Source of the DNA: Haliotis rufescens
Taxonomy: Eukaryota
Direction: 5' to 3'
NCBI RefSeq assembly: GCF_023055435.1
Contig: NW_025964001.1
Coordinates: forward strand, 11,780,001-11,844,000
DNA length: 64,000 nt
How positions within the stretch are numbered: position 1 is the stretch's first letter; each line of letters opens with the position of its first letter. Of this stretch, positions 1 through 64,000 are shown one piece after another. The position numbers and the translations under genes were made by a program. The notes below the pieces were generated by a model, which did no database searches, was not told where the DNA came from, and worked only from the letters and a program-made list of their open reading frames with translations.

Positions 1-994
1 GGAATACGCTGATCACTGTGTCCGATTAACAAGACTGATTAACGAGTGTCAGATTATCAAGACTTGACTGTATATAAGTATGTGATATGCAATGCAATGC
101 AAAATATTCAACATGACATGCAACCAAGTCACCAAGCCTGACCTGACCTCCACTTAGTCACCTATGGCCAGCATTATTGATGGGTTCCTATTGTAACCTG
201 GAATCCCGCCAGGAACACGTTGACATTAAACATTTTTCTTACTTTGAGTGAGCCTGGCCAAACTGTGGTTGATGGAACAAAAACATTTGTAATTAATCCT
301 AAGTTTCTGTGTAGGTTCTAACACCAAGTCATCACTTGCTTGATAATGGTGTCAGAACCTCCACAGAAACGACACTCCTAATTGTAATAAAGAAGTTGTT
401 CATCCATATATCTTGTCCTTACTTATTACTCCAACTTCTAAATGCCTCTCAAAGACACGATGTAATTGATCATGGTGGCTTATTAGAAGTCAAGTTTAAG
501 CCTGGCAAACTGGGGTTGATAGCTTGATTTTTTTACTCTCCTAAATCAGCGTCAACATCGATGGAGATTTGTTTAACGACCTTTTTTGGCCTTGAGTTCC
601 CTGGTGCAGTCACCTACACCTTCTTGAGTGAAAGGACTTCAGTGTTCAGATTACTGATGACAGTGAGGAGATTTTGATCTGCTCCACACACGCACTAAAT
701 GTCCCTATGTCCCAATGATGAAACCTAAAACCAGACCTCTATCTAGATGGTCTATCACCTGTATCTATCTGTCTGTGCTTAACACACTGCTCTACCATCC
801 AGGATGTCACCCGAGTCCACGCCACGTACATAAAGTGGCCTTATCTGGTTATCTCAACAGCCACTACTGAGGTGTGAATGTGCCTGAAGCTTTAATGTCA
901 ATTGAATGACCTGAAGCTGGGTCTCAATGACCGTTTGGATATGAGCACAAGGCTGACATGAAGTTTCTGGCCATCAATATGATCAGTTGTACAT

Positions 995-1350
995 TACCGT
1001 ATTCGATGTAATAAGCGCCCCGCTCTAATAAGAGCCCACAGCATTATTTGGTAATATATTGGCTAGTGAACATTCCCAATTAGCACCCCTTCCAATTGAT
1101 CAATGTACACAAGACTTATTTATTCGTGTATAATACGCACTCATGTGTAATATGCACCCTCAATAATGGGCAATTAAATTCTGGAAAAATAATATACGTA
1201 TAATACGCACAGACTTGTCTTTTGTATCATTTCAGGCTGTCAGCATAAACCACGAAATTTACCATCTTTCCACTAAAATTTTATTCTAATAAGAACCCCA
1301 TATTTCTAATTTTGAGAGCGCCCTGGGCGCTTATTACGTGGAATGTGGTA
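995..1350. mobile_element. MITE with TA-flanked terminal inverted repeats (Tc1/mariner-like)
   Basis: taccgtattc..gtaataagcgccc ... gggcgcttattac..gaatgtggta. Confidence 0.7.
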
Positions 1351-4300
1351 TTTGCTGTATTAAGCACCCTGTTCCGCCCATTTGTGCTTAGACCGAACCC
1401 AGTCGTTAAATGGCTACGAGACAGTCATTAGTCGCTCTTCGGCTTGTCCCGGAATAACATGAGTTGGTCATGACTGCCACCCCCCTCCACCCCCTTGTCA
1501 ATATTACAATATTTATAGAAAACACAGTGTACAAGGGGTATACAACTGCCTTCTAACTATTTAGTGCAAATTTTACTTTCATCTACGTTTACCGCAGCCC
1601 TGGCAAAAAATTTTGATACACGTATAAAAACTATCTCATCATGTATACACTGCAGTTGACAGACGCTTTATCCTTACTCGAACATATAAAAGTCAGAACA
1701 CATGCCTGCATAGTGAGAAAGAAATGTGAACATTAACTATACTTGTAGTGTAACCATTGAGTTTTATTGTTAATGTCATTAAACAGTATGTCACGTGACT
1801 AACCACGGGTCCAGTTAGACATGTAGGTACCTGGGTCCTACTCAGGACCCACCCGACCTGAGTACCCGAGTTACCCGTCCCAGCCCTATAGCCTATGAAT
1901 CGAATACATGTACATAAGATATGGTTGAATGGATCTCAGCTTTGATCTCACACTCTATTCAGAACATCTTATGAACAACACTTAATAGAATGTATCTTTG
2001 AATTTTAATGTCCAAAAACTGAACTTCCAAACACCTGCACAGCCCTTAAAGAGAATCACTAGTTGGAATGTGTTAGGCCATGTTTGTGAGGATGTGGGAC
2101 TAAGACAGAACTAGAAGTACATTTCTTCATCTTATTCCTTGATTAAGATGATTAATTAATGCAAATGTTAGTGATGCGTTGGTCAACCCCGTGTCGTCAG
2201 TTCACGTTCTGGTGTCTGGTGTTATTTTGGTTACATTTAATTGCTTACATCGCTAGTAGTATTAACACTTTTTTTATATTGTGTTTTGTCTGCTGAGGTT
2301 CAAGTCCGCTAAGTTTGTCTGCTAGGATTCTACAAAATCACATTTCCCATTTTGCAGTTCCTGTGATGCTCTTGAGGTAACCATGGTAACTGCCCCGCTG
2401 ATTGTCTAAAGTCTCTTGCACTGTAACATTGTTTCGTCTCACATTCCATCCTGTTTTGTTTATTGCTGTTGTTTTGGGGTTGCTTTTTGTTTTGTTTTCA
2501 AGCCTTTATAGCAGGTCTCAAACTTGGTGCTTTTCTGAAGGGCTGCAATGCTTTACAGGGAGTCAATATGAAAGTTATAGAGCCTATGGAAAATTGAAAG
2601 AGCCAAATTTCAGATTATATTGACAATACTGTCAAAGGATATCTAATATTTAACATGCTTAAAACCCACAAAAATCATAACATAAGCCTATGTCAGATTT
2701 CTTAGAATGTAATTTAAATTGAATCGATCAGTTCTCAATACTTCAATTTAACTACAAACTGGAACTGAATAAAACTGACCGAAAATGTAAACATATAATT
2801 TTTTCATCTCGTTCAAGCAGATGACAAGCTACAACTTTGGTGACCAGTGAAGTAAGGTTTCCTCTGGACTAGAAATAAAAAAATAGATGTAGTGAAGCCC
2901 ATTTCTGGTGTCCCCCACCGTGATATTGCTGGAATATTGCTAAAAGCGGCGTAACACCATACTCACTCACTCACTCACTCACTCCAGATGTATAAGGTGA
3001 ATCAAACACATGGTTCCAACAAGATGGCACCAGCTACATCCTATTATGACTATCAACCCATATGGTGCTGCCTCACACCACACTTCCTGATGTGAGAGAT
3101 AACGCTTCTGGCCCCTCCGTATGTTACAGATCATACAGTGGGTGTATGCCGCGTGTGGGTGAAGCAGAAGTCCATTCTGATTTGCAACACGTGTAACCCA
3201 AAAATCAGGCCATCATAAATTACCTCAAACTTTTCATACCTCCTGTCCTAAATTAATAAAATCTGGATTGTTGAAAAAAACAAAAACTTATTATATTTAT
3301 TCTTTGGGATTATGCATTTAATCATGTACTGGCTGGTTTGAAAACATCTTGACGTTAATTCCAGAAATATGCTTCCATACATCTTTTGTTTGTTGTTGAT
3401 TTACTGCGAAATGATGTGTCGCTCGCAGTTTCCGCATTACTTTCCTGCTCACAAAACTTTTCAGGTTTTCAATATTTGTTTCACTCAATGAAAGACAGCC
3501 ATGTACCACTGACAACCTACCAATAGTTGAATGTTGGTCCCGTGTCGGTGTACGAGAGTGGTCAACTGTACCTGAACTTTTAACACCTCAGAAATAATCC
3601 AATACTGGATTCTGCTCACTTTTGTGTACTTAAACAACAATCAACAACATTTTTTAACCCAAATTTCTGTTACACTCTACTACTAGCATGACTAGGGAGC
3701 TGTTTCATTGAATCAGCAAACTACACTTTCCTTACAAATATTTAAACCATACACACATAATCCCTAATCCTCATGATCATCATAGTGAACTGTGTATCAG
3801 GGCTGACATTATTCCAATATGGTGTCTACCCCAAGCTATTAACAACAAAACAATCACCAATTAGCATTGTATTGATTTTATCACTTCAAATATCAGACAA
3901 AGGATAGTTCCGTTTGACTCTTGTAGCACAACTGTTGAATATCTGCACTTAATTTGATCAAAACCAATCCAGATGATAAGACTAGCATTACAAAATAATC
4001 ATTAGAAATAAAGGGATTTTTATAGAAGGGAAAAAAGTATTGTGAAATAAAAAAATTCATAGACTATATGATGTCTCAATTCCGGTTGACTACTGAAACC
4101 GAACAATCACAAGTAGCATTATATTTCCTACATCATGGTCACCAGTCCAATAACAAGAGAAAAAATGTTTCTTTCGTAACAACAGAGAATTCCAAGTGGG
4201 CGTCATGTTTCATCATTGCTCTATGCTGGAGCCAGCTAATGGTGTTAGGCAGCAAGCTGTTCCAGCTTGGTGTCCAGGTGATTCACTGCTGTCTTTTATT

Positions 4301-5449
4301 GATTTCTCTCATTTGGAACACTGGCTCCACACTACCTGAAATGGTCTGGTTTCCGGCTACGGATGTCTCTCTCAAAGTGATTGGTGGTTCTCTTAATTGA
4401 CACAAATATATCATACTATAATTGCTGTAACACAACAATCCATACTTTAGCACTTGCTTCTTGTGATGAAATGATCAATCTACAGATAATGTTCATACTC
4501 CAATACTGTTCAATTTTCCCCAAATCATAAATAGTTCTAATTATAAATTCATAATGATTAAGCAAGGTGAACTTGTTGACAGAGATCCCAGTCTACAAAT
4601 AATATACAGAGCTGCTTGACAGAGAAACCAATGTTTTAATTAATTGATTTTAACATGTTACTATTCGGACACACTTACAAGCATATCTAGGGAGCAACAA
4701 GAAAAATAATAAACTATTCTTATATCATGTAAATCAAGAAATTATTTTTATGAAAAATGTCCTTCATATGTGAAACATAATTCCCATTTCAAGAATTAGA
4801 TGGCTATCAAACATATTTGCAAGAGAAGAACTCCTAATAACAGGGCTTGATTAAAGGAACTTCATTTAACTTGTACCAGGTGCTTGCTGACATGAAAACC
4901 TAGTTGCACCAGTAAAAATTGGGTTGTACCAGGTTTGTACCCTGATCTCATAACCCTATCAAAGATGAAATGTAGATGCATAAACAAGACAAGCTCAGAT
5001 CTCTGATGACTCTGTCATGATTTTTAAGATAGTCTGTACTTTCTGTTACAGTTCTTATGTGGCAATGTCATCAATGGTGAGGTGAGGTGAGGTGAGGTGA
5101 GGTGAGGTGAGGTGAGGTGAAATTGGGTTTAACGTCGCGTCCAAAATTATTGCATATATATAGCGACATGCATGCACGTGTATGTGTGTGTGGCTGCTTG
5201 TACTAGTCTGGACTAACGCCAATTTATAGTACTATCTCACTGAGATACCATGCCGCAGTTTAACATGAATACCCCACTCAGACACAGCATACTGACTCCA
5301 AGCCAACCAGTCCTTGTTTTAGCCCCTTAATGCCGAGCGCCAAACAGGGTAACAACAAGTACCATCTTTTTACGTCTTTTAGTATGACGCGGTCAGGGAT
5401 CAAACCCTGTACCTTCCTCTCTCCAGGCGGACGCTCTACCACTAGACCA

Positions 5450-5594
5450 NNNNNNNNNNNNNNNNNNNNNNNNNNNNNNNNNNNNNNNNNNNNNNNNNNN
5501 NNNNNNNNNNNNNNNNNNNNNNNNNNNNNNNNNNNNNNNNNNNNNNNNNNNNNNNNNNNNNNNNNNNNNNNNNNNNNNNNNNNNNNNNNNNNNN
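5450..5594. other. Assembly gap (N run)
   Basis: Run of N adjoining a SINE. Confidence 0.99.
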
Positions 5595-5880
5595 GGTACC
5601 AAAGGCCTTCTGAAAGGAGGATATAACACCATATCAGAAAGGTCTTACCATTGGTACCAATAACCTTGTGGAATGCTAAAATAATGAACTATTTAACTAT
5701 GTCAAGTACACAACATTGTCTGTCACTCCCCATGAATACCATTTGGCCTTCTTGAAGAACATGATGATCAAACTGTACATTGGAACCATTGGTACCAATG
5801 GCCTGGATGAAGAATATGATGACTAATCTAAATACTTGTACCGTCAGTACCAGACTACCAGTGACCTTGAATCAGGATGA

Positions 5881-6158
5881 TTTGTTTGTTTGATTTGTTT
5901 GTTTGTTTGTTTTTTGTTTAACGCCACACCCAGCAATATTCCAGCCATATGACAGTAAATGATTCGAGTCTGGGTCAGACAATCCAGTGATTTACATCAT
6001 GAGCATCGATCCACGCAATTGGGGATCGATGGCATGCATCAACCAGGTCAGCGAGCCTGACCACCCGATTCCGTGAGTTGCCTCTTACGACAAGCATAGT
6101 CGTCTTTTACAGCAAGCATGGGTTACTGAAGACCTATTCTACCCCGGATCTTCACGGA
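5881..6158 (-). mobile_element. SINE-like family B, (CAAA)n tail
   Basis: Body gacccgtgaagatccggggtagaataggtcttcagcaacccatgc...; TSD ttgaatcaggatga. Other copies are at ~10456-10700, 20610-20820 and 36075-36336 (minus strand). Confidence 0.85.
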
Positions 6159-6216
6159 TTGAATCAGGATGAAACACCCTATGAACGTATATGAAACACA
6201 CAACACTGTCACTCAC

Positions 6217-9200
6217 CATAGGTGCCAATGGCTTTGTGGAAGGAGAAGATGACATCAGATTTGCCCCTTTGTTTCAGCTCAATCTGTTGCCGGTCAGACC
6301 GACTCTGGACGATGGGTACCTCGTGCAGCAAGATAAGCCTGGCAGGATGCAACAATGTGGACATTACCCGTGCAGTCAAGCATGATAGCCTTGAGTCATA
6401 TAGTACATGTATTCACATCAAGGAACATGTCACATTCAAGACAGCAGTGTTGATTTTGTGTACACCTACACATGACCTCAGACATCAAGGTCATAAATGT
6501 CCAGGTTTTTTTTCAAATAACAAGTAATTTACAGAATATGTCATGGGTTTGTCCATTCTGGTATAGAATCATTGGCACAGTGAATTGTGAACATTCATAC
6601 AATTTACTACAACTGGGCAACTTTGGTACATTCTACAATGCTTGTCCACAAGCCACACAGAAGCCACAGCTATGGTGAGTGGCACTGATTATCCAAACAA
6701 TCTGTGCCCAGTTTGGCCATCAAGCTACTTACTGGAGTATGTTGGACATGATGGAGTTGACATCAAACATGGTCTCCAGCTCCAGTGTGAGCAGACTGTT
6801 GCCATCTCTGAAATATCACAACATGGAACATCAACACACATCATTCAAGTTTGGGACAATGCTCATCTGGCTCTCATTCCACAAGGTAATTGTAGCCTCA
6901 CAGTTGAATCACGCTTATCTGGACCTGTTAGTGAGTGTTCTGGAGTGAGTGAGTGAGTGAGTGTTTGGTTTTACGCCGCTTTTAGCAATATTCCAGCTAT
7001 ATCACGCCGGGGGACACCAGAAATGGGCTTCACACGTTGTACCCATGTCAGGAATTGAACCCAGGTCATGGGCATGACGAGCGAACGCTTTAACCACTAG
7101 GCTACCTGACCGCCCCGGATCATACAATGATTTCTGCAGGCTTCTTCGGAACTAGTCAGCCCCACCCCAACCGCCCCACATGTCAAATGAAATAAATACT
7201 ACACAAAAGGCTTTTTTTTTATCTGGAAAGTGAATTTCAGTTGCCAACAGTGCAAAATACACACCTTTGTAGAATTTGATAGGAGAGCTAACTCTGGTCA
7301 AGTTAACACAGGATTCAGATATCAGGAAACTTGTTTATCCGGACAATATTTGAGAAAACGCAAGTGATTGGATAAGCAGGGTCCTACTGTATGACCTAGT
7401 GAGCAGGGTTCAAAATTAAGCATGAAAGTCAGGGGATCCTTGTCATTACCCTAATGTTAAAGGATTTAGGGGTCTAGATTCAAATACCATAGGACAAGAC
7501 CTCAAGGGCCCCAAAACCACACCTCGTTTCAAACACTGGTAGGTTTTGGTTAACGAATCATAGTCATAACAAGTGGAGAGCTAAGATCACTTTGTAGAAT
7601 ACATTATTAATCAACTGTCCTAAATACACCAGTACCATACAGTGGAGCTAGAGGGTTTGAGTTTGAGCACAGGTTTTAGTGAGTAGGGGCAAATGTTGCT
7701 TTGAACAGTATTTCAGTCGTATCATGGCGTGTCATGATCGACACAGTTTATCGAGTTGGAAGAAAACAAACGAGCAAATCTGGGAATCATTGGTTTCTGT
7801 CATGCCAAAGGGCTGAGGCTCTGTACAACGACTTGCAGCGCCTTAGGCAGCTCGGCCATCCATGCTACCAATATGCTATGCCAATATGGTGTGTTCAGCA
7901 CTGTCCCAGACTACAGCCTGCCAAAGGCCAATATGATGAACGGACGGCCGGCCGGCCGGCCGGAAAGCCGGACAGTTTATTTATGTCTCATAAATGGGCA
8001 TACAAACAATATGAAAGAATACAGACAAAAGCAAAACATGCTCAAGCCACTCCTACAGGAGGGACAATCAGATATGGATACACATAAAATAAGACACAGA
8101 TAATATATCAAAATTGTATTCGCACATAACCAACATAGAAAATAGACTAAGATTGTAAGAAGATGAAACACGAAGTGTATAATAAATGAAGTGCCAACAC
8201 ACAGAATTCTCTGTTGACAATTGAGTTTACTGTGGACTTCACGACATCCCTAGACAGCTGCTCCATAATCTAACACGGACCACACCATCCAGTCATAAAG
8301 TTTTGTGTATGTCCTGTATTTCATTCTTCCCAGTGACTTGAACTTGGATATCAGAAGGCCTAGTGCTCGTCCAGCAGACTTGGTAGCTGCTTTAGCCATG
8401 AAGCTATAGTCTAGATGTTCTGTAAGGAGGCCGGGGTACGTCACCTCCAAGTCAATACCATAAAGCTCAAAGTGGAAATCTGTTTGCTGTATTGAAGGGT
8501 TTCTAAAGAATACGACTTTAGATTTTTCAGGGTTGATGCTTACCATACCAGCTATTTAAAACATCAAGCATGAGACTTGTCTCTGCAAGTAGTGCTATAT
8601 CATCTGTATACGCAAGGATACATACAATGTCATAATCAAGTTTTACACCAACACCAAATTCTTTCAGTGGAATGGTGAGGTCATTCATAAACATGTTGAA
8701 GAGTAAAGGGGAAAGAAGACATCCTTCATATTTCTCTTATTTCACTGGGACCCAGTCATTAAGTTTATGAGTAAACATGGTAAACTTGTGTTCAATGTCA
8801 ATAATAAGCTGATCGAATTATTTCTGTAGCTGAACGGTTGCCAAAAGAATGAGCTTCGTGTACGAATTTTCACACTTTGCTTAAAGATCTTCTTTGATAG
8901 GCATTTAGAAGTTGGAGTACTAAGTAAGGATAAGAATTTATGGAGGAACAACGTCTTTATTACAATTAAGAGCGACTGAAGCACTTCACTTCACTTGCTT
9001 GATAACGGTGTTAGAACCTACACCAAAACGTCACTCTTAATTGTAATAAAGAAGTTTACCATCCATAAATTCTTATCCTTACTTTGCTTGAAGAGTTTCA
9101 AAGTCAATTACTTGTTCACTTCTTACCTTTTTAACAGAATTGTCTGAAATATTGCCCTGATCAGTTAATGATCCCTTCCTAGAATGGGAATGCAGTGATG

Positions 9201-12200
9201 TTGACGGTGAACCAGATTTTCCACACACATTGTGTATGTCCGCCATTGTCTCGATCTCACTCATTTTCAATCAACTGTGACAGGTGTATTATCAGATGTC
9301 CCCAAAACCACAGACTTCTGTCCAGTTGAATGTCGGCACTTCTGCAGTCTTGTTAGTTTTTTGGCCAATATGACAGATTGACACCCATATAATCTAGGTA
9401 CATTTCCTAAGGTCACACATGCTTATAACAAAACACACATGGCAGTATTAGCTTTTGAAGTGCAACATATTAGTACTTTAAAAATAGCAATTACTGCCAA
9501 GTGTGTAGTACCAGTAAAAGAATACATTGACATTCATCAGTGCTGACCTGTAGCTGTAGACGTTGTACTCGACTCTGGCTGTCTTACACTCCTCCACCGT
9601 GCTGGCAGCATCGCCGCTACAGTCCAGCTACAAATACAAGCAATTCCTAAATCCCCAGGTACTCACAACCATTGATGCTATGGAAAGGTAAAAATTGTGA
9701 ACTGTAAAACAATCACACCTCTATGTTCTATATATGTACGGGGCGGTCGGGTAACCTTGTGGTTAAAGCGTTCGTTCGTCACGCCGAAGACCCGGCTCAG
9801 AATCCCGACATGGGTACAATGTGTGAAGCCCATTTCTGGTGTCCCCCGTCGTGATATTGCTGGAATATTGCTAAAAGCGGCGTAAAAACCAAACTCACTC
9901 ACTCACTCACTCACTCACTCACTCACTATATATGTACATTTACAATGTACAATGTGTGAAGCCCATTTCTGGTGTCCCCCACCGTGATATTGCTGGAATA
10001 TTGCTAAAAGCGGCGTAAAAACCAAACTCACTCACTCACTCACTATATATGTACATTCACCATCAGTGCTGGAAATAACCTGAGACCTTGTGTTACGATA
10101 TGTACCAAGAAACTGACTGACGATACTACTGGTATCACAATACACCACAAGAAATAGTAAGAAATTATGAAATCACTGAAACTATAAAACCTTTGGCTTC
10201 ATACATTTCACAACCTTTTTCTCTATTTGAGGACTTTTCTAACCTGAACTTTGCCAAAATTGAAGATTATTACCACCACATCTGCCTGTTCCACCATGCT
10301 TATAGGTGGCACTGTGCTACTTCCGCCATTATGGGAGGTAATTCTATCAGTTCTGGTTTTATTTTAGCATACCACGATCTCGCAAACAATTCCAGTATCA
10401 TCTGTACCTAAGTATCAATGACATCCTAGGGATCGGTGAATTGTTACATCTCCAGTGTTTGTTTGTTTGTTGTTTAATGTTGACTCAGCATATTCCAGCA
10501 AAATGATGGCGGTCTGGACCAGACAATCCAGCAATTGATATCATGAGCATTGATCAACGCAACTGGGATACGATGACAGGCATCAACCAATTCAGCGAGC
10601 CTGACCACCTGATCCCGCTAGTCCCCTCTTACGACAAGCATAGAAGCCTTTTACGGCAAGCATGGGTTGCTGAAGACCTATTCTACCCTGGATCTTAACG
10701 TATCTTCAAATGTCCAATATAATTTGTTTTGAACCAACCGTTATCTGTAAATGCTGCTTTTGTAGCTGAAGGATTATTGATATATCCCTGGAACACATGA
10801 TGTCCATGAACGAAAATGTGCCCGGGTCGGATCCAACATCCTTGAACATCCCCGATCTTCACGGGTATACAGCTCTAATGACCAAGATTACAATACAACA
10901 TACTTATCATTCAAGTAGTGAGTGTTCACCATGTTACTTACAATGCCAGTCTTGGTGCCATAGATGTCCAGGTACTCGGCTGACTTGTCCAGCTCCTTGA
11001 AGAAGGCGCGTAACCGTGGCAGTTCTGAAACACACAGACAGGCACTGACAACTAGCACACAACCATGCTCTATGGTCTGCATGAAAGGTGAGGTGAGGTG
11101 AAATGGGGTTTAACGTCGCGCCCAAAATTATTGCACTTATATAGCGACGTGCATGTACGTGTGTGTGTTTGTGTGGCTGCTTGTACTAGTCCGATTTATA
11201 GTGCTAGCTCACTGAGATACCATGCCGCAATTAACATGAATACCCCACTCAGACACAGTATACTGACTCCGAGCCGACCAGTCCTTGTTTTAGCCCCTTA
11301 ATGCCGAGCGCCAGACAGGGTAACAACAAGTACCATCTTTTAACGTCTTTTGGTATGACGCGGCCGGGGATCGAACCCCGGACCTTCCGCTCTCCGGGCG
11401 GACGCTCTACCACAAGACCACGGAGGCGGTCCTGCATGAAAGGATAACTCCTGCAGCTTTAGTGAATAAGTGTGTGAATTTGGTTTAATGCCACTTTGAA
11501 CTGTGTTTCAGTTATATCACGGCATGTCAACTTGATGTGGGAGGAAATGCAGGTCTTACTCTTAGACATTGTAAACTTACAAACCCACGAGCATGGGCAT
11601 GGTGACAAACTTTTAAATACAACTGTGGATTCAAATCCTGATCCTTCTGCAGATTTATCAAGTTTAGATTCTATATATTAACACTGAAGGCTAATTAGCC
11701 ACTTGCAGAAACATTTACCTGCCCTGTTCATAAGTTACATCTGCTGCACTTATGGCCATATATCATGTATATAGACATTCATTATTTCAGTGAATTCTTT
11801 TTTTATCACTGATATGAAGTATTGCATCCTGGATTCATTCAGCAGAAAAAAAACACATTTTATGTTGAATGATTATTGAATATAATTCCCTTCTTACAAC
11901 AGGATTATTCAGAAACTATAACATCACTACATTGTACCTTTGTATGTCATATTTCATAAAACAATCACCCTATTCCCACTTCTGCAGATCAGGATTCTTT
12001 ATAGGATTCTAACAATAATGTCAACGAAAGTGGCTCATGCACGCGCGCTCGCATGCGCATGCACATTAAATTGACATGACATATGTACTAAGGCTGGGAC
12101 GAGTCTAAATTTACTACCCGGGTACCCGACCTCCTATTACTCGACCCTACCCGGGTACCCACTCTAGGTCTCATGTTACAAAAGGTACAAAATGTTCAAA

Positions 12201-15200
12201 TGGGAAGTTATTTTACTGGAGTATAAAATGATCTGATCATGCATATACTAGAGTTGACTGAAGCTTTGTCTTTACTCAAACATATAAAAATCAGAAGGAA
12301 TGTGTGCACAGTCGGAAAGAAATGTGAACATTAGCGACTTGTACTTAAAAAGTGTAACCAAGAAATTCTATTGTTAACGTCATAAAAAGATATATCACAT
12401 GACTAACCACGGGTCCGGTTAGTCCTGTGTGTACCTGGGTACAACTCAGTGCCCACCAGACTCGAGTACCCGAGTCCCAGGCCTAGCATGTACCCCCTTC
12501 CCTGAAGTCACTGACCAGGAGGTGACCCTGCTCCTCCTCACTGACAATGATTTATGACCCATCATCTCTTCAGGTAAAAGGTAACATGATCTCTCAGTAT
12601 TCACATCAGAAGATCTAAAGATTCACCACACAATATACTGAATGAGTGAGTATTATCACCGAAGATAAAAGTCACCTTAACAGTGTCTGCATGTCTGTTT
12701 TAAATTGAAATTGAAACAGGGGATGCATATTAGCCAGGGACATAGGAACGGGGACACATATTGCCCATACCAAAAGATGTTAAAAAGTTGGTACCTTTTG
12801 CTAAACCCATTTCACCTCACCTCATCTATTTTTTGCACCAGGGCTGGGACGGGTAACTTGGGTACTCGGGTTGGGTGGGTACTCAGTAGGACCTGGGCAC
12901 CCACAGGACTACCCGGACATGTGATTAGTCATGTGACAAATTGTGTAATGACAAAAATTCACCGCAACTCCATGGTAACACTACAAGTACTAACGTTCAC
13001 ATTTCTTTCTGAACATGCATGCTTGGATAAAGATAAAAACTTCAGTGTATGCATGACCAGATCGTTTTATACGTGTATCAAAATACTTTTTGCCAGTAAT
13101 AATTCCCAATTGGACATTTTGTTCCCAACATTTGAGAGCTACAGCGGCTACCCAGGTAGGGTCATATAATAGAGGTTCGGTTCCCTGGGTTAGTCATCTC
13201 AGCCCTATTCTCCACTAAGTATTTCTTCATGTCAAACAAGGAATACACAATTCAGAAACTGAGCATAAGGCTTCACCAAAAATATATGTAGATTATTTGT
13301 TGATGGTTCAGTGGTCACTCTGCATGTTCTGTGAGGCTGGGCCCCCTATATTCATCATATCTATGACCTGACGCCCTAGTAACCCCAGGACTCACCCAGG
13401 TCAATTCCAAATATGAACATGCCAAATGGAGCAGAATGGAGCCCAAAATGACCACATATCGCTTTTACACCCCGTTCACATCCACAACATTTTCTAACGT
13501 AAGTAATTTTGCACATGTGTAACTTTACATACGTGTGTATATGTAAATTTACTATGCGTTCACAGGAAAATTAACTTAGGTGTGTAAATAAAGTATGTAA
13601 ATTGTGTAAGGCACACATATTCGTCAGTCTGTTCACGACTTTCAACAAAAAAACAGGTTGTTTTCCAATCAAAGTTGAATGAGTAGAGAGTTACTTCACC
13701 GAAACTTTTCGTGTGAAGCAACATGTGTTTGATTTAATTTGTACACAAAGTTTTGACTCCTTGAACATGTTGAAAGCAAAAGAAGACGCTGTCCGCTCAA
13801 CTCTGTATATACACATAAAAGTTGGCAACTGTTGACAATTTGTTTGGTGTTGGCAAAAGAACATATATTAATTAGATCATCCTCTAAACAAAACATAAAC
13901 GTTCACATTGCAACATATACACACAGTGCAATATTTACATTTACATTTGCACCTGCTACTGACATGATGCAAATTTGCTCCTGGTGTAAATATACATACA
14001 TGAGTAAACGCGTTTAAATGACAAGTTTACTCACTTATGTATTTCTACACACGTATGCACATATAAACACATATGTATTGAGGTGCATGTGAACGGGTAT
14101 TACAAAGAGTGTAGCATATGTACAAAAATGTTCAACTTGGTAAAAATTTGTTGAATGAGTTGAACATGTTTAACACATAAACAAAAAACAAAAAAAACCT
14201 TTGACACCTAATTATAACAAAAAATAATTCAGCAGAAGCTTGCATTTATAAGGAAATTGCTAAACCACATCAATCACGTAAATTATATTACATTTACTAC
14301 TGGGATATAAATGTATATATATATATAACATTCACAAACAGCCAGTAGCTTATTTGAGCCATGTGAACATGGTGAACAAAAACCAATAATTTTATCATGT
14401 TTATCACACCATGACTTCAACCCTTCTCTTCTAATATGTTCATTCTGGTGTCCCCCGCCGTGATATTGCTGGTATATTGCTAAAAGCAGTGTAAAACCAT
14501 ACTCACTCACTCACTCTAATATGTCCAGCTTATCATGAACACTAAGACTTTTCTAGGATTCAAAATAAGTGCCCTTCCCAGGTAAATTTGGATTTTTTTT
14601 TTATTTTGTCAAAAATTGAGATTTTTAGTTACTATTTTCAGAAGTATTTGGAGATTGCAGTGAATAACACTGCATTCAATGCAGTGATGTACCATGAAGC
14701 CTATTCCATTTTCTCGTTCTAGTATCTGAGGAATAAAAGTCACCTCGACCAAGCCATCACATTAGTTATAACTATATTACATGAAAGAGGAATTTGTTTT
14801 ATTCTCATTTGGTGATTTTGACTGACATTTGCTGCAGACTTATCTAGAGCAGGTGCAGACATACCCCGGAACATGACACAAATGTCTAGGGTATAATCAG
14901 ATCATGTTACCTAAACAATCACTGATTAAGGTATGCCCTACTAGGTTTCAGGGTTCTGGGAAAAAGAGCTCTTCCACTTTGAAATCTCATACACATCAAA
15001 TTGTACTTCCATGTAAGAATACTTATGCTCCAAGGCAATTAAATCATTTCGATAAATATGACCTAGCTCGGAACCATAACCTAGGTTTCAGTATGTCAAA
15101 GCCTGATACCACCAGCCAAACAAATACAGGTATTTGTTCTTTGGCTAAAGATTAACTGAGGAAACCTTAACCAGGTGAAAAGTCCAGTGATCTTAGCAAT

Positions 15201-18200
15201 AAGGTGATCGTAACTTCCATACCTTAACATAGACTTACGACAGTCGTAGTGCTAAGGTTGTTTTGTACAACGACACCCAGACCTATGTTTGACTGTTTTA
15301 CAATTCAGTATGAACACACTCAGCTATCAAACTTAACAATTTCACAAACAAATAATGAATTCTGTAAATTCACTTGTCTGTCATACAGTCCCTGAAACAA
15401 ATATATCCAATACAGCCAATGCAAGTCTATAATGTTTGGTAAGTCTAGCTTACTGCAGTATCAGGAAAAAAAAGAAAGTCTCTGGACTCCTTTTTATTAT
15501 ATTTTATAACTATAAGTTAATTACTGTTTTTTAGGTAAAATATGTTCATTTCAGAGACTAGATGTTAGTCTATAAATTCACCTCAATCTCATATACTGCA
15601 GGTGTTAAGCAGAGGCAGGCAACGAACAATCTTTGGAATAGAAGACAAGAAAGCTTGTCCAAACAGAACTCATCGGAATATGAACATGATGAATATTCAT
15701 GTACAAGTTTCAGGATTCTCTTCATTATTATTTTGGCTTGAAGCATGGAGAGATTGGGCATGGGGACTAAGTCCTTGACTGAATAGACATCAGTAGTGAT
15801 CAACACAATGTGATGTGAACATTACTACTGCCTATTGATATGTGCATAGCTGACAGGGCTGGCAAAAAAAATCGATAATCGGAATTATCATCGATGGGAA
15901 GAAATATAAATATTATAGATATAAAAATTGTGTCATCAATAATACCTTACATAAACTATTGTGATGAAATAAAGATTTACCAAAACAGACTTGTTATTGT
16001 CAATAATGTTAATTACTGAAAATGGAGTGAGTGAGTGAGTGAGTGAGTGAGTGAGTATGGTTTTACGCCGCTTTTAGCAATATTCCAGCAATATCACGGC
16101 GGGGTACACCAGAAATGGGCTTCACACATTGTACCTATGTCGGGTCCACTAAGTAATCCCTGACTAAATCTGCCACCACTCACCTGTGGAGATAAATATG
16201 TTTATTTCTTCAGGATTTTTTTCTACAACACTTATCCGATATTTATCGATAATTGATCGATATTCAGTTAACGATTATCGATCTCTATGATCTGTATCGA
16301 TAGACAGGCCTAAAAGTTGATCACACCTTTCAATTGTGAAACCGTTGACATGGTTAAGAAACTTACAAACAAAACACTAAACATTGGAACTATGCTTTCA
16401 TAAAATTATCACGATTAAGAGTATCTAGACAAATTCTCAGCATCAAAGGCTCCACGTACAAAGTCACGAGACCAACATCTTGACTCTGAAATGAATGAAT
16501 TGTACTATGAAAGTCTTCTTCTTATTAACAGGAGTTCTTATCACAAGGAGATAACGTTAATGGCACACATTTCAAAATATCAAAGTTGTATTCACCATAT
16601 TTGACTGTTTTCCATAATTCCATGAGCTATGTTAACTTGCTGGCCAAAACATTTTGTTAGATGATACTCGACCTAGCCTTGATTTTTCAGGTACTCATAG
16701 TTAGGTCATCATCACCAGGCAAGGGAGTTAACTGACTATAAAGACCAGTTTCTACCCTTGCCGAACTAGGCTTGAATTATTTAATTATATTTTGCTTGGA
16801 CTAATGAGTCTATGCATCGTCCAATCAAAATCTCGTAACCAAAATTGAAATCCGGCTAGAAAACTGCCGTGGAAAATTTGGTTGATTGCAGGATTTGCAA
16901 AGCATGTGTACTGCCAACTCTGCATCAATAGATATTTCAAAATCTCTTCATATTTACAATCAAGGTGCTCATGTGATTTGAAGCACTTCGCAAAGTAAGA
17001 ACAGTTTTATCACAATGTAGCTTTATATTATCGATCAGATCATCTTGATTGGGCGCCGCCATTTGGTTTGAAGCAAGTGATGTGAGAGGTAGTTTGTTTT
17101 TTTGTTTTACGCTGCACTCAGCAATATTCCAGCTATATGACGGTGGTCTGTAAATAATCGAGTCTGGACCAGACAGTCTAGTGATTTACATCATGAACAT
17201 CGATCCACGCAATTGGGATAGATGACATGCATCAACCAAGTCAGCAATTCTGACCACCCGATCCTGTTAATCGCCTTTTACGACAAACATAGTTGCCTTT
17301 TACGGCAAGCATGGGTTGCTGAAGACCTATTCTACCCCGGATCTTCACGGGTCATGTGAGAGGTGGAATCTGATTGGTCAACAGGAGGGACATAACTGAT
17401 AATAGCCACTGGTGGTGCTATGTTTGAGGCCAGAAATTTCAGCCTAGTTCGGCAAGGGTGGAAACTAGACTTTTACAGTCAGTTAACTCCTTTACCTCGG
17501 GAAGTTGATTAGTGGTTAACTGGTTATTATCATGCCTGCTATCAGATTGACGCTGTGTGCTACCAGTGTGTATCTGCCATCATATAGATAGGCTGAGTTA
17601 GACCATGTAGATGGCTTTTATGTCACTTTTAGCAATGTTCCCACAATATCACCTCGCGGGACAATAGAAATGAGCTGGTGAACGGAACCCGGGGTTACCT
17701 GCATGACAGTCATAGATCACAATATTGCAGAGTGTGTGGTTAAACACCAGACACACAGTATGTCTTTAAACAGCCTGGCTAACAGGATATAGCTTCACTC
17801 AGACAATATGTGACCGCCACCAGGATACACATGATCATGCTTGTGCATGTTTCCGTCGGTAATCATTGTTGTCATAAAAAATAATAATAAAAAATTGCAT
17901 ATGACTACAGATTTCCCACTTGATTATTTGCAGACCGCTTGAATAGCTGGAATATTGCCGAGTGCAGCATTAAACACCAAACCAACCAAAACAACCACAG
18001 CTACTGTCTCAGTTAAATAGCACTGTGTGAGTGGAGCATAGAACCTAAGGATTGCGAAGGGTGTTTGATTGGAGTGAGTGAGTGAGTGAGTTTGGTTTTA
18101 CGCCGCTTTTAGCAATATTCCAGCAATATCACGGCGGGGGACACCAGAAATGGGCTTCACATATTGTACCCATGTCGGAATCGAACCCGGGTCTTCGGCG

Positions 18201-19659
18201 TGACGAGCTAACGCTTTAACCACTAGGCTACCCGACTGCCCGTTTGATTGGAAAGGGGTGCCTTACTCTAATAAGTGTAAAGGTGTGCTTAATCTGAAAG
18301 GGGATGCAAGAACTAAGGATAGAGCTGGGGGTAACCTACCCTAACCCTAACACAGCTAACCTATCTGCAAAATCTCAGAAATAAACTGCTTCCGCCAGTT
18401 GTTAATAGAAGATATGTCAGATAGTAAAAGTGGAGCAGTACATAGCTTCGGTTTCACAGCTTCAAAATCCTGTGTAAGGATCAAGAGTGAGTGAGTGAGT
18501 ATGGTTTTATGCCGCTTCTGGCAATATTCCATCAATACACGCCGGGGAACACCAGAAATGGGCTTCACACATTGTACCCATGTCGGGAATCGAACCTGGG
18601 TCTTCGGTGTGACGAGCGAACGCTTTAACCACTAGGCTACCCGACCGCCCCTATGGATCAAGAAGGCAAGCAAGATTACATTTATACAGATATCCCAGAC
18701 AAGTTACGCCAGAGTGAGCTCCGAAGTGCAGCTAATTGTGACAAATAAATTTACATGTAAATTTACTGCAGGCCGTAAGGACCCATGCAAATGGAAAACT
18801 ATTGGCCTGACACAAGATTTACAAGCCACGGACCTTCAGGCAGGCGCTTATTTCAAACTCTGTTTATAAGTTTAAGGTCAAATTAATTTCATATGTATTA
18901 TAATCCAGGTAATTTATTCTCAGTATTCGCAGATATGTGTGTCCAGTTCGCACAAATGTATAGAATGGATGCAGAAAAAAATATATGATGCGTCTCAAGG
19001 GACACACAATATTATTCTTCAGCCAAATCAATGATTAAATCTTATAGTACAGTACACTACACCATTTCATTAATTTACAGGAGCCTTATAATTCCTAAAG
19101 GAACCTTGAAATTGGGTAGTTATTTGGGGTCCTCTGGACCCCTTGTTTTGCAGATCATTCTAAAACCTTGATGCTTCTTTGAATGAAGAAACTCATTGTG
19201 TCAGATTAGCAATGTTTGAGTGAACGTATGAGGAATTGTTAGACAACAAAGGAACTATGAAAATAATATGGGCCTACTGTAAGTTTCAAACCTGATCTAA
19301 GAAAAGCATATGCATGGAGAGGTGTATTTGACAAGGTTCCATCTGTGCACCCCTGAAAAATCTCTAAAGATGCTTACAACATGTACAAGGATTGGATGAT
19401 CCCAGTATATAAATCCGAAACTGAATACCAGATTGCCATTTCTTGCACAGATAAAACATATTGGGTTAGTTCGATAAATTAGACAAAAATGAAAATTTTG
19501 TTTAGTGCAGGATGTATAGTGTCTTATAAAGAAGACTATGCAGTGCCAAGATCTGCCATATAGACTTGTCACCAGATGTTTGTATAATTCATACTGAGGG
19601 ATTATCTCTTCCATGAGCGGGTGCTTGTGCGTGAATTCCAGGCAGTTACCGGAACACTG

Positions 19660-19730
<71 letters not shown>

Positions 19731-20060
19731 ACACCCGTATCTAACCTGGGGGTGGGGTTCTTTCATCTATAAATTCATGAAGGCTAGTTGTAATCAGAGA
19801 AGCGCGATCAGCAGCGTGTAAACAGCTGCCCTGCCCACTAGATATCTGCCATTTATAAAATACACAGAAAACATCTCACCACGCTTGTAGTAGTAAATCA
19901 CACTGACGAATGGCTTATGTTGAAGTGACGTATGTGATTCAGGCGTCAGGATCTCTACATGCTTGAAGTCAAATGGAATCGAAGGCTCCGCACATACAAA
20001 TGCTACGAGTAGGCCCAGGACGATATTCCAGATGCTGCCAATGCTGAATATTAACGCCAT
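6217..20060 (-). CDS. TXNDC16: Thioredoxin domain-containing protein 16-like (ER PDI family), first 5 coding exons; gene continues leftward
   Basis: Exons 20060-19880, 11024-10942, 9627-9548, 6807-6733 and 6338-6217 all have GT-AG boundaries and compatible phases. Spliced product: MALIFSIGSIWNIVLGLLVAFVCA (signal-peptide-like) EPSIPF...LTPESHTSLQHKPFVSVIYYYKRELPRLRAFFKELDKSAEYLDIYGTKTGILDCSGDAASTVEECK...YSYRDGNSLLTLELETMFDVNSIMSNILQLILLHEVPIVQ...RGKSDVIFSFHKAIGTY. This follows the TXNDC16 N-terminus as I recall it (FLEEL..DYGI..VNC, TLFDVNAI, KGKANIIFSY..AIG). I did not find the next exon in the window. Confidence 0.85.
6945..7116 (-). mobile_element. SINE family A
   Basis: Full-length reverse copy of the 9740 element. 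Confidence 0.85.
8240..8725 (-). mobile_element. Decayed non-LTR retrotransposon reverse-transcriptase fragment (in a TXNDC16 intron)
   Basis: The minus strand reads GCLLSPLLFNMFMNDL...IVCILAYTDDIALLAE (RT motifs SPxLF and YxDD) and then INPEKSKVVFF...LDYGAAV, with frameshifts. Confidence 0.85.
9740..9926 (+). mobile_element. tRNA-derived SINE family A, (TCAC)n tail; partial tandem duplicate at 9946-10043
   Basis: A/B-box head resembling tRNA-Asp (gtcacgccgaagacccgg), tail gctggaatattgctaaaagcggcgtaaa, and TSD ctatatatgtac. Confidence 0.9.
11088..11431 (-). mobile_element. tRNA-derived SINE family C, (TCACC)n tail
   Basis: Head with gtggtagagcg and ggttcgatccc boxes; TSD ctgcatgaaagg. Other copies are at 5087-5449 (cut by the gap) and 24535-24864 (decayed). 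Confidence 0.9.
12090..13206. mobile_element. Two oppositely oriented hAT-like MITEs (12090-12484, 12840-13206); third copy at ~1597-1888
   Basis: Termini agggctgggacg / cgtcccagccct, and shared internal gggtacccg/gtactcggg motifs and body. Confidence 0.7.
13471..14097. mobile_element. Non-autonomous TIR element
   Basis: TIR cccgttcacat ... atgtgaacggg, with internal cgttcaca repeats. Confidence 0.6.
16717..17497. mobile_element. Non-autonomous TIR element (~55-60 bp TIRs) carrying a nested SINE
   Basis: ggagttaactgact.taaa...agttt..acccttgccgaactaggct is inverted at 17434-17497. Confidence 0.8.
17093..17353 (-). mobile_element. SINE-like family B nested in a TIR element
   Basis: TSD atgtgagaggt on both sides. 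Confidence 0.88.
18073..18241 (-). mobile_element. SINE family A
   Basis: Full-length copy with TSD gtttgattgga. Confidence 0.9.
18486..18651 (-). mobile_element. SINE family A
   Basis: Full-length copy flanked by ggatcaaga repeats. Confidence 0.88.
19659..19728. repeat. Compound (GT)n/(GA)n microsatellite
   Basis: Read directly from the sequence. Confidence 0.95.
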
Positions 20061-23010
20061 GTCGAGCAGGACACTGTTCAACCTCCTACACCGATCTACA
20101 GCCACCCACTGTAAACATACTGTCAAGCAAAGCACATTGACACGGCTTCCGGCGGCAGATTGACCAATCGAAACGCCTCAAATGGATCTTCCTCATACAA
20201 CGCTCCAATGAGCTTCAACCGGATTTAGTCGCTATATCATTTGCCGAATGTTCACTTGCATAATACATTCACGCGGGCGTATTAAAAATCAATATAGTAC
20301 CAAAAAAAAGCCTCCGGCAAAAGCGACAAAGACAAATACTGAAAACTGAATGGCAGAACACGTGCAAATGGACGCACATTATAATAATAGACACGAAATT
20401 TACCTGTTATGTAAGGTAAAAACAATGCCATAACAATGATTAAAGAACAGGGTCCATTAAAAAAAATAATAAGATCTCGACCTGATTTATGCAAATTTCA
20501 ACTACTTTATGTTATGCAGGAAAGTCAAATAACTTATTTTCACTTTCATGTTCAAATTTTCATTGGACCCAAATTAGACATTTGTTTATGAATGGACAAA
20601 AATATATATTGTTTATTTGCGTTTTAACGCCGCACTCAGGAATATTCCAGCTATTTGACGGCGATCTGTATATAATCGAGTGTTGACCAGACAACCCAGT
20701 GATTAACATCATGAGCGTCGATCCATGCAATGTGGGATGCGATGACATGCATCAACCAAGTCAGCGAGCCTGACCACCTGATCCCGAAAGTCGCCTCTTA
20801 CGACAAGCATAGTCGCCTTTCGAGATGTACAGCACTTGACACTCATTAAGTCAATTTTAATTGGATGTTGTTCTGTTTCAGTTGCAGATGCGATTTTACT
20901 GTACATTTTTTAATGTTTTAGTTTATTGCTCTTCTTATATGCATTTGATTTATATAAGTATTACACAATGTACAGAATACCGGACAAAAAACACAGAGAA
21001 ATTGGTTACAGCACGAAAATTCACCGATATTTCCATATTATACAATACCAAGTATGATGATATTGTGGAGAAAATTATCAGCATTTGGGAGGTAAGGAAA
21101 TATTCCTATGAGTCTGTCTAGCTTTTGGTACTATATTTAGTTGGTGTTCGTTATTATTTTATTTTGGACCCCCCCCCCCCCCCCCCCCCCCCCCCCGCCA
21201 ATTTAACTTCAAATCTCATCCTTATCTCAATGCTTTTTCGATTTGTGTAAAGCTGTATTCAGGATTCAGGAGCAATGGGACTCAGAGTGGAAAAATAGAT
21301 GGTGTTAGGTGGATTAGGGTGGGCAGGGTGGATCAGGGTGGGTATGTGTGGGTGGGTGGCACCCTCATACATTCACTCACTCACTCCTCGAGCATAAATT
21401 GAGCATATCTAGTAGAATATCTGATACAGAACTGATTTTTGGGTGTCATGGTGTTCGTCATATTCGAAGTCGACTGCATATATATGTAGTAAACAAGGGA
21501 TAACTTGTGATATATGTGATTAGATAGTCCTGGGTGGGTTGGAAATTGGTTGACTCATAAATCAATCTTGACAACAAAACATCGATCAAAGCAGATAACG
21601 ACAACATATGTTGTGGTTATTACCGGTCGTGGAATAGCTAGTTATTGTCGGACTATACAGGACAAGTGAATATTATTTTTGTTTCCATTATCTAATCCTT
21701 GCCCAGAGTCCCTTCTAACTAAATATGATTTCTATAATTCCGAATTATAAATTACGTTTCACCTTTCGATGCGAATTGAAACTGAACTTTGCTATAGGCA
21801 GTCAACGCCAATCTGAAAAGTGTACGTTGCAGAAAACAAGAAATCCATTAGTCTTATTTTTTTCATATGTGAACAAATTGTGAAGTTTTGGGAAGGGCTA
21901 GAGGTATGTTGGTCTCAGACAGTGCCAATATGAATAGCTGTTACAACATTTACACACGGTGCCTGGCCCATAGCATGTGTTAACATATAGCTCCCTCGGT
22001 GTGACGACGTCCTTCTAGCAGTAGATGAAATAAACTGCATGCCGAGCAAAAGAAAATATACACTTGAAAATTGGACTGAACCATATAATTCCCAAACGTT
22101 ACTATTCTGAAAACATTCACCGAAACATGAGACGCGTAACTATACACGTGTTAAATACATCCCCATCGAATAACCATTTCTTGTTTGTTTCAGTTATAGC
22201 CCTCACCAAACACGAGCGTATTTTGTCCGGCAGTCTAGTTATGTATAGGATAAAACACGTCCGAGGGTTGTTATGATATTTAAAGGGTTTTAAATATCAT
22301 AACAACCCGAGGGGAAGTGCTTTATCTTACTTATAAACCGAAAAAAAGAAACTTTAAACAACATTTATCAACATTTATCAACAAAATATCTGTTGCTGGC
22401 ATACGGATCTTGAAAAGGACATTCTAAAAGCAGTGCGACTTATCAACGCCTCTCTAACCTAGTGGTACACTCACTGGGCTACAGAAACGAAGGTTGCGTG
22501 TTCAATCCTCGGGAATATAAAGAAAATATTTGTCATTTGATTTTACATTTCATTACATGTTACAATCTGAACGGAAGTTATATTAATAAAATACCCAGGA
22601 CATTATATAAAATCCCTGGGATGTTATAACACATTATATAGCAAATATGACTTGAATATCCTATAAAATCCCAGGGACATTACAACGTCCCGGTTTATGA
22701 GATTTAACCCGACTGGAGAACAATAGGATGACGTCACCGGAGGTTTATAAATATATCTAGTAAAGGGAGACTGTAAATGCTTCAGACTGTGGTTCCAATG
22801 TTTAGTCTATGTCAGGGTGTTGTCATAATGCCATGCTTGAAATTAAGAAGATTACTTTTGATATCATAGTTATACTTTGTATGTATAATCATATGTAATA
22901 AATAGAGAGTTGGTTATGTACAAAATGATTGCCTTTACGGAAATGGATCAAACTTGGGTAGACTGCCATATTGGCAGTGCATTGTCCCCTTTAATACTGT
23001 GGAGGTATAA

Positions 23011-23359
23011 GGTGAGGTGAAATGGGGTTTAACGTCGCGTCCAAGATATTATTGCACTTATATAGCGACGTGCATATCCGTGTGTGTGTGTGTGGCTGCT
23101 AGTCCGGACTGATGCCGATTTATAGTGCTAGCTCACTGAGATACCATGCCGCAGTTTAACATGAATACCCCATTCAGACACAGTATACTGACTCCGAGCC
23201 AACCAGTTCTTGTTTTAGCCCCTTAATGCCCCCGAGCGCCAGACAGGGTAACAACAAGTACCATCTTTTAACGTCTTTTGGTATGACGCGGCCGGGGATC
23301 GAACCCCGGACCTTCCGCTCTCCGGGCGGACGCTCTACCACTAGACCACGGAGGCGGTC
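23011..23359 (-). mobile_element. SINE family C
   Basis: Full-length copy with TSD ctgtggag(g/a)tataag. Confidence 0.9.
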
Positions 23360-24251
23360 TGTGGAGATATAAGCAGGTAGTCAAAGAGGCAATTGCGGGA
23401 CTTTTGTTTATAAAGTACACGGTGCTTGCCTGACAAATGTGCGAGTCTATTCCGAAACGTCAGAACCCAGGCGTAGACATTTACCATCCAAATATATGCT
23501 CGTTAATCGTCTACAGCGGGTTATAAAAGTGTTGGGTCAATAAAAGGTCCACGGACACCTGATACACATCGTTAATCATATTTATATGTTGTTTTAATAG
23601 GTTTTCACAAACCGCTGAGGACTGGATGTACCATATCTCCTACTCCTGCGCACGGTTATAAATTAGAATTAACCACCCTAGAATGGCTGGTGTACAATAA
23701 TAAGTTAGGGATATTGAGACATATGACAAAGCTGTTATCCACTAACAGTGATTCCAACTCAACAAAAGGTTGTTTCTAAAAGATTTTCATCGAGGCGACC
23801 AACAAGGGACTTGGCCGTTAATTTTCAATATTTATGTTATTTAATTTGAAGTGAACTTGTCATCGATTGATGTTACCTATATAGCAGCACACAACGCAAG
23901 TACGTCAGATATTTATAAATCGAGATTATGACAAAAGCATAGTCATAATTCTTGAAAACTATAACTAAAAAACTAAACACTCAAGAGTATAGACCAACAT
24001 CTCGTCTCTGAAATGAACAGAAATTATAGTTATAAAATATAATCAAAAGGAGTCAAGAGACTTTCTTTATTTTCATTTCCTGATACTGCAGTAATCTAGA
24101 TTTGCCAAACATTATAGACTTGCATTGGCTGTATTGGATATATTTGTTTCAGGGACTGTAAGACAGACCAGTCAGAGTACTTCACAACTGTTCTTGTACA
24201 ACGATATACGTATTTTACCACCGCTTACTTACGCTCCACTGACAAGTACAT

Positions 24252-24511
24252 GAGTGAGTGAGTGAGCTGGGTTTAATGCCGCTTATAACAGTATTCCAGT
24301 TATATCACGGTGTGTCAGCTTAATACGGGAGGAAAGGCCGAAGTGATGCAGGTCTCAGACGTTTACAACTTCGGTGAAACCCACGATCACCGGTATGGTG
24401 CTGACAAACCTAGAAACATAATCGGGGCGAACCGGGATTTGAACCCACAATCATAGGTTTCTCTGCTCAGCGAATTGGGGCGCCTTGGACGACTGGGCCA
24501 GCCGTGCCCCC
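24252..24511 (-). mobile_element. tRNA-derived SINE family D, (TCAC)n tail
   Basis: B-box ggttcaaatccc on the minus strand, a tail related to families A/B, and flanking gtacatga repeats. A decayed relative lies at ~11460-11700. Confidence 0.7.
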
Positions 24512-27245
24512 GATGTGTACATGACATAGTCAGGCGAGGTGAAAATATAATTGGGTTTATGGTTCAATTTAATCACAAAGTGACATGCATGCACGTGAGT
24601 TTGTGGCTGTTTGTACTAGTTGGGACTAATGCCGAATTTATACACTAGCTCACTGAGATACCATGCTGCACTTTAACATCAATACCACACTCAGACACGG
24701 AATACTGACTCCGAGCCGACCAGTCGTTGTTCGTTCTAGACACTTAATGCCAAGCGCCAGACAGGGTAACAACAATTACCATCTTTTAATATCTTTTGGT
24801 ATGCCACGGCCCAAACTTTCTGCTGTCCGTGCAGAAGCTCTACCACTAGACCAAAGAGTCGGTCTCATAACATGGTACCTCAGCAGAGGTAGTCATGTTA
24901 CAGTGTCATACAAAAGGATTCACATATAGAATGTTACCTGATGCTACTGAAAAGAATAACCAGGATTCTAATGAACCTCAATTAAAACACAGGACCTGGT
25001 ATCTATATATGACATAAATCAATATGAAAGAGGATACTTATTTATGGAGAGCTATTTTATGAAAGAAAGGAATATTTACCGCTAAGTGCAGCTCCAATGA
25101 GTACAAGATACAGACAGTGACTGAGTTAACTTAATTGGGGACTGGGTGCACAAATTCCAGGAATAAAAACTTGATGGGAGATAGCCTTTGAGGGGCTTAG
25201 CTTCAGATACCATACCATGGGATAGACATTATGGTCTGGTCACTAATAATTTGTTCAGTATTTTCCTTTTAATAGCCAGGTTTTATAGCAGTTAAAGAAT
25301 TGTCGGAAATAAATGTGTCATTCCAAATATATTTCACACCATGTCTCCTCATGTGACAAACATCACAACCTAACGTGGACATGGTCCATGAAATCAACCA
25401 CTGATATAACTGTGATACATTCACTCTATACAGCCCTTAACTTAAAAACACCCAATGGTTATCACTATGTTCAAGGTTATACAGCTTCTAGAATCCACAA
25501 CAGATGAGTTACATGACAGGGTAACTGATGTCCATCAGCATATGCTTGCACATGGCAACTAAATGCATCGGGTGTCAGATGGGCGTGACACTGTACCCTA
25601 ACAAATAAAACAAACTCAGTTTACCTGAAAGAATACACTTTATACAACAGGACGAAGTTTTTGTATAAACATGACAAGTATACCTCAGCAGCAGTTATTT
25701 GTCAAATTTCTCATTAAATCATTTCAGATATAGTTTTTAAATATATCAATACTACTTACAAGAAGCTAAGGACCGCCTGACTCTTTCATATTACTATAGT
25801 TAATTTTCCATGCTATGATAAATTAACTATAGTAATATGAAAGAATTGGCTAGTCCTTGACGTCTTTTGAGTAGTTTACATACAAGATATATGATGACAT
25901 TCAACTACACATTTGATGAACTGATTTCTTTTCAATGAATAATACTGTTGGGGGGTCATTAGAAATGTTTTTTAAATCTACATTCTCATTATTGCAGTTC
26001 CAAATTTGTTTAAGAGTTACTATTTACAATGATTCAGCATCCATGTGTACATTATATTAGATATTCTCATCAAACGGCAGTGTTTCATGCATAAAAACAA
26101 CAAACAAAAAACAATGAACAACGTACATGCAGGAAAATGCCTTAGCATGTTAACTCATCTACATTATGCTCAACAAACAACCAATTACAGCCACACAGTG
26201 TGCCACACTGTGTCTTAACTATGTGTGTTTAGAGACCAATTCAAATGTTTGATGTCCAATAAAAAAACACCTTAATTCCTCAAGTTTATGGCCCTGCCAG
26301 TTTTCCATCAGACAAAATCCACTGACCTGATTTCTCAATGTTTCATCCAGTAACCGAACTAAACCAATCCTATTTTCATTCATATTCTTTGAGGAGATGT
26401 CATTAAATATATCCAGTCTTTCTACAAGGAAGGTTTTTTTCATCGCCGGCAAGGGTCCATCTAGTGCAGTGCATTATACATGATAACAGACTTACTTAAT
26501 AAAAACCCTACAAATGATTGTCAACACCTATTAATTAACTTCATGCTATAAAAAAAAAACAGGGAAAAACACAAGATAGCAAGGGAAAAAAAGACCTCTA
26601 AATCCGGAATTCAACATTTTCAGAATTAAATTTTTTTGGTGAGTAGGGAGATATGTCTCAAAACTTAAGGAATTCAGTTTGTTTATCTGACATCCAACTT
26701 TTGAACCAGTCCCTTTCCCAGTCATGATATGCCTCACTGAGTCTCACCTTGTAACATTGTGTGGCAATGCTATGACAATGTATGGCATCAAGTGCACAGC
26801 TAATTTCAACTGCTATATCATGTTGCAAAACATACTAGAATATTCTCATCAGATTGTGTACTCAAAAGACATCAAATGTGTCTCCAAATTTAACAATATC
26901 TTGGGACAATGATATAATAATATTCGTATATGGCGATATGTATCATATTGCAACCTTTATTTCAAAACAAGTATTAGACAATAAATATTAGACAATATGC
27001 TGGTCTAGGAGACAAAAGCCAGAAACATTCAAGCAATTTTCAAATACAGGTGTCCCAAATTTCCATTGAAAGTTTGATATGTAGGTCTTCTTATTTTATT
27101 TACCTATATTTGAATACGAAACTTGGCAAAGTATTCATGATGTAAGACAAATCTAAAAAACTGACAGTTGTGAAGCAATGTCTTTGTGGAAATTTTATGT
27201 GACAAAAGTCCAGTCAGCTACATGAAATTGTTCTAAACTTTTTAA

Positions 27246-27455
27246 CTTCTTTGATAGGCATTTAGAAGTTGGAGTAGTAAGTAAAGATAAGAATTTATGG
27301 ATGAACAACTTCTTTATTACAATTAAGAGTGACGTTTCGGTGTTGGTTCTAACACCCTTATCCACTTGCTTGATAACAGTGTTAGGATCTACACCGAAAC
27401 GTCGTTGTTAATTGTAATAAAGAAGATGTTCATCCATAAATTCTTATCCTTACTT
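27246..27455. mobile_element. Penelope-like terminal-repeat remnant in inverted arrangement (also ~295-460 and 8888-9085)
   Basis: The same ~130-bp unit occurs head-to-head at three loci and contains TTGATAA-stem-GAAACGTC followed by AATAAA. The Penelope assignment is inferred. Confidence 0.55.
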
Positions 27456-29922
27456 GTTCTAAACTTGTCAAACTCTGCTGATGCATAATGCCTTCTGAGT
27501 TTCATGCAGCTGTCAACATCCCACAAAACAAAACAACCATGTGTCTATGATCTACATCTGGTGCATTGGCTACTGCTGCATGGCATGAGGGTTGTTCCTG
27601 GACCTGCTGGCTTGTTTCAGCAGTTTATTTTGATAGAGGCACATACTGAATGCCAGCAGACGCCACCAGGCACTGGTCATGAAAGGGAGGTAACTCTAAA
27701 GCAGTACCACTTGATGAATCCTTCAGAGAAAGGTTTAAAAACAACAGATGTTATGATTTCAGAGAATTCAAAATTATGGTTGGTCGGTTGGCAAATAAAT
27801 TGGTATGAAGTATTGTTTCTAATAATGAATATATGAATTAAAGCTGTCTTCATCACATGCAAAAATAAATGAAATTAAACCCCAAAGGAGTAAGAACTAC
27901 AATGTTGTTTTTTAATGCTTGTACATCTAGAAAGTGAATTAGGTTTAATGGTGTGGTAAACATTTGCCACTTCATAAATATCTAAGATCATTATCATGGA
28001 TTCAAACTCAGCTTGACTAAGGGACATAATTCTGCACAGCCTATTACAATGCAATAGACCACTGTGCTACATGTGCAACATTCTGGCACTAGCAGACAGA
28101 GCCGATGCATATAATGGTTTCCACTTCCAATTCTTCATGTCAAATTATGCACAGTAGTTCTATGTGAATCAATACACATTCTCTGTATATCATAAGTGTA
28201 TGTAACAAGGTATACACAGAACTAAATGTATATATTAGGCTTAAAAAATAAAAGAACTTGTTCTCAAGCAATGACTTTTGAAAATATAGTGCGGGCAGGT
28301 GGCATTTTATTTTTTTTTTGCTTGTTCAAACTAGTATGTAACCAAATAAACAGTTATGTACCATCAACCTGGGAAAGGGCCTCCCAACATAAACAATCAT
28401 ATGAAAGCGTTATTGCCGCCACTACCATAACACCAGATGCACAATAAAGCAGCGCGCATGTAAGGGGAAGTAACTGCGTGCTATATTGGATTGCATTGTT
28501 TTGGGGTATTAGGAAATAAAAACGAACCGTGCGGCAGACTTCATGATGATGCAGGCGGTGCCTGAGAACCAAGGCTATGATCTTTTTTAGCCTTAATCTT
28601 CACCATATTAAACTGATCCAAAGGTGAAAATACCCTGGGGTTCAATGGACAGAGGGGAGAACAGAAGAATCGATTAAACAGAAGTCTCATCTGTATATTC
28701 CTCAGGGAGAATTAATCAGAAGCTAACACTGAAAAACAAATCTCCTGCTTTAAGCATGTTGTGCATTCCCCTCTGTATTCCTGAATCCAGACATACAGAT
28801 GTACTAGTAAAAATCTTGTCTATACATCAACCCCCAACCCCTACCCCCTCCGAAAACGTCATCAGGAAGAATTTTCTAAGTCATGAGGAGCTGTTATACT
28901 AAGTGATGGAAAGGTAAATGGCACTGGAAGTTCCTTCCTTGATACTCCAGTGTAATACACCTCCACTCTATCATGTCTATCAAGATAAATACCCTGGACA
29001 ACATAGCTTCAAATCATAGAGTCCAGCTTGAAGGACATTTCGTTAAAAATAGCTGTTGGTAAAATACACTGTTATTTCATGATTGAAACAAGTGGTAAAA
29101 TCACCAGTACTTAACTAGGTGTGTGGCATACCATCTCAAATACAACTGTCAGATGCCTGATAAGGCAAGTACTTCCTTCTCCATTCAAAATAATGTAATA
29201 CAGCTAAAAGAACATTAGTAACAGTCTATGGATTTGATTAGAGCATACAAAGGGCTTGAAATTAGATTAATGCCAAACTCTTTTTAGGGAGTCATATTGA
29301 TTGGTCACTGATTTCAAGCTCACCAATGTGAGAAATTCTGTTCTGAATTGGTGATAATATGTGGAGATTAGAGCTGAGTATTGCCTGGTATCTTGCGCTA
29401 GATTCGTATCATGATACGGACTGACGATACTACTGGTATTAGGATACACCAAATCAAATAGTAAGAAATGATGAAATTACTGAAATACATCTCTAAAACC
29501 CCCTTCTTCATACATTTATGTATTGATATCTCAAAATCATTAACAAAGAAAACCACAAGATCAAAACAGTTTTAAATGAAGGGATTGTTATTAAATATGA
29601 CAGTTAGTCGGAGCATACTCAGCTAACACGTCGTTGTGTTCTGCCATGCTTACAGGTGGCGCTTTGCTATTTCTGCCATTATGGGAGGTAACTCTATTAG
29701 TTCCTGTTCTACTTACAGCGTTTCGCGATCTCACAAACTGATGATTCAAGTATTGTGTGTACCTAAGTATCGATGATATTTAGGTATCGGTGCATTGTTA
29801 CAGCCCTAATGGAGATGGTGATGTCACTTCCGATAGAAAGCTATGGTGGAGAATGGGTCCAGGGTATTTATCAAACCAGAATGGAAAACCGTTGAGGATA
29901 TGGAAGTTCACAGATTCCCATT

Positions 29923-32900
29923 CTACGCATACAGGTCGGATTGTCGGACTGCTGTTGGTTCTATACAGATAGCAGAGGGTATGTTCCGGGCTAGTCCCAT
30001 CAGTGTCTTCTGACACTCCCGGTGCATCTGGGTGAGTTGAGTGCGCATGTCCTGGATCTGACGTGTCAGTTCCTCTGTCACTCTGGTAATATCTGTGCAA
30101 CAACTGTCCCCACCTTCACCGGGGGAATGCTGCACATTTGCCACTTTGCCCTGACCCCGGGAGCGTGCTCTACTTGCCAATCTGAACGAAGGTTCTGGTT
30201 TGAGTGTCCCAGCTACATCATGTGCAGCAGTTAGCATGAGGTTAGCCTTGTGGACTGATATGTCCATGTTGATTGAGGCTATTAAGTTGTCAAGCTCGTG
30301 GTTGCTGATTTCCTGTCTCTGCAAGGAGAACAATATAGCATGTATCATACTTGGGATTACGCTTTCTGGTACTTTTTTCAGTGAAGTCCCAACCATGATT
30401 CGAACCCTTAAGTCTCAGAGTTAGAGACCTAATCACCAGCATACAAAGTTAAAACAGTTAAATATACTGCACTAAAAGTGCATAAAGATGAAGCTGAGGG
30501 AAAGCATACTGGTCATTGTTTGTAATTCCTATCAATACACAACTGAGAGAATGGAAAACTTGACAATAAATTGTACATTAATATACTTATCCTATCTCAC
30601 ACTATGCATTTTTCATTCTTCTGTTCAATCCAAAGTGGAAACATGCTTAAACAAAGGTTTCCAGTTTCTAAAAACAATTCACCTTAACACACCTTAGCAT
30701 CACCATGGTCACCTATCAACAATCTGGTCATGTACGCTTTTCATCATGCAATGATATCTGAAAGATGATTGTTCTCACATAGGAAAACAAGTACCTTAGT
30801 CTCCCACAGCTGTTCCAGGTACTTGATGCTGCTCTCATAGCTGAGGATGGACTGTACCAGTTGCTGTCTAGCCAGCTGCATCTGCACGGGTCCGTCAACT
30901 GGGGCCTGGAGATACACAGCGCCAGACTGAGCCTCACTCTGGTCTCGGTCCTCTGCTGCAGCCTTCACCTTCAGGTCAAGGACACTGTCCTGAAATTAAG
31001 AAATTGAGTTGTGTAAACAAATCATGATTGGTTCACCAAGAATGTGCTTGGTATATACATCCACTCTTATGAGTAAAAACAATAAAAACAACACTTTTCT
31101 CTTAGAAAGATCAGTGGTCTAGAATGGTTTTCTCTTCACGGCTTACCATCCACTTCCAAAATACGTCTTCATGTTGTCGCCAGTTCATGAGGTTCTGGAG
31201 ACGTTCATTGTCCTTATCTAGTAGCACCAGCATCTAGACATGATAAAACACAAGCAGGACAGGTAATTAAATTATTTTGATGCAATTCTAACACGGTAAA
31301 GGTTTCACAATTTTCAGTTTGATTTAAGAGACCTCTTTGACAAACACATTTAAGTCTACTAGTGAGTGAGTGAGGATGGTTTTATGCTGCTTTTAGCAAT
31401 ATTCAAGCAGTATCATGTTTGGGGACACCAGAAATGGGCTTCACACATTGTACCCATGTGGGGAATCGAAACCCGGTCTTTGGCATGACGAGCGAACACT
31501 TTAACCACTTTATTCTACTAACCTGGGCTGGTCTCTTGTCATCAATTTCAGTAGAGTTTTTAGAGTTAAAATGTATGCTGTTATTGTTACTTCGGACTAG
31601 TGGCCATCTACAGAATGTAACGTTTGATATCAATAAACAACAGTATTCCCTTACTCGTTTCAGCAGATGTGGGTGTCTTAGCAAATGAACCTCCAATGCT
31701 GATAAATTATCACGGTTTTTTCGAAGTGATATCCCTGCTGTGGTATTTTCAATCTGAAATGAAAGTTATATACGAGTACTACTACATAACCTGTATCAAC
31801 ATGATCAACACTGATAATGTGATTTGAACATTATCCCAACAACTGGTTCTCAAGTAACTGACTTTTGAAAATGTGTGCAGAACAAGGCACATTATCGTGA
31901 AATCAGAATTGTGTTTTACTTTCAGGAGTATTACTGATGTTCAAGAAAGATTTTGTAGACTTACACATATATTGTGTATATTGATGCAGAAAATGATAAA
32001 TTGCTTATAGTTCAAGTAGCAGAAAAATATTTATTACTCAAACATCATTTTGTTAATTCATGAATAACAGGATATTATTGTTGATCGTATCCAACACACT
32101 CATTCAAAAATAAATGAGTAAATGAAAACAGACCTTGTTTAGAAGCTTAGCTTCATGCTGCTGAGCTGCGTACATTCGCCGTAGGTTGAGTCGTAGTTTA
32201 CTATTCAGCACTAGCAGCCTCTGTACTCTCTCTCCAGGTGGCACAGCCGAATCTCCTTGGGGAGTAGGACCCAAGTCACAAATAGAATTAGGCCATTCCT
32301 ACAAACACAAGAAACACATGTCGCATGGTTGTGTAAATGCTTATCCTCTATTTTGATAAAAAAACATACAGGTTAAAAAATATATTAATTAGGTGTGTGT
32401 GTTTTACAGGGAGCTAAAGGCCTGCAAGTTTATCATCCCCCGAAATCTGCATGTAGCTTTCAAATAGTGTTCATGCATTGTCCTTGAAAAGATTTCTTTA
32501 CATGATTTCCCTTACCTTGCACCATTGTGAAATGTTTTCATCCAAGGGAGATGTACACTTGTCCATGAACCTCTCTATCAGTGTCTCTTTACATATCAGC
32601 CAGGCCATAGCCAGCAACAGTTCACGACTTCCTCTTGAGGCGTCATTTGGCAAGTGAGCAAAGTCATGGGACATGTAACCACGGCTTTGTAGTTCTCGTT
32701 TGACAAGGACACACTTCTCCTCTGTGAAAAAAAAGCGTGTCAATTTGGGCCAAATCTATTGTTATGTGGCAGTGGAAACTGCAAATTTTATGTGTACTGA
32801 TTGTCAGTGGCAGCAAATGATTGAAGTGCCAGTAAAATGTTGAGTGCTGTCATGGACTCATTGTGAAAGCTGTCAGCGGCAGTGAGTAATTTAGACTTAT

Positions 32901-34793
32901 CCACCCTGTGCAAACATGAACATGACTTGGTTGTTTGAGAAGTTTCAGGATGGGACAATTACTAGAAGGTTGGCTGTACCTATATAGGAGCGACATGAGG
33001 ATAATTTGAAACCTTTTTCGACCTGACTTGTGTCTTATCAACTTGCCAAGTGAGGATTGGATACCTATTTGTGACACACTGGATTCTTGACAGCTTCCAA
33101 TACTATGCTAGATTCAAGAATGGAGACAGGCCTGTTTCAAGACATTCCACTGTGACGAAATTCTAGACATTTATGAGTTCACTTATTGCTAAATTGACTC
33201 ATCGTATATCCTATTGTGATAGTAAACCTAAAAATGCGTGTTTTAATATTATTAATTGATTATTCATTGATTTCTGATTACATAATTCATTTATTTGTGA
33301 GTCGACTTCTGGGTTAACCTCTGTGTTTCAATTTGGAAATCACCTTGTAACAGTATATCTTCATAACATGCTCTTATCTGTAAACTTGTGTTTTTAATTC
33401 CTCCAGTTTGCATGTGATATGTGTTTTGTTGTAAAAGGTGGGGAGTGAAAATTAAAGTATAAGTTACATCAGGCAATATCATAGATGTATGACATCGGTT
33501 TGTCTGTGTGTCCTGAACCAGTGGTTGATAGTACCAGGCAATGACCTATGCTGTGTGGCCTATAGTGACACACAAGTAGTTAGGTCAGTAGGGATGCAAA
33601 TTAGCACTAACCTGCTAGCCTCGTCCAGTTTTGTTAATCACATGTTAATGATAAAGGTATCCTGCGGGTGTGTAGAATTTTAAACATTTTGGGATGTACC
33701 GATTCATGTTATCACTATTCAGGATAGTACACATTTCTGGTTAATTTCCATCCAAGGTCAGATTGTCAGACTACCCTGGTGGTTACCATTCAACATGTTC
33801 AAGTATGTATCATATTCAGCATGCTAAGTGGTCATTTTCTTTTCACATAAACTTTCTAGTATAATCTTACAAGCATGGGAAACAACCAAATGAAGTGAGT
33901 GTCTCTCGCTTTTGGAAACATGAAAAGGCAAAACTCATAATCATCAACTTCATAACAACATAAAAAAACGATGTCCTCACCAACTGAAAGTTGCCTCTGA
34001 GCCTTGACAGCAGAGTCATCAACTACTCCATAATTGCTGAAGTATACCAGCTCAAACAACAGCTTCCACATTACGGGGGTCTGTAATTGATAAAAACATC
34101 AACTTGACAATCATGAGTAGTCACTGTAAATGAAACATAAAACTGCTGAACAGTATCAATCAACTTCTTGAAGAGGAAAAATTCTGTTTGATCATCCTAA
34201 CATGGTTTATATGTGAAGAACTGTACAAATGTCATTTGGGCAGTGCTGGGTTTTACCGGGTACACAATTAGTGCTATGGGGATTTGGGGTGATCAAACTC
34301 CTCATGCCAGCTTGTAGAGGTGATATATCCCTCATCCTTACTGACAATTAATTTATTGTAAAGGGCTGCTAAGTTGATAACCCCAAGGATCGTAAAGGGA
34401 AATTGAAAAGAAAAGCGAATCCAAGGTCTACATGGTCTAATGAGGGATAGCACTGCGTGTTTTGTTTGTTTGTTTGTTTGAATGTTGTTTAACGCCTAGT
34501 TCGTGTTGCCTGTTGGTAAAGTTTTCGTCCATAACCCTGCTTCGAAATGTTTAAATATCATAAACCCTGGTATATGTATTAAAAATCATTTGTGAAGGGT
34601 TATGGGTAGGTTGCCCTGACACAGGAAAGCAGGGTTACGCCATTTACCAGTTTACTGTCGGTTATCTTACCGCTTCATATTTGTTGAACTTTGCCAAGCG
34701 AAATGTTTCTGCGGTGACAAGTGATACTCCATTTTCGTTCAGTAATGTTGACAGCAGCTCTATGGTCTCCCTTACTTGAGTTGATCCAGGCAT
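29923..34793 (-). CDS. TEDC1: Tubulin epsilon and delta complex protein 1 (C14orf80), complete, 8 exons, ~456 aa
   Basis: Exons 34793-34671, 34080-33981, 32721-32516, 32298-32134, 31753-31655, 31233-31147, 30989-30795 and 30318-29923, all GT-AG, 1371 nt in frame. Motifs ETFRLAKFNKYEA, MWKLLF, GY...LPNDASRGSRELLLAMAWL, LNSKLR and DKDNERLQNLMNWRQHEDVFWKWMDSVL match recalled TEDC1 motifs (FRRAKFD, GSRELLLALSWL, VFWRWMDTVL). Confidence 0.9.
31362..31509 (-). mobile_element. SINE family A, CpG-decayed copy in a TEDC1 intron
   Basis: Matches the family with many CG->TG/CA changes. Other partial copies are at ~2892-2983, 14444-14515, 16026-16143 and 44430-44525. Confidence 0.85.
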
Positions 34794-37177
34794 TGTTAAT
34801 TGGGGATGTTTCGAAACGATGACATATTGGCTGTGTGAAGAGACGTTTGTTTACCAGTTATTCCCAACTTCCGGTTGGAGAAGACGCTATCGTGATGTCC
34901 TCACGAAATAGTACATGTGTTCGCGATGTACTAATACAATATCTTTCTATGAGTACCTGATGTATTACCTGACTTTTAGTATATCTGAGTGAGCCAAATC
35001 GATCAATTAACAGTGGAAATATTGTTTGATGAAAAAAGTCCTACGCGGAACATATCGTTAACACCCCGTTATAGCGCTCACGTGAGCTCGACTTGAGAAG
35101 GGAGAAGTATTTATTTGATTTGATGTGGAAAATTGACTTTTGCTACGAAATATATATCAGATAAGCAACCTGCTTAAATATGGCTTGACAAAAGACTTGC
35201 TGAGATCTACAGGAAAAAACAGAAACGTTATTTAACGTTGGTTATTACAGGTAACAATATGACATTACCTCTTCAGAACTAATATTCTGACAAAAATAAT
35301 ATATATATTACAAAATAATATGTATAACAATAACAATTATATAACAACTGAGATGATAAATGAACATGAAAGCTAAAACATATTTACAGTAGAAATCAGA
35401 GGGGAGAATCATGTATTATATATTACATTAACCACAGGACCATGTAACAATAAAAATATAAAAAAGCCGCAAAAAAATTATTGACGAGGCCTTTGTCTAT
35501 GATTATTTTGCGACTTTTTTTATATTTTTATTGTTACATGGTCCTGTGCATTAACACATGGAGCATTTGCATATGGGGCGTGACGAGGTCCGAAGAAGCC
35601 AGCAGAAATCTCTTTATGGTCCAGCTTTTCTGAAATCATTAGGCAGGCAATTCCAGATTATGGTGGCCTCACAAGCAAAATAATTTCGCCCGAACTTAGA
35701 AGCTGTTACCCGGTGAATTAGATTAACATTTAGTCTCTGAAATCTTATATTACATAATATCCTTCTTGACTCCAAAATAAAATAAAAATCCCTTTGCTGA
35801 TTTCATAACAACATTTAGTCTCTGAAATCTTATATTACACAATGTCCTTAACTCTAAAAATAAACAAAAAATTCCCTATGCTAATTTCATAGAGCTAGCT
35901 AGAGCTGGCTAGACTTGCTTCTGTATGCGTTTCTAGATTATTTTTTTATATAAAATAAATATATTCCAGTCATGGGGCAGGACTACCGGTGAATCATCGC
36001 TGTACGTTCCTGCCTGAGGGAACAGGTCGGTTGTTTTAAACTTTAAATATGAATACACAATGGCATTTTGAAAGTTTGTTTATTTGTTGTTTAACACCGC
36101 ACTCAACAATATTACAGCTATATACGGTGGTCTGTAAATAATCGAGTCTGGACCAGACAATCCAGTGATTGACATCATTGAGCATCGATCCACGCAATTG
36201 GGATTGATGACATGCATCAACCAATTCAGCGAACCTGACCACCGATCCCGTTAGTCGCCTCTTACGACATGCATAGTCGCCTTTTAGGGCAAGTATGGGT
36301 TGCCGAAGACCTATTCTACCCCGGATCTTCACGGGTCTATTTAGAAAGTGGTCAAATGTAACACATGTTATACTTGGGATAACACTTTCTTAGTTGAACA
36401 CAAATTCTATTACTTTTTGGGGGGTTAAGACTCATCCGAGATTCGAACCCACGCTTCTCTGAGTAAGGCACGTAATCGCCAGAACACAAACCAGCGACCT
36501 AACCTGCTCAGCCATGGAGGCTCCCAAAAAATGGAAGTCCGTCAACAGGTTGTCTAGATCACGTACTTTATGGAAAGGGTTTGTGACTATACTTAATGTA
36601 TCTGTATGTGATATGGACGGCGTAGTTGGGGTCTTGCTGGGCGGGTGATTTGTGGTGTTCAGCAACAGCACCAGCATACTGGTTCAGTTAAAATCGCCAA
36701 GCAGCCATACATACATATTGTTTCTCTACAGATCTCAGCTGGGTGTACTTTTTCTAAATCTCAGTAAAGACTAAATATAATTTTAGGGATTCAGATCCCC
36801 ATATTCAGCATTTATAGGTTAATAGTGCATGGTGCAGTTGTTTGAAATGATGTAGAAAAAGCCATGGTGGATTTTGAGGATTTTATATTGGTGTCTGATA
36901 CCGTTTTGACCAAATAAGTACCCTGATCTTTGGTGGTGAATATAGCGGTACATGTTATGGGTGGACTTTATCGTCCAAAATTCTTTTGCCCCAATTCCAG
37001 CCCCCTCCAAATCGAAAATAACGCATTTCTCCGCTTTAGTACTTTAGACAAGACCTAGAACGAACACGTGTTACCAGTGTCGAACACTTAGGAGGTGAGG
37101 TGAAGTGAAATTAGATATAAGTTCTTCATTACAAACTACCTCTGATATATTTTGCTTTCATCGAGAGTCCCCGTCGA

Positions 37178-37310
37178 GTAGTACTGAAGAGGTAATTCTG
37201 AAGGGGGATCCCAGTAGGGACCGTACCCAGTGTCTCGTTGAAGGCTTAATGAATAGTGTGAGGGGGTGGATATTCGTAGATGGCGCCGTGAGGCTGCAAG
37301 TGTAGTATAC
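37178..37310 (-). pseudogene. Decayed fragment of the homeobox gene's last exon
   Basis: The sequence aligns by eye with 38209-38330 (e.g. gaatagtgt.agggg.tggata..cgtagatg.cg.cgt.aggctgca.gtgtagt) and carries indels. Confidence 0.7.
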
Positions 37311-38049
37311 CCATTTGCTGTCTGAACTACATGTGCAACATCTTGGTTTTGGATGTTTACGTGAGCAAGTCATCAGATAAAAGTTCTTCACTTTTCACTA
37401 CCTGTGATATATTTTGCTTTCAACAAAAAGTCCCCGTCGACCCCATTCATTGAACACATAGCTAGCACCACGTTTGACCAAATGTCTGACCTGGGGGCAT
37501 TGTATTTTTGTGTTACCTTATTTGGATTAAGAAAGAAAATGCCCGCTTATCCACGTTTAACAAACGTGTTCGAATCCAAAATTCACCTGTAGGTTATCAG
37601 TAAGATTCTTGTGATCGTGGTTTACATGAAAGTGGGAGAATGCGTGCTGCATAAGAACATGAAATGATAGTATCTCAGAAACATTTACATAGTCATCTTG
37701 ACAGTTCCAATCCATAACGCAAAATATATCACAGGTAGTTTGTAGTTGAGCACTTGTGTCAAGATGGTGCATGTAGTTAGGTCAGTCGTAACAATCAGTC
37801 AGATCGCAATCGTCAGGTCGTGTATAAGACTGTTTGCATCAGAACAGACGTTTTTCTTGTCATCAGATTAAATATAAGAAGACAATGAAATAAATATTAT
37901 GTATTTATTTGTATTTACACAATGTCAACATGACGAGATGGGTCGCTCTAACATACATAGCAACTACAGATACCAGACTCAGGTATTATGACATCGAAAA
38001 AAGCACTTTGTATGACCGGGGTATACCTGGAATAAGTCAATAAACACGT

Positions 38050-39548
38050 CTAATAGCTGGAGCCAATTTGAGGGAAATGAACTGAAGGATAGTCGAAGGG
38101 GGAATAACTCTGGTAAGGGTAGGTTCCGGTTGCCAAGGACTGCCAGGACGGACCAGTAGGTTGTGCTGCCCATTGATAGGCCTCCTGGTATGACACCTCG
38201 GGGGTCGGGTAGTGCTGAAGGGGGGTCCGTGTGGGTTCTGTACCAGGCGTGTCGTTGAAAGCTCCATCGTGAATAGTGTAAGGGGATGGATACGTAGATG
38301 ACGTCGTAAGGCTGCAGGTGTAGTCTGACGTAGGTGGGTAGCTGGGTTCGGCGCTTGGCAGGTAGTGGAGGCTGGAAAGAAGAACGGTTGGTAAACATTG
38401 GTTTGATTGTGTCCGTAGATACATTTCTGACAATCATATTAGAGTAGGTAAACCCATTATTCAAGCTGTATCACAGCCTTAGTCTGTCTTACAGACCCTG
38501 ATACATTTATATCAACTACAGCCCATGCTAGTCTATAATGTTTGACAAGTCTAGATTACTGCAGTATCAGTATCTGAAAATGAAGAGAATCACTGGGCTC
38601 CCTTTTTATTAGATTTTTGAACAGATAACTGAACAACTGTTTTTTTCTGTACAATATGTTCATTTCAGAGACTATATGTTAGTCTATCACAGCCTGTATA
38701 TTTGCATCATTTGACAGCATGTGCAAAATTCGGTATACAACAAAATCGTCCAGGCTAAATGCACCAAATCCTTATTTTTAGTCGTCTCCTGAGCTTGGGT
38801 GCCAAAGAATTTATATTATTTGGAATGAAGAGCTTGAGACTCACTTTGACCTGGCCTTGTCAGCAGCGTCGGTACACGTGGAAGGAGCGCGCGGAGTGAG
38901 CACATGACACCGTTCCTTCTGGGAACTGTCACGTGACTGGATTGTACCGCCATGATACAACTGTTTCCTCATCCAGGCCACGTGGCCATCCTTAGACTGC
39001 CGTTTAAACTTGGAGCGACGGTTCTGGAACCAGATCTGTGGAAAATAATAAACATCATATATACACATAGTGGCACACGTATTGTTTCTAGAAATACAAA
39101 ATATGGTAACTGACATGATTGTTATAATTAAATAATACTATAAATAAATATAATTAAATTATCAAAATTATGAAAATTATATATCAGCTCATACATTATG
39201 AAGAATCAGCTTACCGATAGTCTCTCTACGTCAATGTTGATGGTGTTGGAGAGATCCTCCAAGATGGAGCTGTCAGGATACTGAGAGGACAGGAACACCT
39301 TCTCCAGTTGCCTCAACTGTGAAGGAAAATATCGTTGTAATTAAATTAAATTCTTGACATTGCTGTAAACCATACTCATAATTTGCAATCACGCATAAGT
39401 AATAGTAGGAATTCTGATGGGGATTTTTTGTGCAGCCTATTTGTGTACTCACCTGAACGGCAGAGTACTTGATTCTGTTCCTGACCGGAAGTACCCTTTT
39501 GCTGACGTCACTCTTGCCGGGCTTGATCTCTGGACTCTTCACCTTCAT
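38050..39548 (-). CDS. Divergent PRD-type (Q50) homeobox gene, older single paralog, 4 coding exons, ~236 aa
   Basis: Exons 39548-39453, 39316-39215, 39035-38845 and 38371-38050 (GT-AG, 711 nt). Homeodomain RNRIKYSAVQ|LRQLEKVFLSSQYPDSSILEDLSNTINIDVERLS|IWFQNRRSKFKR has an intron between HD positions 46 and 47, typical of PRD class. The C-terminus is Y/P/S/T-rich and ends HFPQIGSSY. Confidence 0.9.
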
Positions 39549-39670
39549 ACTGAATTGAAGAAATGAAAATACTGTACTTGTTATGTTATATATTGTAGGG
39601 GTGTACACATGCAGTGGTATGAGGAATGCTACCTGGAAGATACACCTCCTCTCACATATATACATTCCGT

Positions 39671-40193
39671 AACCCCTGAAGATCGGGGTTAGATTTTGTC
39701 TTCAGCAGCCCATGCTTGTAAGAGGCGACTGACGGGATCGGTGACTTGGTTGATGCATGTCACCGTATCCCAACTGCATAGATCGATGTTCATGATCATA
39801 TAGCTGGAATATTGCTGAGTGCGGATTTAAACAAACATACATTTACATTCTGTAAGCACACCGCAGGTTTTTTATTTTGGTAACCTTTTAATATAGAAGG
39901 GCATATGCAATGCATCCAAACCAAACACATTTTAGCTGACCCGTGAAGATCCGGGGTAGAATAGGTCTTCAGCAACCCATGCTTGCCGTAAAAGGCGACT
40001 TTGGTTGTCGTAGGAGGGTAACAGGATCGGGTGGTCAGACTCGCTAAATTGGTTGATGCATGTCATCCGTATCCCAATTGCGTGGATCGTTGCTCATGAT
40101 ATCAATCACTGGATTTGTTTGGTCCAGATTATTTACAGACCGCCGTATATAGCTGGAATATTGCTGAGTGCGGCGTTAAACAAAAGACAAACA
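39671..40193 (+). mobile_element. Two family B copies (39671-39835, 39938-40193) in the putative 5'-UTR intron of the older homeobox paralog
   Basis: Both match the family B body and tail. Confidence 0.8.
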
Positions 40194-40247
40194 CATTCAG
40201 CTGTATTTTCATGCAATATAAACATGCTCCTTGACCTGGCAACTTAC

Positions 40248-40373
40248 TTGTATGTTTGGATAGTTGGCGTGAGGAACTGTTTAAATCTATAGACGCTGCA
40301 GACAACTTGAACTGTGTTAACGAAATAAGATATCGGAAATGAAGCTGTAATTTCGGAACGTGGGAGTTTTATA
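40248..40373 (-). promoter_or_regulatory. Putative core promoter and non-coding first exon of the older homeobox paralog
   Basis: TATAAAA starts at 40373 (minus strand) and an Inr-like TCATTT has its A at 40340. A donor CAA|GTAAGT lies near 40247, and an acceptor TTCAG sits immediately before the ATG at 39548. Confidence 0.55.
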
Positions 40374-40629
40374 CGTATTTCTGGCTGTCGGAACTCTTCT
40401 AACACCTATCGAAAAACAACACATTGAGATCATGTTGTTGTAAGAATCAGATCTCTTTCACAAGAGCAGGTACGACTCGCCGAGGAGAGCTTCTTGCGAA
40501 ACCATTATTGTTTTTACAGCAATGAGAATGTTAATTGTTTTCTCAATCAATACAGCAGCATCCTACTCCCCTTGTGCACGGGTAGGCGCACATCCAAGAC
40601 TTGGCTACCGTCTCCAGCGTCCATCCTCA

Positions 40630-40686
40630 TTTACCTGTCAAAACGTTACACATACATCAAAGAGGCCGCCAAACTTAGCGCACCTG
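40630..40686. promoter_or_regulatory. Conserved upstream block with TCF/LEF site + GCCGCC helper (older paralog)
   Basis: ttacctgtcaaaac.ttacac.tACATCAAAGa.GCCGCC...CACCTG is conserved with 46627-46682 although the flanking DNA has diverged. Confidence 0.55.
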
Positions 40687-42469
40687 AGCGTGTAATTGTT
40701 TCTTTAACAAACACATAATCAGCAGGTTGGACAGCGGGAGAAGCCAACATAACATAGTGATAGGATTAAAAATGTACATACCCGTCATGCCAAAAAAACA
40801 CTGAAAGAGACAGTGTGTGTATTTGTCTCTGTTTGAAACAAATATGGTAGTCACACTATTTCTCTTTTTGCTTTCAGACCCTTAGCAACAGATGTTGCCC
40901 CTATAAAGTAGAGATAGCTTTATGGATAACAGCTTCTTTATTTACTGTAAAGGAAGTTGTTATCGATAAAATTATCTCTACTTTTTCATCCGTCAACTTC
41001 CAAGTAATGCCTATAGGTTTGTTCGCTCGACTGATAATATATAAATAACGAAACATTTTTGTGCTTCAATCCAGTTATTATCTCCCAAATGCACGACACT
41101 GGTACTAATTAAGAACCACAGCGTTTCCACGAGTAAGGCAATCAAACATGGATACATATAAGAAAATGTGTAGCCAGAAGATGGCAAATATTAGGTATAG
41201 TTCTTACTGTTATTGTTGATTGCAGCTTTGTTATTAAAAAATATCAGTCTTTCAAACTAAGTTTTGTTTTATACAGCATCAACTTTTTTTTTTGTTATGC
41301 GCCGAGGTAAGGGCGTCCTTATTATTTATTTACTTATATATTTTCGAAAGAAAAAAATACTATTTAAATCCTGAATTATCCGCCGTCCGTCTCTATTTGT
41401 ATGACGCTTCTTGAAAAATAATGTAAGTAGCAAATTTCACAATGGTTTGAAAACCACGGTCGTATATATTCTCAACAGCATATGTTCTGAAAGTGAACTG
41501 TTGAAACTTGGAATGAAAGCAACTCTTCGTGACTTATATAATGCGATATTGTGACAAACACGCTGTCGGAACGCGAGCGGGCCGCCAGCAATAAGCCACT
41601 GGTTCTCTGTCGACTTTAGCCACCAACGTACGGAAGTTGTGTTATCTGGATAGGATTCGCCTCCACCATCGTTCATATATAAAGCGGGGAGCTATACTGA
41701 TGTTTGAGAAAGTAACATGAAAACCTGCGCAAATTTGTCATTTCAATCCTCATAAATATATACGCAACCGGTAGGGTAGCCAAAACGTACCGGGTAATTA
41801 CCACTATTAAAAATAAACACCAATGCGTGCTTCGACCTACTGTGGTATTTCAAGAAGATTTAAGACATTCTGATTCAGAATGGGATCAGAATCCTCAAGT
41901 TTAATCAATGCATAGATTTATTTTTTTCACATTGCGTTTAAATTTCATTTTTCGGGTTTAGGTTGCTCTCAGTATGTTTTAATTGTCAAATATTTGGTAT
42001 AGCTCGTCAAAGCTTTGAAAAGGTATTCTACAAATAAGGATATTTCTTTTCCTTTTTTTCTTTTTTCGACCACCGTCGTATACATTACTCGCAATCATAA
42101 AAAAAATATATATTGTGACAACAAAGTTTTGATCTTATGCAATATGGGTTTATGCCCAAATGGTTTTGGGTAAATCGGTAAATGTATGATGTTTTACTGT
42201 GCCAGACTGTCCTGCAGTGTCTGAAGTTTGCATGTTGTCCCTGGAGAGAGCTTGTACAAGGGACGTAACTCCGTTTGTAATTACCAATTAGCTGGTTCCA
42301 CAATTCCTCTCCACGGTGCGTTTAAATTTCGGTTTTCGGGTTCATCAACACGACATATGTTTGATATGTTTTATGTTCATTCTTCTAATATAGGTCGTCA
42401 AAGCCTAGATATTCTTTAATAGGGAATCTTCTTTAAACCAGCTTTTTATTTTCCGTCTGTCACCGTCAG

Positions 42470-43191
42470 AGCTTCCGTTAGTTGGTCTTTGTTTGATGGA
42501 CGGCTGGTATCTTTTGATGTGAATGGCTTCCGTTAGTTGGTCTTTGTTTGATGGACGGCTGGTATCTTTTGATGTGAATGGCTTCCGTTAGTTGGTCTTT
42601 GTTTGATGGACGGCTGGTATCTTTTGATGTGAATAGCTTCCGTTAGTTGGTCTTTGTTTGATGGACGGCTGGTATCTTTTGATGTGAATGGCTTCCGTTA
42701 GTTGGTCTTTGTTTGGTGGACGGCTGGTATCTTTTGATGTGAATGACTTCCGTTAGTTGGTCTTTGTTTGATGGACGGCTGGTCTCTTTTGATGTGAATG
42801 ACTTCCGTTAGTTGGTCTTTGTTTGATGGACGGCTGGTCTCTTTTGATGTGAATGACTTCCGTTAGTTGGTCTTTGTTTGATGGACGGCTGGTGTCTTTT
42901 GGTGTGAATAGCTTCCGTTAGTTGCTCTCTTTTAATGGACGGCTAATATCTTTTGATGTGAATAGCTTCCGTTAGTTGGTCTTTGTTTGATGAACGCCTG
43001 GTATCTTTTGATGTGAATAACTTCCGTTAGTTGGTCTTTGTGTGATGGACGGCTGATATCTCTTGATGAGGATAGCTTCCGTTAGTTGGTCTTTGTGTGA
43101 TGGACGGCTGGTATCTTTTGATGTGAATGGCTTCCGTAAGTTGGTCTTTGTTTGATGGACGGCTGTTATTTTTTTATGCGAATGGCTTCCG
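42470..43191. repeat. 55-bp minisatellite, ~13 copies
   Basis: Tandem unit gcttccgttagttggtctttgtttgatggacggctggtatcttttgatgtgaatg; the right-hand copies are more diverged. Confidence 0.95.
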
Positions 43192-44997
43192 TTTGTTTCA
43201 GGATCATGTTGACTTAGAATTTAGAGGCAAAGACACCGTATCTGGTGGCTTGATGTTGTTGTATGTGATCTGGACGGAGGAACTGGAGTCTTGTTGGACG
43301 GGTGATGTGGTGTTCAGCAACAACATCAACATATTATTTCACTCAAAAACGCAAAGCAGCGATACGTATTGTTTCTCCATAGATCGTTGGCTTTATGTCC
43401 TCTTTTCTAAGCCTCGAAATAAATCCAGTGATTTTTGGGATTTGTTTATAGTTGTTAGGGATTCAGCTCCGTTGAGATGCGATAGTTGGAATTGTAAATC
43501 AGTTGGTAAACACAAAGCGTATACTAATGTAGAAAAGTGTCATGATCATATTTGTTTGGTATAATTTTTGGAAAAAGACAAAACGACCTTGATTACAGAA
43601 CTAATGCCGAGACAGTTGCAAGATGTAAGTGAAGAGCATGGGTGGGACAGGTTCACCATGTCTGACAACGTTTTCACAAATAAAGTTTCCTTATCTTTGG
43701 TCACTGGGCGACAAACGTGGTACATGTTATGGAAGGACTTAAACAGTTGACCATCGACATTACTATCGCCACGAATCCAGACTCCCTTTAGTGTTGAAAA
43801 GTCTGATCAGTATCGAACACTTTTGAGAAGTCGAAAACATGGAAGTGATTATTGAGAAGTGATAGCACTTAATTTACGATATCCAGCATGGTCTTCATTG
43901 ACCGTAACTGAGTAGCTTCAAAGTGTTATTTGATGCCAAATGTATCATTCAAGCCTTGAAAACATAGCTACATTCATTGTTTTAGTTCTTACCTATATAC
44001 GATGGAACATATGTAACCACAATACTCTAAAATATGTGAGCTGAGCAAAGCAGGATATCTGTCGCAGTTGCAACACACATGTTTCGAAGAAGGTGAGGAT
44101 CTATATCTGTGAGGGTAGCTATGCTAAAAAATGATTTATACAATGATTTATATTTCATATCACACAACCTAAAGAATGATATAGCAAGTGTTACTTCATT
44201 TGGACCAAGAAAGATACCCATCAATTCATGCTTAACAACCCCTACATCATTTCATGCACATTTCATTGAGATTTCACATGTGACGTATGTTGTGACTTGG
44301 TTTGAGGATGTTACCTTCACAAGTGGTATTTTTGACAATTGACAATAAATGAATGACTGAGAATTGGATTTCTATATCTCAGCAAAGCAGGATATCTTTC
44401 GCAGTTGCAACACACGTTTCCATGGAGGTTAGCCCAGAAATGGGCTTCACACAATGTGGGCAATCGAACCCGGGTCTTCAGTGTGATGTGCGAACGTTTT
44501 AACCACGAGGCTACTCCATCGCCCCTATATCTGTGAGGCTAGCTTAGCTGACAATCCTTTATATTTCATATCACACAACCTAAAGAACGGTTAAACGTCA
44601 CAATAAAAGTTTCCTTCAAGCAGATTCATTTGAACTGTGAAGAGGTTTGTCTCTTAGTCCAACCAACATCCACCAATCATGTGTTCCAATCCAAGATTCG
44701 CCTGTTTAGGATCCTTTGTTTATCAGTAAGATATTTGTAATCGTGGTTTACATGAAAGTGGGAAAATGCGTGCTGCATAAGAACATGAAATGATAGTTTT
44801 CAGATAATGTTTATTATCTCAGAAACATTTACACAGTCGTCTTCAAATGACAGTTGCAATCCATAATGTAAACACAACAATATATACAATAATAGTAACA
44901 AAGCAGGCCCAAGATGAGTTCAACATTGGACTGCAGTGCATATTGCACAAATTACGCCCTCGTTCTTCATCTGACCACTAATACATTCCCGAAACTT

Positions 44998-46233
44998 CTA
45001 GACGCCTATCTGGGGAAAAGTCATCTGATCGCTTAGGAAGTTGAAGTGGGGTAGATAATTCTGGTAGTATGGAGTTTCGGGAGATCTGAAGTTGGACTGG
45101 TTGGAATACTCTGTCCACTGTTGCGGGCATGGTGTGACTTGGAAGGATGTTTCCGTCATCAGATGTGGGTAGTGGAGAGTATTCTGGGTAGGCCAAGTAC
45201 AGGATACTGCGTCACCGAGTGCGCTGTAGACGTTGTGTGATGATGGGTACATCAGGGGGTTGTAGACGGGGTCGTAGTCCGTCACTGAGGAGCAGCCGGG
45301 TCCAGTGCTGGGTAGGTAGTGGAGGCTGAAGAAGAGAATAGATTGTTGTTAGTCCGAGACAGACATGCTATTGTGTTGAAGCTAATAAGAGCCAAAATGC
45401 GCGCCTGTGTAACTAACTTGGTGTGTACTTACTTTGATTTGGGTTTGTCTTTCACGTCATCTTTCTTGGAAGTCGTTGGTGGTGTGAGCACGTGACACTC
45501 GTCCGTAGCCGTTACGTCACGTGACCGTGACGTTCCTTGTTGATACAGTTGCTGTCTCATCCAGTTCACGCGAGCACCTTTAGACTGACGCTTGAACTTG
45601 GAACGGCGGTTCTGGAACCAGATCTGTATGGCAGAAAGAGGTCATTATTATCGAGACATTTCATGAAATCAGGGTCTTTTATATGGGTTGAAAAGATTAT
45701 GAAATGAAATATACAACAATTCTTTAAGTCCAAACTATGTACCATATAAACTGAATAAAGCAGTAAAAGTTAGAATTTCCCTTCAGTACATTTCATGGGT
45801 CCTATGTACATTTAAAAGGACAAGAAAGAGGGTTTTATATCACTATGATATTGTGTATTGTGTGATCAATTATCTCTTTCGAGAACTTCTGTTAGGTGTA
45901 ATAAAGAGGATTTACTTACCGATAGTCTCTCTACGTCGATGTTGATGGTGTTGGAGAGATCCTCCAAGATGGAGCTGTCAGGATACTGAGAGGACACGAA
46001 TACCTTCTCCAGTTGCCTCAACTGTGGATATGGATAGCGGAGATGAAAACGTGTTAACTTTGTATTTCGATTTACTTTTGAAATAACAATAGTTTATGTT
46101 TTCTTCCTATTCACGTTTCGAGCAATTAAATGTTTACCTGACTAGCAGAGTACTTGATTCTGTTCCTTGCCGGAACGATTGTCTTGTTGACGGTACACTT
46201 GCTTGGCTTGGTTTCGGGGCTCTTCACTTTCAT
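44998..46233 (-). CDS. PRD-type homeobox gene, array copy 1 (238 aa)
   Basis: Exons 46233-46138, 46021-45920, 45623-45433 and 45325-44998 (717 nt, intact). Product: MKVKSPETKPSKCTVNKTIVPARNRIKYSASQ|LRQLEKVFVSSQYPDSSILEDLSNTINIDVERLS|IWFQNRRSKFKRQSKGARVNWMRQQLY...FPQIGV. Confidence 0.9.
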
Positions 46234-46337
46234 TATAGTGGGGTAATTGTATAGAATACTTTTAAAAGAGAAAATGCTCGAAATGTGAAGATAATCTCGG
46301 TGACAAGTCTTGCTGGTTTCGATTAGGGCAGCTCTAT

Positions 46338-46374
46338 GACTGATGACTCAAGGATGGAAGTTTTCGACTTTATA
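46338..46374 (-). promoter_or_regulatory. Putative core promoter of array copy 1 (repeated in each unit)
   Basis: TATAAAG starts at 46374 and Inr TCAGTC has its A at 46341. This is the same 33-nt spacing as in the older paralog. A TGACTCA (AP-1-like) site is at 46344-46350. Confidence 0.55.
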
Positions 46375-46626
46375 CCCGTACCATGACCATCGGGCTTCTT
46401 TTAAGTCAACCACCATACACCACCCACTCATTACTCCCACGTCTGTGTTGTTAATAATCAGGAATTCTTTCTTCATGTATAGCCGCCATGCTGTTTAAGT
46501 TGAAACATCTTGATTGTTTTCACAGCAATAAGAACTATATCTTTGTTTACCTAATTAAAACGGTAGCAGTCGTCGACGAGGTAGCGGTACATTAAAGTAG
46601 CCTCCACCAGGTGAGCGTGTACTCAC

Positions 46627-46682
46627 TTACCTGTCAAAACTTTACACCTACATCAAAGACGCCGCCTTACGTAGCACACCTG
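46627..46682. promoter_or_regulatory. Conserved upstream block with TCF/LEF site + GCCGCC helper (array; also at ~51012, ~55375, ~59726)
   Basis: CATCAAAG at 46651-46658, a 2-nt spacer, then GCCGCC at 46661-46666. Confidence 0.55.
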
Positions 46683-47509
46683 TGTGGACACTACGTTTAA
46701 ATGTCCATCTTGTTTTGTGGGACAATTTCATAAACAAACAGGGACAAAACGTTTACAAATCCTAGCGAGGAATCCTTATAGTGTATGGAAGGGCCAGGCA
46801 TTAACAATAACCGCCGTCACATAGCTGGAATATTGCTGAGTGCGGCGTTAAACAAAAAAAACCAAAAACATTAACCATACCGTAGTCTTCACAAGGATAA
46901 CTTATTTGTTATTGTGTGAAACAGTTATGCTCGTAATAAGCTTGAAACGCATATCCATTATATAATTGAACACCTTTGGAATAAGAGGATACAGAAAAAT
47001 CTCGATGATCATGTATTTGTTCAAAAGAAATAAGGCGTTTATATGTCGTGAGCCAAGAAAAATGGTTCCCAACTGTCTACATTTCACAACTTTTGAGGTA
47101 CACTCGAGCAAGCTCTTTCCACGATGATTTCAAAGAGTGTTCTTAGTTACGACATAAAGCTTTTAAAACGTTTTGTGGTAGACATGTGGATGACATTTCC
47201 AAATTTGACTCATCAGTGACCAAATGATGCTTGATACAGTTCCCTTTTTTAACTTGTTCCCTTGGTTTTTTTTCGGGTGAACAATTGACTTGGTTTTGCA
47301 TGTGTTTGTGACGGGGTGCAACCGGGAAAATAGCGGAGGCGGATACGCTCGCCTTTTCGCCAACATCTGGTATCATCACTACTTGATGTCGATTAATGGA
47401 AACAAACTCATGATATGGTCGGAATTATACAATCGAGTGTGTGTTTGACACAAATTCTTAATATGAATATGGAAAGTTTATTTTATTGTCTTTATCCGCC
47501 TCTCTTAAG

Positions 47510-47677
47510 TGAGTGAGTGAGTGAGTATGGTTTTACGCCGCTTTTAGCAATATTCCAGCAATATCACGGCGGGGGACACCAGAAATGGGCTTCACACATT
47601 GTACCCATGTCGGGAATCGAACCCGGGTCTTCGGCGTGACGAGCGAACGCTTTAACCACTGGGCTACCCGACCGCCC
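47510..47677 (-). mobile_element. SINE family A within the array unit (also ~51870-52038, 56233-56401, 60584-60752)
   Basis: Consensus-like copy with a 14-bp TSD ccgcctctcttaag, at the same site in every complete spacer. Confidence 0.92.
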
Positions 47678-49359
47678 GCCTCTCTTAAGAATTTTAGGTT
47701 GGGTAAAAACCTTGCAGTTTTCAAGTTACGTGTCCATCATAACCACCAATAACACGTAAAATTACTTTTCTCTTTGTAGCTATTTATATTTCACTTTATT
47801 AACTTCTAAATATTTTACTCTATGCTAACTGAGCGATTTCAAGATCACGCTCAGATTCTATATATTCCGACGTTAGGGATATTATCATTTGATCGAAATA
47901 TTAGAAGAAGTTGGCTGACACTAAAGTGTAGAGATGTTTTTGGACTTAACATTTAGTGAAGACTCACAACCCACATGAAACTGAAAAGTCAGCAACTATA
48001 TTTACAATTTTTAGAGGGATAAGGTGCAAGTATTTCATGGGACGTTTGATGTTCCTCACCTGTATATTTAGCGCCTCACAATATGATAATGAAATACACA
48101 TTACGTACCTAAACTGACACATAAATAAATTGATATATAACATTTGGAAGATGCATATGGTATTTTGACAGAAAATCGGATCCTTAATGATGGTTATGAA
48201 GAATTTAATGTCAGTATTGATTTGGCAAACTTTTCTAAAGCTGTTGAAACTATTGCCATGTACTTTTTCGTGGTAATAATCCAAATATCTGTAAATGACA
48301 CCTTATACTGTGCTTGCTGTACCATTACTTGCTTGGCTTTTCTGCAATACAAGGGTCACCCTATAGGTAAATTTCCCGTTTATCAGTCTGTATCTCTCAC
48401 CATATGAAATGATGAATGGTTTGAACTAGTGGTATATAATGTATGTACAGTACTGATTGACGTAATTGGTTTGTCCGACACGCCTTATATATATGTTTTA
48501 CGCTCCCAGACGGTAACTTGTTATTCAGCCAATGGTATCCAAAGGAAGCGCCCGATAATGCGATAACGTCAGCATGAAGATTTGGCTCATATACGCAACA
48601 TGGCGATTACAAGTGCATTCGAAAGTTGTTGATAATACCTTACAGGCATAGATCGGGTTATCACATTGACCGTAACTGAGCAGCTTCAAAGTTTAACATG
48701 AGTGTTATTTGATGCCAAATGTATCATTCAAGCCTTGAAAACATAGCTTCATTTAATGTTTTAGTTATTACCTATATACGATGGAACATATGTAACCACA
48801 ACACTCTTAAATATGTGACCTGAGCAAAGCAGGATATCTGTCGCAGTTGCAACACACATGTTTCGAAGAAGTTGAGGATCTATATCTGTGAGGGTGGCTT
48901 TGCTAAAAATGATTTATACGATGCTTTATATTTCATATCACACAACCTAAAGACGGTTAAATTTCACAATAAAAGTTTCCTTCAAGCAGATTCATTTGAA
49001 CTGTGAAGAGGTTTGTCTCTTAGTCCAACCAACATCCACCAATCATGTGTTCCAATCCAAGATTCGCCTGTTTAGGATCCTTTGTTAGTAAGATATTTGT
49101 AATCGTGGTTTACATGAAAGTGGGAAAATGCGTGCTGCATAAGAACATGAAATGATAGTTTTCAGATAATGTTTATTATCTCAGAAACATTTACACAGTC
49201 CTCTTCAAATGACAGTTGCAATCCATAACGTAAACACAACAATATATACATTAATAGTAACAAAGCAGGCCCAAGATGAGTTCAACATTGGACTGCAGTG
49301 CATATTGCACAAATTACGCCCTCGTTCTTCATCTGACCACTAATACATTCCCGAAAGTT

Positions 49360-50594
49360 CTAGACGCCTATCTGGGGAAATGTCATCTGATCGCTTAGGA
49401 AGTTGAAGTGGGGTAGATAATTCTGGTAGTATGGAGTTCCGGGAGAGCTGAAGTTGGACTGGTTGGAATACTCTGTCCACTGTTGCGGGCATGGTGTGAC
49501 TTGGAAGGATGTTTCCGTCATCAGATGTGGGTAGTGGAGAGTATTCTGGGTAGGCCGTGTACAGGATACTGCGTCACTGAGTGCGCTGTAGACGTTGTGT
49601 GATGATGGGTACATCAGGGGGTTGTAGACGGGGTCGTAGTCCGTCACTGAGGAGCAGCCGGGTCCAGTGCTGGGTAGGTAGTGGAGGCTGAAGAAGAGAA
49701 GAGATTGTTGTTAGTCCGAGACAGACATGCCATTGTGTTGAAGCTAATAAGAGCCCACTACGCGCCTGTGTAACTAACTTGGTGTGTACTTACTTTGATT
49801 TGGGTTTGTCTTTCACGTCATCTTTCTTGGAAGTCGTTGGTGGTGTGAGCACGTGACACTCGTCCGTAGCCGTTACGTCACGTGACCGTGACGTTCCTTG
49901 TTGATACAGTTGCTGTCTCATCCAGTTCACGTGAGCACCTTTAGACTGACGCTTGAACTTGGAACGGCGGTTCTGGAACCAGATCTGTATGGCAGAAAGA
50001 GGTCATTATTATCGAGACATTTCATGAAATCAGGGTCTTTTATATGGGTTGAAAAGATTATGAAATGAAATATACAACAATTCTTTAAGTCCAAACTATG
50101 TACCATATAAACTGAATAAAGCAGTAAAAGTTAGAATTTCCCTTCAGTACATTTCATGGGTCCTATGTACATTTAAAAGGACAAGAAAGAGAGTTTTATA
50201 TCACTATGATATTGTGTATTGTGTGATCAATTATCTCTCTCGAGAACTTCTGTTAGGTGTAATAAAGAGGATTTACTTACCGATAGTCTCTCTACGTCGA
50301 TGTTGATGGTGTTGGAGAGATCCTCCAAGATGGAGCTGTCAGGATACTGAGAGGACACGAATACCTTCTCCAGTTGCCTCAACTGTGGATATGGATAGCG
50401 GAGATGAAAACGTGTTAACTTTGTATTTCGATTTACTTTTGAAATAACAATAGTTTATGTTTTCTTCCTATTCACGTTTCGAGCAATTAAATGTTTACCT
50501 GACTAGCAGAGTACTTGATTCTGTTCCTTGCCGGAACGATTGTCTTGTTGACGGTACACTTGCTTGGCTTGGTTTCGGGGCTCTTCACTTTCAT
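49360..50594 (-). CDS. PRD-type homeobox gene, array copy 2
   Basis: Exons 50594-50499, 50382-50281, 49984-49794 and 49687-49360. Frame and splice sites are intact. Confidence 0.9.
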
Positions 50595-53500
50595 TATAGT
50601 GGGGTAATTGTATAGAATACTTTTAAAAGAGAAAATGCTCGAACTGTGAAGATGATCTCGGTGACAAGTCTTGCTGGTTTCGATTAGGGCAGCTCTATGA
50701 CTGATGACTCAAGGATGGAAGTTTTCGACTTTATACCCGTACCATGACCATCGGGCTTCTTTTAAGTCAACCACCATACACCACCCACTCATTACTCCCA
50801 CGTCTGTGTTGTTAATAATCAGGAATTCTTTCTTCATGTATAGCCGCCATGCTGTTTAAGTTGAAACATCTTGATTGTTTTCACAGCAATAAGAACTATA
50901 TCTTTGTTTACCTAATTAAAACGGTAGCAGTCGTCGACGAGGTAGCGGTACATTAAAGTAGCCTCCACCAGGTGAGCGTGTACTCACTTACCTGTCAAAA
51001 CTTTACACCTACATCAAAGACGCCGCCTTACGTAGCACACCTGTGTGGACACTACGTTTAAATGTCCATCTTGTTTTGTGGGACAATTTCATAAACAAAC
51101 AGGGACAAAACGTTTACAAATCCTAGCGAGGAATCCTTATAGTGTATGGAAGGGCCAGGCATTAACAATAACCGCCGTCATATAGCTGGAATATTGCTGA
51201 GTGCGGCGTTAAACAAAAAACCCCAAAAACATTAACAATACCGTAGTCTTCACAAGGATAACTTATTTGTTATTGTGTGAAACAGTTATGCTCGTAATAA
51301 GCTTGAAACGCATTTCCATTATAAAATTGAACACCTTTGGAATAAGAGGATACAGAAAAATCTCGATGATCATGTATTTGTTCAAAAGAAATAAGGCGTT
51401 TATATGTCGTGAGCCAAGAAAAATGGTTCCCAACTGTCTACATTTCACAACTTTTGAGGTACACTCGAGCAAGCTCTTTCCACGGTGATTTCAAAGAGTG
51501 TTCTTAGTTACAACATAAAGCTTTTAAAACGTTTTGTGGTAGACATGTGGATGACATTTCCAAATTTGACTCATCAGTGACCAAATGATGCTTGATACAG
51601 TTCCCTTTTTTAACTTGTTCCCTTGTTTTTTTTTCGGGTGAACAATTGACTTGGTTTTGCATGTGTTTGTGACGGGGTGCAACCGGGAAAATAGCGGAGG
51701 CGGATACGCTCGCCTTTTCGCCAACAGCTGGTATTATCACTACTTGATGGCGATTAATGGAAACAAACTCATGATATGGTCGGAATTATACAATCGAGTG
51801 TTTGTTTGACACAAATTCTTAATATGAATATGGAAAGTTTATTTCATTGTCTTTATCCGCCTCTCTTAAGTGAGTGAGTGAGTGAGTATGGTTTTACGCC
51901 GCTTTTAGCAATATTCCAGCAATATCACGGCGGGGGACACCAGAAATGGGCTTCACACATTGTACCCATGTCGGGAATCGAACCCGGGTCTTCGGCGTGA
52001 CGAGCGAACGCTTTAACCACTAGGCTACCCGACCGCCCGCCTCTCTTAAGAATTTTAGGTTTGGTAAAATCCTTGCAATTTTCAAGTTACGTGTCCATCA
52101 TAACCACCAATAACACGTAAAATTACTTTTCTCTTTGTAGCTATTTATATTTCACTTTATTAACTTCTAAATATTTTACTCTATGCTAACTGAGCGATTT
52201 CAAGATCACGCTCAGATTCTATATATTCCGACGTTAGGGATATTATCATTTGATCGAAATATTAGAAGAAGTTGGCTGACACTAAAGTGTAGAGATGTTT
52301 TTGGAGTTAACATTTAGTGAAGACTCACAACCCACATGAAACTGAAAAGTCAGCAACTATATTTACAATTTATAGAGGGATAAGGTGCAAGTATTTCATG
52401 GGACGTTTGATGTTCCTCACCTGTATATTTAGCGCCTCACAATATGATAATGAAATACACATTACGTACCTAAACTGACACATAAATAAATTGATATATA
52501 ACATTTGGAAGATGCATATGGTATTTTGACAGAAAATCGGATCCTAAATGATGGTTATGAAGAATTTAATGTCAGTATTGATTTGGCAAACTTTTCTAAA
52601 GCTGTTGAAACTATTGCCATGTACTTTTTCGTGGTAATAATCCAAATATCTGTAAATGACACCTTATACTGTGATTGCTGTACCATTACTTGCTTGGCTT
52701 TTCTGCAATACAAGGGTCACCCTGTAGGTAAATTTCCCGTTTATCAGTCTGTATCTCTCACCATATGAAATAATGAATGGTTTGAACTAGTGGTATATAA
52801 TGTATGTACAGTACTGATTGACGTAATTGGTTTGTCCGACACGCCTTATATATATGTTTTACGCTCCCAGACGGTAACTTGTTATTAAGCCAATGGTATC
52901 CAAAGGAAGCGCCCGATAATCCGATAACGTCAGCATGAAGGTTTGGCTCATATACGCAACATGGCGATTACAAGTGCATTCGAAAGTTGTTGATAATACC
53001 TTACAGGCATAGATCGGGTTATCACATTGACCGTAACTGAGCAGCTTCAAAGTTTAACATGAGTGTTATTTGATGCCAAATGTATCATTCAAGCCTTGAA
53101 AACATAGCTTCATTTAATGTTTTAGTTATTACCTATATACGATGGAACATATGTAACCACAACACTCTTAAATATGTGACCTGAGCAAAGCAGGATATCT
53201 GTCGCAGTTGCAACACACATGTTTCGAAGAAGGTGAGGATCTATATCTGTGAGGGTGGCTTTGCTAAAAAAATGATTTATACAATGCTTTATATTTCATA
53301 TCACACAACCTAAAGAAGGTTAAATTTCACAATAAAAGTTTCCTTCAAGCAGATTCATTTGAACTGTGAAGAGGTTTGTCTCTAAGTCCAACCAACATCC
53401 ACCAATCATGTGTTCGAATCCAAGATTCGCCTGTTTAGGATCCTTTGTTAGTAAGATATTTGTAATCGTGGTTTACATGAAAGTGGGAAAATGCGTGCTG

Positions 53501-53722
53501 CATAAGAACATGAAATGATAGTTTTCAGATAATGTTTATTATCTCAGAAACATTTACACAGTCCTCTTCAAATGACAGTTGCAATCCATAACGTAAACAC
53601 AACAATATATACATTAATAGTAACAAAGCAGGCCCAAGATGAGTTCAACATTGGACTGCAGTGCATATTGCACAAATTACGCCCTCGTTCTTCATCTGAC
53701 CACTAATACATTCCCGAAAGTT

Positions 53723-54957
53723 CTAGACGCCTATCTGGGGAAATGTCATCTGATCGCTTAGGAAGTTGAAGTGGGGTAGATAATTCTGGTAGTATGGAGT
53801 TCCGGGAGAGCTGAAGTTGGACTGGTTGGAATACTCTGTCCACTGTTGCGGGCATGGTGTGACTTGGAAGGATGTTTCTGTCATCAGATGTGGGTAGTGG
53901 AGAGTATTCTGGGTAGGCCGTGTACAGGATACTGCGTCACTGAGTGCGCTGTAGACGTTGTGTGATGATGGGTACATCAGGGGGTTGTAGACGGGGTCGT
54001 AGTCCGTCACTGAGGAGCAGCCGGGTCCAGTGCTGGGTAGGTAGTGGAGGCTGAAGAAGAGAAGAGATTGTTGTTAGTCCGAGACAGACATGCCATTGTG
54101 TTGAAGCTAATAACAGCCCACTACGCGCCTGTGTAACTAACTTGGTGTGTACTTACTTTGATTTGGGTTTGTCTTTCACGTCATCTTTCTTGGAAGTCGT
54201 TGGTGGTGTGAGCACGTGACACTCGTCCGTAGCCGTTACGTCACGTGACCGTGACGTTCCTTGTTGATACAGTTGCTGTCTCATCCAGTTCACGTGAGCA
54301 CCTTTAGACTGACGCTTGAACTTGGAACGGCGGTTCTGGAACCAGATCTGTATGGCAGAAAGAGGTCATTATTATCGAGACATTTCATGAAATCAGGGTC
54401 TTTTATATGGGTTGAAAAGATTATGAAATGAAATATACAACAATTCTTTAAGTCCAAACTATGTACCATATAAACTGAATAAAGCAGTAAAAGTTAGAAT
54501 TTCCCTTCAGTACATTTCATGGGTCCTATGTACATTTAAAAGGACAAGAAAGAGAGTTTTATATCACTATGATATTGTGTATTGTGTGATCAATTATCTC
54601 TTTCGAGAACTTCTGTTAGGTGTAATAAAGAGGATTTACTTACCGATAGTCTCTCTACGTCGATGTTGATGGTGTTGGAGAGATCCTCCAAGATGGAGCT
54701 GTCAGGATACTGAGAGGACACGAATACCTTCTCCAGTTGCCTCAACTGTGGATATGGATAGCGGAGATGAAAACGTGTTAACTTTGTATTTCGATTTACT
54801 TTTGAAATAACAATAGTTTATGTTTTCTTCCTATTCACGTTTCGAGCAATTAAATGTTTACCTTACTAGCAGAGTACTTGATTCTGTTCCTTGCCGGAAC
54901 GATTGTCTTGTTGACGGTACACTTGCTTGGCTTGGTTTCGGGGCTCTTCACTTTCAT
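53723..54957 (-). CDS. PRD-type homeobox gene, array copy 3 (homeodomain Q12K variant)
   Basis: Exons 54957-54862, 54745-54644, 54347-54157 and 54050-53723. The last codon of exon 1 is AAG instead of CAG (position 54864). Confidence 0.88.
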
Positions 54958-57900
54958 TATAGTGTGGTAATTGTATAGAATACTTTTAAAAGAGAAAATG
55001 CTCGAAATGTGAAGATGATCTCGGTGACGAGTCTTGCTGGTTTCGATTAGGGCAGCTCTATGACTGATGACTCAAGGATGGAAGTTTTCGACTTTATACC
55101 CGTACCATGACCATCGGGCTTCTTTTAAGTCAACCACCATACACCACCCACTCATTGCTCCCACGTCTGTGTTGTTAATAATCAGGAATTCTTTCTTCAT
55201 GTATAGCCGCCATGCTGTTTAAGTTGAAACATCTTGATTGTTTTCACAGCAATAAGAACTATATCTTTGTTTATCTAATTAAAACGGTAGCAGTCGTCGA
55301 CGAGGTAGCGGTACATTAAAGTAGCCTCCACCAGGTGAGCGTGTACTCACTTACCTGTCAAAACTTTACACCTACATCAAAGACGCCGCCTTACGTAGCA
55401 CACCTGTGTGGACACTACGTTTAAATGTCCATCTTGTTTTGTGGGACAATTTCATAAACAAACAGGGACAAAACGTTTACAAATCCTAGCGAGGAATCCT
55501 TATAGTGTATGGAAGGGCCAGGCATTAACAATAACCGCCGTCATATAGCTGGAATATTGCTGAGTGCGGCGTTAAACAAAAACACCCAAAAACATTAACA
55601 ATACCGTAGTCTTCACAAGGATAACTTATTTGTTATTGTGTGAAACAGTTATGCTCGTAATAAGCTTGAAACGCATTTCCATTATATAATTGAACACCTT
55701 TGGAATAAGAGGATACAGAAAAATCTCGATGATCATGTATTTGTTCAAAAGAAATAAGGCGTTTATATGTCGTGAGCCAAGAAAAATGGTTCCCAACTGT
55801 CTACATTTCACAACTTTTGAGGTACACTCGAGCAAGCTCTTTCCACGGTGATTTCAAAGAGTGTTCTTAGTTACGACATAAAGCTTTTAAAACGTTTTGT
55901 GGTAGACATGTGGATGACATTTCCAAATTTGACTCATCAGTGACCAAATGATGCTTGATACAGTTCCCTTTTTTAACTTGTTCCCTTGGTTTTTTTTCGG
56001 GTGAACAATTGACTTGGTTTTGCATGTGTTTGTGACGGGGTGCAACCGGGAAAATAGCGGAGGCGGATACGCTCGCCTTTTCGCCAACAGCTGGTATTAT
56101 CACTACTTGATGGCGATTAATGGAAACAAACTCATGATATGGTCGGAATTATACAATCGAGTGTTTGTTTGACACAAATTCTTAATATGAATATGGAAAG
56201 TTTATTTCATTGTCTTTATCCGCCTCTCTTAAGTGAGTGAGTGAGTGAGTATGGTTTTACGCCGCTTTTAGCAATATTCCAGCAATATCACGGCGGGGGA
56301 CACCAGAAATGGGCTTCACACATTGTACCCATGTCGGGAATCGAACCCGGGTCTTCGGCGTGACGAGCGAACGCTTTAACCACTAGGCTACCCGACCGCC
56401 CGCCTCTCTTAAGAATTTTAGGTTTGGTAAAAACCTTGCAATTTTCAAGTTACGTGTCCATCATAACCACCAATAACACGTAAAATTACTTTTCTCTTTG
56501 TAGCTATTTATATTTCACTTTATTAACTTCTAAATATTTTACTCTATGGTAACTGAGCGATTTCAAGATCACGCTCAGATTCTATATATTCCGACGTTAG
56601 GGATATTATCATTTGATCGAAATATTAGAAGAAGTTGGCTGACACTAAAGTGTAGAGATGTTTTTGGACTTAACATTTAGTGAAGACTCACAACCCACAT
56701 GAAACTGAAAAGTCAGCAACTATATTTACAATTTATAGAGGGATAAGGTGCATGTATTTCATGGGACGTTTGATGTTCCTCACCTGTATATTTAGCGCCT
56801 CACAATATGTTAATGAAATACACATTACGTACCTGAACTGACACATAAATAAATTGATATATAACATTTGGAAGATGCATATGGTATTTTGACAGAAAAT
56901 CGGATCCTAAATGATGGTTATGAAGAATCTAATGTCAGTATTGATTTGGCAAACTTTTCTAAAGCTGTTGAAACTATTGCCATGCACTTTTTCGTGGTAA
57001 TAATCCAAATATCTGTAAATGACACCTTATACTGTGATTGCTGTACCATTACTTGCTTGGCTTTTCTGCAATACAAGGGTCACCCTGTAGGTAAATTTCC
57101 CGTTTATCAGTCTGTATCTCTCACCATATGAAATAATAAATGGTTTGAACTAGTGGTATATAATGTATGTACAGTACTGATTGACGTAATTGGTTTGTCC
57201 GACACGCCTTATATATATGTTTTACGCTCCCAGACGGTAACTTGTTATTAAGCCAATGGTATCCAAAGGAAGCGCCCGATAATCCGATAACGTCAGCATG
57301 AAGGTTTGGCTCATATACGCAACATGGCGATTACAAGTGCATTCGAAAGTTGTTGATAATACCTTACAGGCATAGATCGGGTTATCACATTGACCGTAAC
57401 TGAGCAGCTTCAAAGTTTAACATGAGTGTTATTTGATGCCAAATGTATCATTCAAGCCTTGAAAACATAGCTTCATTTAATGTTTTAGTTATTACCTATA
57501 TACGATGGAACATATGTAACCACAACACTCTTAAATATGTGACCTGAGCAAAGCAGGATATCTATCGCAGTTGCAACACACATGTTTCGAAGAAGGTGAG
57601 GATCTATATCTGTGAGGGTGGCTTTGCTAAAAATGATTTATACAATGCTTTATATTTCATATCACACAACCTAAAGACGGTTAAATTTCACAATAAAAGT
57701 TTCCTTCAAGCAGATTCATTTGAACTGTGAAGAGGTTTGTCTCTTAGTCCAACCAACATCCACCAATCATGTGTTCGAATCCAAGATTCGCCTGTTTAGG
57801 ATCCTTTGTTAGTAAGATATTTGTAATCGTGGTTTACATGAAAGTGGGAAAATGCGTGCTGCATAAGAACATGAAATGATAGTTTTCAGATAATGTTTAT

Positions 57901-58082
57901 TATCTCAGAAACATTTACACAGTCCTCTTCAAATGACAGTTGCAATCCATAACGTAAACACAACAATATATACATTAATAGTAACAAAGCAGGCCCAAGA
58001 TGAGTTCAACATTGGACTGCAGTGCATATTGCACAAATTACGCCCTCGTTCTTCATCTGACCACTAATACATTCCGAAAGTT

Positions 58083-59317
58083 CTAGACGCCTATCTGGGG
58101 AAATGTCATCTGATCGCTTAGGAAGTTGAAGTGGGGTAGATAATTCTGGTAGTATGGAGTTCCGGGAGAGCTGAAGTTGGACTGGTTGGAATACTCTGTC
58201 CACTGTTGCGGGCATGGTGTGACTTGGAAGGATGTTTCCGTCATCAGATGTGGGTAGTGGAGAGTATTCTGGGTAGGCCGTGTACAGGATACTGCGTCAC
58301 TGAGTGCGCTGTAGACGTTGTGTGATGATGGGTACATCAGGGGGTTGTAGACGGGGTCGTAGTCCGTCACTGAGGAGCAGCCGGGTCCAGTGCTGGGTAG
58401 GTAGTGGAGGCTGAAGAAGAGAAGAGATTGTTGTTAGTCCGAGACAGACATGCCATTGTGTTGAAGCTAATAAGAGCCCACTACGCGCCTGTGTAACTAA
58501 CTTGGTGTGTACTTACTTTGATTTGGGTTTGTCTTTCACGTCATCTTTCTTGGAAGTCGTTGGAGGTGTGAGCACGTGACACTCGTCCGTAGCCGTTACG
58601 TCACGTGACCGTGACGTTCCTTGTTGATACAGTTGCTGTCTCATCCAGTTCACGTGAGCACCTTTAGACTGACGCTTGAACTTGGAACGGCGGTTCTGGA
58701 ACCAGATCTGTATGGCAGAAAGAGGTCATTATTATCGAGACATTTCATGAAATCAGGGTCTTTTATATGGGTTGAAAAGATTATGAAATGAAATATACAA
58801 CAATTCTTTAAGTCCAAACTATGTACCATATAAACTGAATAAAGCAGTAAAAGTTAGAATTTCCCTTCAGTACATTTCATGGGTCCTATGTACATTTAAA
58901 AGGACAAGAAAGAGAGTTTTATATCACTATGATATTGTGTATTGTGTGATCAATTATCTCTTTCGAGAACTTCTGTTAGGTGTAATAAAGAGGATTTACT
59001 TACCGATAGTCTCTCTACGTCGATGTTGATGGTGTTGGAGAGATCCTCCAAGATGGAGCTGTCAGGATACTGAGAGGACACGAATACCTTCTCCAGTTGC
59101 CTCAACTGTGGATATGGATAGCGGAGATGAAAACGTGTTAACTTTGTATTTCGATTTACTTTTGAAATAACAATAGTTTATGTTTTCTTCCTATTCACGT
59201 TTCGAGCAATTAAATGTTTACCTGACTAGCAGAGTACTTGATTCTGTTCCTTGCCGGAACGATTGTCTTGTTGACGGTACACTTGCTTGGCTTGGTTTCG
59301 GGGCTCTTCACTTTCAT
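58083..59317 (-). CDS. PRD-type homeobox gene, array copy 4
   Basis: Exons 59317-59222, 59105-59004, 58707-58517 and 58410-58083; intact. Confidence 0.9.
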
Positions 59318-62300
59318 TATAGTGTGGTAATTGTATAGAATACTTTTAAAAGAGAAAATGCTCGAAATGTGAAGATGATCTCGGTGACGAGTCTTGCTGG
59401 TTTCGATTAGGGCAGCTCTATGACTGATGACTCAAGGATGGAAGTTTTCGACTTTATACCCGTACCATGACCATCGGGCTTCTTTTAAGTCAACCACCAT
59501 ACTCATTACTCCCACGTCTGTGTTGTTAATAATCAGGAATTCTTTCTTCATGTATAGCCGCCATGCTGTTTAAGTTGAAACATCTTGATTGTTTTCACAG
59601 CAATAAGAACTATATCTTTGTTTATCTAATTAAAACGGTAGCAGTCGTCGACGAGGTAGCGGTACATTAAAGTAGCCTCCACCAGGTGAGCGTGTACTCA
59701 CTTACCTGTCAAAACTTTACACCTACATCAAAGACGCCGCCTTACGTAGCACACCTGTGTGGACACTACGTTTAAATGTCCATCTTGTTTTGTGGGACAA
59801 TTTCATAAACAAACAGGGACAAAACGTTTACAAATCCTAGCGAGGAATCCTTATAGTGTATGGAAGGGCCAGGCATTAACAATAACCGCCGTCATATAGC
59901 TGGAATATTGCTGAGTGCGGCGTTAAACAAAAACACCCAAAAACATTAACAATACCGTAGTCTTCACAAGGATAACTTATTTGTTATTGTGTGAAACAGT
60001 TATGCTCGTAATAAGCTTGAAACGCATTTCCATTATATAATTGAACACCTTTGGAATAAGAGGATACAGAAAAATCTCGATGATCATGTATTTGTTCAAA
60101 AGAAATAAGGCGTTTATATGTCGTGAGCCAAGAAAAATGGTTCCCAACTGTCTACATTTCACAACTTTTGAGGTACACTCGAGCAAGCTCTTTCCACGGT
60201 GATTTCAAAGAGTGTTCTTAGTTACGACATAAAGCTTTTAAAACGTTTTGTGGTAGACATGTGGATGACATTTCCAAATTTGACTCATCAGTGACCAAAT
60301 GATGCTTGATACAGTTCCCTTTTTTAACTTGTTCCCTTGGTTTTTTTTCGGGTGAACAATTGACTTGGTTTTGCATGTGTTTGTGACGGGGTGCAACCGG
60401 GAAAATAGCGGAGGCGGATACGCTCGCCTTTTCGCCAACAGCTGGTATTATCACTACTTGATGGCGATTAATGGAAACAAACTCATGATATGGTCGGAAT
60501 TATACAATCGAGTGTTTGTTTGACACAAATTCTTAATATGAATATGGAAAGTTTATTTCATTGTCTTTATCCGCCTCTCTTAAGTGAGTGAGTGAGTGAG
60601 TATGGTTTTACGCCGCTTTTAGCAATATTCCAGCAATATCACGGCGGGGGACACCAGAAATGGGCTTCACACATTGTACCCATGTCGGGAATCGAACCCG
60701 GGTCTTCGGCGTGACGAGCGAACGCTTTAACCACTAGGCTACCCGACCGCCCGCCTCTCTTAAGAATTTTAGGTTTGGTAAAATCCTTGCAATTTTCAAG
60801 TTACGTGTCCATCATAACCACCAATAACACGTAAAATTACTTTTCTCTTTGTAGCTATTTATATTTCACTTTATTAACTTCTAAATATTTTACTCTATGC
60901 TAACTGAGCGATTTCAAGATCACGCTCAGATTCTATATATTCCGACGTTAGGGATATTATCATTTGATCGAAATATTAGAAGAAGTTGGCTGACACTAAA
61001 GTGTAGAGATGTTTTTGGACTTAACATTTAGTGAAGACTCACAACCCACATGAAACTGAAAAGTCAGCAACTATGTTTACAATTTATAGAGGGATAAGGT
61101 GCAAGTATTTCATGGGACGTTTGATGTTCCTCACCTGTATATTTAGCGCCTCACAATATGATAATGAAATACACATTACGTACCTGAACTGACACATAAA
61201 TAAATTGATATATAACATTTGGAAGATGCATATGGTATTTTGACAGAAAATCGGATCCTAAATGATGGTTATGAAGAATTTAATGTCAGTATTGATTTGG
61301 CAAACTTTTCTAAAGCTGTTGAAACTATTGCCATGTACTTTTTCGTGGTAATAATCCAAATATCTGTAAATGACACCTTATACTGTGATTGCTGTACCAT
61401 TACTTGCTTGGCTTTTCTGCAATACAAGGGTCACCCTGTAGGTAAATTTCCCGTTTATCAGTCTGTATCTCTCACCATATGAAATAATGAATGGTTTGAA
61501 CTAGTGGTATATAATGTATGTACAGTACTGATTGACGTAATTGGTTTGTCCGACACGCCTTATATGTATGTTTTACGCTCCCAGACGGTAACTTGTTATT
61601 AAGCCAATGGTATCCAAAGGAAGCGCCCGATAATCCGATAACGTCAGCATGAAGGTTTGGCTCATATACGCAACATGGCGATTACAAGTGCATTCGAAAG
61701 TTGTTGATAATACCTTACAGGCATAGATCGGGTTATCACATTGACCGTAACTGAGCAGCTTCAAAGTTTAACATGAGTGTTATTTGATGCCAAATGTATC
61801 ATTCAAGCCTTGAAAACATAGCTTCATTTAATGTTTTAGTTATTACCTATATACGATGGAACATATGTAACCACAACACTCTTAAATATGTGACCTGAGC
61901 AAAGCAGGATATCTGTCGCAGTTGCAACACACATGTTTCGAAGAAGGTGAGGATCTATATCTGTGAGGGTGGCTTTGCTAAAAAAATGATTTATACAATG
62001 CTTTATATTTCATATCACACAACCTAAAGACGGTTAAATTTCACAATAAAAGTTTCCTTCAAGCAGATTCATTTGAACTGTGAAGAGGTTTGTCTCTTAG
62101 TCCAACCAACATCCACCAATCATGTGTTCGAATCCAAGATTCGCCTGTTTAGGATCCTTTGTTAGTAAGATATTTGTAATCGTGGTTTACATGAAAGTGG
62201 GAAAATGCGTGCTGCATAAGAACATGAAATGATAGTTTTCAGATAATGTTTATTATCTCAGAAACATTTACACAGTCCTCTTCAAATGACAGTTGCAATC

Positions 62301-62436
62301 CATAACGTAAACACAACAATATATACATTAATAGTAACAAATCAGGCCCAAGATGAGTTCAACATTGGACTGCAGTGCATATTGCACAAATTACGCCCTC
62401 GTTCTTCATCTGACCACTAATACATTCCCGAAAGTT

Positions 62437-63671
62437 CTAGACGCCTATCTGGGGAAATGTCATCTGATCGCTTAGGAAGTTGAAGTGGGGTAGATAATTC
62501 TGGTAGTATGGAGTTCCGGGAGAGCTGAAGTTGGACTGGTTGGAATACTCTGTCCACTGTTGCGGGCATGGTGTGACTTGGAAGGATGTTTCTGTCATCA
62601 GATGTGGGTAGTGGAGAGTATTCTGGGTAGGCCGTGTACAGGATACTGCGTCACTGAGTGCGCTGTAGACGTTGTGTGATGATGGGTACATCAGGGGGTT
62701 GTAGACGGGGTCGTAGTCCGTCACTGAGGAGCAGCCGGGTCCAGTGCTGGGTAGGTAGTGGAGGCTGAAGAAGAGAAGAGATTGTTGTTAGTCCGAGACA
62801 GACATGCCATTGTGTTGAAGCTAATAACAGCCCACTACGCGCCTGTGTAACTAACTTGGTGTGTACTTACTTTGATTTGGGTTTGTCTTTCACGTCATCT
62901 TTCTTGGAAGTCGTTGGTGGTGTGAGCACGTGACACTCGTCCGTAGCCGTTACGTCACGTGACCGTGACGTTCCTTGTTGATACAGTTGCTGTCTCATCC
63001 AGTTCACGTGAGCACCTTTAGACTGACGCTTGAACTTGGAACGGCGGTTCTGGAACCAGATCTGTATGGCAGAAAGAGGTCATTATTATAGAGACATTTC
63101 ATGAAATCAGGGTCTTTTATATGGGTTGAAAAGATTATGAAATGAAATATACAACAATTCTTTAAGTCCAAACTATGTACCATATAAACTGAATAAAGCA
63201 GTAAAAGTTAGAATTTCCCTTCAGTACATTTCATGGGTCCTATGTACATTTAAAAGGACAAGAAAGAGAGTTTTATATCACTATGATATTGTGTATTGTG
63301 TGATCAATTATCTCTTTCGAGAACTTCTGTTAGGTGTAATAAAGAGGATTTACTTACCGATAGTCTCTCTACGTCGATGTTGATGGTGTTGGAGAGATCC
63401 TCCAAGATGGAGCTGTCAGGATACTGAGAGGACACGAATACCTTCTCCAGTTGCCTCAACTGTGGATATGAATAGCGGAGATGAAAACGTGTTAAATTTG
63501 TATTTCGATTTACTTTTGAAATAACAATAGTTTATGTTTTCTTCCTATTCACGTTTCGAGCAATTAAATGTTTACCTGACTAGCAGAGTATTTGATTCTA
63601 TTCCTTGCCGGAACGATTGTCTTGTTGACGGTACACTTGCTTGGCTTGGTTTCGGGGCTCTTCACTTTCAT
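62437..63671 (-). CDS. PRD-type homeobox gene, array copy 5
   Basis: Exons 63671-63576, 63459-63358, 63061-62871 and 62764-62437; intact, with two synonymous changes in exon 1. Confidence 0.9.
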
Positions 63672-64000
63672 TATAGTGTGGTAATTGTATAGAATACTTT
63701 TAAAAGAGAAAATGCTCGAAATGTGAAGATGATCTCGGTGACAAGTCTTGCTGGTTTCGATTAGGGCAGCTCTATGACTGATGACTCAAGGATGGAAGTT
63801 TTCGACTTTATACCCGTACCATGACCATCGGGCTTCTTTTAAGTCAACCACCATACACCACCCACTCATTACTCCCACGTCTGTGTTGTTAATAATCAGG
63901 AATTCTTTCTTCATGTATAGCCGCCATGCTGTTTAAGTTGAAACATCTTGATTGTTTTCACAGCAATAAGAACTATATCTTTGTTTACCTAATTAAAACG

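What the first reader, a model, noticed from the sequence alone, without database searches (positions are those of the whole stretch)
40630..46682. Conserved bipartite TCF/LEF + helper element suggests the cluster is a direct Wnt/beta-catenin target
Seen: the old paralog and the array copies have unalignable introns. Yet both keep ACATCAAAG + 2 nt + GCCGCC (40654-40670; 46650-46666; repeated at ~51012, 55375, 59726) about 310-315 bp upstream of the inferred start site, with a CTGTCA (TALE-type) site and a CACCTG E-box in the same order. Known: CTTTGAT is the TCF HMG-box site and GCCGCC(R) is the helper site bound by the C-clamp of invertebrate TCF/Pangolin. Xenopus siamois/twin and zebrafish dharma/bozozok are lineage-specific PRD-like genes directly induced by beta-catenin. 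Inference: a convergent siamois-like module, multiplied by the array.
Basis: partly seen in the sequence, partly recalled or inferred. Interest (0 to 1): 0.8.

Follow-up and report, generated by a model that had tools for sequence, protein, structure and literature searches.

The report
Conserved promoter block with TCF-like site
A 60-base non-coding block upstream of abalone-specific homeobox genes is real and conserved, and it does look like a Wnt (TCF) binding site, but it also ends in a perfect splice-donor signal that is kept more widely, so Wnt control is a fair hypothesis and not a demonstrated fact.

Summary
ACATCAAAG-NN-GCCGCC occurs 5 times in the window (0 expected) and upstream of all 12 array copies plus the old paralog. 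The genes lie on the minus strand. The motif sits in a 66-bp core that is 88% identical between old paralog and array, while its flanks are 35-50% identical and coding exon 1 is 77%. By published fly rules it is a valid bipartite TCF site: HMG 10/11, Helper 6-7/7, "AK1" spacing. Such pairs are rare by chance (about 39 in 1.33 Gb outside one transposon family).

The Wnt reading is not established, for four reasons:
- A third paralog on another contig shares the promoter scaffold, including the TATA box about 280-290 bp downstream. There the TCF core is one base off, GGCGGC is absent and TGACAG is broken.
- All three paralogs do keep GATGT (an upstream ATG with an early stop) and a consensus 5' splice donor, CAG|GTARGT.
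- Each promoter has only one TCF site.
- Exon 2 shows gene conversion between the paralogs (97% against 30-43% in flanking intron).

My best guess (0.4) is an upstream leader exon and promoter block. The scan had already noted this array on the same DNA.

The parts
46621..46686 (-). Array copy 1: conserved core block (sense: CACACAGGTG..GGCGGCGTCTTTGATGTAGGTGTAAAGTTTTGACAG|GTAAGTGAGT)
   Evidence: 58/66 identical to old paralog 40625-40690; identity peak 0.83-0.90 in alignment A1
46650..46666 (-). TCF HMG-like site (CTTTGAT 46652-46658) plus Helper-like GGCGGC (46661-46666), AK1 arrangement
   Evidence: grammar from PMC4154663
46677..46682 (-). E-box CAGGTG
46625..46636 (-). TGACAG (46631-46636) overlapping a perfect 5' splice-donor consensus CAG|GTAAGT (boundary 46631|46630)
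   Evidence: aligned donor-like site present in all three paralogs
46648..46653 (-). Upstream ATG-TAG (start-stop) inside the 'HMG site'
   Evidence: equivalents in the old paralog (40646-40657) and in C594
46731..46740 (-). TGTTTGTTTA (forkhead-like), kept in all three paralogs, about 45 bp 5' of the block
   Evidence: alignment A2
46512..46533 (-). Second conserved island TTCTTATTGCTGTGAAAACAAT
   Evidence: identity 0.73-0.77 in A1
46369..46374 (-). TATAAA box, invariant in all three paralogs
46247..46277 (-). Pyrimidine tract plus AG (TTTTCTCTTTTAAAAG|, ends about 46262), acceptor-like, 29 nt 5' of the ATG at 46233. There is no good donor between the TATA box and this point.
   Evidence: read directly
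45001..46233 (-). Array gene CDS: exon 1 46138-46233, exon 2 45920-46021, exon 3 45435-45623, exon 4 45001-45327
   Evidence: splice model matched by H. rubra protein P0001; exon 2 hits Pfam Homeodomain
40625..40690 (-). Old paralog: conserved core block (E-box 40681-40686, GGCGGC 40665-40670, CTTTGAT 40656-40662, TGACAG 40635-40640, CAG|GTAAAT boundary 40635|40634)
40368..40373 (-). Old paralog TATAAA, followed by a leader donor CAA|GTAAGT (40248|40247) and an acceptor at about 39550 just 5' of the ATG at 39548
51011..51027 (-). Motif, array copy 2
55374..55390 (-). Motif, array copy 3
59725..59741 (-). Motif, array copy 4

Best explanation
The 17-nt motif is the centre of a 60-66-bp non-coding block. 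The block is the 5'-most conserved island of a promoter scaffold of about 450 bp: forkhead-like TGTTTGTTTA, then the block, then an AACAAT-containing island, then a TATA box about 280-290 bp downstream. Three abalone-specific PRD-like homeobox lineages share this scaffold: the old paralog, the 12-copy 4.36-kb array, and a third gene on contig C594. I think the block is most likely the start region and short non-coding leader exon of an upstream, alternative transcription start. That exon would carry a tiny upstream ORF and end at a consensus 5' splice donor (CAG|GTARGT). The donor would splice to the acceptor just 5' of the start codon, and the conserved TATA box would drive a second, proximal start. 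On this view the TCF-HMG plus Helper pair inside the block is a feature of the old+array lineage only, and it may or may not bind TCF. Shown here: the conservation pattern, the donor consensus in 3 of 3 paralogs, the acceptor-like tracts, and the absence of the TCF/Helper pair in the third paralog. Inferred: that the block is transcribed and that the donor is used.
For: The donor-like site lines up in all three paralogs: GACAG|GTAAAT, GACAG|GTAAGT and GACCAG|GTAGGT. In C594 the same alignments show CTTTGAT as CTTCGAT or TTTTGAT, GGCGGC missing and TGACAG broken by an inserted C. Conservation between old paralog and array stops about 9 nt past the donor, as at a true exon edge. All three genes have a pyrimidine tract plus AG just 5' of the ATG. 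In the array no other usable donor lies between the TATA box and that acceptor. GATGT (an upstream ATG) is the only part of the 'HMG site' that is invariant in all three, and each has an in-frame stop before the donor. The block (88%) is better kept than coding exon 1 (77% overall, 69% at third positions), as is usual for sequence close to a start site.
Against: A TATAAA box conserved in all three paralogs lies about 280-290 bp downstream of the block and argues for the main start there. The old and C594 genes have their own donor downstream of that TATA box, so their acceptors need no upstream exon. No clear core promoter lies upstream of the block. Non-coding leader exons are seldom this well conserved, and mismatches that fall only between motif-like words are what a transcription-factor cluster would show. 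CAGGTA could also be an E-box-type (Snail/ZEB) half-site.
Confidence: 0.4

Rival explanations
1. The block is an untranscribed Wnt-response element about 310 bp upstream of the TATA-driven start. TCF binds CTTTGAT through its HMG box and GGCGGC through its C-clamp, and beta-catenin switches on the old paralog and all 12 array copies, as with siamois or dharma.
For: HMG site TCTTTGATGTA is 10/11 to SCTTTGWWSWW. Helper GCCGCCA is 7/7 in the old paralog and GCCGCCT 6/7 in the array. [quoted passage not shown] None of the 8 old-versus-array mismatches in the core falls in CAGGTG, GGCGGC, TCTTTGATGTA or TGACAG, and the spacer base between Helper and HMG varies. GGCGGCN{1,7}CTTTGAT has a reversed-pattern control count of only 39 in 1.33 Gb. 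Invertebrate TCFs carry a C-clamp (abstracts of PMC3896468 and PMC4267635).
Against: The pair is not kept in the third paralog, and no CTTTGAT or ATCAAAG occurs in about 9 kb upstream of it. There is a single TCF heptamer per promoter and no cluster. The motif words were picked after seeing which letters are conserved, so the 'footprint' argument is partly circular. The gene conversion seen in exon 2 could keep the block similar without selection. A C-clamp TCF in this genome was not verified. No expression or perturbation data exist.
Confidence: 0.25
2. The block is a promoter-proximal enhancer bound by other factors: E-box/Snail-ZEB type sites (CAGGTG and CAGGTA), a TALE site (TGACAG), and neighbouring forkhead- and Sox-like words. 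It has no Wnt input, and the TCF/Helper and donor resemblances are coincidental.
For: Islands of identity are separated by variable spacers. Its position about 280-290 bp upstream of a conserved TATA box is kept in three paralogs. TGTTTGTTTA and an AACAAT island are also conserved.
Against: Two independent rare matches, a full 9/9 donor consensus and an HMG+Helper pair, would both have to be chance. TGACAG and CAGGTG are not kept in C594.
Confidence: 0.2
3. The block has no function of its own. It is similar in the two neighbouring paralog lineages because short gene-conversion tracts pass between the old paralog and the array 6 kb away.
For: Exon 2 is 97% identical (third positions 94%) while the adjoining intron is 30-43% identical, so conversion does act at this locus.
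Against: The block is 88% identical, not 97%, so it was not part of the same recent event. The homologous region in the unlinked C594 paralog still aligns and keeps GATGT and the donor, which conversion between neighbours cannot explain.
Confidence: 0.1

Closest known systems
Bipartite TCF/Pangolin Wnt-response elements (HMG site + Helper site; Drosophila nkd, Notum; C. elegans POP-1 targets)
   Same: HMG-type CTTTGAT with flanks 10/11 to the fly consensus. GCCGCC(R) lies 1 bp away on the opposite strand (AK1), within the favoured AK0-6 class (PMC4154663).
   Different: A single pair instead of a cluster. No binding or response data. The pair is absent from the third paralog. It overlaps an upstream ATG and lies 14 nt from a consensus splice donor.
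Xenopus siamois/twin and zebrafish dharma/bozozok promoters (from general knowledge, not tested here)
   Same: Lineage-restricted PRD-like Q50 homeobox genes with a TCF-type site a few hundred bp upstream of a TATA-type promoter.
   Different: Those genes have several TCF sites and proven beta-catenin dependence. Here neither expression time, place nor Wnt response is known, and the genes form a 12-copy macrosatellite.
Alternative non-coding first exons with upstream ORFs in developmental genes
   Same: A short conserved stretch ending in CAG|GTAAGT, an acceptor just 5' of the start codon, and a tiny uORF.
   Different: Not shown to be transcribed. A conserved TATA box lies downstream of it rather than upstream.
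DUX4/D4Z4-type homeobox macrosatellites (context of the array, from general knowledge)
   Same: A PRD-like homeobox gene repeated in kb-sized, near-identical tandem units, each with its own promoter copy.
   Different: The units here hold an intron-containing gene, and an older single-copy paralog sits next to the array. This is not the subject of this finding.

Membership tests
TCF/Pangolin bipartite Wnt-response element | HMG-box site matching SCTTTGWWSWW (core CTTTGWW) | tested here: met
   TCTTTGATGTA in the old paralog and in all array copies: 10/11, only the first S is T (consensus)
TCF/Pangolin bipartite Wnt-response element | Helper site GCCGCCR close to the HMG site | tested here: met
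   GCCGCCA (old, 7/7); GCCGCCT or GCCGCCC (array, 6/7); 1 bp from the 11-bp HMG site
TCF/Pangolin bipartite Wnt-response element | Favourable orientation and spacing (AK0-6 or FF0-2) | tested here: met
   Helper lies 5' of CTTTGAT on the opposite strand with spacing 1, which is AK1. The naming of the orientation is my inference from the text, because the figure is not held.
TCF/Pangolin bipartite Wnt-response element | Sites kept in homologous promoters | tested here: inconclusive
   Kept between the old paralog and the array. Not kept in the C594 paralog: CTTCGAT or TTTTGAT, and no GGCGGC. Orthologues in other species could not be reached.
TCF/Pangolin bipartite Wnt-response element | Several TCF sites clustered in the module | tested here: not met
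   One CTTTGAT in 3.6 kb of the old gene plus upstream. In the array unit the only other one lies in the coding region at 45432.
TCF/Pangolin bipartite Wnt-response element | The organism's TCF carries a C-clamp | not tested
   PF08347 found nothing. The literature says invertebrate TCFs have one.
TCF/Pangolin bipartite Wnt-response element | TCF occupancy and response to Wnt/beta-catenin perturbation | not testable with these tools
   Needs experiments
Non-coding leader exon with 5' splice donor | Consensus donor MAG|GTRAGT at the 3' edge of the conserved stretch | tested here: met
   CAG|GTAAGT (array, 9/9), CAG|GTAAAT (old), CAG|GTAGGT (C594), aligned with each other
Non-coding leader exon with 5' splice donor | Downstream acceptor before the start codon | tested here: met
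   Pyrimidine tract plus AG 29 nt (array), 2 nt (old) and 12 nt (C594) 5' of the ATG
Non-coding leader exon with 5' splice donor | Transcripts that start at or before the block and use the junction | not testable with these tools
siamois/dharma-type beta-catenin-induced PRD-like genes | Lineage-restricted PRD-like homeodomain gene | tested here: met
   Exon 2 hits Pfam Homeodomain at E 1.6e-4, 21.8 bits, just under the 22.9 cut-off. WFQNRR with Q50 and the intron at homeodomain position 46/47 are visible. The C-terminal exon has a single related cluster among 1.84 billion representatives, from Haliotis rubra.
siamois/dharma-type beta-catenin-induced PRD-like genes | Early, beta-catenin-dependent expression | not testable with these tools
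   No expression data reached. Fourteen RNA-like runs hold 15-23% of the words of 44950-46750, but their tissue and stage are unknown.

The most novel reading that the evidence does not exclude
The AK1 HMG+Helper pair is a working TCF/C-clamp site. It would make a Haliotis-specific PRD-like homeobox gene and its 12-copy macrosatellite direct beta-catenin targets. That would be a molluscan, array-amplified convergence on the siamois/dharma organiser logic, acquired after the split from the C594 paralog.
Probability: 0.2. Interest if true: 0.65.

Novelty: new member of a known kind. Interest (0 to 1): 0.35.

Why it matters
If the TCF reading were right, it would link the Wnt/beta-catenin axis-forming signal of a spiralian embryo to a young, tandemly amplified homeobox gene. 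That would give a testable example of how new transcription factors are wired into old signalling pathways, and of what copy-number amplification adds. If the leader-exon reading is right, the block is ordinary gene anatomy: an alternative first exon with a small uORF. Its main value would then be for correct annotation of these genes. Either way, a few hundred bases of RNA-seq or 5' RACE data would decide the matter.

Tried and rejected
- **Structured or small RNA:** there is no Rfam match at either block. The RNA fold z-score is -2.5 for the array but -0.2 for the old paralog, and the structures differ. Rejected.
- **Spliced-leader or U1-like gene:** there is no Rfam hit and no similarity beyond the donor complement. 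Rejected.
- **Block derived from a transposon:** the only copy elsewhere in the genome is a 92-nt patch inside a SINE on C212 (L013), derived from the array and not the reverse. The high-copy GGCGGCTCCTTTGATAT family has unrelated flanks. Rejected.
- **L028 (C212:960696), which looked block-like:** no homeobox exon lies within 8.7 kb downstream. Its GGCGGCGCCTTTGATGT word matches the spelling seen in L017, L018 and L042, of which L018 and L042 resemble the high-copy repeat family. I take it as chance resemblance.
- **Selection signal among the 12 array copies:** there are only 4 variable sites in 46600-46700 against 5-7 per 100 bp nearby, so the test has no power.
- **RNA reads:** The database protein P0001, whose helix 3 is identical in amino acids, was used only by its id.
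- **Joined spliced protein model:** it was never built or searched. All searches were exon by exon.
- **TCF C-clamp check:** PF08347 gave nothing, and the HMG_box loci could not be fetched.
- **Literature:** searches found no abalone Wnt-perturbation data and no description of this gene.
Full report
**What is there**

The window comes from an abalone genome: G000, 1.33 Gb, contig C223. The nearest database protein is Haliotis rubra XP_046558121.1.

The homeobox genes lie on the minus strand. There is one older paralog (ATG at 39548). There is also a 4.36-kb tandem array that starts at about 43900 and runs beyond the window, with 12 copies in the genome.

The array gene has four coding exons: 46138-46233, 45920-46021, 45435-45623 and 45001-45327. 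The H. rubra protein matches this splice model exactly. Exon 2 hits Pfam Homeodomain. The C-terminal exon has relatives only in Haliotis among 1.84 billion cluster representatives.

**The observation**

ACATCAAAG-NN-GCCGCC occurs at the five stated places, and no match occurred in 100 shuffles. It also lies upstream of every array copy.

On the sense strand the block reads CAGGTG .. GGCGGC-NN-CTTTGATGT .. TTTTGACAG|GTAAGT.

A local alignment of the two upstream regions covers about 190 bp at 69% identity. A 66-bp core within it is 58/66 identical. Windowed identity is 0.83-0.90 in the core against 0.35-0.5 around it. A second, weaker island lies at 46512-46533, and TATAAA sits at 46369-46374 / 40368-40373.

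The core (88%) is better kept than coding exon 1, which is 77% identical overall and 69% at third positions. So the block is real and not a chance match.

**Does it fit a TCF site?**

Archbold et al. 2014 (PMC4154663) give these rules:
- HMG consensus SCTTTGWWSWW.
- Helper consensus GCCGCCR.
- Strongest enrichment for AK0-6 and FF0-2 pairs.

Here the HMG site is TCTTTGATGTA (10/11). The Helper is GCCGCCA in the old paralog and GCCGCCT or GCCGCCC in the array. It lies on the other strand, 1 bp 5' of the HMG site. I read that as AK1, but the orientation name is my inference, because the figure is not held.

Genome-wide, GGCGGCN{1,7}CTTTGAT gives 671 hits against 39 for the reversed control. Most of the excess is one transposon family (GGCGGCTCCTTTGATAT) with unrelated flanks.

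**What weakens the Wnt reading**

1. A third paralog exists on contig C594 (L079). It has exons 1-4, a TATA box, a leader donor and an acceptor.
   - Its upstream region aligns with the other two: TGTTTGTTTA, then the block, then TTAGGTAAACAA, then the TATA box. The block-to-TATA distance is about 280-290 bp in all three.
   - In the block, however, it has CTTCGAT or TTTTGAT (one base off, depending on the alignment), no GGCGGC, and TGACCAG in place of TGACAG.
   - No CTTTGAT or ATCAAAG occurs in about 9 kb upstream of it.
2. The three paralogs share two things in the block. One is GATGT, an upstream ATG followed by an in-frame stop: ATG-TAG, ATG-TAT-GTG-TAA and ATG-TGG-CCT-TCT-TGA. The other is a consensus 5' splice donor: CAG|GTAAGT, CAG|GTAAAT and CAG|GTAGGT. 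Identity between old paralog and array ends about 9 nt past that donor.
3. All three genes have a pyrimidine tract plus AG just 5' of the start codon. In the array no other usable donor lies between the TATA box and that acceptor.
4. Each promoter has a single TCF heptamer.
5. Gene conversion acts at this locus. Exon 2 is 97% identical with 2 of 34 third positions changed, next to intron at 30-43%. This agrees with an earlier scan note.

**What supports an untranscribed element**

The TATA box is invariant in all three paralogs. In addition, the old and C594 genes have their own donors below that TATA box, so an upstream exon is not required.

**What could not be done**

- Two metagenome scans found no abalone DNA.
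- The joined spliced protein was never built or searched.
- Fourteen RNA-like runs from four organism labels hold 15-23% of the words of 44950-46750. This is compatible with spliced mRNA, but it says nothing about the leader.

**Verdict**

The interpretation cannot be decided with these tools. My ranking is:
- an upstream leader exon and promoter block with a functional donor: 0.4;
- an enhancer bound by other factors: 0.2;
- conversion alone: 0.1.

The C594 paralog is a ready-made negative control for any Wnt test.

Noticed in passing
L013 = G000:C212:2441673-2441764: A 92-nt copy of the array block (equivalent to window 46685->46593, of the distal-copy type, with the GGCGG of the Helper missing) is patched into the middle of a tRNA-derived SINE. 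It lies antisense to the SINE, with CTTTAA microhomology at one edge. It looks like a templated repair insertion.
   Followed up: partly
genome-wide, e.g. L082-L085 (G000:C1:14483515, C1:16173548, C2:765864, C13:24705505): A high-copy repeat family carries GGCGGCTCCTTTGATAT, itself a near-perfect AK1-type HMG+Helper pair. The family accounts for most of the ~600 matches of the 17-nt motif at up to 1 mismatch, against about 30 for the reversed control. It could seed many TCF-like sites.
   Followed up: partly
window 46648-46653; 40646-40657; L079 about 7953-7967: All three paralogs keep an upstream ATG inside the 'HMG site', followed by an in-frame stop 1-4 codons later and before the donor-like site. 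If the block is transcribed, this is a mini-uORF.
   Followed up: partly
window 39215-39316 vs 45920-46021: Exon 2 is 97% identical between the old paralog and the array (94% at third positions), while the adjoining 60 nt of intron are 30-43% identical. This is exon-limited homogenisation, as an earlier scan note proposed.
   Followed up: yes
G000:C223:11869514-11869616 (outside the window): One array copy has exon 2 split over two reading frames (two partial hits, 1-19 and 18-34), so it is probably a frameshifted, broken copy.
   Followed up: no
window 46592-46700: The array block is bracketed by an imperfect inverted repeat, TTAAACGTAGTGTCCACACAGGTG / CACCTGGTGGAGGCTACTTTAA (fold z -2.5). 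The old paralog lacks it.
   Followed up: partly
window 42471-43197: A 55-bp tandem repeat of 13 copies (92% matches) lies between the old paralog and the start of the array.
   Followed up: no
window 40903-40987: A palindromic hairpin gives weak hits to a miRNA model (MIR781) on both strands, far below the gathering score. It is probably a small inverted-repeat element upstream of the old paralog.
   Followed up: no
L079 = G000:C594:37774000-37783999: A third, unlinked paralog of the array gene: exon 1 at 7022-7111, exon 2 at 6509-6610, and the two more downstream coding exons are also found. Exon 2 is 74% identical in amino acids (25/34) to the array gene. It has the same TATA / leader exon / intron layout as the old paralog.
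   Followed up: yes
L011 = G000:C223:11872810-11876010: The last array copy loses homology with the other units about 250 bp upstream of the block (equivalent to window ~46930), which marks the distal end of the array.
   Followed up: partly

What the first reader, a model, noticed from the sequence alone, without database searches (positions are those of the whole stretch)
43896..64000. Homeobox-encoding macrosatellite: at least 5 near-identical, intact PRD-type genes in 4.36-kb tandem units
Seen: each unit carries a complete 4-exon, 238-aa Q50 homeobox gene with its own promoter motifs. All five visible copies keep frame and splice sites, and the array runs off the window. The ORF track does not reveal it because the homeodomain is split over three exons. 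Known: homeobox genes are usually single-copy, and tandem amplification is typical of transiently expressed early-embryo or germline PRD-class genes (DUX4 in D4Z4, mouse Dux, Obox, Rhox). Inference: this is an independent invertebrate example of a dosage-amplified early-development homeobox array. Unlike DUX4, it is built from an intron-containing gene rather than a retrogene.
Basis: partly seen in the sequence, partly recalled or inferred. Interest (0 to 1): 0.92.

Follow-up and report, generated by a model that had tools for sequence, protein, structure and literature searches.

The report
Abalone tandem array of homeobox genes
Red abalone carries a real 51-kb head-to-tail array of twelve near-identical copies of a small mollusc-type homeobox gene whose oyster relative is switched on from egg to blastula, but the genes and their family are already catalogued and expression in abalone could not be checked here.

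Summary
The window is Haliotis rufescens, contig C223. From window 43896 a 4.36-kb unit repeats head to tail. Five complete gene copies lie in the window. The assembly holds 12 copies over 50.8 kb. Each unit carries, on the minus strand, a TATAAA box, a 4-exon 238-aa Q50 homeobox gene and an AATAAA signal. The homeodomain has introns at positions 12/13 and 46/47. Eleven copies are intact; copy 11, outside the window, has a 1-bp frameshift.

My exon model equals RefSeq proteins exactly, so the genes are already annotated, under inconsistent automatic names. The homeodomain belongs to the published lophotrochozoan clade PRD-V. Its oyster member Cgi_PRD4 is expressed from egg to blastula.

H. cracherodii, H. 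asinina and H. rubra also have several copies, and these cluster by species, which indicates concerted evolution. A SINE with the same 13-bp target duplication sits in units 1-10, while unit 11 keeps the empty site. Units 1-10 therefore descend from one unit.

Coding diversity among copies (0.55%) is close to non-coding diversity, so intact frames alone do not show selection.

The dosage-for-early-embryo reading is plausible but untested. Verdict: a new member of a known kind, of moderate interest.

The parts
43896..64000 (-). Window part of the 4.36-kb tandem array. It holds a partial leftmost spacer plus units 1-5. The array runs on to G000:C223:11874734, giving 12 gene copies over 50.8 kb.
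44998..46233 (-). Copy 1, ATG to stop. It is intact at 238 aa and is the most diverged copy in the window (5 amino-acid changes against copy 2).
49360..50594 (-). Copy 2, ATG to stop, used as the reference copy. Its protein is identical to RefSeq P0027 (XP_046343471.2 and others).
50499..50594 (-). Copy 2 exon 1: start codon, the N-terminal MKVK motif and homeodomain positions 1-12.
50281..50382 (-). Copy 2 exon 2: homeodomain positions 13-46 (helices 1 and 2). It ends at the PRD-class 46/47 intron.
   Evidence: Pfam PF00046 positions 13-42, 21.8 bits.
49794..49984 (-). Copy 2 exon 3: homeodomain positions 47-60 (recognition helix with Q50) plus a conserved post-homeodomain block. A second CAG 12 nt downstream, which would start the exon at 49972, would remove residues IWFQ if it were used as acceptor.
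   Evidence: PF00046 positions 46-57; all H. asinina RefSeq models lack IWFQ.
49360..49687 (-). Copy 2 exon 4 (entered in phase 2): Ser/Pro/Tyr-rich tail ending in the FPQIG motif, then the stop codon.
   Evidence: 81% identical to the tail of H. rubra P0001.
53723..54957 (-). Copy 3, intact. It carries Q32K and equals RefSeq P0006.
58083..59317 (-). Copy 4, intact. It differs from copy 2 by one synonymous change only.
62437..63671 (-). Copy 5, intact. It differs from copy 2 by synonymous changes only.
50730..50735 (-). TATAAA box 141 nt upstream of the ATG of copy 2. The same motif sits at the same offset in all 12 copies; in the window the first bases are at 46374, 50735, 55098, 59458 and 63812.
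   Evidence: This is a motif only; its use is not shown.
49172..49177 (-). AATAAA 183 nt downstream of the stop of copy 2. It is present at 182-183 nt in all 12 copies.
51858..52050 (-). tRNA-derived SINE (body 51871-52037) flanked by a 13-bp target-site duplication. The same insertion with the same duplication is in units 1-10, and unit 11 keeps the empty site. In the window the flanking duplications start at 47497/47677, 51858/52038, 56221/56401 and 60572/60752.
38050..39548 (-). Single-copy older paralogue B. It has the same 4-exon plan, 236 aa, and equals RefSeq P0007. Its exon 2 is 97% identical in DNA to the array, against 74-79% for exons 1 and 3 (exon 4 gave no DNA match).
42382..43307 (+). 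55-bp minisatellite of about 13-17 units, lying between paralogue B and the left edge of the array.

Best explanation
SHOWN. This is a real 50.8-kb head-to-tail array of a PRD-V family, paired-like Q50 homeobox gene on a 67.9-Mb contig (C223) of red abalone. It has 12 copies, 11 of them intact. Every unit has the parts of a complete gene: TATAAA, 4 exons, stop codon and AATAAA. The copies are kept alike by unequal crossing-over or gene conversion. Interior units are 99-100% alike and edge units are older. A 3-unit block is duplicated. Units 1-10 all descend from one unit that had acquired a SINE. Other Haliotis species have their own homogenised multi-copy sets.

INFERRED. The product is a sequence-specific DNA-binding transcription factor. 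Amplification supplies a large transcript dose in a short window of very early development (egg to blastula). This rests on analogy with the oyster family member PRD4 and with mammalian Dux, Obox and Leutx arrays.
For: Structure:
- Spacing and identity of units.
- 12 copies in the assembly.
- Frames and splice sites.
- The model equals RefSeq P0027.
- TATA and poly(A) motifs in all units.

Homogenisation:
- Units 3-4-5 match units 6-7-8 at 99.9-100%, and units 1, 11 and 12 are the most diverged.
- The shared SINE plus target duplication in units 1-10, with the empty site in unit 11.
- Copies cluster by species in the protein tree: asinina 100/99, rubra 97/94, rufescens 77/70. The eight labels need the minimum of 7 changes.
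- Two amino-acid differences are fixed between all catalogued rufescens copies and all cracherodii copies.

Multi-copy state in four species:
- cracherodii XP_071080775-783.
- asinina, accessions between XP_067682592 and XP_067682612, including a fused two-copy model.
- rubra, 3 proteins.

Functional lineage:
- dN/dS against paralogue B is about 0.29.
- The helix-3 part of the homeodomain shows 0 non-synonymous and 6 synonymous changes.
- The family is conserved across gastropods and bivalves.

Timing:
- PRD-V membership.
- Oyster PRD4 expressed from egg to blastula (PMC5322547).
Against:
- Coding diversity among copies (0.55%) is about the same as intergenic diversity (0.65%) and not far below intron diversity (0.92%). 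The array is too young or too homogenised for intact frames to show selection on each copy.
- One copy is already frameshifted, and decayed relics of the family flank the array.
- The oyster comparison spans the gastropod-bivalve split and rests on one sentence in one paper.
- No protein from run assemblies (source 'lgn') appeared among the close matches. This is a weak hint that the gene is not abundantly transcribed in commonly sequenced tissues.
- The copy number could be off by the 3-unit block if that block is an assembly duplication.
Confidence: 0.6

Rival explanations
1. Birth-and-death flux without a dosage function. One functional PRD-V gene sits in a recombination-prone region and is repeatedly amplified and lost. 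The extra copies are young, effectively neutral passengers that look intact only because they have had no time to decay.
For: - Copies differ by about 0.6%, and coding, intron and intergenic diversity are nearly equal.
- Among the distinct coding variants, 11 are non-synonymous and 8 synonymous, with most changes in the tail.
- Copy 11 is frameshifted.
- Decayed fragments lie left of the array (37192-37304) and right of it.
- A 55-bp minisatellite and SINEs border or fill the units.
Against: - Four Haliotis species each keep many intact copies. That is hard to get by chance if extra copies were neutral.
- Only one non-synonymous change (Q32K in copy 3) falls inside the homeodomain across the copies.
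- Every unit keeps the same TATA and poly(A) motifs.
Confidence: 0.25
2. The array is real, but the gene acts at another stage, late larval or adult and tissue-specific, rather than in cleavage. Amplification then serves something other than an early burst of transcript.
For: - In oyster most novel PRD genes (PRD1, 5, 6, 7, 8) are expressed after the trochophore. That includes PRD5, the second oyster member of Clade V.
- Abalone has three old paralogue lineages, A, B and C, which could have split the expression domains between them.
Against: - The helix-3 signature and post-homeodomain block of the array gene match Cgi_PRD4, not Cgi_PRD5, which has AKFKR.
- PRD4 is the early-expressed one.
Confidence: 0.12
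3. Assembly artefact. A single-copy or few-copy gene was inflated by mis-assembly of long reads or of the two haplotypes.
For: Units 3-4-5 and 6-7-8 are 99.9-100% identical and have the same unit lengths (4360, 4354, 4360 bp). This is what a duplicated block or a haplotype join would look like.
Against: - Units carry distinct private variants, and divergence grades towards both edges.
- Independent assemblies of H. cracherodii and H. asinina carry 9 and at least 7 distinct annotated proteins, each on one contig.
- A fused two-copy model in H. asinina shows that copies are adjacent there.
Confidence: 0.03

Closest known systems
Lophotrochozoan PRD Clade V (PRD-V): oyster Cgi_PRD4, Lottia PRD-V A1/A2 (Paps et al. 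2015, PMC5322547; Barton-Owen et al. 2018, PMC6118893)
   Same: - The recognition-helix signature WFQNRRSKFKRQS is the same, as are the (I/T)KY(S/T) arm and the QYPD(S/T) motif.
- The Lottia protein found by my search (P0020) has the homeodomain listed as Lg_PRD-V_A1.
- Oyster relatives score 195-211 bits against the family profile.
- This is the family the abalone gene belongs to.
   Different: In Lottia and Patella the genes are pairs, and oyster has one PRD4. A 12-copy near-identical array has not been described for this family in the papers I could search.
DUX4 in the human D4Z4 macrosatellite
   Same: - A kilobase-scale unit (3.3 kb against 4.36 kb here) repeated head to tail, each unit with a PRD-class homeobox open reading frame.
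- Solved DUX4 homeodomains are among the best matches, 48-49 bits.
   Different: - DUX4 has two homeodomains and is an intronless retrogene. Here there is one homeodomain split over three exons.
- From established knowledge, only the last D4Z4 unit reaches a poly(A) signal. Here every unit has its own AATAAA.
- The abalone gene is not a member of the DUX family.
Mouse Obox cluster and the rabbit LEUTX tandem array (ETCHbox genes; PMC8208926, PMC5787275)
   Same: Intron-containing paired-like homeobox genes amplified in tandem, with gene conversion among copies. They are expressed around genome activation in mammals.
   Different: They are unrelated in descent: ETCHbox genes derive from CRX in eutherians. 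The abalone copies are far more alike (99-100%) than most Obox genes. Expression in abalone is unknown.
Spiralian-specific TALE (SPILE) homeobox expansions (PMC8524836 and the references in it)
   Same: Lineage-restricted homeobox genes of molluscs, duplicated in tandem and used in early blastomere specification.
   Different: They belong to the TALE class with its three-residue loop insertion, not the PRD class. They are diverged paralogues rather than a homogenised array.

Membership tests
Homeodomain (Pfam PF00046) | 60-residue three-helix domain with W48, F49, N51, R53 and the L16/F20 core. | tested here: met
   - Exon 2 matches profile positions 13-42 (21.8 bits) and exon 3 matches positions 46-57 (14.5 bits).
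- The identical full-length RefSeq proteins carry PF00046.
- The key residues were read directly.
PRD class / paired-like | Intron between homeodomain positions 46 and 47. | tested here: met
   Exon 2 ends after position 46 with donor GTAAGT, and exon 3 starts at I47 after an AG.
PRD class / paired-like | Homeodomain closest to PRD-class members rather than to ANTP or other classes. | tested here: met
   The 25 best solved-structure matches are all PRD class: PRRX2, DUX4, HESX1, PHOX2B, Paired, ALX4, Aristaless, CRX, PAX6, PITX2, GSC, OTX2 and PAX3. They rank ahead of the NK, Bar and Hox types.
PRD class / paired-like | Accessory paired, OAR or octapeptide domains. These occur in many members and are not required. 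| tested here: not met
   Pfam finds no family in exon 1 or exon 4. This is consistent with a paired-like gene that has no paired box.
PRD-V clade (Paps 2015; Barton-Owen 2018) | Homeodomain grouping with Cgi_PRD4 and Lottia PRD-V A1/A2. | tested here: met
   - The helix-3 string is shared and P0020 is identical to Lg_PRD-V_A1.
- The profile search separates the family (116 bits or more, molluscs only) from generic PRD homeodomains (84 bits or less).
- A full tree against HomeoDB families was not built.
Lopx family (Barton-Owen 2018) | Homeodomain with YPN at positions 25-27 and KIWFQNRRRKD in helix 3. | tested here: not met
   The abalone gene has YPD and SIWFQNRRSKFKR. The Lopx sequences in the paper's supplement differ. 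The 'ceh-37' name on the Patella relative is an automatic label.
Macrosatellite (D4Z4-like) | Kilobase-scale unit in a long head-to-tail array with high identity between units. | tested here: met
   4.36-kb unit, about 11.65 units, interior identity 99-100%.
Macrosatellite (D4Z4-like) | Copy-number polymorphism between individuals. | not testable with these tools
Different counts of annotated proteins in other species are only suggestive.
DUX family | Two homeodomains in one intronless open reading frame. | tested here: not met
   There is one homeodomain and three introns.

The most novel reading that the evidence does not exclude
The array is an ancient, genus-wide homeobox macrosatellite kept by concerted evolution. 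It works as a spiralian counterpart of Dux/Obox: a burst of a PRD-V factor from about a dozen autonomous units at or before zygotic genome activation. A second layer would come from an alternative acceptor 12 nt inside exon 3. That acceptor removes IWFQ (homeodomain 47-50) and would give a form that cannot bind DNA. This is the form annotated for every H. asinina copy.
Probability: 0.15. Interest if true: 0.8.

Novelty: new member of a known kind. Interest (0 to 1): 0.55.

Why it matters
Regulators of the earliest steps of spiral-cleaving embryos are poorly known, and lineage-restricted homeobox genes are leading candidates. A dozen self-contained, near-identical copies of a PRD-V gene is the genomic signature seen for mammalian early-embryo factors, and related abalone species keep several copies too. 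That makes this a concrete, testable candidate in an aquaculture species whose embryos are easy to obtain. The shared SINE with an empty site in one unit also gives an unusually clean marker for how such arrays turn over. The find is still incremental. The genes are in RefSeq, the family is named, and tandem amplification of early homeobox genes is a known pattern.

Tried and rejected
Unit boundaries, SINE state and the exon-3 acceptor in H. cracherodii and H. asinina could not be examined. Cross-species work is at protein level only.
- The exon-4 search in the clustered protein collection found no candidate of 60-189 aa, so no transcript-derived fragments were recovered.
- Paired-type palindromic sites (TAAT, three bases, ATTA): 5 in the window against 3.2 expected, and none inside the array. 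There is no sign of auto-regulatory dimer sites.
- ARAGORN finds no tRNA in the SINE. Its tRNA-like head was read by eye.
- Literature searches for the helix-3 string, for abalone with the RefSeq names, and for PRD-V or PRD4 found nothing beyond Paps 2015 and Barton-Owen 2018.
- Lopx membership was considered because a Patella relative is auto-named ceh-37. It was rejected on sequence.
- The joined exon model was never sent to a search tool. Exons were searched one by one by reference. Whole-protein searches used RefSeq proteins returned by the tools (P0001, P0027, alignment A1). Joining was done only inside scripts, to count length and to compare with P0027 and P0007.
Full report
**What is there**

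A direct-repeat search of window 40000-64000 gives families of 4-5 copies with start-to-start spacings of 4351-4363 bp. Tandem Repeats Finder, limited to periods up to 500, sees only a 55-bp minisatellite at 42471-43197.

Reading the minus strand of one unit shows a four-exon gene. In copy 2 the exons are:
- Exon 1, 50499-50594: ATG, 32 codons, donor GTAAAC.
- Exon 2, 50281-50382: 34 codons, donor GTAAGT.
- Exon 3, 49794-49984: ends in phase 2, donor GTAAGT.
- Exon 4, 49360-49687: ends in a stop codon.

Together they make 717 nt and 238 aa with no internal stop. The homeodomain is split 12 + 34 + 14 residues over exons 1-3. It has R3, R5, Y8, L16, F20, YPD at 25-27, W48, F49, Q50, N51 and R53. 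The second intron lies exactly between positions 46 and 47, the PRD-class position. Pfam sees the homeodomain in pieces: exon 2 matches profile positions 13-42 at 21.8 bits, and exon 3 matches positions 46-57 at 14.5 bits.

**Whose genome it is, and whether the gene is known**

An HMMER search with exon 4 alone against 1.8 billion representative proteins gave one strong hit. It is a 236-aa Haliotis rubra protein (P0001) whose sequence crosses the three exon junctions exactly as in my model.

Searching with that protein returned Haliotis rufescens proteins on a contig of 67,865,795 bp, which is the length of the window's contig C223. My copy-2 model is identical to RefSeq P0027. The neighbouring paralogue model is identical to P0007.

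So the window is red abalone, and NCBI's pipeline has already annotated these genes. The automatic names are inconsistent: 'OTX1 B-like', 'Pax-6-like'.

The joined model itself was not sent to any search. Exons were searched by reference, and whole-protein searches used proteins that the tools returned.

**Extent and state of the array**

In the whole assembly the gene region matches 12 times on C223, from 11824938 to 11874249, and nowhere else at high identity.

With the next 50 kb fetched, blastn of the four exons places 12 copies. Eleven have a 717-nt frame, an ATG, GT donors and AG acceptors. Copy 11, which is outside the window, has a T inserted in a TT run of exon 2. That shifts the frame inside the homeodomain.

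The array runs from window 43896 to 11874734 in contig coordinates. That is 50.8 kb, about 11.65 units.

Every copy has TATAAA 141 nt before the ATG and AATAAA 182-183 nt after the stop. Unlike D4Z4, each unit therefore has the motifs of a complete transcription unit. Their use is not shown.

**How the copies relate**

- Units 1-10 are 98.7-100% identical.
- Unit 11 is about 97.5% identical to the others.
- Unit 12 keeps only about 650-700 bp upstream of its ATG before the array ends.
- Units 3-4-5 and 6-7-8 share private variants and unit lengths and are 99.9-100% identical. This is a 13-kb higher-order duplication, or possibly an assembly duplication.

The 3.1-kb spacer holds a 167-bp tRNA-derived SINE that is very abundant in the genome. 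The search found 5640 first-look candidates, and the scored copies are 96-99% identical. In units 1-10 the SINE is flanked by the same 13-bp duplication. Unit 11 has a single copy of that 13-mer and no SINE, which is the empty site. Units 1-10 therefore descend from one SINE-bearing unit, and homogenisation or expansion followed a recent retroposition.

The pattern of old edges and a young interior is what unequal crossing-over produces.

**Is there selection?**

Among units 1-10, pairwise diversity is 0.55% in coding sequence, 0.92% in introns and 0.65% between genes.

Older comparisons are more informative.
- A single-copy paralogue B at 38050-39548 has the same four exons.
- A third paralogue C on contig C594 matches all four exons in the same order.
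- Against B, overall dN/dS is about 0.29.
- In the helix-3 part of the homeodomain there are 0 non-synonymous and 6 synonymous differences.

The family is conserved across gastropods and bivalves. Invariant blocks lie in and after the homeodomain: the recognition helix, a WMR block, HVL and SNLHY. The lineage is therefore functional.

**Other species**

The 90%-identity clusters hold:
- 7 distinct H. cracherodii proteins (accessions XP_071080775-783), with the B orthologue next in number.
- 7 distinct H. asinina proteins, with accessions between XP_067682592 and XP_067682612. One is a fused two-copy model.
- 3 H. rubra proteins, two of them on a 23-kb contig.

In a maximum-likelihood tree the array proteins group by species: asinina 100/99, rubra 97/94, rufescens 77/70 and cracherodii 42/52. 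The labels need the minimum possible number of changes. Two residues, P197Q and L221I, separate all catalogued rufescens copies from all cracherodii copies.

The simplest reading is an array older than these species that evolves in concert.

**Which family**

- The best solved-structure matches are all PRD-class homeodomains, and none stands out.
- A profile of 16 relatives finds only molluscs at 116 bits or more: Haliotis, Patella, Lottia, Gigantopelta, scallops, unionids, pearl oyster, mussels, oysters, Solemya, clams. Scores then drop to 84 bits or less for generic PRD genes.
- In the supplementary alignment of Paps et al. 2015, the helix-3 ending SKFKR occurs in Cgi_PRD4 and two Lottia genes, all listed under 'PRD Clade V'.
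- In the supplement of Barton-Owen et al. 2018 the same sequences are labelled PRD-V. Lg_PRD-V_A1 has the homeodomain of my Lottia hit P0020. The Lopx family, which pipelines also call ceh-37, is clearly different.

The abalone gene is therefore a PRD-V member. This answers the separate note that the homeodomain could not be assigned.

**How it probably works**

Shown: a DNA-binding-competent Q50 paired-like homeodomain protein is encoded about a dozen times in self-contained units.

Inferred: the array exists to deliver a high dose quickly. Paps et al. report that the oyster genes PRD2 and PRD4 are expressed at the earliest stages, egg to blastula. Amplified paired-like genes in mammals (Dux, Obox, rabbit LEUTX; PMC8208926) act at that time.

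No transcript-derived protein turned up in the protein collection. I put the early-embryo dosage reading at roughly even odds. The main rival is neutral birth-and-death turnover in a recombination-prone spot. It is supported by the near-equal diversity of coding and non-coding sequence, the frameshifted copy, and decayed family fragments on both sides of the array.

**Verdict**

The find is a new member of a known kind: tandemly amplified, lineage-restricted paired-like homeobox genes. The genes are already annotated and the family already named, but the library searched holds no description of the array. Interest is moderate.

Noticed in passing
window 39215-39316 against 50281-50382 (and every array copy): Exon 2 of paralogue B is 97% identical in DNA to the array. 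Synonymous difference is 0.086 there against 0.69 in the rest of the gene (Fisher p = 1.5e-7). The flanking introns are unrelated beyond the splice consensus, and the last codons of exon 1 and the first 17 nt of exon 3 are also nearly identical. The tract is contiguous in the mRNA but not in the DNA. That suggests conversion through a spliced copy, or constraint on the RNA sequence.
   Followed up: partly
H. asinina RefSeq proteins P0005, P0031-P0036; equivalent site at window 49972-49984: Every H. asinina model lacks IWFQ (homeodomain 47-50). This is exactly what use of the CAG 12 nt inside exon 3 as acceptor would give. That CAG is also present in red abalone. It is either an annotation choice, a mutated acceptor in H. 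asinina, or real alternative splicing that removes the DNA-contacting core.
   Followed up: no
G000:C246:2001684-2029705 (L017 = 2000001-2010000): A second homeobox cluster: at least 10 homeodomain matches within 28 kb on both strands. The three read in L017 are uninterrupted 220-225-aa frames with two LIM-like cysteine/histidine-rich regions (read by eye, not scanned against Pfam) plus a homeodomain. It looks like an intronless LIM-homeobox expansion.
   Followed up: partly
G000:C79:22420640-22442938; G000:C556:32063686-32070268 and 32127840-32154646: Further evenly spaced homeodomain hits with identical scores: three at about 11.1-kb spacing on C79 and two groups on C556. Tandem homeobox duplication is not rare in this genome.
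   Followed up: no
window 42382-43307: A 55-bp minisatellite of about 13-17 units at 92% match, with strong GC and AT skew. It lies between paralogue B and the left edge of the array.
   Followed up: no
window 37192-37304; beyond the window at G000:C223:11887005-11887560, 11890033-11890107 and 11892496-11892592 (plus strand): Decayed fragments of the same gene family lie on both sides of the array. One is an exon-4-like piece with a stop. Another is a 214-bp tandem repeat derived from exon 3. A third is a broken helix-3 piece.
   Followed up: partly
window 44177-44550: The leftmost partial unit carries about 374 extra bases. They include a more diverged copy (81%) of the same SINE family, inserted independently of the SINE shared by units 1-10.
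   Followed up: partly
window 5450-5594: A run of 145 N, either an assembly gap or a masked stretch. It was left untouched.
   Followed up: no
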